Origin: an uncultured Rhodospirillaceae bacterium
GTDB taxonomy: Bacteria; Pseudomonadota; Alphaproteobacteria; MPNO01; UBA830
Direction of reading: 5' to 3'
Assembly: GCA_963977005.1 (NCBI GenBank)
Contig: CAXBMQ010000024.1
Coordinates: 1,050-65,049, forward strand
Length of the DNA: 64,000 bases
Below, one piece after another: positions 1 through 64,000 of the stretch (positions are counted from its first letter, which is position 1; each line of letters starts with the position of its first letter). The notes below the pieces were generated by a model, which saw only the letters and a list, made by a program, of their open reading frames with translations, searched no databases and was not told the DNA's origin. The translations under genes and the position numbers were made by a program.

Positions 1-1
1 C

Positions 2-352
2 GCGCTTACCGAGCGCGAAGTCGAGCTTACGATCGTTATCATCGCAACGCACTGGCAGGGCGAATACGTTCAGGCCGCGCACGTCAAGATGTGCCTCGGT
101 CTCGGCTATCCGCAAGCGGCGATGGACGCGATCAAGGCCGGCCGCACACCCGACCTGCCCGATGCGCGCGAAAAGGCGGTCTACGACCTGTGCCAGATCG
201 CGATGGCGCCGGGGGGCGGATCGGACGAGGTGTACGACCGGGCGGCAGAGCTTCTCGGTCGCGACGGGCTCGCCGAGGTGCTGGCGCTTCTCGGATATTA
301 CTCGGCCGTCGCGATGGCGATGAAGCTCCACCGGGTGCCGGTGCCAAGGTAG
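2..352 (+). CDS. Carboxymuconolactone decarboxylase/AhpD-like protein (5'-truncated by window)
   Basis: Frame is open from position 2 (ALTEREVELTIVIIATHWQGEYVQAAH...) through LGRDGLAEVLALLGYYS, a typical CMD-family helical pattern. Confidence 0.7.
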   Translation, partial: ALTEREVELTIVIIATHWQGEYVQAAHVKMCLGLGYPQAAMDAIKAGRTPDLPDAREKAVYDLCQIAMAPGGGSDEVYDRAAELLGRDGLAEVLALLGYYSAVAMAMKLHRVPVPR

Positions 353-453
353 ATTGCCGGTTCTGCCGCCCCGCGATTGCATTTGTGGTTTTTCGGTGGA
401 AAAATATCCGCTGCATTTAAATACCGATTACGCCAGACAAGGAAGGAAAGCCG

Positions 454-1587
454 ATGGCCCCCGATTCAAACTCCGGACCCGCGCTGATCGGGATCGAACC
501 GACGATATACCCCGATAACGACCTCACACAACGGCCCTTGGCCCGCTCGAAGTTCCTGAAAAACACATGGTATGTGGCCATGCCGTCGCAGGAGCTAAAG
601 GAAGGTGAGATCGTGCACCGCACGCTTCTCAACCAGCCGGTCGCGTTCTACCGCAAGGAAGACGGTAGCGTCGCCGCCATCCGCGACATGTGCCCGCACC
701 GTCAGGTGCCGCTGTCAATGGGCACCCTCCATTCGGGCGACCGGGTACAGTGCATTTATCACGGGCTTGAATTCGGTCCCGATGGCAAGTGCGTGAAGAA
801 CCCGCACGGCAGCCAGAAGATTTCCGACCAGCTGCACCTGCCGGCCTACACGGTGGTGGAAAAGCACATGCTTCTGTGGATCTGGATGGGCGACAAGCCG
901 GCCGATCCCGGCATGATCCCGGATTACAGCGTCATTGATGAAGCACCAGAACTTCACATCACGGATTTCGGGTATCTGAACGCGAAATGCCATTACGGCC
1001 TGATGATCGACAACCTGCTGGATCTGAGCCACATCTGCTTCACCCATGCGGGCATCCTCGGCAATCCGGATACCGCTGAGACCGATCCGGACGTGACCGT
1101 CGAGGGCGACACCGTCACCGTGTCCCGCTATTCCGAGGATGCGGAAACGCCCGGCATGATCAAGATGTTCACCGACGATCCGGAACTGCAGGCGCGCGGC
1201 GAACAGTGGACGTCGATCACATGGTACCCTGCCTCGAACCTGTTGCTGAATTTCGGCGCCTGCAAAATCGGCGACTCCCGGGAAAACGGCACCGGCTACA
1301 TGGCGCTCCACTGGCTGACGCCGGAAACCGACCGTACGACACATTACTACTACTGCGCCGCACGCTGGGGCGTGCAGACCGACGACGAACGCAACAAGGA
1401 GCTCCGCGAGCTGATCTACAAGATGCGGACCTTCGCTTTCGCCGACCAGGACATGCCCGTGATCGCGGCCCAGCAGGTGGCTCAGGATTCGCTTGACCAT
1501 GAGCCGAACCCGGCGAAACTCAGCATCGATGCGGGTCCCAACGCGTACGAAAAGATCCTCAACCGGCTGATCGCCGAAGAAAGCTAA
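454..1587 (+). CDS. Rieske non-heme iron oxygenase alpha subunit (VanA/O-demethylase-like)
   Basis: Rieske motif CPH...CIYHG; mononuclear Fe motif DNLLDLSHICFTH; GGAAGG RBS. Confidence 0.9.
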   Translation: MAPDSNSGPALIGIEPTIYPDNDLTQRPLARSKFLKNTWYVAMPSQELKEGEIVHRTLLNQPVAFYRKEDGSVAAIRDMCPHRQVPLSMGTLHSGDRVQCIYHGLEFGPDGKCVKNPHGSQKISDQLHLPAYTVVEKHMLLWIWMGDKPADPGMIPDYSVIDEAPELHITDFGYLNAKCHYGLMIDNLLDLSHICFTHAGILGNPDTAETDPDVTVEGDTVTVSRYSEDAETPGMIKMFTDDPELQARGEQWTSITWYPASNLLLNFGACKIGDSRENGTGYMALHWLTPETDRTTHYYYCAARWGVQTDDERNKELRELIYKMRTFAFADQDMPVIAAQQVAQDSLDHEPNPAKLSIDAGPNAYEKILNRLIAEES

Positions 1588-1611
1588 ACCGGCATCAATA
1601 TCCGGCCAGCT

Positions 1612-1643
1612 AAAACGGCGGTCTCTCGGGGCCGCCGTTTTTT
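1612..1643 (+). terminator. Rho-independent terminator
   Basis: AAAACGGCGG-tctctcgggg-CCGCCGTTTT followed by extra Ts, just after the stop. Confidence 0.8.
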
Positions 1644-1875
1644 GCGACTGCTGACCGGCTCCCCGGTAATTACGGTTGAGACTGCCACCCTCACTCCGCC
1701 CAAAAAAGCCGTAATCAGGCACCGGAAAGGGGCTGTTATAGTTAACGCGAAAAATATCTAACTTCTTGTAATAAAATCTCTTTTTCCGTTATAGTAGCAA
1801 TGGCTCCCTAGGGCTGCGAACATTTCGGGCTTATCCGTGAATGTTAGGTATAAACCGCGTTGTAGAGTAAATTTC

Positions 1876-2688
1876 ATGCTCAGAAAAATTTTCCGCCTGA
1901 TTCCCGCCACCCTGACCGCCTGCGTCGCCTGTGTGTTCGCGCTTGGCGCCCATGCGGGTTCGATTACCCTGGATTTCGATGCGGTCGGTGACGGCGCAAT
2001 CGTCTCCGACGGCACCAGTTCGACGGGCGCGTATAGCGGCATCTCGATCTCGGCGCGCAATGCGGGTAGCGGTCCGGACCTCGCGGTCGCCTATGACAGC
2101 GGCGGCGCCATCGGGCACGACAACGACCTCGAAGAAAACCGCTACGCATCGCGCTTTACCAATGCCGCGACGGGCACCGGCGGTTTTACCGGGTTCGGCA
2201 ATGTTCTAGTGGTTCAGGAAAACAGCGTCGGTTGCGGCACAGGCGGGGTGTGCGACCGGCCGGATGACGATGCCGGCGGCGGGTCTTTGCGCTTCGCCTT
2301 CGACGACGTTCACCTGCTCGAAAGCTTCGATTATTTCGACATCGACGGATCGCCCGACCAGCAGGCGGAAACCATGGCCGTGAAACTGTTCCTGTCCGAC
2401 GGTTTCGGATGGACGGATACGGTCAACGGAACGGACGTGCTGCTCCTCGACGACCTGCTGTCGACCGGCGGCGATAACACCTTCCGGACACATGTGCTCG
2501 ACAACCCGCTGGCCGTTTTCGGTATCGAGTTCCAATTCTCCAGCTCGGGTGCCATCGACAACCTCGTGCTCGACACGCTTATCACGTCGACGGAAGTTCC
2601 GGCGCCGGCGACGATGCTGGTCTTCGTTACCGGCCTGCTTGGTCTGGGCGCGCTGGCGCGACGCCATCGGGCATCTGCCGCCGCGTAA
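1876..2688 (+). CDS. PEP-CTERM (VPAP-type) sorting-domain surface protein
   Basis: N-terminal signal peptide (...ALGAHA); C-terminal VPAPATMLVFVTGLLGLGALARR is the motif + TM helix + basic tail; ATG 1876 preferred over GTG 1837. Confidence 0.85.
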   Translation: MLRKIFRLIPATLTACVACVFALGAHAGSITLDFDAVGDGAIVSDGTSSTGAYSGISISARNAGSGPDLAVAYDSGGAIGHDNDLEENRYASRFTNAATGTGGFTGFGNVLVVQENSVGCGTGGVCDRPDDDAGGGSLRFAFDDVHLLESFDYFDIDGSPDQQAETMAVKLFLSDGFGWTDTVNGTDVLLLDDLLSTGGDNTFRTHVLDNPLAVFGIEFQFSSSGAIDNLVLDTLITSTEVPAPATMLVFVTGLLGLGALARRHRASAAA

Positions 2689-2815
2689 ATCATACCTGCG
2701 GTCGCGCGAGCCCTGTCGACGGGGCGCTCTTTCATTTTTCATATATCCGATACCCGAGTTGCCCGCCGATCCGAATTGAGCCACCTTCGGCTCTAATGCG
2801 TCTGGAGGGAGAAGC

Positions 2816-3619
2816 ATGGGGAACCCGCGTCATACGGCAAGATTCGATCTGACAGGAAAGTCCGCGCTGGTCGTCGGCGCGGCCGGCACCTTCGGGCGCG
2901 CCGGTGCCTTGGCGCTCGGCGAGGCAGGCGCCAGGCTGACCGTCGCCGATCAGGACACCGCAAACATCAACGCCGTCGCCGGCGACCTGTCGGATGCGGG
3001 CATTGCGGCCAGCGCCGTCGCCTTGTGGCCCGACTGCGAGGCAAATGCGGCGAAGATCGTCCAGGCCGCCGTCGATGCCCATGGCAGGCTGGACATCGTG
3101 TTCATTGCCCTGGGCACGAACGATGTCGCCTTTGTCGAAGATCAATCCGAAGACGGCTGGCGCAAGGTCATGGACGCCAATCTCGATAGCTACTGGCGTA
3201 CCTGCCAGGCCGCCGGGCGGCAGTTTGCCCGCCAGCCCGCCGCGGACGACCGGTACAAGATCACGGTCGCGTCCTCGACACGGGGCAGGCTGGGGCATCC
3301 CAGCGGATATGCCGCCTACTGCGCATCCAAATCGGGCCTGGACGGCATGGTCAGGGCGCTTTCCGGAGAGTGGGGACCAAAGAACATCAACATCAACGCC
3401 ATCGGGCCGACCGTCTTCCGCTCGCCGGTAAGCGAATGGATGTTCGACGAAGAAGGACCCGGCAAGGCCGTGCGCGACAACATGCTGCAGCGGATTCCCA
3501 TCGGCCGGCTCGGCGATGTCGACGACCTGATGGGCGGGCTGGTCTACCTGTCGTCGCCCGCGTCGGATTTCATGACGGGCCAGACGATCTATATCGACGG
3601 CGGGTATACCGCGATCTGA
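2816..3619 (+). CDS. SDR family oxidoreductase (gluconate 5-dehydrogenase-like)
   Basis: VGAAGTFG nucleotide-binding motif, catalytic YCASK, C-terminal TGQTIYIDGG; GGAG RBS. Confidence 0.9.
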   Translation: MGNPRHTARFDLTGKSALVVGAAGTFGRAGALALGEAGARLTVADQDTANINAVAGDLSDAGIAASAVALWPDCEANAAKIVQAAVDAHGRLDIVFIALGTNDVAFVEDQSEDGWRKVMDANLDSYWRTCQAAGRQFARQPAADDRYKITVASSTRGRLGHPSGYAAYCASKSGLDGMVRALSGEWGPKNININAIGPTVFRSPVSEWMFDEEGPGKAVRDNMLQRIPIGRLGDVDDLMGGLVYLSSPASDFMTGQTIYIDGGYTAI

Positions 3620-3638
3620 CCGCCCTGCCCGCGATGCA

Positions 3639-4874
3639 CTAGCCGTGCCTGGTCCGGTGACGCTGGTGGTACGGCACCATGGCGGTCTGCGCCAGCCGGT
3701 TCAGCGACGGCTCATCGCTTTCCATCGAAGCGTCCCGGATCGCGACAAGAACCTTGCCGAGCGTCGTCTCCCCCCATAGCCAGTTGGCGACCTCAACGTC
3801 GCTTGATCGCTGGTCGGGCCGGGCGATGGCCGCTTCGGTGTAAAAATACCGCATATCATCCGCCATACGCTTGAAGCCGACACCCAGGGGCAGGCCTTCC
3901 AGTGGCGGCGCGGTGCCTGCCGGATCGACGAGAACATCGGCGATCACGCGGGCGATCTCCTCCGGCGTCTTGCCGGAAATCCCGAACGCCGAACGCTTGA
4001 ACGATTTCACCGCTTCTTCGTACCACGGCCGCAGCAGATTCACCTCCTGCAGCAGCGACCGGTAGACCAGATCGGCATCGCCGAGATCGTCCGCAGGGGC
4101 TGCGAAATTAACGGGGCAGGCCCAGCCTTCTGTATCGTCATCGGCTCCCGCATCGGGCGGCGGATCGGGAAAATCCTCGAGCACGGGTCCGGCAGGCTTT
4201 TCAAGAAGCTTGAGGACCTCGAGCAATACCCGGCGCTGAAATTCAGGTTCGTTTGGCGCCCCAAGCGGGCGGCCGAGTTCGAACGGCACGGCAAGCGCGC
4301 GCGGCGGCTTCATCTTTTCCGTGTGCGTCCGGATCAGGCTGATCTGGGTGGTCGGAATGCCTTCCTCTTCGATGATATGTGCAAGCCCGCCCACGGCGCG
4401 CGTACATTGCGGTCAGACCGGGACCAGCAGGACCGCATCGACCCGGCCCTGTTTGAGCAACCCGGCCAGGTCGCGCGCGACCGGTTCCATCACCGCCGGC
4501 GGCGTCGCCCCCATGAACGAGTAATGACGGGCGGCAGCCGATCCGATCGTGCCATCGTCGACCAGCTCGTGCAGCCGATCGACCGGAAACGACGTGTTGA
4601 CGTCCTGAAAGAAACCGGTGCGGTCGAAATTGGTCGACACATGGCTCATCACCAGGTCGTCCATATCCGCATCGTCGGGAATCACCCGGTAATCGCCGGC
4701 ACCGGGCACGAAGGGCGAATCCTCGCGGCGATGCAGCCCCGCCGTGCTGATGATGGCAACCCTGCTCTCTGCCAGCGGCTTGGCCACAACCCAAGGCGTC
4801 GTCTCGTAGTCCGGCAGATCCTGATTGACCAACGCGTCGCGCAGGTGTTCCGGCATTTCGTGCAGATGAACCAT
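3639..4874 (-). CDS. Putative selenoprotein: PrdB/GrdB-like (glycine/betaine/sarcosine/D-proline reductase selenoprotein B) domain plus C-terminal extension, 411 aa, Sec at codon 154 (UGA 4413-4415)
   Basis: ORFs 4413-4874 and 3639-4394 share a frame; read-through gives VLLVPV-U-PQCTRAVGGLAHIIEEEGIPT; PrdB-like motifs RVAIISTAGLH, FPVDRL, HYSFMG. Confidence 0.85.
4377..4407 (-). promoter_or_regulatory. Candidate bacterial SECIS hairpin
   Basis: mRNA +6..+36 after UGA: AUGUAC-GCGCGCC-GUG-GGCGGGC-UUGCACAU; apical loop begins G-U at +19. Confidence 0.6.
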
Positions 4875-5035
4875 TATGTCTCCAGGGCAATTTCTTGTCG
4901 CGGGCGTATCCTACAACAAGGGGCTTTTACCTACACGCACAAGTCTTGTTCAGATCTCCATCCCAGAGGAATCGCGATAAGGGGGCGGCGATATGGAATA
5001 ATACCCGGAAACAAGCCTGCCGGTACGACGTTCAG

Positions 5036-6388
5036 ATGCCTCCGCAATCCCCCTTCCTGACCGCCCCGATCGGGCCGACGATCATCCGCCTCGCGGCACC
5101 GAACATGATCGCCATGCTCGTGACCATGATCACCCTGATGGCGGAGGCCTGGTATGTCAGCCGGCTCGGCACGGTCTCGCTGGCGGGCCTGGCCCTGGCT
5201 TTTCCGATGATGATGCTGACCATGTTCCTGTCGGCGGGTTCCATCGGCGGCGCGATCACAGGATCTGTGGCCCAGCGTCTCGGCGCCGGCGACCGCGACG
5301 GCGCCGAAGTGCTTGCCTTCCATGCCGTGCTTCTGGCGGTCGGACTGGCGGTCGTATCGGCCGTGATTTTCCTCACAGGCGGCCCCGCGATCTATGGCGC
5401 ACTCGGCGGCACCGACGCCGTTCTGCGCGAGGCGCTGGCCTATTCCGACGTGCTGTTCTGGGGGGTGGCCAGCATGTGGCTGGCGAATGCCCTCGCCGCC
5501 ATCGTCCGTGCGACGGGGCACATGAAAATTGCGGCGAAATACCTGGTAGCGGGATCTGTCGTCCAGATCGCGGCGGCGGGCGTTCTGGTGCTGGGTATCG
5601 GTCCGTTTCCCGGGCTCGGCATCGGCGGTGCGGCGGCCGGGGTCGTGATCGGTCATGGCGTCGCTGCCTTGCTGTTGTTTTACCATCTGACGACCCGATG
5701 CCAGGAACTGCGCCTCCGCTTCACCGGGATTGCCGTCAGAACCGCGCCGATGGCGGCTATTCTGAAAGTCGGCGCTTTGTCGTCGGTGAACTCCTTCTGC
5801 TCGCTGGCAGCCATCATCATCATCACCGCCTTCATGGCGCGGTTCGGCGTCGATATTCTTGCCGGATACGGGGTCGGCTCACGGCTCGAATTCCTCATTA
5901 TTCCCCTCATCTTCGGATTCGGGGCGGCCTCCACCGCCCTGGTCGGGGTCCATTTCGGCGCCGACAAAATCGAGCGGGCACACCGCTTCGGCTGGACGGC
6001 CGCGATGTACAGCGCCGCCATGTGCGGTTTGATCGGCGTAGCCGCGGCGCTTTTTCCGGGCGTGTGGACGAACCTGTTTACGGAAGCCGAAGCCGTGCGC
6101 GCGGCAAGCAACGGCTACCTGCAGATCGCCGGGCCGTTCTATGCCTTCTTCGGCCTGGCGTTGTGCCTGTATTTCGGCTCGCAAGGGGCTGGACGGGTAC
6201 TTTGGCCGGTCATTGCGGCGCTCCTGCGCGTCGTTGTTGTGCTTGTCGGCGGGATCGTTCTGTTGCGCAGCGAAAGCCCCGACCCTGCCGATTTCTTCTG
6301 GTTGATCGCGGCCGGCATGGCGACCCAGGCGATTGTCTCGGGTGTGGCCATCCGGTTCGGCGCCTGGACCCGGGGCCTCGACCGCTAG
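5036..6388 (+). CDS. MATE family efflux transporter
   Basis: About 12 hydrophobic segments; IIRLAAP, AGYGVGSRLE, VGVHFGA motifs; start at ATG 5036 inferred. Confidence 0.88.
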   Translation: MPPQSPFLTAPIGPTIIRLAAPNMIAMLVTMITLMAEAWYVSRLGTVSLAGLALAFPMMMLTMFLSAGSIGGAITGSVAQRLGAGDRDGAEVLAFHAVLLAVGLAVVSAVIFLTGGPAIYGALGGTDAVLREALAYSDVLFWGVASMWLANALAAIVRATGHMKIAAKYLVAGSVVQIAAAGVLVLGIGPFPGLGIGGAAAGVVIGHGVAALLLFYHLTTRCQELRLRFTGIAVRTAPMAAILKVGALSSVNSFCSLAAIIIITAFMARFGVDILAGYGVGSRLEFLIIPLIFGFGAASTALVGVHFGADKIERAHRFGWTAAMYSAAMCGLIGVAAALFPGVWTNLFTEAEAVRAASNGYLQIAGPFYAFFGLALCLYFGSQGAGRVLWPVIAALLRVVVVLVGGIVLLRSESPDPADFFWLIAAGMATQAIVSGVAIRFGAWTRGLDR

Positions 6389-6478
6389 ACTTTCGCCGGC
6401 CTGCGCTCCCGGCTCTCGCGGACAATCCGCGATCGAATGAACCCCGTATCACCGCAACCTGACCGGAAACCCTCAGGA

Positions 6479-6493
6479 TTAAGCGGTTTTTAA
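6479..6493. promoter_or_regulatory. CtrA-type binding site
   Basis: Perfect TTAA-gcggttt-TTAA (TTAA-N7-TTAA) in the intergenic region upstream of the TBDR operon. Confidence 0.55.
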
Positions 6494-6572
6494 GCAAAAT
6501 TTGTCAGAAATGCCGCTGCATAGCTGTGCGCAGATTTCTGCCAATTCTGGCCTAGCCCCGGGGGCTTATTCC

Positions 6573-8633
6573 ATGTCGATGTCTTGTCTTCTCCGCCGGT
6601 TGAATCGGGGCCGCGCCGCGTCCGTCACGAGGCCCCCGTTCGGACGCGGAGCCCTACGCTCTCTGCCGCTTTCGGTGGCTCTGACGGTTGTGTTCTGCGC
6701 GCTTTCGGCAGGCGCACAACAGGCAGAAAGCGACCTGACGCGGCTGTCGCTCGAACAGCTCATGGATATCAAGATCACGTCTGTCGCGAAGAAACCGCAA
6801 CGGGTGTCGCAATCGGCGGCAGCGGTCCACGTGATTACCAGCGAGGATATCCGGCGATCGGGCGCGACCAGTATCCCCGAACTCCTGCGCAACGTGCCCG
6901 GCCTGAACGTCGGGAAGATCGACGCCAACAAATGGGCTATTTCGGCGCGCGGCTTCAACGGCCTCTTTTCGAACAAGCTGCTCGTTCTGATGGATGGCAG
7001 AAGCGTCTATACGCCCTTGTTCTCCGGCGTTTTCTGGGACGTCCAGGATACGTTTCTCGACGACATCGAACGGATCGAGGTCGTGCGCGGCCCCGGCGGC
7101 AGCCTGTGGGGGGCGAACGCGGTCAATGGCGTGATCAATATCATCACCAAAAACACCGAAGAGACGACGGGTACGCTGGTCAGAGGCATTCACGGCACCG
7201 AAGAGAAAGTGAATATCGCCGGCCGCTTCGGACAGGCAATCGACGACCGGTCGAACCTCCGCCTGTTCGCCAAGAACTTCCGGCGGGACGGCGGCGTGCT
7301 CGCCAATGGCAACGACGCCGACGACGACTGGAGCATGCAGCGCGGCGGATTCCGCTATGACAGAAAGCCGGCTTCCGGCGGCAGCTTCATGCTGCAGGGC
7401 GAGGTGTATTTCGGCCAGAACGGACAGCTCGTTGCACTGCCCACGCTGACGGCACCGTTTGCCGAAGTGACCAGCGACGACACCAAGGTGGAAGGACAGT
7501 TTTTGCTGGGCCGCTGGCAGAATGCCTCGGATTTCACCCTGCAGGCCTATTTCGACCGGGCAATCCGCGACGACATCCATGTCGGCTCGGGCACGCGCAC
7601 ATTCGATGTGGACCTGCAGAAACGGTACAACTCATTGCGGTCCCACGACATAATCGTCGGCGGCGGATACCGCTTTACCACCGATTTCACCATCGGAACC
7701 AACCAGGTCTGGTTCGATCCGAAGGACGACGATTACCACCTGTTGAGCGCTTTCGTGAACGACGAGATTTCACTTAGCGACACGCTCAAGCTTGTTCTCG
7801 GCACGAAGGTGGAATTCAACAGTTTTACCGGTTTCGAGATACAGCCCTCGGTACGGTCCTTGTGGAACGTCACACCGGCCCACACGCTCTGGGCCGCTGT
7901 GTCCAGGGCGGTTCGAACACCGTCCCGGGCAGCGGACGCTGCCACCATCAACAATTCAGTGCGTCCGGGCACACCGCCCGTGCAGGCGCGGATACTCGGA
8001 AACGACGACGTCAAATCGGAGGAGCTGACGGCCTTCGAACTCGGGTTCAAGTCCCGCCCGCTGCCCAGCCTGTCGGTCGACGTCGCGGCTTTCTACAACG
8101 TCTACGACCGCCTCGTGACGACCGAACCCGGCACCGCTTTTCTCGAAAACACGCCGGCGCCTGCACATCTCGTTCAACCGCTGCTATTCGCGAACAACAT
8201 GTCTGGCGAGGCGTACGGATTGGAGCTTAGTGCAGACTGGCGCGCGCGTGACTGGTTCAGGGTGCGCGGCAGTTACACACTTTTCGAGCTCGAACTTCAC
8301 CGTAAAGCGGGAACCGGTACGGCCTCGAACGAGGCGGCGGAAAAACGCGATCCGCGTCACCAGCTGTCGTTGACGGCAGAGCTGGATCTGGGATCCGATG
8401 TGGAGCTTGACGCGACATTCCGCGCGGTCGACCGGCTCAGCGAACGGAACATTCGCGGTTATATGACCGCCGATGTCCGTCTTGCCTGGAAGCCCCTGGA
8501 CAATGTGGAACTGTCGCTGGTCGGAAGAAACCTGCTGCAGAGCCAGCAGGCGGAAGCCCGGCCGGAATTTCTCTCGACACAGATTACGGAGGTGGAACGC
8601 AGCTTCTACGGCAGCCTGAAAATCGAATTCTAG
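6573..8633 (+). CDS. TonB-dependent receptor (YfiR-associated type)
   Basis: Plug motifs VITSEDIRRSGATSIPELLRNVPG and IERIEVVRGPGGSLWGANAVNGVINIITK; C-terminal Phe; start uncertain (6501/6573/6579). Confidence 0.92.
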   Translation: MSMSCLLRRLNRGRAASVTRPPFGRGALRSLPLSVALTVVFCALSAGAQQAESDLTRLSLEQLMDIKITSVAKKPQRVSQSAAAVHVITSEDIRRSGATSIPELLRNVPGLNVGKIDANKWAISARGFNGLFSNKLLVLMDGRSVYTPLFSGVFWDVQDTFLDDIERIEVVRGPGGSLWGANAVNGVINIITKNTEETTGTLVRGIHGTEEKVNIAGRFGQAIDDRSNLRLFAKNFRRDGGVLANGNDADDDWSMQRGGFRYDRKPASGGSFMLQGEVYFGQNGQLVALPTLTAPFAEVTSDDTKVEGQFLLGRWQNASDFTLQAYFDRAIRDDIHVGSGTRTFDVDLQKRYNSLRSHDIIVGGGYRFTTDFTIGTNQVWFDPKDDDYHLLSAFVNDEISLSDTLKLVLGTKVEFNSFTGFEIQPSVRSLWNVTPAHTLWAAVSRAVRTPSRAADAATINNSVRPGTPPVQARILGNDDVKSEELTAFELGFKSRPLPSLSVDVAAFYNVYDRLVTTEPGTAFLENTPAPAHLVQPLLFANNMSGEAYGLELSADWRARDWFRVRGSYTLFELELHRKAGTGTASNEAAEKRDPRHQLSLTAELDLGSDVELDATFRAVDRLSERNIRGYMTADVRLAWKPLDNVELSLVGRNLLQSQQAEARPEFLSTQITEVERSFYGSLKIEF

Positions 8634-8681
8634 GCCGGCTTTCAGGACATTTCATTATCCCCGCAATATGACCGATCGGCA

Positions 8682-9248
8682 TTGAACTCTTTGGCAAAAT
8701 TCCGTCACTTCCTTCGTTTCCTGGCTGCAATCGCGCTTGTCGCGACGCTTCTGCAGACCCCGGGCCATGCCATAACGGTATCGGACGAAGATCGTGTCAA
8801 AGCGGCTTTCGTGTTCAACTTCATCAAGTTTGTCGAATGGCCCGAGACGTCTTTCAAAAACCCGGCCGCGTCCCTGAATGTGTGCGTTTGGGGAAGCGAG
8901 GCCGATGCAGATTCAATGGTCGGGCTGCAACGAAAAACCGCCAAGCAGAGGGAACTCAAAGTCGTCGCGGTCAACGCAGCCGAGGAACTGGCGGCGTGTC
9001 ATGTTCTGTTTCTGACCCGGAACAGCCGCAGCAGCTACAGGACCGTACTCCGGTCGATTGCAGATAAAAGCGTCCTGACGGTCAGCGATATCGCCGGTTT
9101 TGCGCAGAGCGGCGGCCTGATCGGCCTGTTCAAATCCGACAATCAGATGCGCTTTGCCATCAATGTCGAGGCAACGCAGAGATCCGGGCTGCGGATGAGT
9201 GCCCAGCTCCTGAAATTCGGCAAAATCGTCTCGGGCGGGGGCCACTGA
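8682..9248 (+). CDS. YfiR family (DUF4154) periplasmic protein
   Basis: Signal peptide; [40 protein letters not shown]; two Cys. Confidence 0.9.
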
Positions 9249-9250
9249 TC

Positions 9251-12070
9251 ATGGGTTTTCCTGCCGCGCTCCGGAACCTGTCGATCAAGCGCAAGCTGTT
9301 TGCTCTCTCGGTCTCTATTTCCGCTCTCGGACTCCTGTTGTCGGCGATCGCGTTCACGGTTCTGGACTATACAAACCTGAAAAAGCGCATCGTAGCGGAT
9401 CATCAGAAACTGATTTCCATCGTCGCCAGCAACGTTGTCGCCCCGCTTGCCTTCGCTGACCGAAACGCCGCCCAAGCGGTGTTGAACGGACTTTCCAGCG
9501 CCGAATCCATCGACGCCGCCTACATCCACGACAGGCACGGCAACCTGTTCTTGCAGAAAAAAATGGCCAAGGTCGCCGGGCAGCACCGCCCGTTCGATAG
9601 ACAAACGGACAGTCGGGACCGGGCCGGCCACCGGTTTGAACACGGCGGCCTGACAATCTGGACCGCGGTTGAGCTTGATGGCGAAACCCTGGGGCACGTG
9701 CACCTGTCGGTAAATCTGAATGACCTGAACCGGTATCTGAGAGACCGTTTTATTATCGGTGCCGGACTTACATTTCTGCTGACGATTGTGTCGGCACTCC
9801 TGGCGGCCTCGATGGCCGGCCTGATTTCGAACCCGATCCGGGAACTCACCCGTCGGATGGGCCGGGTCAGTGAAAACCAGGACTATTCGATCAGAATGCC
9901 CGCAAGTGCCGGTGATGAGGTCGGCCGGCTTGTAACGGGATTCAATTCAATGCTCGACACGATCGAGGAGAGGGATTCCGAGCTCGACACCTACCGCCAC
10001 GATCTCGAACAACTTGTCGCCGATCGAACCGCAGAACTCGAAATCCGCAACCGCGAACTGCTTGCGGCGAAGGATTCCGCCGAACGCGCCAGCGCTGCAA
10101 AATCCGAATTTCTCGCGAATATGAGCCATGAAATCCGTACGCCGATGAATGGCGTGATGGGCATGGCCGACCTGCTGGGGGACACGGACCTGAACGACCG
10201 CCAGGAACGATTCGTCCGCAACATCCGCAATAGCGGCGAGAATCTTCTGAACGTGATCAACGATATTCTCGACTTCTCCAAGATCGAAGCCGGAAAATTC
10301 GAACTGTCGCTGTCGGACGCCAATATCCGTGACGTTATCGAAGAGCAGATGGACCTTCTCGTCCCGGCAGCCCATAAAAAGGGGCTGGAATGCACCGTGT
10401 TCGTATCGGACGACTTGCCGGATGTCCTGCGGGGCGACTTCGGCCGGATACGCCAGATACTCACCAACCTCGTCGGCAACGCGATCAAATTTACCGAACG
10501 GGGCGAAGTCACGGTACGGGTCACCGTCGTGGAGACGGCGCGCGACCAGGTGAAACTACGCCTCGAGGTCGCGGATACCGGTATCGGTATCGCCGCGGCG
10601 GACCAGGCCCGCCTGTTCGGGTCATTTGAGCAGGTCGACAGCTCCGCATCGCGGCAGTTCGGGGGGACGGGTCTCGGTTTGTCGATTGCCCGTCATCTTG
10701 CCACCCTGATGAACGGGGACATCGGCGTTACCAGTGCGCCCGGCAAGGGCTCCACATTCCGCGCCGACATCGTGCTTGAAACAGCTTCGCCGCCGACTTC
10801 CGCCGCCTTTGACCGGCAAGACACAGGGGCTTTTCCGATCGTGCCGGGACTGCGCGTTCTCGTCGTCGACCCCCATGAGACGAGCCGCAATGTTATGCGA
10901 CGGTACCTGGAGGACCGGCAAATCGACTGCCTGTGTGTCGGCGATGGCGGTGCCGCACTCGCCGAACTCGAAACATCCGATGCTGAGGCAGAGGCTTTCG
11001 ACCTGGTAATCGCCGACATTGCAACACCCGGCACAAACGGGATGCCCCTCGTTCGCCAGATCAGATCGGGTGACCGAAACCGGGATATCCCGATCATTCT
11101 GTTATCGACCGACAACCTCGCCCCCGAAAGCGCCGATCCCTTGCAACAGGTCGAAGCATATCTTGCAAAGCCCGTCCATCGGTCCGAACTGTATGCGCGA
11201 CTCACAGAAGTTTTATCTCCGGCTACCGCAATTCCGGCTGCCGAACCGGCACCTTCAAAGCCTGCACGGGCAAGCATGAAATTCAACGCCCATGTCCTGC
11301 TTGCGGAAGACAACGAGGTGAACCAGATCGTCGCAATGGAGCAACTCCTGGCATTCGGCTGCCAGGTGGACGTCGCCCGGAACGGTCGGGAAGCGATCGA
11401 CGCTTTCATGGAGCGCGACTACGACCTCGTTCTGATGGATTGCCAGATGCCGGAAATGGACGGCTTTCAGGCGGTCTCGCTCATCCGGGAGCATGAGGCG
11501 GCAACGCAGGCGCACACGCCCGTTATCGCTCTGACCGCCCATGCATCGCCGGAAGACCGGGCGAAATGTCTGGATGCCGGGATGGATGAGCATCTGTCGA
11601 AACCGTTCAAACGCGAACAGCTTTTCGCCGTTCTCGAAACCTTTCTTTCCAAAGAACGTCTTGCAGGTCGGCGGGACCGGGAGGAGACGCGGGAAGCGCG
11701 GCCTCCGGCGGAGGCCGTCGACGCCGGACAATTCATAGACCCGTCTGTCGCCGATCCGCTGCGCAATGGCAATCCCGACCTCTGGAACCGGCTGATTGCC
11801 GCCTATCTTGCCTCAGCGGCCGAGAAACGCGCGGAGCTGGTTCAGGGGTTTTCGGACGACAATACCGACACTATCCGCCTCGCCGCCCATACCCTGAAGG
11901 CATCGAGCGCCAACATGGGCGCCATGCGGTTGTCGGAAAAATTCCGCCGACTGGAGATCGCTGCCCGCGACGGCGATCCCGATGCGATGAAAGCGCTTTT
12001 CAGCAATGCCGATGCCGAACTGACAAACGTGCTTGCCGCGCTATCCCGCGAGCAGACAACAACCGGCTGA
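9251..12070 (+). CDS. Hybrid sensor histidine kinase (TM-CHASE8-like-TM-HAMP-HisKA-HATPase-REC-REC-Hpt)
   Basis: [16 protein letters not shown]-box, [26 protein letters not shown], two receivers ([16 protein letters not shown]), Hpt AHTLKASS. Confidence 0.93.
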
Positions 12071-12074
12071 CAGC

Positions 12075-13466
12075 CTACGCCCCGGTCGCTCCTGCAATCT
12101 CGCGCCCGGCAATCCGTCCGATACCGAAAGCCTTGATCAATCCGCCGACATAGCCCGCCCGGGGACCGCCTTCGAGCCCGCCGACAACGGAACCGGCAGC
12201 ATACAGGCCGGGAATCGGGGATCCGGCCGTATCCAGCACCCGCGCCCGCCCGTCGACGGCGACACCCCCCGACGTCACGGTAAGCCCGGCGCAGAGCGGG
12301 ATCGCATAATACGGCGGCTTTTCAACCATGTGCGCGGGGTAGGTCAGCGTCGTGCGGGCCGGGCTGAGCGCCGGCGCACTACCGGCACGCACCAAGCCGT
12401 TGAATGCCTCGACGGTCGCAGCCAGGCCGGTCGCGTCGAGCCCGGCCATTGCCGACAGTTCGTCGAGCGTGTCGGCCTGAAACACCGTGCCGCCGTTTTC
12501 GACCAGGGACGGGTTGGGCGGCACGATATCGTTTTCTCGCGCATCTTCCCAGACCGACGAATCGAAAATAGCGGTCGCCGACAATGGATCGGCCAGCCCG
12601 GCAATCGCATTGGTAACGTAAATTCCCCCGAGTCCTTCATCGCAAAACCGGTTGCCGTCGGGCGTGACGACCAGGCCCTTGGCGCAGATGACATCGAGTT
12701 GCGGATACGGCCAGAGGCTCTCGTTTGTCAGCGCATCGCGGCTGAGCACGTGGCCGTAGAACTTGTCGAGCCCGACGAGCGCCGCGCCGATCTCCGCCGC
12801 CATCCGCAGGCCGTCGCCCCTGCCCGTCTCCGTGTTGCGCTGCCGGACCTTGGCCGGATCCGACGTGATGTGCCTGCCAATCAATTCACGGTCCGCCTGA
12901 AATCCGCCATCGGCGATGACCACCGCTTTTGCCGCGATCCGCTCGCCGTCCTCGAGTTCCAGACCCGCCACGATGCCCGCCTCCATCAGGATGCGCGATG
13001 CACGGGCACCCCGGCGCAGTTCGCCCCGGCGCTCGGTGAGTTTCGCCCCCAGCGCCTGCAGGAAAAGATGAGGGCCGCTGTTTTCCCAGTCGAGCCCCGC
13101 GCGCATGGCGCGGCCCGGCGCCATCATCGGCATGCCCCAGGACCGGCGCGGATGCTGCAGAAATTCGCTGCCCTCCTTACGCATCCAGTCGATGGTCTCC
13201 TGCGCATTGTCGGCAACCGCCCGTGCAAGGTCTTCGCGCGCCGTGCCGTCGGTCGCGTCGATTATCGCCTTGTACAGGGCCTCCGCCGGCTCTTCGGGAC
13301 CGTGAAACGCCACGTGGAGCGCGCCGGTAGCGACACGGGAATTGCACATATAAAAATCGTCGGTGCCGGCCTCGAGGACAACCGGCCGCGCGCCGCCCAG
13401 GGCCGCATGATTGGCGGCCGTCAGACCGGCAAACCCGCCGCCGATTATCGCTACATCGAATGTCAT
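12075..13466 (-). CDS. FAD-dependent oxidoreductase (flavocytochrome c/TcuA-like, FAD_binding_2)
   Basis: DVAIIGGGFAGL, VVIADGGF, TSGGVAVD, IPGLYAAG. Confidence 0.85.
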   Translation of the reverse strand: MTFDVAIIGGGFAGLTAANHAALGGARPVVLEAGTDDFYMCNSRVATGALHVAFHGPEEPAEALYKAIIDATDGTAREDLARAVADNAQETIDWMRKEGSEFLQHPRRSWGMPMMAPGRAMRAGLDWENSGPHLFLQALGAKLTERRGELRRGARASRILMEAGIVAGLELEDGERIAAKAVVIADGGFQADRELIGRHITSDPAKVRQRNTETGRGDGLRMAAEIGAALVGLDKFYGHVLSRDALTNESLWPYPQLDVICAKGLVVTPDGNRFCDEGLGGIYVTNAIAGLADPLSATAIFDSSVWEDARENDIVPPNPSLVENGGTVFQADTLDELSAMAGLDATGLAATVEAFNGLVRAGSAPALSPARTTLTYPAHMVEKPPYYAIPLCAGLTVTSGGVAVDGRARVLDTAGSPIPGLYAAGSVVGGLEGGPRAGYVGGLIKAFGIGRIAGREIAGATGA

Positions 13467-13726
13467 CTTCCAGTGTCCCCGCTGCGTGCTTTCTGTTCGG
13501 GTTCAATCTAGTACAGCGGGCAGGAACAAGGCGATACCCGCAAAGAAAAGCTCGCGAAGAACCTTATTGCGGCGGCCCTCTCGGAATATTCTGGCATATC
13601 CTGTATGTCTATTTCGGCAGAGTGTTTTCGCGTCGGGCCGGGATCGCAATATGCTCCCGCCGGACCGGAACCCTGAAAAATTGGCGCAGGAATAGATCAA
13701 ATCAAAACATCCGAGGGAACGGAACA

Positions 13727-14125
13727 ATGATCAGGACCAGAGGTCTCGCACATTTCACCCTGCCGGTGACCGACACCGTCCGCAGCATGGCGTTCTATAC
13801 CGGGATTCTGGGTATGAAGGCGATACAGGTAAATCATGACCGCGGCATGGTGTTTCTCGACTGCGGCGGCGATTGCCTGATCCTCGCCAAATCGGAAGCA
13901 CGGGTGAACCCGGATGATCACGACGTGCATCATGCCTTCGTCGTCGATGCGGACGACTACGAGAGTGCCAAGGAGGATCTGGCGGCAAACGGCGTAGATG
14001 TCTTCTTCGAAGAAGACCGCCAGGGCGGCGCCGTCAACGGGCCAAGGGCCTATTTCCACGATCCCGACGGCAACGTGCTCGAGATCATCAATCTGACCAG
14101 TTACAAAGGCGATCGGGACGCCTGA
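13727..14125 (+). CDS. VOC/glyoxalase family protein
   Basis: LAHFTLPV, FYTGILG, HHAF, YFHDPDGNVLE; GAGGG RBS before ATG 13727. Confidence 0.88.
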   Translation: MIRTRGLAHFTLPVTDTVRSMAFYTGILGMKAIQVNHDRGMVFLDCGGDCLILAKSEARVNPDDHDVHHAFVVDADDYESAKEDLAANGVDVFFEEDRQGGAVNGPRAYFHDPDGNVLEIINLTSYKGDRDA

Positions 14126-14415
14126 AAATCGGCGTTTTTCCGACCCGTTTCGGGCGAAACTGCACACAGGGCTGGGGGTATCTCTTCAATCCACAGGCAG
14201 GGCCTTGGCGATTCGGCTCTATTGCGGTGCAATAACAACGGCTTATGAAAGCTTATCCCCAAGGGGCGCTTTCCACAGGAAAATTGCACAAAACCGCAGA
14301 TTCCGGTTGCTCTCGGAGCTTACCCATATATAGTAGTCACTGCTTTGTAACATACTGCATGTAGCGCATGCGGTACGGGTTGGCACAAGAGTACAGCTAT
14401 GAGGAGGGGGAAGTG

Positions 14416-14793
14416 ATGCAGTGGAGTCCCGAAAGAGTCGAGACACTCACGCGTCTTTGGGCGGAAGGTCTGTCTGCACGGCAGATTGCGGAAAAGCTGG
14501 GTGGCGGGGTCACGCGGAATGCCGTGATCGGCAAGGCACACCGGTTGAATTTGCAGCGCGGCACCGAGATACCGAAGAAGGAACCGGAGCCGGAACCCGT
14601 CGTCTTCGAAGAACCTGTCTTTCACCATCCGTCGGCCGACGTCGAACCGTGGATGTGTCGCTGGCCCAGCGATGAGGCCGGCAAGTACGGCCTTCATATC
14701 TGCGGCAAGACAGCCCAGCCGGGGCGGCATTACTGCGCCGAGCACTGTACGGCGCATTACCTGCTGCGACGCCGCGCGACGGTCGCCGCATAG
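14416..14793 (+). CDS. gcrA: GcrA family cell-cycle regulator
   Basis: MQWSPERVETLTRLWAEGLSARQIA, VTRNAVIGKAHRL, CRWP, YCAEH; GAGGAGG RBS. Confidence 0.9.
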   Translation: MQWSPERVETLTRLWAEGLSARQIAEKLGGGVTRNAVIGKAHRLNLQRGTEIPKKEPEPEPVVFEEPVFHHPSADVEPWMCRWPSDEAGKYGLHICGKTAQPGRHYCAEHCTAHYLLRRRATVAA

Positions 14794-14824
14794 GCGCGAT
14801 TGGCACACGACATTATCGACGCAT

Positions 14825-14855
14825 GAGGCGCCTTTCGGGGCGCCTCTTTCGTTTT
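14825..14855 (+). terminator. Rho-independent terminator
   Basis: GAGGCGCC-tttcgg-GGCGCCTC then T-rich tail. Confidence 0.75.
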
Positions 14856-14940
14856 GCCAATCTGCGCCGCCCGATATTCATCACTTGATGGCGGCAGCGC
14901 CCCGCGCAAAGATACGAAGACACCGTATCGGATGGCCGCC

Positions 14941-16182
14941 ATGAAATCGCGATATCACCACGAAATTCCGGCGCATGACCCTACCCTCACGCATGTCGAG
15001 CGCGGCTCGCCCATGGGCGAAATGCTGCGCCGCTACTGGCAGCCTGTCTGCACCTCCGACGAGGTCGGCGAACTGCCGAAGCGCGTGCGTATCATGTGCG
15101 AGGACCTTGTTCTCTTCCGCGACGGGACCGGCGGAACCGGCTGTCTCGAACTCCATTGCCCGCATCGCGGCACCTCTCTCGAATGGGGCCGGGTCGAAGA
15201 AGACGGGCTGCGCTGCTGCTATCACGGCTGGAAATTCGCAACCGACGGCCGGTGTGTCGACATGGCCTGCGAAAGCGACGAATTCCGCGAAAAGATGGAT
15301 GTCTGGCAAGCCGGCTACCCGACCCACGAATATGGCGGGCTGGTCTTCATCTACATGGGCCCACCGGCGGAAATGCCCCTCTTCCCGATGTACGACATTC
15401 TCGACACCCGCCACCGCGACGACGTCGAACTGCGCGGGATGCGACTGTGGGAAGACCATGCCATCGGCTATGTCCGGGACTGCAACTGGCTTCAGCACTA
15501 TGAAAACGTCATCGATGCCTTCCATCTGCTGATCCTTCATGCCGCGAATTCCGGCGACCAGTTCGGCAGCGTCGTCACCACAACGGGTTGGCCCGATCTC
15601 GACTTCGAGGAAACCGATCTCGGCGTCCGCTACAACATGCGGCGAAACCTTCCCAACGGAAACAGACTGGAACGCCATGCCGAGGTCGTGCTGCCGAATA
15701 TCAGCCTGATCCCCAGCATCCACGAACAGGGCACGGACGCAAAGCACCAGGAACGCGCAACCGAGGTGACCTGGTGCGTGCCGGTCGATAACGAACACCT
15801 CTACGGTATTTCCATCGTTGCCTGGCCAAAGGACGATGCCGGCAATCCCCTCGACGGCTGGAAACCGGGTACCGACACGGTCACCGACATCCGCCCGGGA
15901 AATCTCCGCAACCGACCTTACGAAGACAAGCAGCGCAATCCCGACGATATGGAAGCCCAGGAAAGCCAGCGGCCGATTGCGATCCATGCGCTTGAAAATC
16001 TCGCGACGTCCGATCGCGGTATCGTGCTGCTGCGCCGCCAGCTGCGGCGGTCGCTCGACCGGCTTGCAGCGGGTAAGGACCCTGCCAATATCATTCGCGA
16101 CGACGACGCCAATCACGCCATCGAAACCCACGCCTGGAACACCGTCATCCTGCCCGACGCGCCGAGCGAGGCCGCCGAATAA
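14941..16182 (+). CDS. Rieske oxygenase alpha subunit (phthalate 4,5-dioxygenase-like)
   Basis: PMGEMLRRYWQPV, CPHRG...CCYHGW, NWLQHYENVIDAFHLLILH, ENLATSDRG; start approximate. Confidence 0.88.
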   Translation: MKSRYHHEIPAHDPTLTHVERGSPMGEMLRRYWQPVCTSDEVGELPKRVRIMCEDLVLFRDGTGGTGCLELHCPHRGTSLEWGRVEEDGLRCCYHGWKFATDGRCVDMACESDEFREKMDVWQAGYPTHEYGGLVFIYMGPPAEMPLFPMYDILDTRHRDDVELRGMRLWEDHAIGYVRDCNWLQHYENVIDAFHLLILHAANSGDQFGSVVTTTGWPDLDFEETDLGVRYNMRRNLPNGNRLERHAEVVLPNISLIPSIHEQGTDAKHQERATEVTWCVPVDNEHLYGISIVAWPKDDAGNPLDGWKPGTDTVTDIRPGNLRNRPYEDKQRNPDDMEAQESQRPIAIHALENLATSDRGIVLLRRQLRRSLDRLAAGKDPANIIRDDDANHAIETHAWNTVILPDAPSEAAE

Positions 16183-16186
16183 CATC

Positions 16187-16519
16187 ATGGCAATCGACAC
16201 GGAAAAATTCCGCGCGCTGCTAAAGACACGCAAGGACGACCTGACGGCCTCGATTGAGAATGCCGCAGGCTCCGCCGCGCCGGTGGAACTCGATCAGCAG
16301 GTGCAGGGGCGGCTGTCGCGCATGGATGCAATACAGGGACAGGCCATGGCCCAGGCGACGATAGAACGCCGCCGCATCGAAATCGCCCGGATCGATGCCG
16401 CTTTCGGTCGGATGGAAGACGGCGAATTCGGCTATTGCGTCGAGTGCGGCGGAGAGATCGCGCCCAAGCGCCTGGAACTGAACCCGGCGACCGCCCGCTG
16501 CGTGGAGTGTGCAGACTAG
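16187..16519 (+). CDS. TraR/DksA C4 zinc-finger protein
   Basis: VELDQQVQGRLSRMDAIQ, FGYCVECG...CVEC. Confidence 0.9.
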   Translation: MAIDTEKFRALLKTRKDDLTASIENAAGSAAPVELDQQVQGRLSRMDAIQGQAMAQATIERRRIEIARIDAAFGRMEDGEFGYCVECGGEIAPKRLELNPATARCVECAD

Positions 16520-16621
16520 GCAATCGCCGGGTTTAGCGCTCAACCGCGCTCTTTCGTCCTCACCGGCCGGATGCTGCTTACTTCATGGCGGCCGTGGAGA
16601 GATGAGCACTTCGGGTTCTGG

Positions 16622-17149
16622 TCAGTTGGATGCGTCGGCGACCTGTTGCGGCGCACGCTTCGGATCGGTGTAGAAAATATGCCGACCGATCCGCGCATAG
16701 CGGTCGAGCTTTTTCGCCCAGGACGGGCTGACGCTGACGGCGTGATACCACAGCGCGCCGTTGGTCGGGTCGTTAACGACACCCGTCTTGATCAGCTTGG
16801 CCACATGCAGGCTTTCCTTCCACGCCGCGCGATCCCGCGGCTTGTCGCTGCGCCCGTCGCACCACCACGAGAACTGGCAGCGATGGCGCTTCTTGTAGCC
16901 ACCCTGCTTGATCACCGAGCATACCTGGCGCGGCCAGCGGCGGTCCGCGGCCCGATTGAGAACCACATGCGCCACCGCGACCTTGCCGACCATCGGCTCG
17001 CCACGCGCTTCGTGATAGATGTTCTGCGCCAGGCAGTGCAGGTCGGGGCTGTAGCCCGCCTTGTTGTCGTCGCCAAGGCTGCTTGCCGACACATCCGCCG
17101 TCGCTGCAATAACTGCGAGAGAAAGAAGAATTGCTGTGAAGTATCGCAT
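16622..17149 (-). CDS. Cell wall hydrolase, SleB/Hydrolase_2 family
   Basis: Signal peptide; CLAQNIYHEARGE, VVLNR, CQFSWWCDG, IGRHIFY. Confidence 0.92.
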   Translation of the reverse strand: MRYFTAILLSLAVIAATADVSASSLGDDNKAGYSPDLHCLAQNIYHEARGEPMVGKVAVAHVVLNRAADRRWPRQVCSVIKQGGYKKRHRCQFSWWCDGRSDKPRDRAAWKESLHVAKLIKTGVVNDPTNGALWYHAVSVSPSWAKKLDRYARIGRHIFYTDPKRAPQQVADASN

Positions 17150-17439
17150 CTCATCACCTGCTCTTGTTAACCGTGTCCGCCGGTTAATAACCGTCCTGTC
17201 AGCAGGTAATGTGTCTTTTATACTTAGTTAATTTCAACAAGTATTGTGTTTCATTTTAACATTAATTTACGAAAATTAACTATATTGACGATTTTCGCCT
17301 TTGAAAAACAAGGACTTACAGAATGCCTGTTTTTCGATCAAATTTTATTTTAATTTTTTCCCGGTTTCCGTGCGAGACCGGGCCCAAAAAACAGGGTTAA
17401 CGCGGGCCGGCCAAACGGCACCGCGCAGGCCGCGAAAGG

Positions 17440-19155
17440 TTAACGTTTTCGCCGCACGGCCGTCGCCGCACGATCGATCTGGTTGTCGACAACCACAACA
17501 CCGTATTTGGCCTCGGCGGCGGCGACTGACAGGTATCCGTCGCGCACGTCTTCGAGCACCCGGTCCGCGGCGCGCTCGAACGGGTCGCCATACCCGCTGC
17601 CGCCGGTCTGCTGCAGGCGGACGATCGTCCCCGCCGATGCTTCCCGGGTGTCCAGCGCTGCCAGCACCACCGCATCGGGCCCATCGGGATTGATCGACGT
17701 GACGCAAACCGGCGGCCCTTCGCCCCCTGCGACACCCCAGCCCGGCCGTTCGTGGTTCGCCGTGCGCGCGGTCAGCATTACGTCGGACAGCATTTCGTAT
17801 TCGCGCACGAAGCCTATCCCGCCCCGCGTACGTCCGGCGCCGGCCGAGTCCGGCCAGATGTCGAATTTACGAATGCGGATCGGATATTCGGTCTCGACAA
17901 TCTCGACGGGGGTCGACGGCGTAAAATGGCACATGCCCATGACCATCGGCGTGCCGTCATGGTCTGCGGTCCCGCCAAGGGACGTCACCATCAACTCGTA
18001 CTGAACGGTCGGCTTGCCGTTGCGCCCTTCCCTGTAACCGATCGCGATGGCACCATTGCCGAGCCCCGGCGGCGCGACCGCGCGGGCCGGGTTCAGCTTG
18101 CCGAGCGCCGCCACGACGCAGGCATAGGCAAGGTGCGACGTCGGGAAATAATGGTTTACGGTCGCCGGATAGACCGGGGTGACGACCTTGCCGTCGGGCA
18201 GCACGAAATCCAGCGCCTCGAACGCACCGGCATTGACCGGGATAGAGGGATCGGATGCTGCGATCGTCGCCAGCAGCGACACCGCCTTGCAGGTCTGCGC
18301 GGGCGTGTTGATCGGCCCCCGGGTCTGCCCGTCCGACCCCGAGAAATCGATGGTGAGCCGCGCGCCCTTCTTGATCGCGCGGACATGGATCCTGACGGGC
18401 GTGTTCAGGTCCGCGCCGTCGTGGTCCATGAAGCCCTCGGCCTCGGCCTCGCCATCGGGCCATGACGCGATCTCCGCCTTCACCCGGTCCCGGGTGCGGT
18501 CGATAAGGCTCTGCATGGCGCCGACCAGCGTCTCGACGCCGTATTCGTCCGACAGGGCGACCAATCGCTCGGCGCCGAGCCGGGTCGAGCCCACCTGCCC
18601 GCGCAGGTCGCCGACGACGACATCGGGTACGCGGCTGTTGGTGCGAATGATGTTTTCGATTTCCGGCACCACGCCGTTTTCGGTCCAGTAGCGTACCGGC
18701 GGCAGACGCAGCCCATCGTGAAAAATCTCCCGCGACGCCGCGCCCGACGAGCCCGGCACCAGCCCGCCGAGATCCGCCTTGTGCGCGACCGAAACGCCGA
18801 AGGCGATCCGGCGCCCGCGATAGAACACCGGTGTCAGCACGACCATGTCGGGTACGTGACTGTTCCCGGCCTGGTAGGGGTCGTTACAGACAAAGCTGTC
18901 GCCATCCCGCATGGCATCGCCGGGATAGGCCGCCAACAGGCTTTCAACGGCTTTCGTATAAAGCATCGAATGATACTGGATGCCGCCGCCGACCATGATG
19001 ACCCTGCCGTCGGCATCGGTCAGCCCGGCGGTGCCGTCCTGGCTTTCGCGCAGGATCGGCGAATAGCCGGAATGGAACAGCGCATGGGCCATCGCCTCGG
19101 TGGTTTCACGGACCCGGCTGAGGACAACCTCGGTGGTGATCGGATCGAGGCTCAT
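17440..19155 (-). CDS. Hydantoinase B/oxoprolinase family protein
   Basis: SPILRESQD, NDPY...SHVPD, HKADLGG, PVEIVE, SAGAGRTRGG, GGSGYGDP. Confidence 0.92.
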   Translation of the reverse strand: MSLDPITTEVVLSRVRETTEAMAHALFHSGYSPILRESQDGTAGLTDADGRVIMVGGGIQYHSMLYTKAVESLLAAYPGDAMRDGDSFVCNDPYQAGNSHVPDMVVLTPVFYRGRRIAFGVSVAHKADLGGLVPGSSGAASREIFHDGLRLPPVRYWTENGVVPEIENIIRTNSRVPDVVVGDLRGQVGSTRLGAERLVALSDEYGVETLVGAMQSLIDRTRDRVKAEIASWPDGEAEAEGFMDHDGADLNTPVRIHVRAIKKGARLTIDFSGSDGQTRGPINTPAQTCKAVSLLATIAASDPSIPVNAGAFEALDFVLPDGKVVTPVYPATVNHYFPTSHLAYACVVAALGKLNPARAVAPPGLGNGAIAIGYREGRNGKPTVQYELMVTSLGGTADHDGTPMVMGMCHFTPSTPVEIVETEYPIRIRKFDIWPDSAGAGRTRGGIGFVREYEMLSDVMLTARTANHERPGWGVAGGEGPPVCVTSINPDGPDAVVLAALDTREASAGTIVRLQQTGGSGYGDPFERAADRVLEDVRDGYLSVAAAEAKYGVVVVDNQIDRAATAVRRKR

Positions 19156-21224
19156 GCGGCTTCTCCCGTCTCGATGACAAGGTTACCCCAGGGGTCCACG
19201 ACGCAGGACATACCGGCGAGGATCACCGTCGTGGAATCGAACTGCTGGACAACCGCCGGACCGTCGAACCGGTCGCCCGACCGGAGCTTTGCGCGGTCGT
19301 AGATCGCCGCCTGCATAAAATCGGCGACCTCCAGGTCGTATAGCGGCCGCGTGGCGATCCGGGCGTCCGACGCATCTCCGCCTTCCGCGAGCAAAGGCAG
19401 TTGCAGGCGCGGGACGGCAATTTCCGCAATCACCCGGAACGTGACGACCTCCGCGTCTTCATCGGGTGCGCTGGCGCCGTAAATGCGCTGATGCGCCGAA
19501 TCGAAATCCGACTTCAGGGTGGGCTTGTCCGTTTCGGCCAGTGTCCCGGCCGGACAATCGACCGGCAGTTGATAGCCCTGATGCTGATACCGCATATCGA
19601 CCTGTCGGGTCACCGTGACCCGGTCCGGCGCGAACCCCTCCTCGGCCACGTCTGCCCGGGCGCGCGCTTCCAGCCCGGCAAAAATTTCATTGATGCGCGC
19701 GGGCGCGATTTCGGACAACCGTGCGACCGAGGACTGCAGATAGACGTGACGCACCGATGTCTGAAGCAGGCCCATCGCGCTGTTAAGACCGGGATAAAGC
19801 GGTGCGAGGACTTGCGGGATTTTCAGATCGCGCGCCAGCAGGGTGGAATGCAGCGGCCCCGCCCCGCCAAACGCCGCCAGCATATACTTGCGTGGATCCT
19901 CGCCCCGCGACTGGAAGGCAAGTCGCAGGTCGACGGCCATATTCGTGTTTACGATCCTGAGGATACCTGCCGCCGCCTCGACAACGCCCAGCCCCAGCGG
20001 TTCGGCCACATGCGTCCGGATGGCAGCCTCTGCCGCTGCCTTGTCGAGCGTCATCCGCCCGCCGAGCACGTTATCGGCGGCGAGCGCGCCGAGGACGAGA
20101 TTGGCATCCGTGACGGTCGGCAGTTCGCCGCCACGCCCGTAACAGGCGGGACCGGGACTGGCGCCCGCGCTCTCGGGTCCGACCTTCAACAGACCGTCGG
20201 GACCGATCCGGGCAATCGTGCCGCCGCCCGCGCCCAGAGTGCGTACCTGCAGCATCGGCGTGCCGATATCCTGGCCGGCAATCCTGCCTTCGTTCGTTTC
20301 GTCTGCCCGGCCGCCGATGATCATGGCGATGTCGGTCGATGTGCCGCCCATGTCGAGCGTGACGATCTCCTGCTGCCCTGTCATCCGGGCCAGTTCCTCG
20401 CCGGCAACGACACCGCCTGCGGGACCGGACAAGAGCGTCTGGTTCGGAAACCGCGCGCCGATCGTAATCCGCATCAGCCCGCCATTCGACTGCATCAGGA
20501 AAACCTGTGGCGTGACCACGCCCCGGTCTTTCAGCCGGTCGGACAGACGTTCCAGGTAGCGCTGCATGATGGGGCCGACATAGGCGTCGATCACCGTCGT
20601 CGACTGGCGCGGATATTCGCGGATCGTGGGCAGCACCACGGATGACAGCGATACCCGCCACGCATCCGATTCCTTTGCCAGGATTTCGGCCGTCCGCGCC
20701 TCATGCGCCGCATTCTGAAAACTGAACAGGTAGCTCACGGCCACGGACTCCACACCGGCGGCCTTCAGCGCCCCTGCCGCCCGGCGGACCGCGTCTTCAT
20801 TGAGCGGTTCCAGCTCCGTCCCCTGATAATCCATGCGCCCCGGAATGCCATGCGTCAGCGATTGCGGCGCCAGCAGGGGCGGCTTGCGGTAGAACGGGTC
20901 GATCAGGTCCGTCGCCTCGGGTCGCGCCCAGCCACGCGCCTCATAAACGGCGCGAAAGCCGTCGGTAATGAGCAGACCTGTCTTGACGCCCTTGCCTTCG
21001 AGGATCGCATTGGTCGCGACGGTCGTTCCATGCACCAGCGACGCGATATCTGCGGGCTCGACACCCATCGATATCAGTTCGTCGAGGGCCGCCATCACCG
21101 CGTTTGACGGGTCCGCCGGATCGGAGGACACCTTGGCGACGCGCAGGTCGCCGCTATCGACTTCAAAGGCAATCAGGTCGGTGAAAGTGCCGCCGGTGTC
21201 GATCCCGACCATCCATGAAGCCAT
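19152..21224 (-). CDS. Hydantoinase A/oxoprolinase family protein
   Basis: GIDTGGTFTD, HGTTVATNA, SGPAGG, DMGGTSTD, FGGAGPLH; ATGA overlap with the B subunit. Confidence 0.93.
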   Translation of the reverse strand: MASWMVGIDTGGTFTDLIAFEVDSGDLRVAKVSSDPADPSNAVMAALDELISMGVEPADIASLVHGTTVATNAILEGKGVKTGLLITDGFRAVYEARGWARPEATDLIDPFYRKPPLLAPQSLTHGIPGRMDYQGTELEPLNEDAVRRAAGALKAAGVESVAVSYLFSFQNAAHEARTAEILAKESDAWRVSLSSVVLPTIREYPRQSTTVIDAYVGPIMQRYLERLSDRLKDRGVVTPQVFLMQSNGGLMRITIGARFPNQTLLSGPAGGVVAGEELARMTGQQEIVTLDMGGTSTDIAMIIGGRADETNEGRIAGQDIGTPMLQVRTLGAGGGTIARIGPDGLLKVGPESAGASPGPACYGRGGELPTVTDANLVLGALAADNVLGGRMTLDKAAAEAAIRTHVAEPLGLGVVEAAAGILRIVNTNMAVDLRLAFQSRGEDPRKYMLAAFGGAGPLHSTLLARDLKIPQVLAPLYPGLNSAMGLLQTSVRHVYLQSSVARLSEIAPARINEIFAGLEARARADVAEEGFAPDRVTVTRQVDMRYQHQGYQLPVDCPAGTLAETDKPTLKSDFDSAHQRIYGASAPDEDAEVVTFRVIAEIAVPRLQLPLLAEGGDASDARIATRPLYDLEVADFMQAAIYDRAKLRSGDRFDGPAVVQQFDSTTVILAGMSCVVDPWGNLVIETGEAA

Positions 21225-21239
21225 CGCTTCGTCTCCCGG

Positions 21240-22355
21240 CTAAGTGGTGGAGACCGCATCGATATGGACGTGCACGGCTTCGGGCCCGTCGACGATCTCC
21301 CGGCCGAGAACCCTGACCGCCTTATCCGCCTGGTCGACCGGATAGTGGTGGGTACAGAGTTTTTTGAGGGTGTCGCCCTTTCGGCGGATGATGTCGATGG
21401 ACTTTTCGACAGAAGACCACGTCGACGACAACACGCCGAGCATCGCGATCTCCTTGGTAATCAGTTTATCGGAGATAAAACCGGGGATCGGCGCGAAGCT
21501 TTTCAGGCCGGCGACGACCACCTTGCCGCCGGGCCGGACCATTTCGATCGCATCGGTGATCGGTTTGGTCGCGAATGCCGACACGTCGACGACGATATCC
21601 GCCAGTTTCCCGTTTGTCAGCGCGATAACCTGTTCGACGGGATCGTCATCGTCCACCACAACAGTCGCATCCGCACCAAGCTCTCGCGCCAGCGACAGCC
21701 GCAGCGTATCGCTGCTGGTTCCGGTCACGATAATCTGCCCGGCGCCGGCTTCACGCGCCGCAACCACCGCCAGCAGGCCGCGCTGCCCCGGGCCTTCGAT
21801 GACCACCGTATCGCCAATCCCGGTTTCAGGGCGCTCGACCGCCCAGCGGACGGCGTTCGACATGGGATTGAAGAGGCTCATGATATCGGTCGGCACGTCG
21901 GACGGCGCCTTGTGCAGCGTGGCGCCCGGATGCAGGTACATATGGGTCGCATAGCCGCCCCACAGATGCGGCGCATTGTTAAACCCCATGCGCAACCCGT
22001 AGCCCATGCCGTTCTTGCACAGCACGGGGCGGCCGACCTGGCACTGGAAGCACTGGCCGCAGGGGATGGAGGCCTCGACCGTGACGCGGTCGCCCTCTTT
22101 CACGTCCCACCGCTTGGCGGCTTCCGGGCCGACCTTTTCGACCCAGCCGAGAATCTCGTGGCCGGGAATGATCGGGCGCACCGCCCAGGGCGTGTTGTCG
22201 AGATGGCCGAGATACTGTTCCCAGTCGGTGCCGCAAAGCCCCGCCGCCTCGACCCGCAGAATGCCGTCATCGGGGCCGATCTCGGGGATATCGACTTCCC
22301 GGTACTCGAACGTCCGCGGTTCGGTCAGCACCGCGACCTTGGCCATCTCCGCCAT
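21240..22355 (-). CDS. Zinc-binding alcohol dehydrogenase (MDR)
   Basis: GLCGTD, GHE, CGQCFQC...C structural Zn site, GPGQRG. Confidence 0.9.
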   Translation of the reverse strand: MAEMAKVAVLTEPRTFEYREVDIPEIGPDDGILRVEAAGLCGTDWEQYLGHLDNTPWAVRPIIPGHEILGWVEKVGPEAAKRWDVKEGDRVTVEASIPCGQCFQCQVGRPVLCKNGMGYGLRMGFNNAPHLWGGYATHMYLHPGATLHKAPSDVPTDIMSLFNPMSNAVRWAVERPETGIGDTVVIEGPGQRGLLAVVAAREAGAGQIIVTGTSSDTLRLSLARELGADATVVVDDDDPVEQVIALTNGKLADIVVDVSAFATKPITDAIEMVRPGGKVVVAGLKSFAPIPGFISDKLITKEIAMLGVLSSTWSSVEKSIDIIRRKGDTLKKLCTHHYPVDQADKAVRVLGREIVDGPEAVHVHIDAVSTT

Positions 22356-22477
22356 GTTCCATCCTCCCGCTGCGGCAAAACGCCGATTTATTGCTTAGAT
22401 TGCTAACGATCCTGCCACTGGCAGGACCGTTGTGCAACGGGAGTCGACGACCTGTCCGGTGTCGGATGTTTATGAAA

Positions 22478-25400
22478 TCACCGCGTGAGTCTGACCCTCT
22501 GCGCATTATTACCGGACTGGCACGCAGCCTGAATCATCGCGCCGTTACTCTGCCGCTGCATGCACAGGCCGCTATTGCGGTTTTTGACCAGGAAACTCCC
22601 GCTGCGCCCGGACACAGCCAACCATTGCTGGCTTGCTCCGCGATGACATGTGTATTGAACGATGCGCGCACCGGAGGATTTGGTGGCATTCAGCACATCC
22701 AGGCACTTTTTCCCATACTCGAGGCGAGGCCGAATAACGAAGTATCCGCTTTCGTCCAGGTATTCGATCGAATGACGGATACCGTTATGCGCCAGGGCCT
22801 GCTTGACCCTCGCCAGCTTTTCCCGGGTTCCGTTTCCGGAAATACGGCGCTTGCTGCAGGTGTAGCTTCCGACCCCGGCATTATTCGCCTTGTTATTAAC
22901 GACCGTGAGGCACTGCTGTCCGATCGCGAGCTTGGTGGCGACGGTCTTGTGGGTCCATGTGCGGCGATTGCCGGCGCCGACATTCCGCAATTTGACCCGC
23001 TGTGTCGGGTGTTTAGCGACATCGCAACGTTTCAGACTCCACTTCGCAAAATTGTCGACATTGCCCAGCTTGCTGGTCAGGCACAGCCCGTTATGAACAT
23101 TGCGGAATACGAACACGCCATTCAGCATGTGGGTCGGGTTTTTATTTCCTTGCGCGATATTGCCGTTCGCCGCGACCGGTTGGGCGGTCCACAGGTTCCA
23201 CGGCTGGTAGTCGCACCCCCCGCCGAAGGCATTACGTCCGCCGCGATTGGCGTCGGTGGAAATGCAGGTTTTCTTCTGCGCGTTCACGAGTGCGAACTGA
23301 TGCGCGTTGACAAAACCGATCGTGTAGACCAGATGCCGGTTCCGGTATGCTGGCGCCGCATTGCAGGCATAGACGTGATTTTCCGCATGACAGGCCCATT
23401 CCCCGTACATGTGGATCGGCAGAAGGTATTCCTTCGAGAAGCGGTACTTGCGGTGATAGTCCTCGAACAGGGTCACGGCGGTCCAGTCCCGCTTCTTTCC
23501 GGAAACAGCACCGCACCTGACCAGTGTAATCCACCCGATGCGACCGGGCTTGTTGGCCGGAACGGCGCATAGCCCGTTCGACGTGCGCATCCGCCCGAAT
23601 TCGTCGATCGACCATTTCTGGCTCGGTTTGTTCAGACAGTTCCAGGTTTGCACGTTCTGGCCCACGCGCCTGTCCTTCGCATCGAGGCATCGCCCGTTCG
23701 GTGTCTGGATCCAGCCGTTGGCCTGGAGGCGCCACTGCTGCCACCAGCCGCCGCTGCACGGATAGGTTTGAACATGCTGACCGTTGTGGACCACGGCATT
23801 GATAATATCGAGGCACCTGGGATCGTTACTGCCACGACGGGTATCCACCAACATCTGATAGCCGCGGGTCATGCAGCGTTTGATGGTATGGTTCCAGAAC
23901 TCGTTATCGCGGCAATCGTTGGCATTCGGCGGACGTGGCGGGGGGCTTTTTTTGCCCTTGCCAAACAGCTTTTTGACCGCGCCGACACCGCCGCCGATCG
24001 CGTTGGAAAAAGCCTTGCCGACAGATCCGGCGACGTTGGTCGCGATATTCTTGCTAAGATTCGCGGCTAGCTTCGCGGCCGCCGCCGCTTCTTTCGCGCG
24101 TTTCGCGGTTTCCCTGGCCGCGGCTTCGGCCGCCTTCTTCGCCGCCTCCGCTGCTTTCTTCGCGCCGTCCGCCGCCTTGTCGGCCTTGATCAGCTTCGCC
24201 GCTTCGCCCGCCGCCTTAACGGTCTTGCCACCGGCGAATTTGACGGCATTCGATGCCAGCTTCGTCGCTTCGTTCTTCTGCATCAGATTGTCGGCGAATT
24301 CGGCAACCTTCTTGCCGCCCTTGAAGGCGTATACGACGCCGTCCTTGATGGCATAAAGAAGCCCGGCACCGCATTTGATCATCTTGCCTGCATCCGGCAC
24401 CGCATTCAGCGGTTTGAACGGCAGGTTCTTCAGCGAAATCCTGCGCGGATCGGTAATCTTCACACCGGCCGAGACGTCGAACGGATAGGTGCAGGTGGCA
24501 TCGCTACGGAAACGCGCCTCTGTCGGCTTGAGATCGACCAGGAAGTCCCGCCCGCCGAGCTTGCCGGCCTTGATCGTGCCGGTCACACCGAAGAACTGGC
24601 GCTTGGCATCAAGCTGGGTATCGAGCGTACCCGACATGCCCGCACGGCCGAACGGCCCGAGCGACAGTGTATCTCCCACCTTGCCGGAGGCCGTCATCCC
24701 GGATTTGCTCAGCTCGCCCTTGAAGGCGGCGACATTCATACCCAGTGCCCGCGCCGCCCCGTTCAGACGGATCAGGGGGCCTTCTTCCTCGCCCAGCTTG
24801 CCCTTGGGGCCGACGGCCTGGACCGAATAATATTTCGGCGGCGGAATCTCGCCCTGTTTGGGCTTGTAGCGTTTCAGGGCGCTTTGGGTAATTTTCATCG
24901 CATCCAGCGGCAGCGCGTTCACGCCTTTCTTTACGCCCTTGATCATTGCGTTCGAAAACCCGGAAACACCGTCAACGAAAGCCAGCTTTTTCGTGCCCGT
25001 CATCGGTATCTGGAAGGACAGCATCAGGTTCAGATACTGTTTGTAGGACAGTTCATGCGCGCCGAAGGCAAAGGCGATTTTTTTCAGATCGTCCGGCGGC
25101 ACGTTCTTGCGCGGCACGGGGCCATCGTAATAGAGCACGAAATTGTTGCCCTTGTTCACATGCCCGTAACCGAAGACTTTCATGATCAGGTCGGTATTGA
25201 TGCCGATGGTCGTATCCCAGATTGTCGTGCCGTCGAGATTGAACGGCTTCTTCCAGGCGCCGTGGCGGATCAGTTCCGCATAGAACGTATTGTCGTCCGC
25301 ATCCGGCGCGTTGCCGCTGATGCTGTATTCGGGCTGTTCCATGCCGACACGCAGGGTCAGGTCCTTGTTCGGCAAGCCGATCGCCTTGACCGCGCCGGCA

Positions 25401-26815
25401 AATACGCCGCGCAGCGTGATCGCCGCCGCAGCCTGAAAGCCGGCGGGGAAGCTGATATTGTCCTTGTACTGCTTTTTCACGACGGTGCGCAGTGCGGGCG
25501 GCAGGTCCTTGAGCGAGATTTCCTCGCGCTTGCGCTTGCCCTTGTTGAGTTCCTTCGCCTGGGTTTTCACCGCCGACAGGATCAGATCGGACAGATCGGA
25601 TCCTTTGAAATTATTGAAAAAGCCCGGCAGGTTCGGCGTAATCCGGCCCTTGATCAAAAAGAACGCGCTGGTGCCGGAACCGGAATTCTTGGTAGCGCCG
25701 GGCTTTTCGAAGAAAACGTATACGTTTCCCTTGTTGGCGGAATAGTAGTTGCTGCCCTTGGTCAGCTTGACACTGCCCACGAGCGATTTGATCTGCTTGG
25801 CGATCGCTGCGGGGGCCAGGGGCATTGTCTTGAGCAGGTTGTCCGCGATCGCCTGGAACCGGGCAACATCGGCTTTCGACGCGCCGCTCTGGGTAAACGA
25901 GATGACTTTTACCGGTTTCGGGTCAGATCCCGGCGCGCTCTGGCTGCCGCCGGTCGCCCTGGCATCGCGCCAGATCTGCTGTTTGCTGTTTGCGCCATAC
26001 GGCTTGCCCGCGGGGTCGACGCTGATGCGGTGCAGCGTACCGTTGCCGTTGGCCCAGCTTCCCTTCACTTTGGGATCGTATTTCCAGACCGAACCGCCGC
26101 CCTTGCCGGTGCTGTAGCCGCGTGACGCGACGCCCCAGACGTCCCCGTTACCGCCGATACCGAGATCGAGCGCCTTGCCTTCGAGCCTGACCCATTTTTT
26201 GCCGTCGTGCCGGAAAACGTCGTTCTTCTTGTTTACCCCCCAGGCGTTGCCCTTCGGGTCGACATCGATCCGCATCAATTCGCCGGGAACCCGCTGCCAT
26301 TTCCATTTTCCGGGAGTATAGCGCGACCGCCATATCTGCCCCCCTCCGGCGCCCTGCTGGGTGTTCGTCAGCCACACCCAGCCGCCGCCGATGCCGACAT
26401 CCATCGTGCGGACGCCTGCCTGCTGCCAGCGCGCGCCCTTCTTGCCGCTGTGATAGTGAAGCGTGCCGTCGTTGCGCACCGCCATCACCGATCCGTCGGG
26501 AGCGACGTCGATATTCTGGAGATTCGTCAGGCCGGGGAACTTCACCCACTTCTTGCCGTCGAGACGCCACGCCTGGCGGCCGGGGCCGATGCTCCAGACG
26601 GTGCCCGCGTGACCGACGCCGATATCCAGCGATTTTCCGGGTAGCGATTGCCATTTCGGACTCTGTGCGGCGGCCGGCGCCACGACCCCCGCCATGGATA
26701 TCGCGACAAGCGCACCGGCAACACCGGTCCTCAAACAGCCTATTGAACAACTCATACTACGCCCCTTTATTTTAGCCCCGGCAGATGCCTTTGCCGGCAT
26801 GTCTACCAATTTCAC
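22478..26815 (-). CDS. Large secreted protein: tectonin beta-propeller + unknown central region + Ala/Lys helical linker + ricin-B lectin domains
   Basis: Signal peptide ...VVAPAAA|Q; six W-x3-G...I-x-V...W repeats; CLD...C...QxW repeats at the C-terminus; true start may be downstream (e.g. 26755). Confidence 0.8.
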   Translation of the reverse strand: MKLVDMPAKASAGAKIKGRSMSCSIGCLRTGVAGALVAISMAGVVAPAAAQSPKWQSLPGKSLDIGVGHAGTVWSIGPGRQAWRLDGKKWVKFPGLTNLQNIDVAPDGSVMAVRNDGTLHYHSGKKGARWQQAGVRTMDVGIGGGWVWLTNTQQGAGGGQIWRSRYTPGKWKWQRVPGELMRIDVDPKGNAWGVNKKNDVFRHDGKKWVRLEGKALDLGIGGNGDVWGVASRGYSTGKGGGSVWKYDPKVKGSWANGNGTLHRISVDPAGKPYGANSKQQIWRDARATGGSQSAPGSDPKPVKVISFTQSGASKADVARFQAIADNLLKTMPLAPAAIAKQIKSLVGSVKLTKGSNYYSANKGNVYVFFEKPGATKNSGSGTSAFFLIKGRITPNLPGFFNNFKGSDLSDLILSAVKTQAKELNKGKRKREEISLKDLPPALRTVVKKQYKDNISFPAGFQAAAAITLRGVFAGAVKAIGLPNKDLTLRVGMEQPEYSISGNAPDADDNTFYAELIRHGAWKKPFNLDGTTIWDTTIGINTDLIMKVFGYGHVNKGNNFVLYYDGPVPRKNVPPDDLKKIAFAFGAHELSYKQYLNLMLSFQIPMTGTKKLAFVDGVSGFSNAMIKGVKKGVNALPLDAMKITQSALKRYKPKQGEIPPPKYYSVQAVGPKGKLGEEEGPLIRLNGAARALGMNVAAFKGELSKSGMTASGKVGDTLSLGPFGRAGMSGTLDTQLDAKRQFFGVTGTIKAGKLGGRDFLVDLKPTEARFRSDATCTYPFDVSAGVKITDPRRISLKNLPFKPLNAVPDAGKMIKCGAGLLYAIKDGVVYAFKGGKKVAEFADNLMQKNEATKLASNAVKFAGGKTVKAAGEAAKLIKADKAADGAKKAAEAAKKAAEAAARETAKRAKEAAAAAKLAANLSKNIATNVAGSVGKAFSNAIGGGVGAVKKLFGKGKKSPPPRPPNANDCRDNEFWNHTIKRCMTRGYQMLVDTRRGSNDPRCLDIINAVVHNGQHVQTYPCSGGWWQQWRLQANGWIQTPNGRCLDAKDRRVGQNVQTWNCLNKPSQKWSIDEFGRMRTSNGLCAVPANKPGRIGWITLVRCGAVSGKKRDWTAVTLFEDYHRKYRFSKEYLLPIHMYGEWACHAENHVYACNAAPAYRNRHLVYTIGFVNAHQFALVNAQKKTCISTDANRGGRNAFGGGCDYQPWNLWTAQPVAANGNIAQGNKNPTHMLNGVFVFRNVHNGLCLTSKLGNVDNFAKWSLKRCDVAKHPTQRVKLRNVGAGNRRTWTHKTVATKLAIGQQCLTVVNNKANNAGVGSYTCSKRRISGNGTREKLARVKQALAHNGIRHSIEYLDESGYFVIRPRLEYGKKCLDVLNATKSSGARIVQYTCHRGASQQWLAVSGRSGSFLVKNRNSGLCMQRQSNGAMIQAACQSGNNAQRVRLTR

Positions 26816-26968
26816 CCTTCATCGCAGGCGCCAACCTGCCCGGTTCAACCTGAACCAAATCTGAATGGGTTTTGCCTCAGCAGCGGCAAAGACTCAAGGA
26901 TCAGTGCTTCCGGTGCGGCACCGGGATACCGTATAGTCCTCGAAAATATGATGAACGGGAGAAATTCA

Positions 26969-27832
26969 ATGACCAAGCCGTGCCCGGGGCCAGCGCCTGC
27001 CTCTCCCCCGAAACTGAAAGCGCCGCCGGGTGCCTGCGACACCCACGCCCATATTGTCGGTCCGTTCGACCGGTTCCCGCTTGCCGAAGAGCGCGGATAC
27101 ACCCCGCCGGTGTCGGATCTCGCGGCTTTCGAGGCATTTCAGAAAACACTCGGCATCGATCGCGCCGTCATCGTCCACCCCAGCTGCTACGGCACGATGA
27201 TGGATATCACCATCGACGCCGTCACCCGGATGGGCGACCGTGCCCGCGGCATCGCCGTCGTGGATCCGTCGATCACGGACGCGGAGCTCGACCGGCTGGA
27301 TGAAGCCGGCTTTCGCGGGCTGCGCTTCACCACACTTCTGAAGGGTGGTGCCGATGTCAGCGGCATCGCAGCGATGGCGGAGCGAATCAAACGCCTCGGC
27401 TGGCACATCCAGATGTTTATAGATGCAGAGAACCAGCTTCTTGATCTGTTACCTGCCCTCAAGGAATTGCCGGTAGACCTCGTCCTCGACCACATGGGGC
27501 ATTTCCAGCCAGGCGCCGGGGTCGATCACCCGGCATTCCAGGCAATGCTGAAGCTGGTGGAAGGCGGCAGGTGCTGGGTCAAGCTGTCGGGTGCCTATCG
27601 CGCGTCGAATGCAGCGCCGGACTGGGACGACATGACCGGTTACGCGACCGCGTTGATCGAAACGCGACCCGACCGGATGGTCTGGGCCACCGACTGGCCT
27701 CACGTGATGCTGTGGGACAAACCGATGCCCGAAGGAGCCGATCTGCTCGACTGGGCGCTGTCCTGGAAGGTCGACGAGACCACGCTGAAACAGATCATGG
27801 TCGACAACCCGGCGGAACTATACGGGTTCTGA
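26969..27832 (+). CDS. Amidohydrolase, LigI (2-pyrone-4,6-dicarboxylate lactonase)-like
   Basis: GACDTHAHIVGP, LDHMG, WVKLSGAYR, WATDWPH, VDNPAELYGF. Confidence 0.88.
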   Translation: MTKPCPGPAPASPPKLKAPPGACDTHAHIVGPFDRFPLAEERGYTPPVSDLAAFEAFQKTLGIDRAVIVHPSCYGTMMDITIDAVTRMGDRARGIAVVDPSITDAELDRLDEAGFRGLRFTTLLKGGADVSGIAAMAERIKRLGWHIQMFIDAENQLLDLLPALKELPVDLVLDHMGHFQPGAGVDHPAFQAMLKLVEGGRCWVKLSGAYRASNAAPDWDDMTGYATALIETRPDRMVWATDWPHVMLWDKPMPEGADLLDWALSWKVDETTLKQIMVDNPAELYGF

Positions 27833-27839
27833 CCGGCGA

Positions 27840-28523
27840 TCAGGCAGTTTGCTTCAGGGGAGCGATACACCCGGCATCGTCGTTCCGCACATTGTTGACC
27901 CGCGTGGAAACCCGGTAAAATGCCATTTCATCGGGCGGAAATGCCCGGATAACGTTGGCCGCCTCGGCCGGGCTGCCGGTGAGCCAGCGATCGAAATCGG
28001 CCGGATCGACGATGACCGGCATACGGTGATGGATGGGGGCCAGTTTCGCGTTCGCGTCCGTGGTGACGATCGTATACGTTTCAACCGTCTCGCCCACGTT
28101 TTCGGCATCTTCGGGCGCGGTCCACGTTTCCCACAGCCCGGCAAACACGAACGGTTTACCGCCCCTGAAACCGATCCGGAAAGGCTGTTTTGCATCGCCT
28201 TCCTTGCGCCATTCGTAAAAACCGTCGGCCGGTATCAGGCAACGGCGTTCCCGATAGGCATCGCGGAAGGACGGTTTCTGCGCGACCGTCTCGCCACGCG
28301 CGTTGATGAGCTTGGATGCCACAGACATATCCGCCGACCAGGACGGTATCAGCCCCCAGCGCAGCATATCGATTTTCCGCCCGCCGTCCCCGTCGGCGCG
28401 CACCACCGGCGCCATCTGGGTCGGCGCTATATTGAAACGCGGTTCCAGATTGGGCGTGACCGCGAAGTTGATCAGCGTCCGCAGCATCTCGGGGGTGATG
28501 GTCAGAGTGTATCTTCCGCACAT
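27840..28523 (-). CDS. SOS response-associated peptidase (SRAP/YedK)
   Basis: MCGRY N-terminus, RFNIAPTQ, INARGE, GFYEW, IHHRMPVI. Confidence 0.95.
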   Translation of the reverse strand: MCGRYTLTITPEMLRTLINFAVTPNLEPRFNIAPTQMAPVVRADGDGGRKIDMLRWGLIPSWSADMSVASKLINARGETVAQKPSFRDAYRERRCLIPADGFYEWRKEGDAKQPFRIGFRGGKPFVFAGLWETWTAPEDAENVGETVETYTIVTTDANAKLAPIHHRMPVIVDPADFDRWLTGSPAEAANVIRAFPPDEMAFYRVSTRVNNVRNDDAGCIAPLKQTA

Positions 28524-28585
28524 GGCACCAGTTTAACCGATCGATCATCCGCGCGCCCGTATTGTCGCTGTCGCGATGCATCACT

Positions 28586-29440
28586 ATGATGCCGCTCCGA
28601 ATTAATGGAGTTTCCTTGGCTTTTTCAGATAGTGAGCGTCGCGACCTTATGGCGGCCGCGACCGACATCGCGGACCGCGCCGGGAAAGTGATTCTCGAGG
28701 TCTACGACACCGATTTCGACGTGCGCCGCAAAGACGACAATTCACCCGTCACGGAAGCCGACGAGCGGGCCGAGGCTCTGATCCTGCCGGCGCTACGCGA
28801 TCTGCTGCCCGGTATCCCCGCAATCGGCGAAGAAGCGGTATCGCAGGGCGATGCCGAAACCGTCGCCGGCGATGTTTTCTGGCTGGTCGACCCGGTCGAC
28901 GGGACGAAGGAATTTCTGCGCCGGAGCGGAGAATTCACCGTCAATATCGCGCTGATCGAAAACACGGTGCCCGTTCTCGGCGTCGTGACAGCGCCTGCCT
29001 TGAAACGCGGTTTCCGCGCCTGCGGTATCGGTACCGCGGAGCGGCGGGAAGGCTTCGGCAAAGACAGCGATGGCGAGCATGGCTTGGACGAGGACAATGG
29101 CAAATGGCGGCCGATCTCTGTGCGGTCGATCCCGCCCGCGGGCGCCATCGTGGCGTCGAGCCGGTCCCATGGCGACCGCACGAAAATCGAAGAACTGCTG
29201 GCCGGCATGAACATCCAGAAGCACGTAACCGCCGGCAGTTCCCTGAAATTCTGTCTTCTGGCCGAAGGATCGGCGGATGTGTATCCCCGCTACGGACCGA
29301 CATCCGAATGGGATACGGCGGCGGGTCACGCCGTCCTCTCCGGCGCGGGCGGCAGCGTCCGGACGTTTGACGGCGCAGAGATGGCCTACCGCAAGCCGGG
29401 ATGGCGAAACCCGGAATTCATCGCCCGCGGCGCCCAGTGA
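28586..29440 (+). CDS. cysQ: 3'(2'),5'-bisphosphate nucleotidase
   Basis: SPVTEAD, WLVDPVDGTKEF, FTVNIALI, GSSLKFC, EWDTAAGHA; start uncertain (28586/28649). Confidence 0.92.
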   Translation: MMPLRINGVSLAFSDSERRDLMAAATDIADRAGKVILEVYDTDFDVRRKDDNSPVTEADERAEALILPALRDLLPGIPAIGEEAVSQGDAETVAGDVFWLVDPVDGTKEFLRRSGEFTVNIALIENTVPVLGVVTAPALKRGFRACGIGTAERREGFGKDSDGEHGLDEDNGKWRPISVRSIPPAGAIVASSRSHGDRTKIEELLAGMNIQKHVTAGSSLKFCLLAEGSADVYPRYGPTSEWDTAAGHAVLSGAGGSVRTFDGAEMAYRKPGWRNPEFIARGAQ

Positions 29441-30402
29441 CCGAAGCGGCGATCGAAAAAGCGTCGACGGAGACCGTTATCCGTGCCGCCGAATTGCTGA
29501 GATCGGGAGAGCTTGTCGCGTTTCCGACCGAAACGGTGTACGGGCTCGGTGCCGACGCGACATCGGATGACGCCGTCGCCCGCATTTTCGATGTTAAAAA
29601 CCGTCCGACCTTCAATCCGCTGATCGTCCACGTAACGGATGCGGAGGCCGCTGGCGGTATCGTGATTTTCACCGAAACGGCGCGCCTTCTCGCGGATGCC
29701 TTCTGGCCGGGCCCGCTATCGATCGTTCTGTCGCGCAGTGAAACCTCGCCGGTTTCGCTGCTGGCAAGCGCCGGGCTCGACACCATCGCAATCCGCGTGC
29801 CCGACCAGCCGACGGCGCAGGCGATCCTCGCCGCCGGCGGCATCCCGATCGCCGCGCCGAGCGCCAATGCATCGGGCAGAATCAGTCCGACGGCAGCCGG
29901 GCACGTCGCCGCCTCGCTGGGCGATGCCGTTTCCCTGATCGTCGATGACGGCCCCTGCCCCATCGGCGTCGAATCCACAGTGGTCGATTGCACCGGCGAT
30001 ACACCGATCCTGCTTCGGCCCGGCGGTATTACGGTGGAACAGATCGAAGCCGTGACCGGCCCCATCGCGGCTGCCGGCGACAATAACACCCCCCCGTCAT
30101 CGCCCGGCATGCTTGAAAGCCACTACGCACCGGATGCCGGTCTCCGCCTGAACGCAACATCGATCAGGCGCGGCGAGGCCTTGCTATCCTTCGGCGAGCA
30201 CGACCTGACGGGTTTTTCGATGGAGCAGAATCTCAGCGTTTCCGGCGATTTGCGGGAAGCCGCCGCAAATCTGTTCGCCATGATGAGGATACTGGATACA
30301 TCCGCCGACGCCATTGCCGTCATGCCGATTCCGGCTCACGGGCTTGGCCGGGCGATCAACGACCGGTTGCGGCGCGCCGCGGCGCCGCGCGACGGAGCCT
30401 AG
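29437..30402 (+). CDS. tsaC: L-threonylcarbamoyladenylate synthase (Sua5 type)
   Basis: VAFPTETVYGLGADA, NPLIVH, APSAN, GVESTVV, SPGMLESHYAP; GTG start overlaps the cysQ stop. Confidence 0.93.
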   Translation: MTEAAIEKASTETVIRAAELLRSGELVAFPTETVYGLGADATSDDAVARIFDVKNRPTFNPLIVHVTDAEAAGGIVIFTETARLLADAFWPGPLSIVLSRSETSPVSLLASAGLDTIAIRVPDQPTAQAILAAGGIPIAAPSANASGRISPTAAGHVAASLGDAVSLIVDDGPCPIGVESTVVDCTGDTPILLRPGGITVEQIEAVTGPIAAAGDNNTPPSSPGMLESHYAPDAGLRLNATSIRRGEALLSFGEHDLTGFSMEQNLSVSGDLREAAANLFAMMRILDTSADAIAVMPIPAHGLGRAINDRLRRAAAPRDGA

Positions 30403-30487
30403 CCCAGCTTTACGTTGCCGCTTGACCCCATTACCGGATACCCTCACATGATCTATCCGTGGCCCCGGAATTCAGGAAACCCGTCCA

Positions 30488-31924
30488 ATGAATGCAACCG
30501 CCCTGCGCGAGATTGACCAGAGCATCCTCGACCGGATTCGAGCCGTCGTCGGCGATGCCGGCGTCATCACCGATGAAAATGACAAATCGCCGTTCCTGAA
30601 CGACGAACGCGGCTATTACACCGGCAGGTCCCCGATGATTGTCCGCCCGGCGACAACCGCAGAGGTATCGGAGGTCGTAAGTATCTGCAACGAAACCCGA
30701 ACTCCCATCGTGCCGCAGGGCGGCAATACCGGCCTGTGCGGCGGCGCGACGCCTTACGAACACGGTGGCGAGATCGTCATGTCGCTGACCCGCATGAACA
30801 GGGTCCGGGAGCTCGACGTGCTGAACTACGCGATCACGGTCGAAGCCGGCGTTATCCTGGCCGACGTCCAGAAAATAGCGGATGAAGCCGACCGTTACTT
30901 CCCCCTCAGCCTCGGCGGCGAAGGCACGGCACGCATCGGCGGCAACCTGTCGACCAATGCCGGCGGTACTGGCGTGCTGCGATACGGCCCCGCACGCGAT
31001 CTGTGCCTCGGTCTCGAAGCGGTGCTTCCCGACGGGCGCATCTGGAGCGGCCTGACGGGCCTGCGCAAGGACAACACCGGATACGATCTCAAACACCTCT
31101 TTATCGGCGCGGAGGGCACGCTCGGCATCATCACCGCGGCCTGCCTGAAACTGTTTCCGCGGCCGGCCGACATACAGACCTCATTCGTTGCCGTGAAGGA
31201 CGAACACGCCGCCGTCGAACTTCTGGCCCGCGCCCGCAGCATCACGGACGACCGTGTCGTTACGTTCGAATACATGCCGCGCGCAGCCATTCAGTTCGCC
31301 CTCGACCATATCGCCGACACCCGCGATCCGATGCAGACCGAATACCGGCACTACGTGATGATGGAACTGGCGGCAGGCGAAGGGTCTGCGGCAGGTCTTC
31401 GCGAGATGGTGGAAACGGTCCTCGGCGAGAGCATGGAAGACGGCGTCGTTCTCGATGCCGTCATCGCCGAGAGCGGCCAACAGGCGGCCGATTTCTGGCG
31501 CATTCGCGAAACGATTCCGGAAGCGCAAAAATTCGAAGGGGCGAGCTCGAAGCACGACATATCCGTCCCCGTCTCGAAAGTGGCCGATTTCCTGGTGGAC
31601 GCCATTGCCGACCTGAACCGGATGGTCCCGGGCATCCGGCCCTGCGCGTTCGGCCATGTCGGTGACGGCAACGTGCATTTCAATCTGTCGCGGCCGATCG
31701 ATATGTCGGACGACGATTTTCGTGCATTGGAACCCGAAATCCACACCGCGGTTTATGACCGTACAGTTGCCATGGGTGGATCGATAAGCGCCGAACACGG
31801 TATCGGCCGGCTTCGGCGCGGCGAACTTGAAACCTATAAATCGCCGGTGGCGCTGGATGTAATGCGCGCGATCAAGGCGGCGCTCGACCCCAACGGGATC
31901 ATGAACCCGGGCAAAGTACTCTAG
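30488..31924 (+). CDS. FAD-linked 2-hydroxyacid dehydrogenase (D-2-hydroxyglutarate dehydrogenase/GlcD family)
   Basis: PQGGNTGLCGG, LRKDNTGYDL, GAEGTLG, FGHVGDGNVH, SAEHGIG. Confidence 0.92.
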   Translation: MNATALREIDQSILDRIRAVVGDAGVITDENDKSPFLNDERGYYTGRSPMIVRPATTAEVSEVVSICNETRTPIVPQGGNTGLCGGATPYEHGGEIVMSLTRMNRVRELDVLNYAITVEAGVILADVQKIADEADRYFPLSLGGEGTARIGGNLSTNAGGTGVLRYGPARDLCLGLEAVLPDGRIWSGLTGLRKDNTGYDLKHLFIGAEGTLGIITAACLKLFPRPADIQTSFVAVKDEHAAVELLARARSITDDRVVTFEYMPRAAIQFALDHIADTRDPMQTEYRHYVMMELAAGEGSAAGLREMVETVLGESMEDGVVLDAVIAESGQQAADFWRIRETIPEAQKFEGASSKHDISVPVSKVADFLVDAIADLNRMVPGIRPCAFGHVGDGNVHFNLSRPIDMSDDDFRALEPEIHTAVYDRTVAMGGSISAEHGIGRLRRGELETYKSPVALDVMRAIKAALDPNGIMNPGKVL

Positions 31925-31934
31925 GAGAACAGAG

Positions 31935-33692
31935 ATGGCTGAATACACCGCACCGCTGCGCGATATGCAGTTCGTGATCGAGGAACTGGTCGGACTGGAA
32001 GATATCGCCGCGCTGCCCGGCTACGAACACGCGACGCCGGACGTCGTTCACGCCATTCTGGAAGAAGCCAACAAGATGGCGCGCGATGTCCTGTCGCCGA
32101 TCAACCGGGCCGGCGATCTTGAAGGCTCGCGGCTTGAAAACGGCGTTGTCATAACACCGACCGGGTTCAAAGAGGCCTATCACGCCTATGTGGACGGCGG
32201 CTGGAACGGCCTTCAGTTCGATGAGGATATCGGCGGCCAGGGGTTGCCGATGCTGATCGCCACCCCGGTCTTCGAGATGTGGGACGCGGCGAATCTGGCC
32301 TTCATGCTGTGCCCGGTTTTGACCATCGCGGCGGTTGAATGCCTTGAAAAATTCGGCACCGCGCAGCAGAAAGAAAAATGGATGCCAAAACTGGTGACCG
32401 GCGAATGGACCGGCACCATGGTCCTGACAGAGGCCAGCGCCGGTTCCGATGTCGGCTCGCTGCGCACCCGCGCTGTCCCCGAAGACGGCCACTACCGGAT
32501 TACCGGCCAGAAGATATTTACGACATGGGGCGAGCACGACTTTACCGAAAATATCGTTCACATGGTGCTGGCACGGACGCCCGACGCCCCTCCGGGCACT
32601 CGTGGCATTTCGCTGTTCATCGTGCCGAAGTTTCTCGTCAATGACGACGGATCGCTTGGCCAGCGTAACGACCTGAGGGCAATGTCGCTCGAACACAAGC
32701 TGGGTATCCATGGCAGCCCTACCTGTGTCATGCAGTTCGGCGAGAACGACGGCGCGATCGGCTATCTCGTCGGCGAGGAATGCCGCGGCATGGAATACAT
32801 GTTCGCCATGATGAACTCGGCCCGCCTCGCCGTTGGCCGCGAGGGCGTCGGCATCGGCGAGCGCGCCTACCAGCAGGCAGCGGAATATGCCCGCGAGCGG
32901 GTGCAGGGCAAGGATATCGCAAACCCGGTCCTGAGCGAGGTACCGATTATTCATCATCCCGATGTCCGGCGGAACCTGATGACCATGCGAGCCCTGACCG
33001 AGGCGACACGGGCGCTCGGCTATTACGTCGCCGCCAAGCAGGATGTCGTGCGCAAACACCCGGACAGCGACGTAAAGGCTGCTGCGCAGGCGCGGATCGA
33101 TCTTCTGGTACCCATCGTCAAGGCCTGGTCGACAGATTGCGGCGTGGAGATCGCGTCGCTCGGCGTCCAGATTCACGGCGGCGCGGGTTTTATCGAGGAA
33201 ACAGGCGCCGCCCAGCATTACCGCGACTGCCGGATCACGCCGATCTACGAAGGGACGAACGGCATCCAGGCGATCGACCTTGTCGGCCGTAAAATTTTGC
33301 GCGACCGGGGCGAAGCGCTCCAGCAGCTGATTGACGAAATCCGCGATACCGAGATCGAGGATTCCCTGATTGCGGACGCCATCTGGTCCGCACTCGATGC
33401 ACTGAAAGTCACCACCGACTGGATGCTGGCCGACCCGGGCGATGACCCCCGGATCGTGATGGCCGGCGCGACGCCGTATCTCCGCGCGCTGGGACTTATC
33501 ACCGGCGGGTGGCTTATGGCCAAGGCGGCCAATATCGCCTCGTCTGCCAAAGGCGACGACGACTTTTACAGGGCGAAACGGGCAACCGCGCGGTTTTACG
33601 CGGCGAATCTGTTACCCCAGGTGGCCGGATACGCCCATGCCGCCAGAGCCGGCGCCGACGACATTATGGCCATATCCGCAGACGCTTTCTGA
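31935..33692 (+). CDS. Acyl-CoA dehydrogenase (DmdC-like long form)
   Basis: GTMVLTE...GSDVG, WGEHD, EHKLGIHGSPTC, IYEGTNGIQAIDL. Confidence 0.9.
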   Translation: MAEYTAPLRDMQFVIEELVGLEDIAALPGYEHATPDVVHAILEEANKMARDVLSPINRAGDLEGSRLENGVVITPTGFKEAYHAYVDGGWNGLQFDEDIGGQGLPMLIATPVFEMWDAANLAFMLCPVLTIAAVECLEKFGTAQQKEKWMPKLVTGEWTGTMVLTEASAGSDVGSLRTRAVPEDGHYRITGQKIFTTWGEHDFTENIVHMVLARTPDAPPGTRGISLFIVPKFLVNDDGSLGQRNDLRAMSLEHKLGIHGSPTCVMQFGENDGAIGYLVGEECRGMEYMFAMMNSARLAVGREGVGIGERAYQQAAEYARERVQGKDIANPVLSEVPIIHHPDVRRNLMTMRALTEATRALGYYVAAKQDVVRKHPDSDVKAAAQARIDLLVPIVKAWSTDCGVEIASLGVQIHGGAGFIEETGAAQHYRDCRITPIYEGTNGIQAIDLVGRKILRDRGEALQQLIDEIRDTEIEDSLIADAIWSALDALKVTTDWMLADPGDDPRIVMAGATPYLRALGLITGGWLMAKAANIASSAKGDDDFYRAKRATARFYAANLLPQVAGYAHAARAGADDIMAISADAF

Positions 33693-33795
33693 TTCGGTCG
33701 AATCCGCTTGCAACGGACGGTCAAAGGCGCGATAAGGCGCGACTTTTTTACCAACCCAAACCGGGTGCGGATGCACCTGCGAGGAGGCCCGATGG

Positions 33796-34287
33796 ATGGA
33801 CAAATCCGCATTGTTGACTGAGTCGGTTTCGGCGGCAGGTGCCGTTGGCGAATCTCTTATACAGGGATCAGCAAGCGCCCACGCGCACATGCACCCGCAA
33901 CCCGCCAACGATGTGCGGGATTTTCTCATCCACAAGGACGGCAAGACCTACGCAGGCGCCCATCTTCTTGTCGATTTCTGGGGCGGCTCGCGCCTGAACG
34001 ACGCGGACCTGATGGCCGACGCCCTGCGGGAAGCCGCAGAGGCATCGGACGCGACCGTCCTGCATGTTCATGTCCACGAATTCGGCGGCGAAGGGGGGGT
34101 TTCCGGCGTCGCCATCCTCGCCGAAAGCCATATCAGCGTCCATACCTGGCCGGAAATGGACTACGCTGCATTCGACGTATTCATGTGCGGCGACTGCCGG
34201 CCGGAACTGGCCGTCAAGGTGCTCGAACGATATTTCGCGCCAACCCGCGCTGAAGTCAGCGAACAAAAGCGGGGGCTGGTGGAGTGA
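33796..34287 (+). CDS. speD: S-adenosylmethionine decarboxylase proenzyme
   Basis: LAESHISVHTWPE autocleavage motif, DVFMCG; GAGGAGG RBS. Confidence 0.95.
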   Translation: MDKSALLTESVSAAGAVGESLIQGSASAHAHMHPQPANDVRDFLIHKDGKTYAGAHLLVDFWGGSRLNDADLMADALREAAEASDATVLHVHVHEFGGEGGVSGVAILAESHISVHTWPEMDYAAFDVFMCGDCRPELAVKVLERYFAPTRAEVSEQKRGLVE

Positions 34288-35135
34288 TCGACGCGACGGA
34301 GACATGGTTTTCCGAAACGCTTCACCCGGGCTTTCAGCAGCGTTTCGAGATCTCGAAAATTCTGTTCCGGTCGCAGACGGAACTGCAGGACCTGGTCATA
34401 TTCCAGAACCCCTATTTCGGGCGCATCCTCGCACTCGACGGCGTGATTCAGACAACGGAGCGGGACGAACCCTGCTATCACGAGATGCTTGCCCATGTGC
34501 CGATCCTGTCGCATGGCAAAGCAACCGAAGTGCTTATAATCGGTGGCGGCGACGGTGGCGCACTGCGCGATGTGCTAAAGCACAGGACCGTCGAGCGCGC
34601 GACCATGGTCGAGATAGACCGCAGCGTGGTCGATATGTGCGCCGAATATATGCCGAGCCTGAGCGACGGCGCATTCGACGATCCGCGCGCCGATATCGTG
34701 ATCGCCGACGGCGTCAAATTCGTGAAGGAATCGGATCGTCGTTTCGATGTCATTATCATCGACTCCACGGACCCGATCGGCCCGGCAATTCCGCTGTTTT
34801 CCGATGATTTCTATGCAGATTGCCGCAACATCCTGACCGATGACGGCATTGTGGTCTGTCAGTCAGGTGTCGGCTTCGTCCAGCCGGACGAGGCGCGGGA
34901 GACCTATCAGCGCCTTGCCCGCCTCTTTGACGATGCCGCCCTGTATCTGACACAGGTGCCGACATATGCATTCGGGTACATGACGCTGGGATGGGGCGCA
35001 AAATCGGACAGGGCGCGAAAGACGGATGCGCAGACGATTCGGAACCGCTTCGATGCCGCCGGGATAGCAACCCGGTACTATACGCCCGGCATTCATGGGG
35101 GTTGTTTTAACCTGCCGGCCTATATGGAACTCTGA
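34284..35135 (+). CDS. speE: Spermidine synthase
   Basis: LDGVIQTTERDE, YHEMLAH, IIGGGDGG, IIDSTDPIGP; GTGA overlap with speD. Confidence 0.95.
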   Translation: MIDATETWFSETLHPGFQQRFEISKILFRSQTELQDLVIFQNPYFGRILALDGVIQTTERDEPCYHEMLAHVPILSHGKATEVLIIGGGDGGALRDVLKHRTVERATMVEIDRSVVDMCAEYMPSLSDGAFDDPRADIVIADGVKFVKESDRRFDVIIIDSTDPIGPAIPLFSDDFYADCRNILTDDGIVVCQSGVGFVQPDEARETYQRLARLFDDAALYLTQVPTYAFGYMTLGWGAKSDRARKTDAQTIRNRFDAAGIATRYYTPGIHGGCFNLPAYMEL

Positions 35136-35160
35136 CGATCAGTTTCGGCGTCGATGCGGG

Positions 35161-35664
35161 TCAGCGCGACCGCGCGCCGAAAACGACGACCCAGTAGTGA
35201 TTATACCGCGGCCTTTTGTCCTCGCCGGACGGCACCGCATAGCCGATGCCGGCGTCGAGATAGTCCCGGTCGAGCATGTTGTCCCGGTGACCGGGACTGG
35301 TCATCCACGATTCCACCGTGCGCTCGGGAGATGACAGGCCCGCCGCCAGGTTCTCGGCGATCACCCGCCAGGGATATCCCGCCGCGGCAATCCGGTCCTG
35401 GAGACCGCGACCGTCGGGCGAGCGGTGATCGACGAAATCGCGGCGCGACATGTCCTCGGCGTGTTTCTGGGCCGCATCGGCAAGTCGGGCATTCAGGGTC
35501 AACTGCCCGGCGCCATTCATTGCGCGTTGCAGATTGACGTGTTTCAGGACCCGCTCAACGATGCGTCCGCGTTCCTGTTCGGTGACTTGATCGGCAGAAG
35601 CAGGCTGCGCCGCGGCGAAGATCAGCGCCACGAGAAAAGCCGTAAAAACGCGGTCAGGCCGCAC
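35161..35664 (-). CDS. CAP/SCP domain secreted protein
   Basis: AAQKHAEDM, AENLAAG, WMTSPGHRDNML, YWVVVFG; GTG start overlaps the ligase stop. Confidence 0.88.
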   Translation of the reverse strand: MRPDRVFTAFLVALIFAAAQPASADQVTEQERGRIVERVLKHVNLQRAMNGAGQLTLNARLADAAQKHAEDMSRRDFVDHRSPDGRGLQDRIAAAGYPWRVIAENLAAGLSSPERTVESWMTSPGHRDNMLDRDYLDAGIGYAVPSGEDKRPRYNHYWVVVFGARSR

Positions 35665-37222
35665 TCTCGTCCTCGCGGGCGATTTCAACCGCCTGGGCTT
35701 CGAGCGCACGGCGGTCGATCTTGTTTGTGCCGCTCAGCGGCAGCGCATCGACGAAGAATATACGCCGGGGATGCGCATAAACCGGGCCGTTTTTAAGCGC
35801 AAACTGCTTGATCGCCTCTTCATCCGCTTCAGCACCGTCGCGTTTGACGATCCAGGCGAAGGGCACATGTGCCTTGAGTGTGTTGGGTGCCGGCACCACA
35901 ACGGCCTGCATGACGTCTTCATGGCGCTCGAGCATGGCTTCGACGTCGCCGGGGTAGATGTTCTCGCCGGCACAGACAAACATATCATCCGCACGGTCGA
36001 CGAAGAAATACCAGCCGTTCTCGTCACGCCGCAGAATGTCTCCGGTATCCATCCAGCCATCGTCCGACAACGCCTTTTTCGTGGCATCGGGCAGGTTGTG
36101 GTAGCCCTTCATCACGCCCGGGCTTTTTACGTGGAGCACACCCTGGCTGTCGTCGTCGCCGCCGACCAGTTTGATCTCGACCCCGTCGATCGGAAAGCCA
36201 ACGGATGTGCGCGGACGGGGCAAACCGTCCGGGTGGGTCCAGGCGAACAGAATCGGGCCACCCTCGGTAATACCGTAATTCAGGTTGAGCCTGGCATCCG
36301 GGAACCGGGCGGCAAGATTGTCGAGCAGATTGTCCGAGGCGGGCGCCGAACCCATCGAGCAGTTCCGTACCGACGACAGGTCGGTTTCGTCGAGCAATGC
36401 CTCTTCCTGCAGGATCAGGGCGTACATCGTCGGCACGCCGGTCAGCATGGTGAGCTTGTAGCGTTCGATCGCCCTGATGTATTCCTTCGCATCGAAGCGG
36501 GAGAAAATCACGATCCGGCCGCCAGCGGACAGCGCCGACTTGACGGCGAGCAATGCATTCTTGTGATACAGCGGCGCCGAAATAACGGAACAATCGTCAG
36601 CGCGAATGTCGCGGCTTTCAACGATCTTACCGATCATCCAGACCTGTCCGTGATGATCGAGCAACACGCCCTTCGGCTTGCCGGTAGAGCCTGACGTATA
36701 GGGTTGTTCGGCGATATCGTCGCCACCGGCAAAAAATGACGGGAACGGCGCGTCGGAATGGATGACGAAATCCCGGTAGGCGTCGCTGCTGCCATGCCCC
36801 GCACCGCCGCCTGCAAGTTCGGCGGCACTCGGGAACGTCAGCGTGCGAACGCCGTCGGGCACCCGTTCGGCCTGGTTCGGGTCGGCAAAAACCGCCTTCA
36901 TGTCGGCATCCCGCACGATATATTCAACCGTCTCGTCGGGCAGTTTGACGTTGATCATCACCGGCACGCATCCGGCGCGCATTGCGCCAAACAGTACCTC
37001 AAGAAATTCGACGCTGTTCAGCGCCAGAATGCCGACCCGGTCGCCGGGTTCCATGCCGGCGACCAGCAACCCGTTCGCAACGGCGTCGCACGCAGCGTTG
37101 AAATCGCGGTAGGAAAATTCCCGCGGATTGGCCGTGTCGTAGAGATCCACGACAGCGACCTGATCCGAATGGGCATGAGCGATGAAAACATCGCCGAGAT
37201 TTCCAGATTCCGAAGGGTTCAT
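35654..37222 (-). CDS. AMP-dependent acyl-CoA ligase
   Basis: YTSGSTGKPKGV, YGITE, TGD, GENIYP, GTNKIDR. Confidence 0.9.
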   Translation of the reverse strand: MNPSESGNLGDVFIAHAHSDQVAVVDLYDTANPREFSYRDFNAACDAVANGLLVAGMEPGDRVGILALNSVEFLEVLFGAMRAGCVPVMINVKLPDETVEYIVRDADMKAVFADPNQAERVPDGVRTLTFPSAAELAGGGAGHGSSDAYRDFVIHSDAPFPSFFAGGDDIAEQPYTSGSTGKPKGVLLDHHGQVWMIGKIVESRDIRADDCSVISAPLYHKNALLAVKSALSAGGRIVIFSRFDAKEYIRAIERYKLTMLTGVPTMYALILQEEALLDETDLSSVRNCSMGSAPASDNLLDNLAARFPDARLNLNYGITEGGPILFAWTHPDGLPRPRTSVGFPIDGVEIKLVGGDDDSQGVLHVKSPGVMKGYHNLPDATKKALSDDGWMDTGDILRRDENGWYFFVDRADDMFVCAGENIYPGDVEAMLERHEDVMQAVVVPAPNTLKAHVPFAWIVKRDGAEADEEAIKQFALKNGPVYAHPRRIFFVDALPLSGTNKIDRRALEAQAVEIAREDESAA

Positions 37223-37235
37223 TTCCGCAGCCCCG

Positions 37236-38243
37236 CTACGGCGTGATGACGATCTTGCCGATCACTTCGCGGTCGCGAAGCTGGCGAACCCCCTCGGCCG
37301 TCTGCTCGAGCGGCAGCACCGTATCGATCACCGGCTTCAGCTTGCCGTCGGCGATCAGCTGCATCAGGGTTTCGAGATCCTCGATGGCCCAGGAGTTCGA
37401 CCCGAGTATCTTGAGTTCGAAGGTCCAGACATAGCGCAGGTCTTCCGTCGGATCGAAACCCGCGGTCGCACCGCAGGTCAGGATTTTGCCGCCGCGCTTG
37501 GTGGCCTTGAGCGAAGGCACCCATGTGTCGCCCCCGGTGAAGTTGATCACGACGTCGACGCCGCCTTCGTATTTACGACGATGGGGCTTGCCGTAGATCC
37601 CGTAGATCTGTTTTTCGAAATCGGTGTAGTCGATCACGTGATCCGCGCCCCAGGTCTTCAGCGCCTCAAGCTTGTCGGGGCTGGAACCCGCCGCGACAAC
37701 CTCGCAGCCCATCATCTTGGCGAGCAGCACGCAGCACGAGCCGACACCGCCGGACGCACCGAGGATCAGCACCTTTTCGCCGCCCTTCATGCCACCGTTG
37801 GTGATCATCATCCGGTGCGCCGTGCCATAGGCGACCGGCAACGCCGCCGCCTGCTCGTAGGAGCATCCTTCGGGAATTCTGATCAGCCGCGTGGCATCGA
37901 CCGCACAGAGTTCCGCCGTGCCGCCATCCAGCATCTCTCCCATCAGGCCTTTTTCCGGCGTCACGGGGTCCAGCGGATTGACCAGCACGCGGTCACCGAC
38001 CGACCAGCCTTCGACGCCTGCCCCGATTTCCTTGATCTCGCCCGAAATATCGAGCCCGATCACGATCGGCAGCGGCACCTTGATGCCGGGCATCCCCTTG
38101 GTCGTGAATACGTCGTGATAGTTCAGCGATGTCGCGCCGACGCGAATGATAACCTGGCCCTCACCGCATTCCGGATCGGCATAGTCTTCGTGATATGTGA
38201 GATTTTCAATATCACCGTGTTCGTGCAGAACAACTGCGCGCAC
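37236..38243 (-). CDS. MDR-family NAD(P)H oxidoreductase (quinone oxidoreductase-like)
   Basis: SLNYHD, LILGASGGVG, TCGATAG, IGKIVI; no catalytic-Zn GHE motif; GTG start after GGGAG. Confidence 0.85.
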   Translation of the reverse strand: MRAVVLHEHGDIENLTYHEDYADPECGEGQVIIRVGATSLNYHDVFTTKGMPGIKVPLPIVIGLDISGEIKEIGAGVEGWSVGDRVLVNPLDPVTPEKGLMGEMLDGGTAELCAVDATRLIRIPEGCSYEQAAALPVAYGTAHRMMITNGGMKGGEKVLILGASGGVGSCCVLLAKMMGCEVVAAGSSPDKLEALKTWGADHVIDYTDFEKQIYGIYGKPHRRKYEGGVDVVINFTGGDTWVPSLKATKRGGKILTCGATAGFDPTEDLRYVWTFELKILGSNSWAIEDLETLMQLIADGKLKPVIDTVLPLEQTAEGVRQLRDREVIGKIVITP

Positions 38244-38330
38244 TTTAATTCTCCCTTTTTGACGCAATGCGTGTCCCGCCATTGGCGGGAAATCCCGTTA
38301 CGGCGGAGTAACGCGTTTAAGCTGCCGCCG

Positions 38331-38861
38331 TCAAGCGATGGCGGCAGCGGCTTCCTGATAGACTTTGACCACGTTGGGCCCGAGTTTGACGGAATTTCCG
38401 CCATAAACATGCACCGATACCGCGGCCTTGTCGGTCGGGTTGTGCATGCAGTGTATATCGCCCCCGCCGACAGGCAAATGCGCAACGGCGCCCGGCAGGT
38501 GTTCTATTGTCTCCACCGGAACCGCATCCTTGCAGGACGGATCGTCCGATACCGCCCGATACCGGGTTTCCTGGATCACACCCTCAAAAACACCGAACGT
38601 GCACCAGGTCTTGTGATCGTGGATCGGCGAGACAATACCGGCGGGCCAGACGGCGGCGATGATCGAAAAATCGTCTTTCGGGCAAAGGAACACATCGTGG
38701 CGACCATACCCCTCGGACGGGCACGCCTTGTGTTCTGCAGACAGCAAATTCCGATCCATCAGAATTTCCGGCAGATAACTGGCAATCAGACCCGGTACGT
38801 CCTCAACCGGATTTTCCGCCACCAGGCGTCCGACCTTTTTGCAAAACTGACTGAGTTCCAT
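38331..38861 (-). CDS. Cysteine/thiol dioxygenase family (cupin)
   Basis: YGRH, WPAGIVSPIHDH, DIH, SVHVYG (3-His and Ser-His-Tyr motifs). Confidence 0.85.
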   Translation of the reverse strand: MELSQFCKKVGRLVAENPVEDVPGLIASYLPEILMDRNLLSAEHKACPSEGYGRHDVFLCPKDDFSIIAAVWPAGIVSPIHDHKTWCTFGVFEGVIQETRYRAVSDDPSCKDAVPVETIEHLPGAVAHLPVGGGDIHCMHNPTDKAAVSVHVYGGNSVKLGPNVVKVYQEAAAAIA

Positions 38862-39014
38862 ATCTCGATAGCCTTTTCCTGGGGATATTAACCCTGAAAC
38901 ATCTGCCAAACAGTTTACGGATTACCGACGGCAAGTGTTTTTAAACTTTCCACGTGATTCGGCGTATTGAGCATGGTATTCTAAATTACGATGAAGACTG
39001 GGGATTATTTTATC

Positions 39015-39473
39015 ATGAATGCGATCGACAAGAAAATTCTGAATATCTTGCAGGAAGATACGACCCTTGCGGTCGCCGATATCGCCAAAAAGGTGGGCCT
39101 GTCGACGACCCCCTGCTGGCGGCGCATTCAGAAGCTCGAAACCGCGGGCGTTATCAGGTCGCGGGTCGCCCTGCTGGATGCCGACAAGCTCAACGCGGGC
39201 GTGACGGTTTTCGTCTCCATCCGAACCGACAAACACGACGCCGCCTGGTATCAGGAATTTTCACGCACCGTGAACGCGTTCTCCGAAGTCGTCGAGTTCT
39301 ATAGGATGTCGGGCGATATCGACTATCTCTTGCGCGTTGTCGTGCCCGATATCGGCGCTTTCGACCGCTTTTATCAGCGGCTTATCGCCGAGGTGGAGCT
39401 TTACGACGTCAGTTCGTCTTTTTCGATGGAACAGATCAAGTATACGACGGCGCTGCCGCTCGACTACGTCTGA
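39015..39473 (+). CDS. Lrp/AsnC regulator, DecR/YbaO-like
   Basis: VGLSTTPCWRRIQKLE, EFYRMSGDIDYLLRVVV, FSMEQIKYTTALP. Confidence 0.9.
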   Translation: MNAIDKKILNILQEDTTLAVADIAKKVGLSTTPCWRRIQKLETAGVIRSRVALLDADKLNAGVTVFVSIRTDKHDAAWYQEFSRTVNAFSEVVEFYRMSGDIDYLLRVVVPDIGAFDRFYQRLIAEVELYDVSSSFSMEQIKYTTALPLDYV

Positions 39474-40009
39474 CCCGCCCCGTCCATCTCGGCGACGTGA
39501 CGGGCAAGGTCGAATACATGCGGATCGTCCGCGCCCATCTGCGCCAGCGCGCGCGCCAGTTCCACGACGTATTCGGTATTGGGTCCCGAGGGTCCTTTGC
39601 TCGACCGCACCTGCGCCGCGATTTCCGGCAACGGTGCATCGCCGAGCCAGTTGGGGTTGCCCGGCGTCGCGATATAGATCAGCCCGTCGGCAGGGCGCTG
39701 ACCGGTACCGGGAAACGCCATCTCCGTCTCATGCAGCGAATAGCCTCCCTTTTCGCGATAATCGAGGTGCCGAATTACCTCGTCCCGGCTTTGGGCCGAA
39801 ACAAGATAGGCGCGCCCCCAGCAAACAGCTGAGGGATCCTCGATCAGCGTCACCACCCGCCCCGGCGCCCCCGGCACACCGCGATGATCGGTCGATCCCT
39901 GCCAGAACCGTCTTCCCCATCCGGCAATCGTCGCAACGCGGTCTTCCTCGAACGGGAAATCGGGCCGCCAGACGAGCGAACCGTAGCCGAAGACCCAGAC
40001 ATCGCTCAT
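39464..40009 (-). CDS. ChaC-family glutathione-specific gamma-glutamylcyclotransferase
   Basis: WVFGYGSLVW, QGSTDHRG...PGRVVTL, LDYREKGGY, GPSGPNTEY. Confidence 0.92.
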   Translation of the reverse strand: MSDVWVFGYGSLVWRPDFPFEEDRVATIAGWGRRFWQGSTDHRGVPGAPGRVVTLIEDPSAVCWGRAYLVSAQSRDEVIRHLDYREKGGYSLHETEMAFPGTGQRPADGLIYIATPGNPNWLGDAPLPEIAAQVRSSKGPSGPNTEYVVELARALAQMGADDPHVFDLARHVAEMDGAGQT

Positions 40010-40067
40010 GCCGCGCACCTCATCCGGCCGGTTGCCTCGCGGAACAAGAATATGATGTCTGCGGACG

Positions 40068-40997
40068 TCACGTCAGCGGAAACGGTTCCTGCTCGCCCGC
40101 ATGCAGCGCGAAACAGGCCCCCATGCCCGCAGCGGGTGCGACAAGGATGCAATCCCCGCTTTCGCCGATCAACGGCACATCCGCCGCTGCCAGAAAGGAC
40201 CTGGTCGCGCCGATATCGGCACTTCGGATAGAGACAGCCGCGATGAACGGCATGCTGGGAATGTCTATGCCCGGCAGAAGGCGTCGGCACGCCGCGGAAT
40301 CGCAGATTGTCAGGCGCCCGCGGTCAAGATCGATTCTGAACCCTCCACCGTCCGCCTTGCGGGGCTTGCCGGTGAAACGCTCGTACCGGATCGCCGCTTC
40401 TTCAGGGTCGTCGGCACAAATCAGCAGCCCCGACAGCATATCGAGGCTGTTTTCGTGCGCCGTGACCGACGGCTGCCATACCACGTCCGGCGTGTCCTGG
40501 CTCAACACCTGAACCCGGCCCTCCGCCATGGCATCGGACGGCAAGCGGATCACCGAAAACGCGGCCGTCCCCTCGCCCCCGGCATCGAGCGGCATCGGAC
40601 GCCGCAGGGCGATCGGCGGTTCGGGCGCGAAACCGGCCTCTCTGAGTTTTGCCGTCGCGGCATCCGTATCGCCGACCGTAAACGCGATCAGATGCAGCCC
40701 CGTATACCGCGCAAGGCCGGCATCCATCTGCGCGGTGATCGCGGATTCCACTTCCGGCACCCGGGTAAGTATTTCCAGATACCCCCGGCGGATCATCGCA
40801 CATCTGTTGGCAGTGCCGGACGGCACACGGCTGCCGTCAGGCTGTTCGTTCATGTGGACGGTAAAAGGCGTCAGCGGGAAGCCGAGACGATTGAACGCAT
40901 CGGACGCCGCGTCCATGTCGGGGACAAACCAGCCGACATGGTCGAGGAATATCTGACCCGCCTGCGGGGTCTGAGGTTCGTTCGAATGTTCTGTCAT
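40068..40997 (-). CDS. VOC/Glyoxalase_3 family protein
   Basis: LDHVGWFV, LGFPLTP, GTANRC, GYLEIL, GLHLIAF. Confidence 0.82.
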   Translation of the reverse strand: MTEHSNEPQTPQAGQIFLDHVGWFVPDMDAASDAFNRLGFPLTPFTVHMNEQPDGSRVPSGTANRCAMIRRGYLEILTRVPEVESAITAQMDAGLARYTGLHLIAFTVGDTDAATAKLREAGFAPEPPIALRRPMPLDAGGEGTAAFSVIRLPSDAMAEGRVQVLSQDTPDVVWQPSVTAHENSLDMLSGLLICADDPEEAAIRYERFTGKPRKADGGGFRIDLDRGRLTICDSAACRRLLPGIDIPSMPFIAAVSIRSADIGATRSFLAAADVPLIGESGDCILVAPAAGMGACFALHAGEQEPFPLT

Positions 40998-41297
40998 ATT
41001 GGCCTCAGAATAGCGTTGGATCCCTGAAATGTCCCGCCCGAGGGTACCAGCGACACGAATCCTTCCCCGATGTCCGGCGTAGACACGATTCGGCCCTGCG
41101 GATAGACTTTTTGCACAAAAAAGCGGCAATCAATCCGCTACCAGCCGACGTCCAGTTGCGGGGGCGCCCGACCGGTCGAAACTCCGACCCAAGGGCGGCA
41201 ACGGACGATCAACATTCCCGGGACAACCGAAAAACAAAAAGCCGACCGCCCTGCGACTGCGCCGGACGGAACCAAAAGGGAAGTAACGGGGAAAACC

Positions 41298-42665
41298 ATG
41301 GCTGATGCCAATCAATTGAGAGATCCGAACTACAAGCCACCGCTTGCCGAGGCCGTACCGCTCGGGATACAGCACGTTCTGGCGATGTTTGCCGGGAATA
41401 TAACCGTCCCGCTGATTGTCGCCCTTGCCGCCGGACCGCAATACATAACGGTCCTTGTCCAGATTGCGCTTCTTGCCGCCGGCGTCGCGACGCTAATCCA
41501 GACGGTCGGTATCGGGCCGGTCGGATCCCGCCTGCCTATCGTGCAGGGTACCAGCTTTGCCTATATCGGCATTCTGACCGGTGCCCTGAAGGGGGGCGCG
41601 ACACTCGCCGCCGTGTTCGGCGCTTCGCTGGTCGGGGGTCTTTTCCAGATGGTGCTCGGCTATTTCATCCCGCAGATACGCAAATGGATCCCGGCCCTGG
41701 TGTCGGGCGTCGTCGTCATGACAATCGGCTTTACCCTGCTGCCGGTCGGTATCAAGTATTCCGCCGGCTGCGGCGCCTATCCGGCTCCGTTCTGCAAAGC
41801 GGGCGGTTTCGGCGATTCATCGCACTGGCTGCTGGCCCTGTTCGTCATCCTGATCACGTTGCTGATACGGCGATACGGCAGGGGCATATGGTCGACGGCC
41901 TCGATTTTTCTCGGCCTCGTCGTCGGGTATGTCGTTGCCATTCCCTTCGGGATGGTCAACGCCAAGAAGGCCGACGCCATCAGTAGCGCAAGCTGGTTCG
42001 GGCTGCCGGATACGCATTTCGGCCTGGAATTCACAACACCTGCCGCCATCGGACTGATCGGTCTGATGTGCATCATGGCGTTTATCACAACCATCGAGAC
42101 GGTCGGCGACATCTCCGGCGTAACGATGGGCGGTGCCGACAGGGAACCGACGGACAAGGAACTGAAAGGCGGGGTCATGGCAGACGGACTCGGCTCGGCA
42201 GTCGTCGCACTGTTTGGCGGGCTGCCGAACACGTCCTACAGCCAGAATGTCGGCCTGGTATCCTTCACAAAGATGATGAGCCGGCACGTGGTGACGATCG
42301 GCGCGTTCTTCCTGATCCTGTGCGGGTTGATGCCTAAACTGGCGGCCGTTATTGCCGCCATGCCGGAACCGGTCCTGGGCGGCGCTGCGATCGTCATGTT
42401 CGGGATGATCGTTGCCGCCGGAATGAAGCTGGTCGGACAATCCGGCTACACGACGCGCAACATGCTGATCGTGGCGATCTCCCTCGGGCTCGGGCTCGGG
42501 TTGTGGCAGGTGAACCAGCTTGCGACGATGGCGAAATTCGGCCCTCTACCGGCCGACCTGCTGCCGGCGTGGTCGGTGCCGCTCTTTGTGTCGGGCATTG
42601 TCGTATCGGGGCTGTGTGCCGCGATCATGAACGCCGTGATGCCGCACGAAGAAGAAGCGGGCTGA
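41298..42665 (+). CDS. Nucleobase:cation symporter-2 (xanthine/uracil permease)
   Basis: GIQHVLAMF, LPIVQGTSF, IETVGD, NAT signature SQNVGLVSFT, PEPVLGG. Confidence 0.93.
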   Translation: MADANQLRDPNYKPPLAEAVPLGIQHVLAMFAGNITVPLIVALAAGPQYITVLVQIALLAAGVATLIQTVGIGPVGSRLPIVQGTSFAYIGILTGALKGGATLAAVFGASLVGGLFQMVLGYFIPQIRKWIPALVSGVVVMTIGFTLLPVGIKYSAGCGAYPAPFCKAGGFGDSSHWLLALFVILITLLIRRYGRGIWSTASIFLGLVVGYVVAIPFGMVNAKKADAISSASWFGLPDTHFGLEFTTPAAIGLIGLMCIMAFITTIETVGDISGVTMGGADREPTDKELKGGVMADGLGSAVVALFGGLPNTSYSQNVGLVSFTKMMSRHVVTIGAFFLILCGLMPKLAAVIAAMPEPVLGGAAIVMFGMIVAAGMKLVGQSGYTTRNMLIVAISLGLGLGLWQVNQLATMAKFGPLPADLLPAWSVPLFVSGIVVSGLCAAIMNAVMPHEEEAG

Positions 42666-42676
42666 CACAAGCGCCC

Positions 42677-42719
42677 AAAAAAACACCCCGGGCCACTGAT
42701 CGTGGTCCGGGGTTTTTTG
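42677..42719. terminator. Bidirectional terminator
   Basis: A-run, CCCCGGGCCAC-tgatc-GTGGTCCGGGG, T-run, between convergent genes. Confidence 0.8.
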
Positions 42720-42742
42720 CTCTCTTGGTCGTCGCGGGCCGG

Positions 42743-45700
42743 TCAGACGATCCAGACACCGGTGTCGACATCGCTCGTGGTCACGTTCTGCAAGGTCACA
42801 AGCGTCTGCGGCGAACCCGCACCGCCTGCGCCGTCGCTATCGATCTGGACCAGGGTATCGGCGCCCGACTGCGTCAACTGGACGATACCGTCGCCGAACG
42901 CGTCACTGCCGGTATAGCCGAGGTTCGCCATCAGCTGGCTGAGATCCAGGGTATCGACCTGGCCATTGGTCGCGAAATCGGTGATCGTATCGCCGCGGTC
43001 GCTCAAATGCTCATAGACGAAGGTATCCGCACCCGCACCGCCGGACATGGTGTCCTCTGAAGCACCGCCAAACAGCGTGTCTTCACCGTCATGGCCGAAC
43101 ATCCGGTCGCGGCCGGCACCGCCGTTGACAATATCGTCACCATCGCCGCCCAGCATCCAGTCGTTGCCGCCCTCGCCGTTGAGCGTATCGTTGCCGGCAT
43201 CGCCCTGGATGTGATCGCCGCCGTCGCCGGAGTTGATCACGTCATTCCCGGCGCCGCCATAGAGGGCATCGAACTGGGCGCCGCCGTTCAGCGTATCCGC
43301 ACCATCGCCGCCGCGCAGCGTATCGAGCCCGCCATTCCCGGTCAGTACATTGTCGCCCGAATTACCGACGATGGTTTCGCCAAGTGCGGTACCCGTTCCG
43401 TCGATATTACCGGTACCCGTAAGATTGAGCGCCTCGACATTCGCACCGAGCGTCCAGGAGACGGAGGATTCGATCGTATCGAACCCTTCGCCAGCGTTTT
43501 CAACCAACGTATCTTCCAGGCCGTCGACAACATAGGTATCGTCACCCAGACCGCCGGTCAGCGTATCGATACCGGCACCGCCATCCATGCGGTCGTTGCC
43601 GTCACCGCCATTCAGAACATCCGCGCCGAGACCGCCCAGCAGAACATCGTCGCCGGCACCGCCAATCAGCGTATCGTCGCCGTCAAGACCCGACAGGGTG
43701 TTGGCCCCGTCATTACCGGTAATGGCGTTTGCGGCCTCATTGCCCGTGCCGTCGATATCCGCAACGCCGGTCAGTTCCAGGTTTTCGGTATGCGCTTCCA
43801 GCGTACGATCGATCGAAGACCTGACCGTGTCGTTACCTTCGTCGGCATTTTCGACAATCGTATCCGCGACATGGTCGACAACATACGTATCGTCGCCGGT
43901 CCCGCCGGTCATCGTGTCCCGTCCCGTGCCGCCGTCGAGCGTATCGTCGCCGGCGTTCCCGAACATGCGATCGACGCCGTCGCCGCCATCCAGGATGTCA
44001 TTGCCCTCGCCAGCGACCATCCAGTCGTTGCCGCCATTGCCATACAACGTGTCGTTGCCGGCATCGCCCTGAACATGGTCGCTGCCGTCGCCACCCGCGA
44101 CAATATCGTCGCCGTCGCCGCCGAAGAGCGTATCGTTGCCGCCACCACCGCTGATGGTGTCGTTGCCGCCGCCACCGTTGAGGATATCGTTCCCCTCCAG
44201 CCCTTCGATGAACTCACCGACAATCGTACCCTCGAGTACGTCGTCGCCATCGCCGGCATCGACAGCCACGCCGACGAAATCGTTTTCTGTCAACGCAGTT
44301 TTCGCGACGCCGAGCAGGGTAATGGTCCCTTCGGACAGAGTAATCACCGACCGGTCGCCGAGATCCGTGGTCGCCGCCATGAGCTCTTCAAAGGTCCCGC
44401 CCCAGGCGCCGGAAAGATCGATGGTATCCGCCCCCGGCGTGAAGTCGGTCAGCGTGTCATTGCCGAAATTCAGCCCAACAGCGAATGTGTCACCGGCCGC
44501 GCCGCCGGTCAGCGTATCGTCACCCTCGCCGCCGTCGAGCCTGTTGGCACCGTCATTGCCGGAAATCGTATTGTCTTCCGCATTGCCGGTGCCCGCGAGA
44601 TCGCCCGCGCCCGTCAGTTCCAGGTTCTCGACATTGTCGCCAAGCGACCAGTCTACCGAAGACTGAACGGTATCGATGCCATTGCCGCCGGATTCGAGGA
44701 CCTTGTCCTGGGCTACGTCAACGACATAGGTATCGTTGCCGGCGCCGCCGATCATTGTATCGATATCGGAACCGCCATCGAGGATGTCGTCGCCGTCATT
44801 CCCCTGCAGCGTATCCTTGTCGGCACCGCCATTCAGCGTGTCATTTCCCTTGCCGCCGATCATCCAGTCATTACCGTTTTCGCCGTTCAGGACGTCGTTT
44901 CCTGAATCGCCCTGCAGGTGGTCGCCGCCGGCGCCGCCGTTCAGCGTATCGGCATCTGCGCCGCCATAGAGCATGTCGAACTGATCGCCGCCGGTCAGCG
45001 TATCGTCGCCGGCACCGCCGAACATAACGTCGTTTCCGCCATTGCCCGTCAGCGTATTCGCCCCGGTATTGCCGGTGATTTCGTTGCTGCCCGCGTTTCC
45101 GGCGCCATCGAGGTCGGCGTCTCCCGTGAGGACAAGGTTTTCGACATTCGCATCAAGCGTGGCCGAGACCGATGCCTGGACGGTATCGTCTCCCTCACCC
45201 GCAAGCTCGGACACGCTGTCGCCGGCATTGTCGACGATATAAGTATCGTCGCCCGCGCCGCCATTCATGGCGTCCGCGCCTTCGCCGCCGTCCAGGCGGT
45301 CGTCACCGGCGCCGCCGTTCAGCGTGTCGTCGCCTTCACCGCCTACCAGCGTATTGTCGCCATCATCGCCGTTGAGCGTCACAGCTGCGGGCTTTTCCGG
45401 AACACCGGGGAAATTGGAAACAGACAGGTCGGCCTTCGCCAGGCCGTTCAGCGTAATTGTGCCGTCGCCGATCGAGATGACGGTATTGCCGCCAATTTCT
45501 GTCGCCGCATCCATCAGGTCGTCGAACGTACCCGTCCAGACGCCCGAGACATCGAGTTTATCGCTCTCCGCTGCAAAGTCCGTCACGGTGTCGTCCCCGA
45601 ACCCCGCGTCGAAAACGAAGGTATCGTTGCCGCGTCCACCGGTCAGAACATTGTCCCCGGTATTGCCGGTCAGAACATTGTCCTGCGACGTCCCCTTGCC

Positions 45701-46615
45701 GTCGATGTCGGCATCGCCGGTCAGCGTAAGGTTTTCGATGTTGTGCTTCAGGGTCCAGTCGACGGACGATTCCACCGTATCTGTGCCCTCGCCCTTCCGT
45801 TCGGAAATACGATCGCGCACGTTGTCGACGATATAGGTATCGTCGCCGGCGCCGCCCCGCATGCCGTCGCGTCCGGATCCGCCGTCGAGCATATCGTCGC
45901 CGCGGCCACCGATGAGTGTGTCGTTGCCGGCACCGCCCTCAAGGATGTCGTCGCCATCATCGCCGGTCAGCCTGTCATTGCCCGCATCGCCCTTCAGAAT
46001 GTCGTTATCGGCACCGCCATACAGCTTGTCGTTGTCGGCACCGCCAACGAGCGTGTCTTCGCCCGCCTGTCCATACATACGATCGTTGCCGGTTCCGCCG
46101 TCGAGGCTGTCATTGCCGTCGCCGCCGTACATCCGGTCATTACCCGAACCGCCTTCAAGCGTGTCATTGCCGGCACCGCCGGACAACTTGTCATGTCCGG
46201 CGCCGCCAATCAGGGTGTCATTACCCTCGCCGCCGTTCAGCTGGTCGTTCCCCGTACCGCCGTCCAGCCTGTCATCGCCGGCATCGCCGTACATTTTGTC
46301 GTTGCCGCGACCACCATTCAACGTATCGGCGCCGTCGCCGCCATACATCCTGTCATTTCCGGAGCCGCCATCCATGCTGTCGTCACCGTCGCGACCGTAC
46401 ATACGGTCATGACCCGCGCCGCCCGATATCGTGTTGTCGGCTTCGTCGCCGTGAAGACGATCGTTGCCGCGGCCGCCGTTGATCGCATCCGGCGCGGTGG
46501 CTTCTTCCGGCTGCTCGCCATTGACCCGCGCCTTAATCGTTTCGATCAGACTGCGGATAAAGCTACCGGTGCTGAAACTGCTGAAGAAACTGCTGAAGCT
46601 GAAATTCCAGAACAT
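42743..46615 (-). CDS. RTX calcium-binding repeat protein (T1SS substrate; adhesin/S-layer-like)
   Basis: Dozens of GGxGxDxLx nonapeptides, GDDTYVVD/VENLxL modules, C-terminal DTITDF...IDSDG T1SS-target-like domain, no Sec signal. Confidence 0.92.
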   Translation of the reverse strand: MFWNFSFSSFFSSFSTGSFIRSLIETIKARVNGEQPEEATAPDAINGGRGNDRLHGDEADNTISGGAGHDRMYGRDGDDSMDGGSGNDRMYGGDGADTLNGGRGNDKMYGDAGDDRLDGGTGNDQLNGGEGNDTLIGGAGHDKLSGGAGNDTLEGGSGNDRMYGGDGNDSLDGGTGNDRMYGQAGEDTLVGGADNDKLYGGADNDILKGDAGNDRLTGDDGDDILEGGAGNDTLIGGRGDDMLDGGSGRDGMRGGAGDDTYIVDNVRDRISERKGEGTDTVESSVDWTLKHNIENLTLTGDADIDGKGTSQDNVLTGNTGDNVLTGGRGNDTFVFDAGFGDDTVTDFAAESDKLDVSGVWTGTFDDLMDAATEIGGNTVISIGDGTITLNGLAKADLSVSNFPGVPEKPAAVTLNGDDGDNTLVGGEGDDTLNGGAGDDRLDGGEGADAMNGGAGDDTYIVDNAGDSVSELAGEGDDTVQASVSATLDANVENLVLTGDADLDGAGNAGSNEITGNTGANTLTGNGGNDVMFGGAGDDTLTGGDQFDMLYGGADADTLNGGAGGDHLQGDSGNDVLNGENGNDWMIGGKGNDTLNGGADKDTLQGNDGDDILDGGSDIDTMIGGAGNDTYVVDVAQDKVLESGGNGIDTVQSSVDWSLGDNVENLELTGAGDLAGTGNAEDNTISGNDGANRLDGGEGDDTLTGGAAGDTFAVGLNFGNDTLTDFTPGADTIDLSGAWGGTFEELMAATTDLGDRSVITLSEGTITLLGVAKTALTENDFVGVAVDAGDGDDVLEGTIVGEFIEGLEGNDILNGGGGNDTISGGGGNDTLFGGDGDDIVAGGDGSDHVQGDAGNDTLYGNGGNDWMVAGEGNDILDGGDGVDRMFGNAGDDTLDGGTGRDTMTGGTGDDTYVVDHVADTIVENADEGNDTVRSSIDRTLEAHTENLELTGVADIDGTGNEAANAITGNDGANTLSGLDGDDTLIGGAGDDVLLGGLGADVLNGGDGNDRMDGGAGIDTLTGGLGDDTYVVDGLEDTLVENAGEGFDTIESSVSWTLGANVEALNLTGTGNIDGTGTALGETIVGNSGDNVLTGNGGLDTLRGGDGADTLNGGAQFDALYGGAGNDVINSGDGGDHIQGDAGNDTLNGEGGNDWMLGGDGDDIVNGGAGRDRMFGHDGEDTLFGGASEDTMSGGAGADTFVYEHLSDRGDTITDFATNGQVDTLDLSQLMANLGYTGSDAFGDGIVQLTQSGADTLVQIDSDGAGGAGSPQTLVTLQNVTTSDVDTGVWIV

Positions 46616-47158
46616 AACTACCTGCCTTGCTTGCTACTGACTGCCTGTGCGCCGCTGGGCTTCCTTATCCGTCGCAACCGCACTTCGATCTACTTGACCC
46701 TGCAAAGATACATACGACCACACAGAAACTCAAGTAATAAATCGAATAAAACGGAACTATCGTATCTAACACTTTTCAATATTGGATAAAATTTTATTCA
46801 TTACACTAATAATCATTATTATATAAAATTTTATCTACATTTTATTTCGAATTTTACACAGAAAATACCTTCCGACACCGGGGCATTCCAATGTTTACGG
46901 GACCCGATCGGAGGTCTTGCCGGCTCCATATCCGAAAATCCGCGCTAACCCCCAAGTGTCGGTAAAATTCGTAAATAATCCGATAAGCATATTCATAAAC
47001 ATCTCCTCAACCAGAATTCCTCATGCCCCGCCCCAAAAAGAACCGTCCGTTGGGCCTCACCGCCCATGACACATACAATTTCTTGTAATCGCCCCTTTTC
47101 TGCGCCAACCTTCACGCCCCAACAATGAAACGGGCCAAAGCCCATACGGGAGGAAACA

Positions 47159-48196
47159 ATGAAACAACCGATTATTACCGCCCTTGCGGCGTTTGCCGTC
47201 GCAGGTTCCGCACTCGCGGCCCCGGCCGCAGCCGATGTTCTTGCAGACAAATACGCCGGGAAGACGATTACGATTATTTACGGTTACGGCGCCGGTGGCA
47301 CCTACGGCAAGACATCGCTTCTTCTCAGCCGCTATCTGGGCAACAACATTCCCGGAAACCCGACTGTAATCACCAAGTCGATGCCCGGCGCGGGCGGCCT
47401 GAAATCAGCGAACTACGCCTTCAACGCCATGCCCAAGGGCGGGCTTTACATGCTGATGCCGCCGGACATGTCGTTGGTATCTCAGGTACTTCGCCCGGAA
47501 AAGGTGAAGTACGACGCCCGCAAATTCACCTGGCTCGGGCGGGTCTTCGGCTCGAATAACCTCATCGCCACGCGCCGGGATGCCGGCGCCGCCAACTACA
47601 AAGACGCCATGAAGACCGAAATAATCATGGGGTCAACAGGCAAGGGATCGCCCACGTTTATCGTGACGGCCCTCGCAAACGGCCTGCTCGGCACGAAATT
47701 CAAGATCGTATCGGGCTATAAGGGCTCTTCACGGGTTCGCCAGGCGATGGAACAGGGCGAGGTCAAAGGCGTCTCGCTGGCCTGGGCAGCATGGAAAAAC
47801 GGCCATCCGCAGTGGTTTGAAGGCGGCAGCAATTCGTTTGCCGTCGGACTGCTTCAAAGCGGCTTCACCCGCTCGCCCGACCTCCCGGACGTCCCGCTGA
47901 TACGCGAGCTTGCACAGGGCGCCGACGCCAAGGCAGCTGCGGACCTGATTGCGACGTCAAGCCTGATCGGCCGCGGGCTTCTTATGCCGCCCGGTACGCC
48001 GCAGGAACTCATCGATCCGCTGCGCGCCGCATTCTGGAAAACCGTGAATTCGCCGGCATTCATCGCCGACGCGAAAAAATCGAAACTTCCCCTGTCTCAG
48101 ATGAAGGGCGCCGAGATCCAGAAAACCGTCAATGAGATTCTGGGCATGTCGCCGGTTGCCATCAAAACCGCGCAAAAGGCGATCTTCGGCAAATAA
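47159..48196 (+). CDS. Tripartite tricarboxylate transporter substrate-binding protein (Bug/TctC)
   Basis: Signal peptide; GYGAGGTY, MPGAGG, VSGYKG, LPDVP; GGAGG RBS. Confidence 0.88.
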   Translation: MKQPIITALAAFAVAGSALAAPAAADVLADKYAGKTITIIYGYGAGGTYGKTSLLLSRYLGNNIPGNPTVITKSMPGAGGLKSANYAFNAMPKGGLYMLMPPDMSLVSQVLRPEKVKYDARKFTWLGRVFGSNNLIATRRDAGAANYKDAMKTEIIMGSTGKGSPTFIVTALANGLLGTKFKIVSGYKGSSRVRQAMEQGEVKGVSLAWAAWKNGHPQWFEGGSNSFAVGLLQSGFTRSPDLPDVPLIRELAQGADAKAAADLIATSSLIGRGLLMPPGTPQELIDPLRAAFWKTVNSPAFIADAKKSKLPLSQMKGAEIQKTVNEILGMSPVAIKTAQKAIFGK

Positions 48197-48233
48197 CGGA
48201 CCGCTTCGCACCAAGACAGGCAAACAGCCAACC

Positions 48234-48262
48234 GGGGCCGGCGGCAATCGCCGGCCCCGTTT
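48234..48262. terminator. Hairpin/terminator between convergent genes
   Basis: GGGGCCGGCG-gcaat-CGCCGGCCCC followed by a short T tract. Confidence 0.6.
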
Positions 48263-48301
48263 CCGTCTCGGGCCGGCCCATGCTGAAGTATTCGCCCCGA
48301 A

Positions 48302-48643
48302 CTAGGGAAGATCGACCCGGACAATAATTGCCGCCGTCGCGATCACTGCTCTGTCATCGCCGGCATCGGTTGGCACGTCCAGGCCACCGCTCTCGGCATT
48401 TACGGTGATCCGGCCGTAAGGCAGCGTTTTTGCCACGGCATCGGTATCGACCGCGGTCGGATCCTGGACGCCGACGGTCACCTCCACATGCATATCCTCC
48501 GGCGAAATGCCGAGGGATTTGATCATGGTCAGCGAACTGTGATGGATCGCGTCCTGCACCGCGCGAACCGCCGCCTTCGTATAATCACCGCCATGCAGGT
48601 CGTTCCCCATGCCGATTTCCAGCACCATACGTTTGAGCGCCAT
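48302..48643 (-). CDS. Lin0512 family protein
   Basis: LEIGMGNDLHGGDYTKAAVRAVQDAIHHSSL, LPYG, GGL. Confidence 0.85.
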   Translation of the reverse strand: MALKRMVLEIGMGNDLHGGDYTKAAVRAVQDAIHHSSLTMIKSLGISPEDMHVEVTVGVQDPTAVDTDAVAKTLPYGRITVNAESGGLDVPTDAGDDRAVIATAAIIVRVDLP

Positions 48644-48762
48644 TGTCCTTTTCCTCTTCATATATTCAGCCATACCCTGCACGCTTAAGCGTCAAATCGC
48701 AAAACCGGGTTGCCCCACCCGGAAACCCGGCTAGACTCCGACTGCATAACGAAGGCAGAACC

Positions 48763-49059
48763 ATGACCGATTACTGGCTGAGCAAGCTTTTTTTCGACAT
48801 CCAGTCGCCCGCCACCCTGGCGAAGTGGAAATCCGACCCCGAAAGTGTGCTGAAAGACTACCCAATCAGCGCGGAAATGCGCGCGGCAGTGCTTGCCGGG
48901 GATCTCGAAGCAATCGCGCCCCATGTGAACGCCTATCTCCTGCGCTTCTATTTCAGTATCTCCGGCATGAAAGACGACGAAATGCTCGCCCGACTGCACG
49001 CGATGAAGAGCGATCCGGAACAAGCCGCACTCAACGAGGGAAACACGCAACATGGCTGA
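48763..49059 (+). CDS. LigA-like small subunit of extradiol dioxygenase
   Basis: YWLSKLFFD...DPESVLKDY pattern; overlaps the start of the LigB-like gene. Confidence 0.7.
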   Translation: MTDYWLSKLFFDIQSPATLAKWKSDPESVLKDYPISAEMRAAVLAGDLEAIAPHVNAYLLRFYFSISGMKDDEMLARLHAMKSDPEQAALNEGNTQHG

Positions 49060-49885
49060 ATTCGTCGGCGCTTTTGCCGCTTCACATGGCCCGCTTATCG
49101 CCCGCGAATGGGACGTTCTGCCGGAAGGACCGAAAGCCAGACTTACATCCGCTTTCGACGAAACGGGACGACGCCTCAAAGCGCTCCAGCCCGATATTCT
49201 GGTGATGCTGTCGCCGGATCACTGGGTGAACTTCTTTATCGATAACCTGCCAAGCTTCTGCATCGGCATCGGCGAGGAACATGACGGCCCGCCGGAGCCG
49301 TTCATGCAGACGGTCTATCCGCACAAAACCCTTCCCGGTCACCCGGCATTTGGCCGGCACCTGCTGGAAACCGCCCTGAAAAGCGCCTTCGACCCGGCCG
49401 TGTCCCACCGGCTAAAGCTCGATCACGGGTTTTGCGTGCCGCTCTGGCGCATGGGTGTCGATCCGGCGCTGCCGATCGTGCCGGTCATCGTGAACCAGCT
49501 GGAAAGACCCCTGCCGACGCTGCGGCGCTGTATCGCCTGGGGAAAAATGCTGCGCAGGGCCATTGAAAGCTATCCGGGCGATGCCCGCGTTGCGGTTCTC
49601 GGAACCGGCGGTCTGAGCCACTCGATCGGCGAGCCGACCATGGGCGAGATCGATGAGCCGTTCGACCGGGTCTGCATCGACCTGTTCACCAATGCCGACG
49701 ACGATGCCCTGGCCGACGGACTGGAACGCGAACTGGCTTCGACCGGCAACGGCGCCGAGGAGGTCCGTGACTGGGTCATCGCCCATGCCGTCGCCGGTAG
49801 CCAGGGTTTCGACCTGATCGACTACACGCCGATCCCCGAAGTCTATATCGGCTGCGGCATGGCCGAGTGGCGGCCTGCGGCGTAA
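49052..49885 (+). CDS. Class III extradiol ring-cleavage dioxygenase (LigB/MhpB-like)
   Basis: ASHGP, SPDHW, LDHG, GTGGLSH, GAEEVRDW. Confidence 0.88.
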   Translation: MAEFVGAFAASHGPLIAREWDVLPEGPKARLTSAFDETGRRLKALQPDILVMLSPDHWVNFFIDNLPSFCIGIGEEHDGPPEPFMQTVYPHKTLPGHPAFGRHLLETALKSAFDPAVSHRLKLDHGFCVPLWRMGVDPALPIVPVIVNQLERPLPTLRRCIAWGKMLRRAIESYPGDARVAVLGTGGLSHSIGEPTMGEIDEPFDRVCIDLFTNADDDALADGLERELASTGNGAEEVRDWVIAHAVAGSQGFDLIDYTPIPEVYIGCGMAEWRPAA

Positions 49886-49907
49886 CGAAGACCAACACCC
49901 GGACAAC

Positions 49908-49937
49908 AAAAACCCCGGCGCAAAGCGCCGGGTTTTT
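49908..49937. terminator. Bidirectional terminator
   Basis: AAAAACCCCGGCGC-aaa-GCGCCGGGTTTTT. Confidence 0.8.
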
Positions 49938-49967
49938 CACCTGTGGGACTAGCACAGGGCTCAGGCG

Positions 49968-50927
49968 CTACGCCCAAATGTCTTCCCAGGAGCCCTGGGT
50001 CGCGGCCTTGGAATACTCGGTCGACCGGTTTTCGAAGAAATTAGTGTGTTCCATGCCGTTGAGCATTTCATCCATCCACGGCAGCGGGTTCTTTTCCAGC
50101 CGGTAAATCGGCTGAAGACCCAGTTGCGTCAGACGGCGATCGGCGATGTAGCGGATATACTGCTTCACTTCCGCACCGGCGAGACCTTCGACACCGCCGA
50201 GTTCGAATGCCAAATCGATAAACGCATCTTCGTGCTCGACCATTTCGGAGCAGGTCACGTAAAGCGACCGCTGGAATTCCTCGGTCCAGATTTCGGGATT
50301 CTCCGAAATGAAGGTGCGGAACAGCTTGATGATGGATTCGGTATGCAGGCTTTCGTCGCGCACCGACCAGGAAATGATCTGTCCCATCCCCTTCATCTTG
50401 TTGAAGCGCGGAAAGTTCATCAGGATGGCAAAGCTGGCAAATAACTGCAGCCCTTCGGTAAAGGCGCCGAAGACGGCCAGTGTCTGTGCGACGTTCTCCT
50501 TCGTGCTTACGTCGAACTTGTGCAGATAGTCGACCTTGTCTTTCATTTCCTTGTAGTGAAGAAACGCCTGATATTCCGTTTGCGGCATACCGATCGTGTC
50601 GAGAAGATGCGAATACGCAGCAATGTGAACGGTTTCCATATTCGAAAACGCCGACAGCATCATCTGCACTTCGGTCGGTTCGAACACGCGCGAGTACTGC
50701 TTCATATAGCAGTTAGCGACTTCGATATCGGACTGGGTGAAGAACCGGAAAATCTGGGTCAGCAGATTGCGCTCTTCCGCGGTCATCTTGTTGTGCCAGT
50801 CCTTCACATCGTCGGCCAACGGCACTTCTTCGGGCAGCCAGTGCACCCGCTGCTGCATCAGCCAGGCATCGTACGCCCAAGGATATCGGAACGGTTTGTA
50901 GACCGGATTGGCTTCAAGTAACGACAT
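49968..50927 (-). CDS. nrdB: Ribonucleotide reductase class Ia beta subunit
   Basis: HWLPEEV, FTQSD, ETVHIAAY (radical Tyr), EGLQLF, RDESLH, NFFE. Confidence 0.95.
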   Translation of the reverse strand: MSLLEANPVYKPFRYPWAYDAWLMQQRVHWLPEEVPLADDVKDWHNKMTAEERNLLTQIFRFFTQSDIEVANCYMKQYSRVFEPTEVQMMLSAFSNMETVHIAAYSHLLDTIGMPQTEYQAFLHYKEMKDKVDYLHKFDVSTKENVAQTLAVFGAFTEGLQLFASFAILMNFPRFNKMKGMGQIISWSVRDESLHTESIIKLFRTFISENPEIWTEEFQRSLYVTCSEMVEHEDAFIDLAFELGGVEGLAGAEVKQYIRYIADRRLTQLGLQPIYRLEKNPLPWMDEMLNGMEHTNFFENRSTEYSKAATQGSWEDIWA

Positions 50928-51004
50928 TCTTCACTTCACTCCTTCGCCCTCTCCCCCATAGAAGAAGGGTATTATCCCCTGCCCGCCATTGGCTTGCTGA
51001 AAGC

Positions 51005-52912
51005 TTACTGGCAGCTCAGGCATTCCTCGTAATCGTAATCGTTTTCGTTTTCGTCCGACGCGGCCAGCGGCAGCGGTGGAATGGCACCGTCTACCGGCAG
51101 CGGCAGACCGCCCGTCGTCGGAGCCGCCGTCGCACCGGTCACTGACAGGCTGGCATGGCTCTCGGCCCGCGCCACAGAGCGCGAACGGCAGTAATAGAGC
51201 GATTTCACACCCTTCTGCCAGGCCCGCCAGTGGACATCGTGGAGAGTTTTCTTCTCCACATCGGCCGGCAGGAACACGTTCAGCGACTGCGACTGACAGA
51301 TATATTCGGCGCGATCGCCCGCATGATCGACAAGCCAGCGCTGATCGATCTCGAACGCGGTCTTGAAGGTGTCCTTTTCGTCATCCGACAGAAAGTCGAG
51401 ATGCTGGACGGAACCTTCATTGACGGTGATCGACGACCAGGTATCGTCGTCGTCCCTGCCTTTTTCGGCCAGCAGCGCTTTGAGGAACTTGTTGCGGACA
51501 CTGAACGAGCCAGAAAGCGTCTTATGCGTATAGGCATTCGCCGCATTCGGCTCGATGCCCGGCGACGAACCGCCGCAGATGATCGAAATCGATGCCGTCG
51601 GTGCGATCGCCATCTTGTTCGAGAACCGCTCCATGATGCCGTATTCGGCGGCATCGGGGCACGGCCCGCGCTCTTCGGCGAGTTTCACCGAGGCGGCATC
51701 CGCACCTTCCTTTATCTGCTTGAAGATCCGCTTGTTCCAGACCTTCGCCATGACCGATTCCATCGGAATGTTCTGGCTCTGCAGGAAAGAGTGATAGCCC
51801 ATCACGCCAAGCCCGACCGAACGTTCGCGCATCGCGGAATACTTGGCGCGTTCCATTGAATCGGGTGCGCGGTCGATAAAGTCCTGAATGACGTTGTCGA
51901 GGAAACGCATAATATCCTCGACGATCGTCGGATGGTCTTTCCACTCCATGTAGGTCTCGAGATTCATCGACGAGAGACAGCACACCGCGGTCCGCTGTTC
52001 GCCATCCTTGTCGATCCCCGTAGGCAGCGTGATCTCGCTGCACAGGTTGGACATCTTGACCTCGAGCCCGGCAAGCTTGTGATGTTCCGGGATCGCCTTG
52101 TTGACGTGGTCGATATACAGGAAATAGGGCTCGCCGGTTTCGATCCGGGTCGACAGCATGCGGATCCACAGGCTGCGGGCGGACACCTTGCGGATCACCG
52201 CCTGGTCTTTCGGGCTCTTCAGCCCCCATTCCTCGTCGTTCTCAACCGCGCGCATGAACTCGTCAGGGATGATGATCCCGTGATGCAGGTTCAGCGCCTT
52301 GCGGTTCGGATCGCCGCCGGTCGGACGGCGCAACTCGATAAATTCCTCGATTTCAGGGTGATCGACACGGATATAGATCGCCGCCGAGCCGCGCCGGAGC
52401 GAGCCCTGCGAAATCGCCAGGGTGAGCGAATCCATCACGCGAATGAAGGGTATAATGCCCGAGGTTTTGCCGTTCGCACCGACCTTTTCGCCAATCGACC
52501 GCAGATTGCCCCAGTAAGAGCCGATACCGCCGCCGAGCGAGGCCAGCCAGACGTTCTCGTTCCACAGGTTGACGATGCCGTCAAGGCTGTCGGTGGCCTC
52601 GTTCAGGAAGCAGGAGATCGGCAGACCGCGATCGGTACCGCCATTCGACAAAACCGGCGTCGACGGCATGAACCACAGATTCGACATATAATCGTAGATT
52701 CGCTGGGCATGCGCTGAATCGTCCGCAAAATGGCACGATACGCGCGCAAAAAGGTCCTGATACTCCTCGCCGGGCATCAAATATCGGTCGGTCAGCACCG
52801 CTTTGCCGAAATCGGTCAGGTTCGCATCGCGACTGCGATCAATCTTGACCGCAATTCCCTTTTTTGACTGGAAAAGATCATGTTCCGTCTGCACCAGATC
52901 TAGCACGCCCAA
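51005..52912 (-). CDS. nrdA: Ribonucleotide reductase class I alpha subunit (no ATP cone)
   Basis: STPVLSN, PISCF, SNLCSEI, IAPTAS, KSLYY, C-terminal CLSCQ. Confidence 0.95.
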   Translation of the reverse strand: MGVLDLVQTEHDLFQSKKGIAVKIDRSRDANLTDFGKAVLTDRYLMPGEEYQDLFARVSCHFADDSAHAQRIYDYMSNLWFMPSTPVLSNGGTDRGLPISCFLNEATDSLDGIVNLWNENVWLASLGGGIGSYWGNLRSIGEKVGANGKTSGIIPFIRVMDSLTLAISQGSLRRGSAAIYIRVDHPEIEEFIELRRPTGGDPNRKALNLHHGIIIPDEFMRAVENDEEWGLKSPKDQAVIRKVSARSLWIRMLSTRIETGEPYFLYIDHVNKAIPEHHKLAGLEVKMSNLCSEITLPTGIDKDGEQRTAVCCLSSMNLETYMEWKDHPTIVEDIMRFLDNVIQDFIDRAPDSMERAKYSAMRERSVGLGVMGYHSFLQSQNIPMESVMAKVWNKRIFKQIKEGADAASVKLAEERGPCPDAAEYGIMERFSNKMAIAPTASISIICGGSSPGIEPNAANAYTHKTLSGSFSVRNKFLKALLAEKGRDDDDTWSSITVNEGSVQHLDFLSDDEKDTFKTAFEIDQRWLVDHAGDRAEYICQSQSLNVFLPADVEKKTLHDVHWRAWQKGVKSLYYCRSRSVARAESHASLSVTGATAAPTTGGLPLPVDGAIPPLPLAASDENENDYDYEECLSCQ

Positions 52913-53085
52913 CCTCCTTCTAAAAACGACTCGTCAGGGGGCAGTTAGCGTGTCCCGCGCGAACGTACCCCCTCGGATATTCACGCTGGCTGGCAGGTTT
53001 AGGTTGCTGTCTGGTAACGGCAAAAACTGGCCGTTTTCCGGTATGCGCACCCCGCCCCGCGACCCGAAAAGTATCCACAAGCATC

Positions 53086-53094
53086 TGTGGATAA
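53086..53094. promoter_or_regulatory. DnaA box
   Basis: TGTGGATAA (reverse complement of TTATCCACA), with an inverted 1-mismatch box GTATCCACA at 53071-53079. Confidence 0.6.
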
Positions 53095-53175
53095 CTTTCC
53101 CCGGTGGCCGCGACGTAGGAGTGTGCATCAACATCTAGGGTACCGTCAATCAAAAAGGGCTAAATGATGATATAT

Positions 53176-53191
53176 CCACAACATGTTGTGG
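53176..53191. promoter_or_regulatory. NrdR box
   Basis: CCACAACATGTTGTGG inside the perfect palindrome ATATCCACAACATGTTGTGGATAT upstream of nrdA; weaker copy at 53126-53141. Confidence 0.75.
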
Positions 53192-53328
53192 ATATCCCGT
53201 GAGAACGGCAGAATTCGGCAGGTTCTAAAAACGGGGACAGATGTGTACTAAAATTCCCGGACCCGCAGACACGGTTTGGGCCGCATTTCACACCCTATTT
53301 CGATTCGTTAGGCAAATGAAGGATTCGT

Positions 53329-53799
53329 TCAGCGCGGTTTGAGACAGCGCTCGAAAGCAGCCAGCGTTTCCTCGGAAACATGGTGCTCCAGCCCCTCGGC
53401 ATCGGCACGGGCAACTTCCTCACTGACGCCTATCGCCGTGAGGAACTCGACAACGATCTGGTGCCGTCGGCGGGATGCCTCTGCCACCCGGCGACCGTCC
53501 TCGGTCAGAAAAATTGCGCGGTAAGGTTGGGTTTCGATCCAGCCAGTCTCTTTCAGGCGGCCGATCATTCGGGCAACGGTCGGCGTCGTAACACCCAGCC
53601 GCTTGGCGATATCGACAGAGCGCGCTTCGCCTGTCGAATCGATCAGGTCGGCAATCAGCTCGACATAGTCTTCCATCACCTCGCTCTGGCGCGCGGCGCG
53701 CACCTGGCGGTGGTGGTCGGCCTGCTTGTCCGGTTCCGGCAGAACCGGGGCAACCGGCGGCCGCTTGTCGGAGGGATCGATTTTCAGCTTGCCTGACAT
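53329..53799 (-). CDS. mntR: Manganese-responsive regulator (DtxR/MntR)
   Basis: [42 protein letters not shown]. Confidence 0.92.
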
Positions 53800-53924
53800 A
53801 ACGCCACTATGCCGCAACCCGCCGTCTCTGCCAACGGACCGATACCGGTCAATTCTGTGCAATCCGGCTTGATATACGTGGCCGAAAGGTCCTAGTTATC
53901 AAAGGTTGAGGAGCTTGATCCAAT

Positions 53925-54899
53925 ATGTCACTGCGAAAACCCTCAAAGCGCGGCGCTACCGGACGACTGCTCGGTCGCCGGCGCTTCCTGGCAACGGCTG
54001 CCGCATCCGGCGCAGCGCTCTCGCTTGATCTGCCGGCGGTGCTGGCGAACCCGCGCATAATGCCTGCCGGCCCGCCTATTCTCCGCGCGATCCCCGGTTC
54101 GAAGGAGCATATACCGGCCATTGGCATGGGAACCTGGATAACATTCAACGTCGGCCGCAGCCAGCGTCTGCGCGATGCCCGGGCAGACGTCCTAAAGACA
54201 TTCTTCGACATGGGCGGCTCCGTCGTCGATTCATCTCCGATGTACGGGTCCTCGGAGGACGTCATCGGATATTGCCTCGACAGGATCGGCCGGCGGGACG
54301 ATCTTTTCAGCGCCACAAAAATCTGGACACCTCTGATTGCAGACGGGGAAACCCAGATGGCCGACTCCCGCAAGCTATGGGGCGTCGAGAAGTTCGATCT
54401 GATGCAGGTCCACAACCTGGTCAACTGGGAAGGCCATCTCGAAACGCTTGCCGAAGACAAAGCAGCCGGTCGCGTCCGACATATCGGGATCACTACCTCC
54501 CATGGCAGTCGCCACGAAGAGATAGCGCGGGTGATGGCCGACCCTCGGGTGGATGCGGTGCAGTTCACCTACAACATAGTCGACCGGGCGGCGGAACAGC
54601 GTCTGCTGCCGCTGGCGGCGGAACGCGGCCTTGCGGTCGTGATCAACCGGCCGTTCCGGCGTGGCGATCTGTTCCGGCGTTTTGCCGGGAACCCGCTTCC
54701 CGAATGGGCTGCAGAGTTCGATTGTACGAATTGGGCGCAGTTCTTCCTGAAATTCGTCATCTCACATCCCGGCGTGACCTGCGCAATCCCGGCAACATCA
54801 AAGGTCGCGCATATGAACGAAAACATGGGCGCGCTGTATGGTGTGCTGCCGGACGCAGCCATGCGGACGCGCATGATCCGCCATATAGAAAGTCTCTGA
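53925..54899 (+). CDS. Aldo/keto reductase with Tat-like signal
   Basis: GRRRFL + hydrophobic stretch; IGMGTW, DSSPMYG, ATK, QVHNL, IPATSK. Confidence 0.88.
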   Translation: MSLRKPSKRGATGRLLGRRRFLATAAASGAALSLDLPAVLANPRIMPAGPPILRAIPGSKEHIPAIGMGTWITFNVGRSQRLRDARADVLKTFFDMGGSVVDSSPMYGSSEDVIGYCLDRIGRRDDLFSATKIWTPLIADGETQMADSRKLWGVEKFDLMQVHNLVNWEGHLETLAEDKAAGRVRHIGITTSHGSRHEEIARVMADPRVDAVQFTYNIVDRAAEQRLLPLAAERGLAVVINRPFRRGDLFRRFAGNPLPEWAAEFDCTNWAQFFLKFVISHPGVTCAIPATSKVAHMNENMGALYGVLPDAAMRTRMIRHIESL

Positions 54900-54903
54900 G
54901 CGA

Positions 54904-55569
54904 ATGCTGCCCTATACAGCAGAGGTCCTGTTCGCCCTGTTCGACGAATACAACAGGGCGATCCGGCCATTGCAGGGTGTCGCCCTTTTCCTGACCGCCG
55001 GCGTGTTGATGCTGGCCCTGCGGTCGCGCGAGAACAGAAGCCGCGTCATCATCGCGATCCTCGCCGCCGGATGGATCTGGACGGGCGCAGTTTTTCATCT
55101 CGTCCATTTCCGGGAACTCAATTTCGCGGCACCGGCCTATGGCGCGATCTTTATCGCGCAGGGCTTTGTGTTGTTCTGGTTCGGGGTCTACCGGAACCGG
55201 ATTTCCATCCGTTTTCAGCGGAAACCGGCAAGCTATGCCGGCGGCGCTATTTTCATCCTGTCCGCCGTGATTCTGCCCGTGATCGACTGGCATCACGGCC
55301 TGTCCTGGACCGAGGCCCGTTTCGCCCTTCTGGCACCGGGTACCACGGCCGGGCTGACACTGGGACTACTGATGATGGTAGACCGGCGCCCGCCGCTCTG
55401 GGCCGGCGCAATCCCGGTGCTCTGGACCACGATTGCCGGCGCCCATGCAGCGGTTCTGGGTATCTATCAGGATATCGCCCTGACCGCCGCCGGGCTTATT
55501 GCCCTGTTCTGGCTCGTCGCCCGGGCACGCGTGTTGCTCGAACGGATCGACGATATCGATCAGTTGTAG
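54904..55569 (+). CDS. Membrane protein (DUF6064-like)
   Basis: MLPYT...LFDEYN N-terminus, about 7 TM helices, 4 bp after the AKR stop. Confidence 0.7.
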   Translation: MLPYTAEVLFALFDEYNRAIRPLQGVALFLTAGVLMLALRSRENRSRVIIAILAAGWIWTGAVFHLVHFRELNFAAPAYGAIFIAQGFVLFWFGVYRNRISIRFQRKPASYAGGAIFILSAVILPVIDWHHGLSWTEARFALLAPGTTAGLTLGLLMMVDRRPPLWAGAIPVLWTTIAGAHAAVLGIYQDIALTAAGLIALFWLVARARVLLERIDDIDQL

Positions 55570-56432
55570 CGATCCTCGAATTCCGTGATTTCATTGAAGC
55601 CCATAAGGTCATTGAACTCCGCAAACGAGAACAAATCCATACCGCCCTTTTCCGCGTCGCCCTGCTCTTTGAGCGCGCCGTAAACCGCATTAAGCGCATT
55701 GCAGGTCGCCAGGAAGCCGGAGGACGGGAAAATCGCGATGCGATACCCGAGTGCCTTCAGTTCTTCCGGCTTCATCACCGGCGTTACGCCGCCGTTCACC
55801 ATGTTCGACAGGAGCGGAATGTCGCTGCCGAACCGCGCGCCGATTTCCCGCATTTCCTCGACATCCGCAGGCGCCTCGTAAAACAGGATATCGGCCCCCG
55901 CCGCGACATACATCTCCGAGCGCCGCATGGCCTCGTCGCGCCCCACCGCTTTGCGCGCATCGGTGCGGGCAATAATCAACGTATCGTCGGAAAACCGGCT
56001 GTCGAGCGCGACCTTGATCTTCGTGACCATATCTTCCGCCGGTATCAGCTTGTGCCCGGTCAGGTGACCGCATTTCTTGGGAAAATCCTGGTCTTCGATC
56101 TGGATTGCAGAAACCCCCGCCATCTCGTAGCCGCGCACCGTTTCGCGCACGTTCACCGGTCCGCCATAGCCCGTATCGGCGTCGGCGATCAGGGGCGTCT
56201 GCGTGCCCCCGGCCACCCGCCCCGCGCGCGACACCATGTCGGTATAGGTCGCGATGCCTGCATCCGGCAGTCCCAGGTACGATGCAACCGTCCCCGAACC
56301 GGTCATGTAGAGCGCATGGAAGCCCATACGGTCGGCCATCTTGGCAGAGATCATGTCGTAAACGCCCGGGGCCACGATAAAGTCGTCCCCGTCACGGAGT
56401 TTCGCCGCGAGGGTCGCTGATTTCGATTGCAT
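55560..56432 (-). CDS. Isocitrate lyase/PEP mutase family enzyme (PrpB/dimethylmalate lyase-like)
   Basis: PGVYD, ADADTGYG, IEDQ, PKKCGH, ARTDA. Confidence 0.92.
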   Translation of the reverse strand: MQSKSATLAAKLRDGDDFIVAPGVYDMISAKMADRMGFHALYMTGSGTVASYLGLPDAGIATYTDMVSRAGRVAGGTQTPLIADADTGYGGPVNVRETVRGYEMAGVSAIQIEDQDFPKKCGHLTGHKLIPAEDMVTKIKVALDSRFSDDTLIIARTDARKAVGRDEAMRRSEMYVAAGADILFYEAPADVEEMREIGARFGSDIPLLSNMVNGGVTPVMKPEELKALGYRIAIFPSSGFLATCNALNAVYGALKEQGDAEKGGMDLFSFAEFNDLMGFNEITEFEDRYN

Positions 56433-56537
56433 TGATGGAGCTCCTGTTTGCTGCGCGGAATATAGTGCGCTGCCGAAATCAGGCAAGGCGCGGATCGTGT
56501 CTCCTGAGCGTTCAGCGCGCACTGCCGCCGCAGGTGT

Positions 56538-57830
56538 CTACCTGGCCAGATTCCGGTCGATCTCCCGCGCATGGGCGATCAGTTCGGCGTCGTCCCCGAC
56601 CCGGGCGGCCAACTGCACGCCGACGGGCATATTATTCGGCCCGGTCGCAACCGGCAGCGTCATGGTCGGACCGTGCATCAGTGTCCACATCCGGTTGAAC
56701 GACGACATCGTCGGGCTCACAAGGTCTGCCGGCGCCTCGCCCGCCGTCGACGGCGTCAGCAGAACCGGGAAATCGTCATAGATTCCACCGAGAGCGACCC
56801 GTGCCGAGCTCGCACCGGCCAGCGCGGTTGCATAGTCCTCGTCGCTCCAGCTGGATTCGCCGGTCTCGCGCATCCACGGATTCATTTTGTCCATATGGTC
56901 GCGGAAATCGTCGGCGAGGGCGGCCTTGCCCTCGTAATGCGAGATCACCCTGAAAGATTGCTCTATTGCGTCGAATTCGTGCGGAAGGTCGACATCGACC
57001 ACATCGTACCCTGCAGCCGAAAGCGTCGATGCCGCCGTCTCGAGCGCCGCCTGCACGTAATCGGCAGCCTCTGCCCACATCGGTGTCCGGCAGAGACCGA
57101 TGCGCGGGCGCGGGGCCTCTTCAGGCACGAAATGCCGCGTCACCGCGCCATACACGAGCGCGATATCTTCGACCGACCGGCCGAAATATCCGAGTGTATC
57201 GAGCGTTTTCTTCAAACCCTGAATACCGGTCCGGTCGAGCCCGTCGAGACTCGCCTTGTAACCCACGACACCGCAGAACGCGGCGGGCAGGATCACGGAG
57301 CCACCCGTCTGGGTACCATTTGCCAGCGGCACCATGAAATCGGCGACCGCCGCCGCCGAGCCGCTGGACGATACACCGGGCGTCCGATCGGTGTCGTGCG
57401 GGTTACGGACGCCGACCGGCAGCGGGCTGGCAAACTGGGTCGTCGTCGTTTTGCCAAGTATTACTGCGCCGGCCGCCCGCAATGCCGCCACGCAATACGA
57501 ATCTTTCTCCGGGCGGTGTCCGGCATAGATTTCGGATCCGTATTCCGTGGGCATATCCGATGTATCCAGCACATCCTTCACACCGACGGGCACACCGTGA
57601 AGCGGTCCGATCAGCGTATCGGCGGCATCGCAGGCCCCGGCCTGTTTCAGCGCATAAGCCCTGTCGAGAAAAGTCCATGCACCGAGCGTATCGTCATGCG
57701 CCGCGATACGCTCGAGACAATCCGATACCAGCTCCTCCGAGGTAATCTCGTCGGCAGCGATACGCCGTGCCGCCTCGCTCGCCGTCAGGGCGGACAGGCC
57801 CGGCGGAGCCTCAGCCACAAAATTGCTCAT
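56538..57830 (-). CDS. Amidase signature family enzyme
   Basis: GPLHGVPVGVKD, PGVSSSGSAAAV, GTQTGGSVILPAAFCGVVG. Confidence 0.92.
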   Translation of the reverse strand: MSNFVAEAPPGLSALTASEAARRIAADEITSEELVSDCLERIAAHDDTLGAWTFLDRAYALKQAGACDAADTLIGPLHGVPVGVKDVLDTSDMPTEYGSEIYAGHRPEKDSYCVAALRAAGAVILGKTTTTQFASPLPVGVRNPHDTDRTPGVSSSGSAAAVADFMVPLANGTQTGGSVILPAAFCGVVGYKASLDGLDRTGIQGLKKTLDTLGYFGRSVEDIALVYGAVTRHFVPEEAPRPRIGLCRTPMWAEAADYVQAALETAASTLSAAGYDVVDVDLPHEFDAIEQSFRVISHYEGKAALADDFRDHMDKMNPWMRETGESSWSDEDYATALAGASSARVALGGIYDDFPVLLTPSTAGEAPADLVSPTMSSFNRMWTLMHGPTMTLPVATGPNNMPVGVQLAARVGDDAELIAHAREIDRNLAR

Positions 57831-58645
57831 GCAGTTTCGGCTTCCTGCCGGTATTGCGGGTCCGTATAGCGCTCTCCCGCCTTACGGACGTGCGCCAGGA
57901 CGCGCGCATCGCGATCCTCCGTCGGTATCGGATCCGCGTCCCAGTTGCCCCACGAATCGACACCGCGCACAAGGTCCGCGGGGCGGCGGCCAAGAGTCGA
58001 TTTCACGTGCGCGGGGAAATAGAAAATACCGATACCGATCCGCATCCTGTCCGTATCGTTGGCCGCCGAACCGTGAACGATACGTTCGTGATGGCAGGAA
58101 AACTGCCCGGCATTCAATGTCAGATCGACAGCGCCGGATTCGTCGATCTGGGCGATCGACTGGCCCCGCGCCAGAAGGTTTTTCTCGTCGAACGTTTCGA
58201 CATGCGAATAGGTTTGGCCCCGGTGGGTCCCCGGGATAACCCGGACACAACCGTTTTCGGGATTGCTGTCGGTCAGCGCCAGCCAGACCGTAACAAGCTC
58301 GTGAGGATCCAGTCCGAAATAGGCCGAATCCTGATGCCAGGACACGAACGAGCCATCGCGGCCCGGCTTCATCCAGAACCGTGACGACAGCGCCATGATG
58401 TTGGGGCCGATCAGATCTTCAACAACATCGAGAATTTTGGGATGACGGGAAAACTCGTAGGACCGGCGGAAACACAGGTGCCCTTTGACGACGATCGACG
58501 ACGCCAGTTCGCCTTCGTCCCGTTCGAACGCCTCCAGATCGGCGCACATTGCCTCTGCGTCTTTCGGGTCAACGCCATCGAGCGGCGCGAGATAGCCGTT
58601 TTCGCGGTAAAAAACGACCTGGTCTTCGGTCAAAGCTTTCGGCAT
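57827..58645 (-). CDS. PhyH-family Fe(II)/2-oxoglutarate dioxygenase
   Basis: FYRENGY, WHQDSAY, VWLAL...NGC, HGS...R; start 58645 (or GTG 58678). Confidence 0.9.
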   Translation of the reverse strand: MPKALTEDQVVFYRENGYLAPLDGVDPKDAEAMCADLEAFERDEGELASSIVVKGHLCFRRSYEFSRHPKILDVVEDLIGPNIMALSSRFWMKPGRDGSFVSWHQDSAYFGLDPHELVTVWLALTDSNPENGCVRVIPGTHRGQTYSHVETFDEKNLLARGQSIAQIDESGAVDLTLNAGQFSCHHERIVHGSAANDTDRMRIGIGIFYFPAHVKSTLGRRPADLVRGVDSWGNWDADPIPTEDRDARVLAHVRKAGERYTDPQYRQEAETA

Positions 58646-58682
58646 CGGGGCGACACTCCTGGTGGGCTTGAAGACTGACAGT

Positions 58683-60266
58683 TTACCCCTCTGCCCGGAG
58701 CTTGAAACGCTGTATTTTGCCGGTCGCGGTTTTCGGCAGTTCCTCGACGAACCTGAACCAGCGCGGATACTTGTAGCGCGCCAGGCCGTCCTTGCAGTGT
58801 TCAAGCAGTTCGGCCGCCAGGTCGTCGTTCGCATCACCGTGCTCTTTGAGGATGATGTGCGCTTCGGGCTTGACCAGACCGTCATCGTCCTCGCGGCCGA
58901 CCACTCCGGCCTCGAGGACCTTCGGATGATCGATCAGGCGGGATTCGATTTCGATCGGCGAACACCATATGCCGCCGACCTTGATCATATCGTCCGACCG
59001 GCCGTTATAGACGTAGTAGCCTTCTTCATCCTGGGTATATGTATCACCGGTGTTCACCCAGTCGTCGCCCAGCATGGTCTGTTTCGTCCGCTCGGGCTGG
59101 TTCCAGTAATAGGCCGCCATGGACTGGCCCTGCACCAGAAGCCGGCCGACCTCGCCCGGTTTTACATCGTTCCCATCGTCGTCGACGATCCGCGCGCGGT
59201 AACCGGGAAGAACCTTGCCGCTGGTTCCCGCCTTAGCATCGTCAGGGCGGTTCGAAATGAAAATATGGGTTGCCTCGGTAGAGCCGATCCCGTCGACAGG
59301 CGGATAGCCGACGGCGTCTTTCCACCGGTTGAAGATCGGCGCGGGCAGGGATTCGCCTGCAGAAACGCAGACACGCAGACTCGACAGGTCCGGCTTTTCG
59401 GTCTCCATCGCGCGGCACTGCGCGGCATAGAGCGTTGGCACGCCGTAATAGATGGTGGGCCGGTATTTCTCGATGATCCGGAAAGTCATTTCCGGTGTCG
59501 GACGTTCATCCGACAATACCGTACTGGCCCCATACATCAGCGGAAAATTCATCGAATTGGCGAGACCGTAGGCGAAGAACAGTTTCGCGGCCGAAAACAT
59601 GACGTCGTCTTCGGATATCCGCAGAACCGGTTCGGCATACAGCACCGCGTTGACCAGCAGGTCCCGCTGGCGATGGACCGTTCCTTTGGGGCGGCCGGTC
59701 GAACCCGACGAATAAAGCCAGAAACAGTCCGCCTTCGCGTCAGACGGGTGCGCCTCGAGCTGATCGGATGCCGCAGCGATCATGTCGCTGAGGCCGCCGG
59801 CGCCCTCGGCAAGCGCAACAAAAGGCGGCTTGCGCGATGCCGCCGCCAGCGCCGGCCCGACCTCGTTCTCGAACTCGGGCGAATAGATCAGGGCCGCACA
59901 TTCCGAATCCTCGATCATGTATCGATAATCGGCAGCGCGCAGCAGCGTGTTGATCGGTACCGGGACAATGCCGGCCTTGATCGCCCCATAGAAAAGATAG
60001 AAGAATTCGGGACAGTCCTTGACCACCATCAGCATCCGCCCGCCCGGCGGGATTCCCGCATCCAGCAGCGCGTTGCCGCACCGGTTCACGCGCTCCGCGA
60101 GTTGGCCGTAGCTGACGGTTTCATGCTCGGTGATAACCGCCGTTTTATCGCCACGACCTTCCTTGATGTGCCGGTCGATCATATGAACGGCAACGTTGAA
60201 CGAGTCAGCGAATGTCAGGATCGGTGCCTCGCCCGACCGGTCGATTTGAACCGTGTTCGGTTCCAT
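58683..60266 (-). CDS. Benzoate-CoA ligase
   Basis: FWLYSSGSTGRPKG, KLFFAYGL, SAGE, DGIGSTE..HIF, TGKIQRFKLR; GGAGG RBS. Confidence 0.92.
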   Translation of the reverse strand: MEPNTVQIDRSGEAPILTFADSFNVAVHMIDRHIKEGRGDKTAVITEHETVSYGQLAERVNRCGNALLDAGIPPGGRMLMVVKDCPEFFYLFYGAIKAGIVPVPINTLLRAADYRYMIEDSECAALIYSPEFENEVGPALAAASRKPPFVALAEGAGGLSDMIAAASDQLEAHPSDAKADCFWLYSSGSTGRPKGTVHRQRDLLVNAVLYAEPVLRISEDDVMFSAAKLFFAYGLANSMNFPLMYGASTVLSDERPTPEMTFRIIEKYRPTIYYGVPTLYAAQCRAMETEKPDLSSLRVCVSAGESLPAPIFNRWKDAVGYPPVDGIGSTEATHIFISNRPDDAKAGTSGKVLPGYRARIVDDDGNDVKPGEVGRLLVQGQSMAAYYWNQPERTKQTMLGDDWVNTGDTYTQDEEGYYVYNGRSDDMIKVGGIWCSPIEIESRLIDHPKVLEAGVVGREDDDGLVKPEAHIILKEHGDANDDLAAELLEHCKDGLARYKYPRWFRFVEELPKTATGKIQRFKLRAEG

Positions 60267-60512
60267 TTTTTCCTCCGTTCTCGCCCGACTGTCGGCCGGT
60301 TGCGACTTTTTATGCCTTATTCTAGCCCTGAGCCCGGCGACTTGGAAAGAAAAGCCCGGCAACCGCATGTATCGGTACTGAGCCCCGGATTATGCATATC
60401 CCCATTCGCCAATATCCGTTTACCGGCGGGGCGGAACAGGTATCCTGCGGCAGAAGAACGAAGGCCGGACGGAAACAGGATCCGGACACGTGACAAGGGG
60501 ATACGGAAGCAA

Positions 60513-62183
60513 GTGACGACGTCAGACGCAGCCCGCATCGCGGGAGAAACCAAAGACAATTCCTTATACTCGGCAGACTGGCAGGCCTGGACCGACCCCG
60601 AAGTACCGGAGATGTTCAATCCGACCGAACGCTTGCTGGACAAGCATATCGGCACGCCAAAGGAGAGCCACACCGCGCTGATCGTCGACGATACGCGCTA
60701 TAGCTACGCAGACGTCCAGGACCTCACCGGCCGGGCGGCGAATGCGTTGACGGATATCGGGCTCGAGGCGGATTCTAGGCTTCTCATGTTCGGTACGGAC
60801 AGCGCAGATTATATCGCAATCTGGCTGGGCGCCGTCCGGGCCGGTATCGTGCCCGCCGTTGTCTCGGACTTGTACAAGGCCGAGAATCTTCTCTACTTCA
60901 TCCGGGATACGGCGGCGAAAGCGCTCTACATCGACGGCGCCCAGATCGACAAGCTGCTCGCGATCCGGGACGACCTGCCGCAAACGCTGAAATACGTCAT
61001 CGTGTACGGAGAACCGGCGGTGGATGTCGGCACCCTGGAATCAGCGAGGCTTTTTTCAAGCAAGGCGATCCTGGACGGTGCGATACCGGCCTTCGCTCCC
61101 CTGCCGCGACATCGTAACGATGTCTGTTACATGTTCTATTCCGGCGGCACGACGGGCACGGCAAAGGGCATCACGCATCTTGCGCATGACTTCATTCTGG
61201 TACCGGAACGCCAGGGTGCATTCTGGGAATACACTCCGCAGGACGTCGTCCATGCGACATCGAAGAAATATTTCACGCATGGACTTTGGCCGGGCGTGCT
61301 CATCCCGTTCTACTGGGGCGCGACCAGCGTTATCAGCGCGCTCCCGCCAAGCCCGGACAACGTTCTGGACATCCTGACGCAACACAGCGTCACCAAGCTC
61401 GTCACCGTGCCGACGGTCGTGAAGAACGTGATGCTGCACATTGACCAGACCGGGGAGAAACCTGACACCCCTGCCCTGCAACTGGCGATCACGGCATCGG
61501 AAAAGATGGCGCCGGAGATATTCGAAAAATTCCATGAACTTTTCGGTATCGAGTTGCTCGATTCAATCGGTTCTTCCGAGATAACCTATGAATGGATCGC
61601 CAACCGGCCGAAGGAATTCCGGCGCGGCAGTCTGGGCAAGCCGGTATACGGCTATGAGGTCAGGCTGGTGGATATCGACGGCAATGACGTGACGACGCCC
61701 AACACAGATGGCGAGGCCTGGATCAACAGCGTCACAGGCTGTTTCTTCTACTGGCGGAAATTCGACAAGTCCCGGGAGACCTTTATCGGCCCCTGGGTCC
61801 GTACAGGCGACACGCTTTACTATGACGAGGACGGGTTTTTCTGGTTCTCCGGCCGTTCCGACGACGTATTCAAGGTCAAGGGACTCTGGGTATCGCCGAT
61901 CGAGGTCGAGGCGGCGATTACCGAGCATGACGATGTGCTCGAGGCGGCCGTTATTTCAGTTGAGGACAGGGACGGTCTGACCAAGCCGAAAGCCTTCGTG
62001 GTCGTCAAACCGGGAACCGACCCGTCCGACGCGCTCGCCGACGAGATCCGGAACAACGTCCGCGCGATCGGCGGGTACAAGGTCCCGGAAGAAATCGACT
62101 TCGTCGAGACGATCCCGCGCACGACACTGATGAAAATAGACCGCCGGACATTACGCGTCGAAGAAGCGGCGAGACGCAGCTGA
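60513..62183 (+). CDS. Benzoate-CoA ligase-family paralog (divergent pocket)
   Basis: YSGGTTGTAKG, DSIGSSE, RTGD, GRSDDVFKVKGLWVSPIEVE; real gene is only the 3' part of the 1173-aa ORF, GTG start inferred. Confidence 0.85.
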   Translation: MTTSDAARIAGETKDNSLYSADWQAWTDPEVPEMFNPTERLLDKHIGTPKESHTALIVDDTRYSYADVQDLTGRAANALTDIGLEADSRLLMFGTDSADYIAIWLGAVRAGIVPAVVSDLYKAENLLYFIRDTAAKALYIDGAQIDKLLAIRDDLPQTLKYVIVYGEPAVDVGTLESARLFSSKAILDGAIPAFAPLPRHRNDVCYMFYSGGTTGTAKGITHLAHDFILVPERQGAFWEYTPQDVVHATSKKYFTHGLWPGVLIPFYWGATSVISALPPSPDNVLDILTQHSVTKLVTVPTVVKNVMLHIDQTGEKPDTPALQLAITASEKMAPEIFEKFHELFGIELLDSIGSSEITYEWIANRPKEFRRGSLGKPVYGYEVRLVDIDGNDVTTPNTDGEAWINSVTGCFFYWRKFDKSRETFIGPWVRTGDTLYYDEDGFFWFSGRSDDVFKVKGLWVSPIEVEAAITEHDDVLEAAVISVEDRDGLTKPKAFVVVKPGTDPSDALADEIRNNVRAIGGYKVPEEIDFVETIPRTTLMKIDRRTLRVEEAARRS

Positions 62184-62204
62184 CTCTCCGCGACAGGACA
62201 CAAG

Positions 62205-62233
62205 AAAGGCGGGCGCACGGGGGCCCGCCTTTT
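62205..62233. terminator. Bidirectional terminator
   Basis: AAAGGCGGGC-gcacgggg-GCCCGCCTTTT between convergent genes. Confidence 0.8.
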
Positions 62234-62277
62234 ATGTTTTCGCCGGCCGCAAGTCGTGCCGCAGCCGCATGCCGCGT

Positions 62278-63711
62278 TCAGTTAAACCGGACGTAATCGA
62301 AATCGAACGGGTGACCGTGAATACCCCGGGTCGGCGGGGCGATCCACCCGGCGATCTTGCCGTGTTCGTAGCATGGCTTCATCAATGTGGTGACGAAAGC
62401 GCGGTCGGCCTCGGTCGGCAGCCATGAATCCACGTTCTTTGTCCACTCGGCCTCGCTGATCACCCGGCCGTCGGGCGCAACCTTTACCTCCGAGAAATTG
62501 CCGATCGCCCGGTGGAACCCGCGATGCGGCAGGGCAAAACGGAAATCGTACCCGTGTTTTTCGATGACCTTGTTCCAGCGGTTCAGGCCGCGCTGGCAGT
62601 CGTCGATATAGTCCTGGCGCAGTTTTTCGTTGATCGAGGTCAGCGCCGGCTGTTCGCGCTCGACGATCTTCTCGCCTTCGAGCATCAGCACATTGTACGT
62701 GTCGTTGACCAACAGGTGATCGTCGTCGATTTTGGTTTCGTGGAACCGGCCTTTGAGCCCCTGCGTGTAATAGTTGGCCGCATTGGTCGACAGTTCCTGA
62801 CCGAACAGATCGACCGAAACCGAATAGTGGAAATTGATCCATTTCTGAAGGGTCTGAAGGTCGATCGCACCCGCCTGACGGATCCGCTCGGGATCGTCCG
62901 TCCCCAGTTCGTCCATCACCTCGCAGGTGCGTTTCACAATGCGCATCACACCGGATTCGCCGACAAACATGTGATGCGCTTCCTCTGTCAGCATGAACTG
63001 GCAGGTGCGCGCCAACGGATCGAACGCGCTTTCGGCAAGGGAAGCGAGCTGGAATTTCCCGTCGCGGTCGGTAAAGAAGGCGAACATGAACATCGACAGC
63101 CATTCGGGCGTCGGCTCGTTGAATGCCCCGAGAATACGCGGCTTGTCCGCGTCGCCCGAATGCCGCTCGAGCATGGCCTCGGCCTCCTCGCGACCGTCGC
63201 GTCCGAAATGGGCATGGAGAAGATAGACCATTGCCCATAAGTGGCGGCCTTCCTCGACATTTATCTGGAACAGGTTGCGCAGATCGTAAAGCGAAGGCGC
63301 GGTGAGACCGAGCAGACGCTGCTGCTCGACAGACGCGGGCTCGGTATCGCCCTGGGTGACGATCAGGCGGCGCAGCGTCGAGCGGTATTCGCCGGGCACC
63401 TCCTGCCAGACGTCCTCGCCCTTGTGGTCTCCGAACGAAATTTTACGGTCGGGCACAGGCTCGTTCAGAAAAATGCCCCAGCGATATTCGGGCATCTTCA
63501 CATAGTCGAAATGCGCCCATCCATCTGCGCTGACATCCACGGCCGTGCGTAAAAGGACATCGTATCCCTGCGTGCCCTCGGGTCCGAGCTCGTCCCACCA
63601 GCTGAGATAATTGGGCATCCAGGATTCGAGCGCTCTTTGCAGGCGCCGGTTTTCGCTAAGATCGACATTGTTCGGAATTCGTTCGTTATAGTTGATGGAC
63701 GACATTGTCAT
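62278..63711 (-). CDS. boxB: Benzoyl-CoA 2,3-epoxidase subunit B
   Basis: IPNNVDL, QGDTEPASVEQQ, di-iron EEGRH and TEEAHH, FTDRDGKFQL. Confidence 0.96.
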   Translation of the reverse strand: MTMSSINYNERIPNNVDLSENRRLQRALESWMPNYLSWWDELGPEGTQGYDVLLRTAVDVSADGWAHFDYVKMPEYRWGIFLNEPVPDRKISFGDHKGEDVWQEVPGEYRSTLRRLIVTQGDTEPASVEQQRLLGLTAPSLYDLRNLFQINVEEGRHLWAMVYLLHAHFGRDGREEAEAMLERHSGDADKPRILGAFNEPTPEWLSMFMFAFFTDRDGKFQLASLAESAFDPLARTCQFMLTEEAHHMFVGESGVMRIVKRTCEVMDELGTDDPERIRQAGAIDLQTLQKWINFHYSVSVDLFGQELSTNAANYYTQGLKGRFHETKIDDDHLLVNDTYNVLMLEGEKIVEREQPALTSINEKLRQDYIDDCQRGLNRWNKVIEKHGYDFRFALPHRGFHRAIGNFSEVKVAPDGRVISEAEWTKNVDSWLPTEADRAFVTTLMKPCYEHGKIAGWIAPPTRGIHGHPFDFDYVRFN

Positions 63712-63796
63712 CTACCCTTCGACTGACATTAAAAGTATTTGATGAAACCCTTTTAAGATACGTTGTCGTATCTTCTCCGGATTTTACATTCTGTAT

Positions 63797-64000
63797 TTAA
63801 ACGCGCTGTTTGTTGTAGGACGCTTTCTGGCCGGAACCGTATACCTTGAGCGCGCCGTCATCGCCTGCTGCATTGGGACGCTGGAATATCCAGTTCTGCC
63901 ACGCGGACAGACGGCCGAAAATTTTGGTTTCCAGCGTTTCCGGTCCGGCGAAACGCAGGCTTGCCTCCATGCCGGTCAGGGCATCGGGCGAAAAACTCGC
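63797..64000 (-). CDS. boxC: 2,3-epoxybenzoyl-CoA dihydrolase, 3' end (truncated by window)
   Basis: Own translation: SPDALTGMEASLRFAGPETLETKIFGRLSAWQNWIFQRPNA...KQRV*. Confidence 0.9.
   Translation of the reverse strand, partial: ASFSPDALTGMEASLRFAGPETLETKIFGRLSAWQNWIFQRPNAAGDDGALKVYGSGQKASYNKQRV

Follow-up and report, generated by a model that had tools for sequence, protein, structure and literature searches.

Organization of the locus

Three genes on the + strand of the window, the whole 64,000-nucleotide stretch of DNA analysed here, encode a TonB-dependent receptor (TBDR), a DUF4154 (YfiR-like) protein and a hybrid sensor histidine kinase with a CHASE8 sensor domain. In agreement with the preliminary description of this DNA, open reading frames, translations and Pfam confirmed that the genes are co-oriented, encode the proposed domains and are separated by 48 bp (8634-8681) and 2 bp (9249-9250), respectively. 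The genes, their features and their neighbours are the following.

4895-6388, +, MatE efflux protein, upstream neighbour of the trio
6573-8633, +, TBDR of 686 aa, TOL_0244-like family, predicted 22-strand barrel plus plug (Pfam, NCBIfam, AlphaFold2)
6573-6716, +, predicted TBDR signal peptide, residues 1-48, ending in SAGA (read from the translation; putative cleavage site; pLDDT <50 at residues 1-32 and 41-58 of the model)
6732-6770, +, TBDR motif DLTRLSLEQLMDI, residues 54-66, conserved in TBDRs adjoining YfiR-like genes
6807-7133, +, TBDR Plug domain, residues 79-187 (Pfam PF07715, 80.4 bits)
8682-9248, +, YfiR-like periplasmic protein, DUF4154, 188 aa (Pfam PF13689, E 3.2e-42)
9251-12070, +, hybrid sensor histidine kinase of 939 aa: TM, CHASE8, TM, HAMP, HisKA, HATPase, REC, REC, Hpt (Pfam)
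9404-9706, +, kinase CHASE8 periplasmic sensor domain, residues 52-152 (Pfam PF17152, 40.4 bits, cut-off 27)
9440-9460, +, kinase A64-P65-L66-A67-F68-A69-D70, counterpart of the YfiN 'AAVVF' motif (alignment)
9812-9970, +, kinase HAMP, residues 188-240 (Pfam PF00672, 45.7 bits)
10097-10771, +, kinase core, HisKA 283-348 and HATPase_c 396-507 (Pfam; H-box SHEIRTP read)
10841-11635, +, two kinase receivers, the first at about 531-660 and the second at 682-795 (Pfam Response_reg, two stretches, the best 682-795)
11792-12043, +, kinase Hpt domain, residues 848-931 (Pfam PF01627, 35.3 bits; HTLKASS read)
12075-13466, -, FAD oxidoreductase, downstream neighbour, convergent with the trio

The TBDR reading frame begins upstream at a TTG (6501), and the ATG at 6573 is supported as the start by the same-genus orthologue, whose alignment begins at residue 1. 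Besides the Plug, Pfam detected a TonB_dep_Rec_b-barrel domain (109 bits), and the best Foldseek matches to the AlphaFold2 monomer model (pLDDT 88.4, pTM 0.87) were Cir, PirA, FepA/PfeA, ChuA and BtuB, at 14-18% identity. The YfiR-like gene was assigned a TTG start at 8682, possibly TTG 8691 since the 185-aa sequences of close homologues start some three residues further on, and its signal peptide runs up to about A30. A profile of 28 YfiR-like homologues matches the solved P. aeruginosa YfiR structures (E 4.1e-13). At the hydrophobic pocket and surface residues of YfiR that are named in excerpts of PMC4655355 and PMC3375315, the alignment showed hydrophobic character to be kept at F151 (I147 here), A164 (I160), V176 (M172), V180 (L176), L181 (L177) and F162 (F158); R171 (R167) and N165 (N161) are retained, as is Cys69/Cys106, the counterpart of YfiR Cys71/Cys110. 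Unlike YfiR, the protein lacks the Cys145-Cys152 disulfide; its identity to E. coli YfiR is only 19%, and a subfamily profile gave canonical YfiRs only 34-60 bits, versus 90-207 for TBDR-linked ones.

No sigma-70/FecR, STN, ABC, periplasmic-binding or receiver families were found in the neighbouring open reading frames scanned (454-21224), and tblastn across the whole contig gave no receiver or kinase-core match beyond the kinase of the trio. This is in keeping with the claimed absence of adjacent ECF sigma/FecR, uptake and response regulator genes. Elsewhere, the genome encodes TonB, ExbD and a second, classical TBDR.

Recurrence of the trio

NCBIfam has three consecutive models for such a trio, NF053590 (TOL_0244 family TBDR), NF053591 (TOL_0243 family) and NF053592 ('sensor histidine kinase, YfiR-like protein-associated'), which are the best-match models of the three proteins, in the same order. 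The window lies at the edge of these families, as only the YfiR-like protein passes its cut-off (129.5 bits, cut-off 125), the TBDR being 5 bits short (640.4, cut-off 645) and the kinase sensor domain well below (142.7, cut-off 194). Full trios at two other loci (L056 and L008) exceed all three cut-offs. These models supply names, not a mechanism.

Conservation of the triplet had been set beforehand as a test, and the trio recurred in both surveys performed. The first considered the best 80 of 562 confirmed relatives; relatives span at least six phyla (Acidobacteriota, Desulfobacterota, Pseudomonadota, Verrucomicrobiota, Nitrospirota and Ignavibacteria). Of these 80 loci 77 could be assessed for the gene immediately upstream of the YfiR-like gene, which encodes a co-oriented TBDR in 61; the gene immediately downstream encodes a CHASE8-HAMP sensor in 71 of 78 (63 detected by tblastn and 8 by Pfam). 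The second survey sampled 300 Pseudomonadota genomes evenly and covered 94 DUF4154 loci in them. A TBDR is present within 3.6 kb at 72 of them (58/73 genomes, 37/50 genera and 21/26 families), and the textbook YfiR-YfiN-YfiB layout was seen at only 6. The arrangement is far beyond chance expectation, and TBDR, YfiR-like protein and kinase almost certainly constitute a real, conserved three-part module.

TBDR-YfiR pairs are duplicated as units at two loci (L051 and L019). Across 13 loci of Terriglobales-like kind, the 'a' type of YfiR is found with the main TBDR type only (5/5), and the 'b' type accompanies the divergent TBDR type in 10 of 11; the pairing has two exceptions (L027 and L067). Other layouts occur as well. 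In the Pseudomonadota survey, 22 of the 94 loci have no TBDR within 3.6 kb, 11 of these consisting of YfiR and a CHASE8 kinase alone; 8 keep the TBDR-YfiR pair with no CHASE8 sensor nearby, and in 20 the TBDR is downstream of the kinase. At two alphaproteobacterial loci (L023 and L028) the upstream position is taken by a gene for a giant RTX/cadherin adhesin and not by a TBDR gene, and in the only other genome of the same genus with the trio the TBDR gene has an in-frame stop, the other two genes being intact.

Could the TBDR be an output of the system? The YfiR-like protein and kinase would then sense, for instance, the envelope or redox state, and the TBDR would be merely co-transcribed or regulated, as PfeA is by PfeSR. 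The eleven YfiR-kinase pairs, the same-genus stop codon and the retained Cys69/Cys106 pair agree with this, and Malone 2012 (PMC3375315, in part) viewed YfiR-YfiN as the ancient core. Against it stand the eight sensor-less TBDR-YfiR pairs and the regulators encoded next to related kinases, which are usually enzymes or further kinases and carried no DNA-binding domain in 13 of 13 cases checked with Pfam. In addition, the paralogue co-variation, and the motif and weak complex prediction described below, link the TBDR to the YfiR-like protein and not to the kinase output. We consider this explanation quite improbable.

Proposed coupling of receptor, YfiR-like protein and kinase

As in YfiBNR (TpbB, P. 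aeruginosa) and E. coli YfiR-DgcN-YfiB, a periplasmic DUF4154 protein is encoded beside a TM-CHASE8-TM-HAMP sensor, with the gene of an outer-membrane partner in the same operon; as proposed, the TBDR occupies the place of YfiB in this layout. Unlike in YfiBNR, the partner is a 22-strand TBDR instead of an OmpA/Pal-like lipoprotein, and the sensor continues into a hybrid kinase with Hpt instead of GGDEF. The view that the kinase input resembles that of YfiN was borne out. Its CHASE8 domain scores above the cut-off, though as a divergent member (40 bits versus 60-74 in relatives), its N-terminal 240 residues are colinear with residues 14-233 of E. coli DgcN/YfiN (E 4e-10), and it keeps the Phe of the YfiR-binding 'AAVVF' motif of YfiN, defined by Malone 2012 (PMC3375315, in part). 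All 65 sensor N-termini aligned, E. coli DgcN included, have Phe at this motif column, and 63 of 65 have the next Asp. The YfiR-like protein in turn keeps the hydrophobic C-terminal surface, and in one genome a DUF4154 domain is fused in front of a hybrid kinase. Homology with YfiR-YfiN suggests that the YfiR-like protein docks on the kinase CHASE8 domain; colinearity, the invariant Phe, the kept pocket residues and the fusion all favour this pairing, and such binding is likely.

The segment before the plug, singled out in the preliminary description, proved to be a conserved signature of YfiR-linked TBDRs. The motif sits between the predicted signal peptide and the Plug, immediately N-terminal to a TonB-box-like strand, KITSV (residues 67-71). 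Its consensus in TBDRs beside YfiR-like genes is DLTxLSLEDLM (or DLTxLSLEELM), L63 being invariant in 42 sequences. In two genomes (G197 and G293) it is present in 10 of 10 DUF4154-linked versus 2 of 30 unlinked TBDRs, and of the two TBDRs of the window's own genome only the YfiR-linked one has it. Despite its conservation, the motif is modelled in the monomer as flexible and with low confidence. As it adjoins the TonB box, it could alternatively be an extended TonB-binding region of this clade. FecA-FecR-FecI is a known case of TBDR cell-surface signalling, with an STN domain, an anti-sigma factor and an ECF sigma factor. Here too a TBDR N-terminus would signal to a periplasm-exposed regulator, but there is no STN (Pfam found only Plug and barrel in the TBDR), the extension is about 13 residues, anti-sigma and ECF sigma factors are absent and the signal would be received by a soluble YfiR-like protein together with a kinase.

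The further proposal that this segment binds YfiR fared unevenly: direct contact gained weak support, and its placement at the N-terminal motif did not. The predicted complex of TBDR and YfiR-like protein scored 0.52 (runs 0.49, 0.53 and 0.52) and the best of three controls 0.00; the runs share at least 86% of contacts, with a partner pLDDT of at least 84. The counts of the calibration hold only roughly for this fold, which used alignments of our own. Of 157 solved complexes 116 attained the mark, as did 2 of 215 mismatched pairs; only 18 of the 157, but both mismatches, passed with scores of at most 0.60. By this calibration, passes of such strength are wrong more often than right, except where a guess had good prior odds. 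The fold gave no interface, and the contact is therefore not tied to the motif.

A different explanation is that the TBDR transports a small ligand, which binds the YfiR-like protein or CHASE8 and alters gating. The YfiR-like protein would then be a periplasmic co-sensor, as in TorT-TorS and LuxP-LuxQ, making no contact with the TBDR. In PfeA-PfeSR and PirA-PirSR of P. aeruginosa, the TBDR gene also lies beside that of a sensor kinase, which there senses the imported siderophore and induces the receptor; PfeA and PirA are near our TBDR in Foldseek, but both systems lack a DUF4154 protein and use a DNA-binding regulator of the classical kind. The TBDR model is that of an ordinary transporter near Cir, PfeA and BtuB, in a genome with TonB and ExbD, and ligand specificity would also account for both the TBDR/YfiR paralogue co-variation and the free gene order (20 loci with the TBDR downstream). 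TOL_0244, the name-giving TBDR of the family, was up sevenfold on n-C28 alkane (PMC6304351). A TBDR to which a sensing role, not a nutritional one, has been ascribed is OmpS (B5T_01485) of Alcanivorax dieselolei, which reportedly senses alkanes and triggers chemotaxis (Wang and Shao 2014); we regard it as a lead only. According to excerpts, OmpS has 40.3% similarity to TOL_0244 (PMC6304351) and is termed the essential alkane sensor (PMC9788540). The YfiR fold is described as resembling a type I periplasmic binding domain with a deep conserved pocket (PMC4655355, in part), and the aligned pocket residues are kept here. Import followed by sensing leaves the motif specific to YfiR-linked TBDRs unexplained, however, and the complex fold of 0.52 versus 0.00 argues weakly for contact; inner-membrane uptake genes are lacking beside the module, though import for sensing only needs none. 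We judge this explanation unlikely.

Motif specificity, paralogue co-variation, unit duplication, sensor-less pairs and the complex fold favour a TBDR-YfiR link. The TBDR probably acts upstream of the YfiR-like protein; that the coupling is by direct contact and not by an imported ligand is a nearly even call, and that the motif itself is the contact site is doubtful.

Output of the relay and proposed mechanism

The second receiver of the kinase (682-795) has what we take to be the canonical motifs of the family. The idea that a phosphorelay replaces c-di-GMP was only partly right and, as worded, is not supported. In 4 of the 80 related loci the CHASE8 sensor itself ends in GGDEF-EAL, and one related sensor is split from a PAS-HD-GYP protein. 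By a crude rule for open reading frames that makes these counts lower bounds, at least 19 of the 55 kinase loci that have room downstream show a REC-GGDEF/EAL regulator as the next gene; receiver proteins without GGDEF/EAL follow in 17 and none in about 19. These GGDEF/EAL ends and regulators indicate that the relay frequently sits above c-di-GMP as a further step and does not take its place; in many cases, though not in all, it leads to c-di-GMP enzymes. In the window's organism the relay might still end at a non-c-di-GMP regulator, c-di-GMP being truly replaced, a possibility in line with the 17 and about 19 loci just mentioned and with the lack of a regulator on the whole contig. The REC-GGDEF/EAL regulators, GGDEF-EAL sensors and PAS-HD-GYP split of relatives argue against it, as does a three-receiver GGDEF protein of the same genome (G000:C5:130989-132740), a candidate by similarity only, 37-38% identical over its full length to module-adjacent regulators of two related loci (L010 and L013). 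We regard true replacement as conceivable, if not what we expect.

We propose, tentatively and at somewhat less than even confidence, that the trio is one envelope-spanning sensory module in which TBDR, YfiR-like protein and kinase are directly coupled in this order. The YfiR-like protein would dock on CHASE8 around A-P-L-A-F68-x-D and hold the kinase in one signalling state. The outer-membrane TBDR would be the input: once ligand-loaded, with its N-terminus released towards TonB, it would expose the flexible motif beside the TonB box and capture the YfiR-like protein, like YfiB in YfiBNR, so that CHASE8 is freed and the kinase switched. The Hpt His would receive phosphate relayed from His via Asp and hand it to a response regulator whose gene lies elsewhere in the genome, with c-di-GMP and surface behaviour as the likely end point, judging by the recognisable regulators of relatives (mostly REC-GGDEF/EAL). 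The TBDR-less and RTX/cadherin loci, TBDRs downstream of the kinase, the pairing exceptions and the same-genus stop codon count against this mechanism, as do the divergent CHASE8 domain of the window and its NF053592 score below the cut-off.

The statement that the system lacks functional characterisation agrees with our literature search, which found no experimental work on a link of the TBDR to the YfiR-like protein or kinase. The neighbourhood was, however, already codified in the NCBIfam trio models, and Malone et al. 2012 (PMC3375315, in part) had reported YfiR-kinase pairs without YfiB from in silico work. Across many phyla, the TBDR-YfiR-kinase trio probably forms an envelope-spanning signalling chain.

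The three genes and their surroundings

In agreement with the preliminary description, open reading frames and their translations show three co-oriented genes, with a gap of 48 bp between the receptor and YfiR-like genes and of 2 bp between the YfiR-like and kinase genes. A promoter/terminator scan of the + strand between these genes found nothing, the number of sites being at or below that in shuffled sequences.

6573-8633, + strand: TonB-dependent receptor (TBDR); Plug and barrel by Pfam
8682-9248, + strand: DUF4154/YfiR-like protein; Pfam DUF4154, E 3.2e-42
9251-12070, + strand: hybrid histidine kinase, 939 aa; CHASE8, HAMP, HisKA, HATPase_c, two receiver stretches and Hpt by Pfam
Upstream neighbour of the trio: MatE efflux gene
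Downstream neighbour of the trio, convergent: FAD oxidoreductase gene

The receptor has the general make-up of a TonB-dependent transporter, that is, the Pfam Plug and barrel domains and, in an AlphaFold2 monomer model (pLDDT 88.4, pTM 0.87), a 22-strand barrel; its putative TonB box is placed by position at residues 65-71. Foldseek searches with this model returned generic transporters alone (14-18% identity) and gave no clue to a substrate. The YfiR-like frame opens at the TTG codon at 8682. Its closest homologues, of 185 aa, begin three residues further in, and translation may in fact begin at the TTG codon at 8691 (window 8682-8693). The CHASE8 match of the kinase scores 40.4 bits (Pfam cut-off 27), and its HisKA, HATPase, receiver and Hpt domains are all above the Pfam cut-offs, which identifies a hybrid phosphorelay kinase of the BarA/TorS-like kind. 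It is not BarA itself, since it scores 502.6 bits with the BarA NCBIfam model against a cut-off of 890. The motifs read in its translation (21 residues not printed here, and HTLKASS) are presumably those of the phosphorelay.

The best NCBIfam models of the three proteins carry the consecutive accessions NF053590, NF053591 and NF053592, and the trio is therefore an already named NCBIfam neighbourhood, with the gene order TBDR, YfiR-like, CHASE8 sensor, adjacent and co-oriented, present in the window. The TBDR matches NF053590 ("TOL_0244 family TonB-dependent receptor") over positions 1-603 of 604 with 640.4 bits, 5 bits short of the cut-off of 645, the runner-up TBDR model reaching 109 bits. 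The YfiR-like protein passes NF053591 ("TOL_0243 family YfiR-like periplasmic protein"; 129.5 bits, cut-off 125) and misses the canonical YfiR model NF053586 (59.5 bits, cut-off 85). The kinase N-terminus spans all of NF053592 ("sensor histidine kinase, YfiR-like protein-associated"; positions 1-223 of 223) and misses its cut-off (142.7 bits, cut-off 194). Because these scores lie near or below the cut-offs, the window is a marginal member of a curator-recognised family. Two related trios, L056 and L008, clear all three cut-offs (NF053592 scores of 239.2 and 216.7), and two others, L026 and L009, fail (141.8 and 168).

The window ORFs scanned between 454 and 21224 include no gene for a sigma or anti-sigma factor, for uptake or for a receiver, and tblastn detected no second receiver or kinase-core match on the whole contig. 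This bears out the earlier observation that ECF sigma/FecR, uptake and response regulator genes are not adjacent. Pfam gives only Plug and barrel on the TBDR, and no STN domain. FecA-type cell-surface signalling was rejected on the lack of an STN domain, an anti-sigma factor and an ECF sigma factor (TBDR Pfam; ORFs 454-21224), and a siderophore uptake locus on the lack of uptake genes and on the TBDR being one of only two in the genome. That genome is 97% complete and contains, besides its two TBDRs, one TonB_C match and three ExbD matches. The other TBDR has a classical TonB box and is located ~7 kb from the sole TonB_C match and two ExbD genes (region G000:C3:216328-216639 and G000:C3:222925-224572). 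As the genome has a single TonB_C match, the TBDR of the trio must share that TonB.

The trio is surrounded by a catabolic gene neighbourhood. Genes for hydantoinase B and A (oxoprolinase-type) are present downstream (17440-21224, - strand), together with Rieske, glyoxalase and SDR genes. Rieske/VanA-type oxygenase genes are located a few kb from the trio (454-1587 and 14854-16182), and likewise near the module in three genomes of the same order (L083, L085 and L086; around bases 4600-5900). In Thalassolituus oleivorans, TOL_0244 is described as sevenfold more abundant on the n-C28 alkane and is interpreted by the authors as a receptor for alkane uptake that resembles OmpS of Alcanivorax dieselolei (PMC6304351). 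The nearby Rieske/VanA genes and this alkane induction give a thin hint that the signal might be a hydrophobic or aromatic substrate.

Conservation of the three-part module

A first survey started from an alignment of 28 YfiR-like sequences and gave 562 confirmed relatives on contigs of one genome per species, the best 80 of which were analysed by tblastn and hit-guided ORF calling, with the start codon picked by alignment; one locus without a clean YfiR ORF (L052) was excluded from the counts. These best 80 of 562 loci belong to the Acidobacteriota, Desulfobacterota, Alpha-, Beta- and Gammaproteobacteria, Verrucomicrobiota, Nitrospirota and Ignavibacteria. The preliminary description had made its proposal hinge on conservation of the triplet, and conserved it is: among the best 80 of 562, a TBDR is located directly 5' of the YfiR-like gene on the same strand in 61 of 77 assessable loci, and a CHASE8 sensor directly 3' in 71 of 78. 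For the latter, tblastn detected a CHASE8-HAMP protein at 63 of the 78 loci, and Pfam added eight (L014, L031, L033, L045, L048, L062, L066 and L069). Local domain searches showed that the sensor output at the best 80 of 562 loci is a kinase in 64 (59 complete, 5 truncated at a contig end) and PAS-GGDEF-EAL in four; at L059 a PAS-HD-GYP protein is split off from the sensor.

The 16 loci lacking a directly upstream TBDR are diverse. Three show a TBDR or TBDR fragments by Pfam (L020, L033 and L067). At L011 a TBDR ends ~100 bp 5' of the YfiR-like gene, where the ORF rule had put a spurious 97-aa frame, and at L066 it is located ~520 bp upstream. The TBDR is transcribed divergently from the YfiR-like gene at L006 and L046, and L044 has the order YfiR, TBDR, kinase; at the remainder a TBDR is absent or unclear. 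At two alphaproteobacterial loci (L023, bases 2717-7624; L028, bases 2942-7570) a Big_9/cadherin/RTX protein of 1543-1636 aa replaces the upstream TBDR. At both, this giant protein precedes a pair of YfiR-like and CHASE8-kinase genes, and it may serve as another kind of outer partner or as an output.

Among close relatives the distribution of the trio is patchy, NF053591 matching 7 of 41 genomes (the window's own included) and one of six other genomes of the genus. In the sole other trio-bearing genome of the genus the flanking genes are the same as in the window. At locus L082 (G001:C3:25268-45267) the syntenic TBDR (bases 7793-9847; 84% identical) contains one in-frame stop (VND*ISL, VNDEISL in the window), and both other genes of the trio are intact (77% identity for the YfiR-like gene, 69% for the kinase) and followed by the same FAD oxidoreductase gene. 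The stop is due either to decay of the receptor gene or to a fault in the assembly.

A second survey covered 301 Pseudomonadota genomes at least 90% complete. DUF4154 is present in 74 of them, the window's own being included in both numbers. Leaving aside the window's own genome and eight weaker matches (E 2.6e-8 to 7.9e-4), the 94 best hits were each examined with 4.5 kb of flanking sequence on either side, by local profile searches and with the E. coli proteins YfiB and DgcN as queries. A TBDR is located within 3.6 kb of DUF4154 in 72 of the 94 best loci, corresponding to 58 of 73 genomes, 37 of 50 genera and 21 of 26 families, genera and families being counted because related genomes are not independent. 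Of these 72 loci, 50 have the TBDR upstream in the same orientation, 20 (mostly of one family) have it only downstream, and two have it on the opposite strand. A YfiB-like gene follows the sensor in only six of the 94 loci, none of which has a TBDR.

Classes of the 94 DUF4154 loci of the second survey
TBDR plus CHASE8 kinase: 46 loci
TBDR plus CHASE8-GGDEF: 8 loci
TBDR plus CHASE8, output not recognised: 10 loci
TBDR, no CHASE8: 8 loci
CHASE8 kinase, no TBDR: 11 loci
YfiR, YfiN, YfiB: 6 loci
YfiR, YfiN, no YfiB hit: 2 loci
Neither TBDR nor CHASE8: 3 loci

Together, these results show a conserved three-part module, and the surveys rule out a chance adjacency of the trio. The module is expanded in one 3.7-Mb genome (G197; loci L098, L102-L104, L110, L111 and L179), which contains seven DUF4154 genes and 17 TBDRs, seven of them DUF4154-linked; several of its TBDR-DUF4154 pairs have no CHASE8 sensor nearby.

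Links of the YfiR-like protein to receptor and sensor

YfiR-adjacent TBDRs share a motif, DLTxLSLE(E/D)LM, just before a TonB-box-like strand. It is present in 66 of 67 printed N-termini, the divergent receptor type included, and the one lacking it is a minus-strand frame of the excluded locus L052. In the window TBDR the motif corresponds to residues 54-66, with L63 invariant in the alignment. The signature was derived in this analysis and is not a curated family criterion. Its specificity was assessed on all 17 TBDRs of G197 and, from the 81 of another genome, G293, on three linked and 20 unlinked ones picked by score and size. The motif was found in 10 of 10 DUF4154-linked and 2 of 30 unlinked TBDRs, a third unlinked one giving a partial match; the unlinked TBDRs of these genomes have classical TonB boxes. 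In the window's own genome only the DUF4154-linked one of the two TBDRs has it. Thus, the N-terminal segment singled out in the preliminary description turns out to be a conserved signature of YfiR-linked TBDRs. In the AlphaFold2 model residues 41-58 have pLDDT below 50 and block 61-70 averages 60, with a short strand at 67-69. A segment that is conserved and yet predicted to be disordered fits a motif that would fold upon binding a partner.

Receptor and YfiR-like paralogues also go together. Loci L051 and L019 have the layout TBDR-YfiR-TBDR-YfiR-kinase, and the L051 copies are recent duplicates, the two TBDRs being 72% and the two YfiR-like proteins 80% identical. Two types of TBDR and two of YfiR are present across 13 Terriglobales-like loci. 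YfiR "a" is confined to the main TBDR type (5/5 loci), YfiR "b" accompanies the divergent TBDR in 10 of 11 loci, and the seven loci with the divergent TBDR alone all carry YfiR "b" only. The exceptions to this pairing are L027 and L067.

The preliminary description had suggested modelling YfiR with the TBDR N-terminus. Folding was performed on the whole mature TBDR (residues 49-686) with the mature YfiR-like protein (residues 31-188), using our own alignments, and gave a score of 0.52 (runs of 0.49, 0.53 and 0.52; best of three controls 0.00), with the verdict "weak support". The runs share at least 86% of contacts, and partner pLDDT is at least 84. Of 157 solved complexes 116 attain the mark, as do 2 of 215 mismatched pairs, and passing scores of 0.60 or less include 18 of the 157 solved complexes and both passing mismatches, counts that are only rough here because our own alignments were used. 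Contact as such is therefore weakly supported, but the output gives no interface and does not localise it to the N-terminus.

Adjacency, the specific motif, paralogue co-variation and the weak complex pass tie the YfiR-like protein to the TBDR; the earlier proposal that the TBDR replaces YfiB is supported. We tentatively favour a reading in which the TBDR would sense as the input and sequester the YfiR-like protein in the manner of YfiB; the kinase would thereby be released and would relay phosphate to an unlinked regulator encoded elsewhere. The main rival assumes import followed by sensing, the YfiR-like protein being a ligand-binding co-sensor; we regard it as possible though rather unlikely. 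That the TBDR is a mere regulated target of the system appears less likely still, and in our judgement improbable.

Homology and retained motifs are what tie the YfiR-like protein to the CHASE8 sensor. The YfiR-like family profile matches the solved P. aeruginosa YfiR structures (E 4.1e-13), and pocket and surface residues given in two reports (PMC4655355, PMC3375315) were mapped onto the window protein through the profile alignment (P. aeruginosa/window: F151/I147, F162/F158, A164/I160, I169/T165, V176/M172, V180/L176, L181/L177, R171/R167, N165/N161). Counterparts of YfiR Cys71 and Cys110 are kept (C69 and C106), whereas the positions aligned with the stabilising Cys145-Cys152 disulfide are not cysteines. 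Kinase residues 1-240 are colinear with residues 14-233 of E. coli DgcN/YfiN (23% identity, E 4e-10), which, together with the Pfam CHASE8 and HAMP matches, upholds the YfiN-like TM-periplasmic-TM-HAMP input proposed earlier, including the CHASE8-like sensor domain on which that proposal depended. In YfiN, binding of YfiR was mapped to an "AAVVF" stretch of the periplasmic domain (Malone et al. 2012, PMC3375315). The corresponding Phe column is present in 65 of 65 aligned sensor N-termini and the next-but-one Asp in 63 of 65; the window counterpart is A64-P-L-A-F68-A-D70. A periplasmic DUF4154 homologue and a TM-CHASE8-TM-HAMP input with an AAVVF-type motif are thus shared with YfiBNR. In contrast, the output of YfiN is GGDEF, and the window kinase has no GGDEF but HisKA-HATPase-REC-REC-Hpt; the YfiBNR operon encodes the OmpA/Pal-like lipoprotein YfiB, whereas neither gene flanking the trio encodes an OmpA family domain.

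In G197, locus L179 (G197:C1:2022569-2031988) encodes a fused YfiR-like protein and kinase of 864 aa (bases 2476-5067, - strand), with DUF4154 (residues 50-189) before HisKA-HATPase-REC. It is followed by a REC-HD-GYP gene (bases 1196-2242, - strand).

Concerning the output, 55 kinase loci have room downstream. At least 18 of them are followed by a REC-GGDEF/EAL gene in local searches, and at least 17 by other receiver proteins (single REC, REC-kinase or REC-PAS), both being lower bounds since the stop-to-stop frames used miss genes overlapping the kinase end. L011, whose regulator the local search missed, adds one to the 18 (REC-PAS-GGDEF-EAL by Pfam). By this crude frame rule ~19 of the 55 have no neighbouring regulator, and the window's kinase is of that class. 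Pfam analysis of 13 adjacent regulators gave ten GGDEF proteins with or without EAL, two single receivers and one REC-PAS protein. The idea that a phosphorelay replaces c-di-GMP thus holds for the sensor's own domain but not for the pathway in relatives, where REC-GGDEF/EAL genes are often neighbours. The window's genome encodes a three-receiver GGDEF protein (G000:C5:130989-132740), 37-38% identical over its full length to module-side regulators in L010 and L013. As judged from its sequence, this protein is a candidate partner of the orphan kinase.

Novelty and meaning for the Yfi family

According to Malone 2012 (PMC3375315), there are many distant Yfi operons without yfiB, with GGDEF-EAL, HPT or sensor kinase outputs, one example having two YfiR homologues and a hybrid kinase, and YfiR-YfiN[PAS/HAMP] was proposed as an ancient core; the word "TonB" is absent from its main text. 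The YfiR-kinase pairing has thus been known in silico since 2012, and the trio has NCBIfam names. We found no published account of the TBDR-linked form being predominant among DUF4154 genes, of a signature motif of YfiR-linked TBDRs or of a one-to-one pairing of TBDR and YfiR paralogues. Literature searches (YfiR, DUF4154, CHASE8, TonB and TOL locus tags) found no study of a TBDR-YfiR system; the same searches found no experiment on the TBDR link, in line with the preliminary description, which knew of no functional characterisation.

A bolder proposal, which we consider doubtful, is that the DLTxLSLEELM segment is a minimal signalling device. Ligand and TonB would release the TBDR N-terminus, which would capture the soluble YfiR-like repressor, and this capture would switch CHASE8 sensors, be they kinases, GGDEF-EAL or HD-GYP proteins. 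If true, this would be a third way of TBDR signalling, beside the FecA-type STN/anti-sigma and import-then-sense routes. As most sampled DUF4154 genes are TBDR-linked, the TBDR arrangement, and not YfiBNR, would be the main form of the Yfi family.

YfiBNR is the textbook route from the state of the envelope to c-di-GMP, biofilm formation and persistence, and to our knowledge its reported occurrence is limited to a narrow range of gamma- and beta-proteobacteria. Among the sampled Pseudomonadota the lipoprotein-based version is the minority (6/94 DUF4154 loci) and the TBDR version the majority (72/94, in 37 of 50 genera). Cultured hosts of the trio include Methyloversatilis thermotolerans (L058), Desulforapulum autotrophicum (L071) and Thalassolituus oleivorans (TOL_0242-0244), from which the families take their names. 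If the receptor controls the YfiR-like protein, the module would constitute a widespread route from the outer membrane to a kinase or c-di-GMP enzyme that does without an anti-sigma factor, and it would give a concrete role to a short conserved receptor motif.
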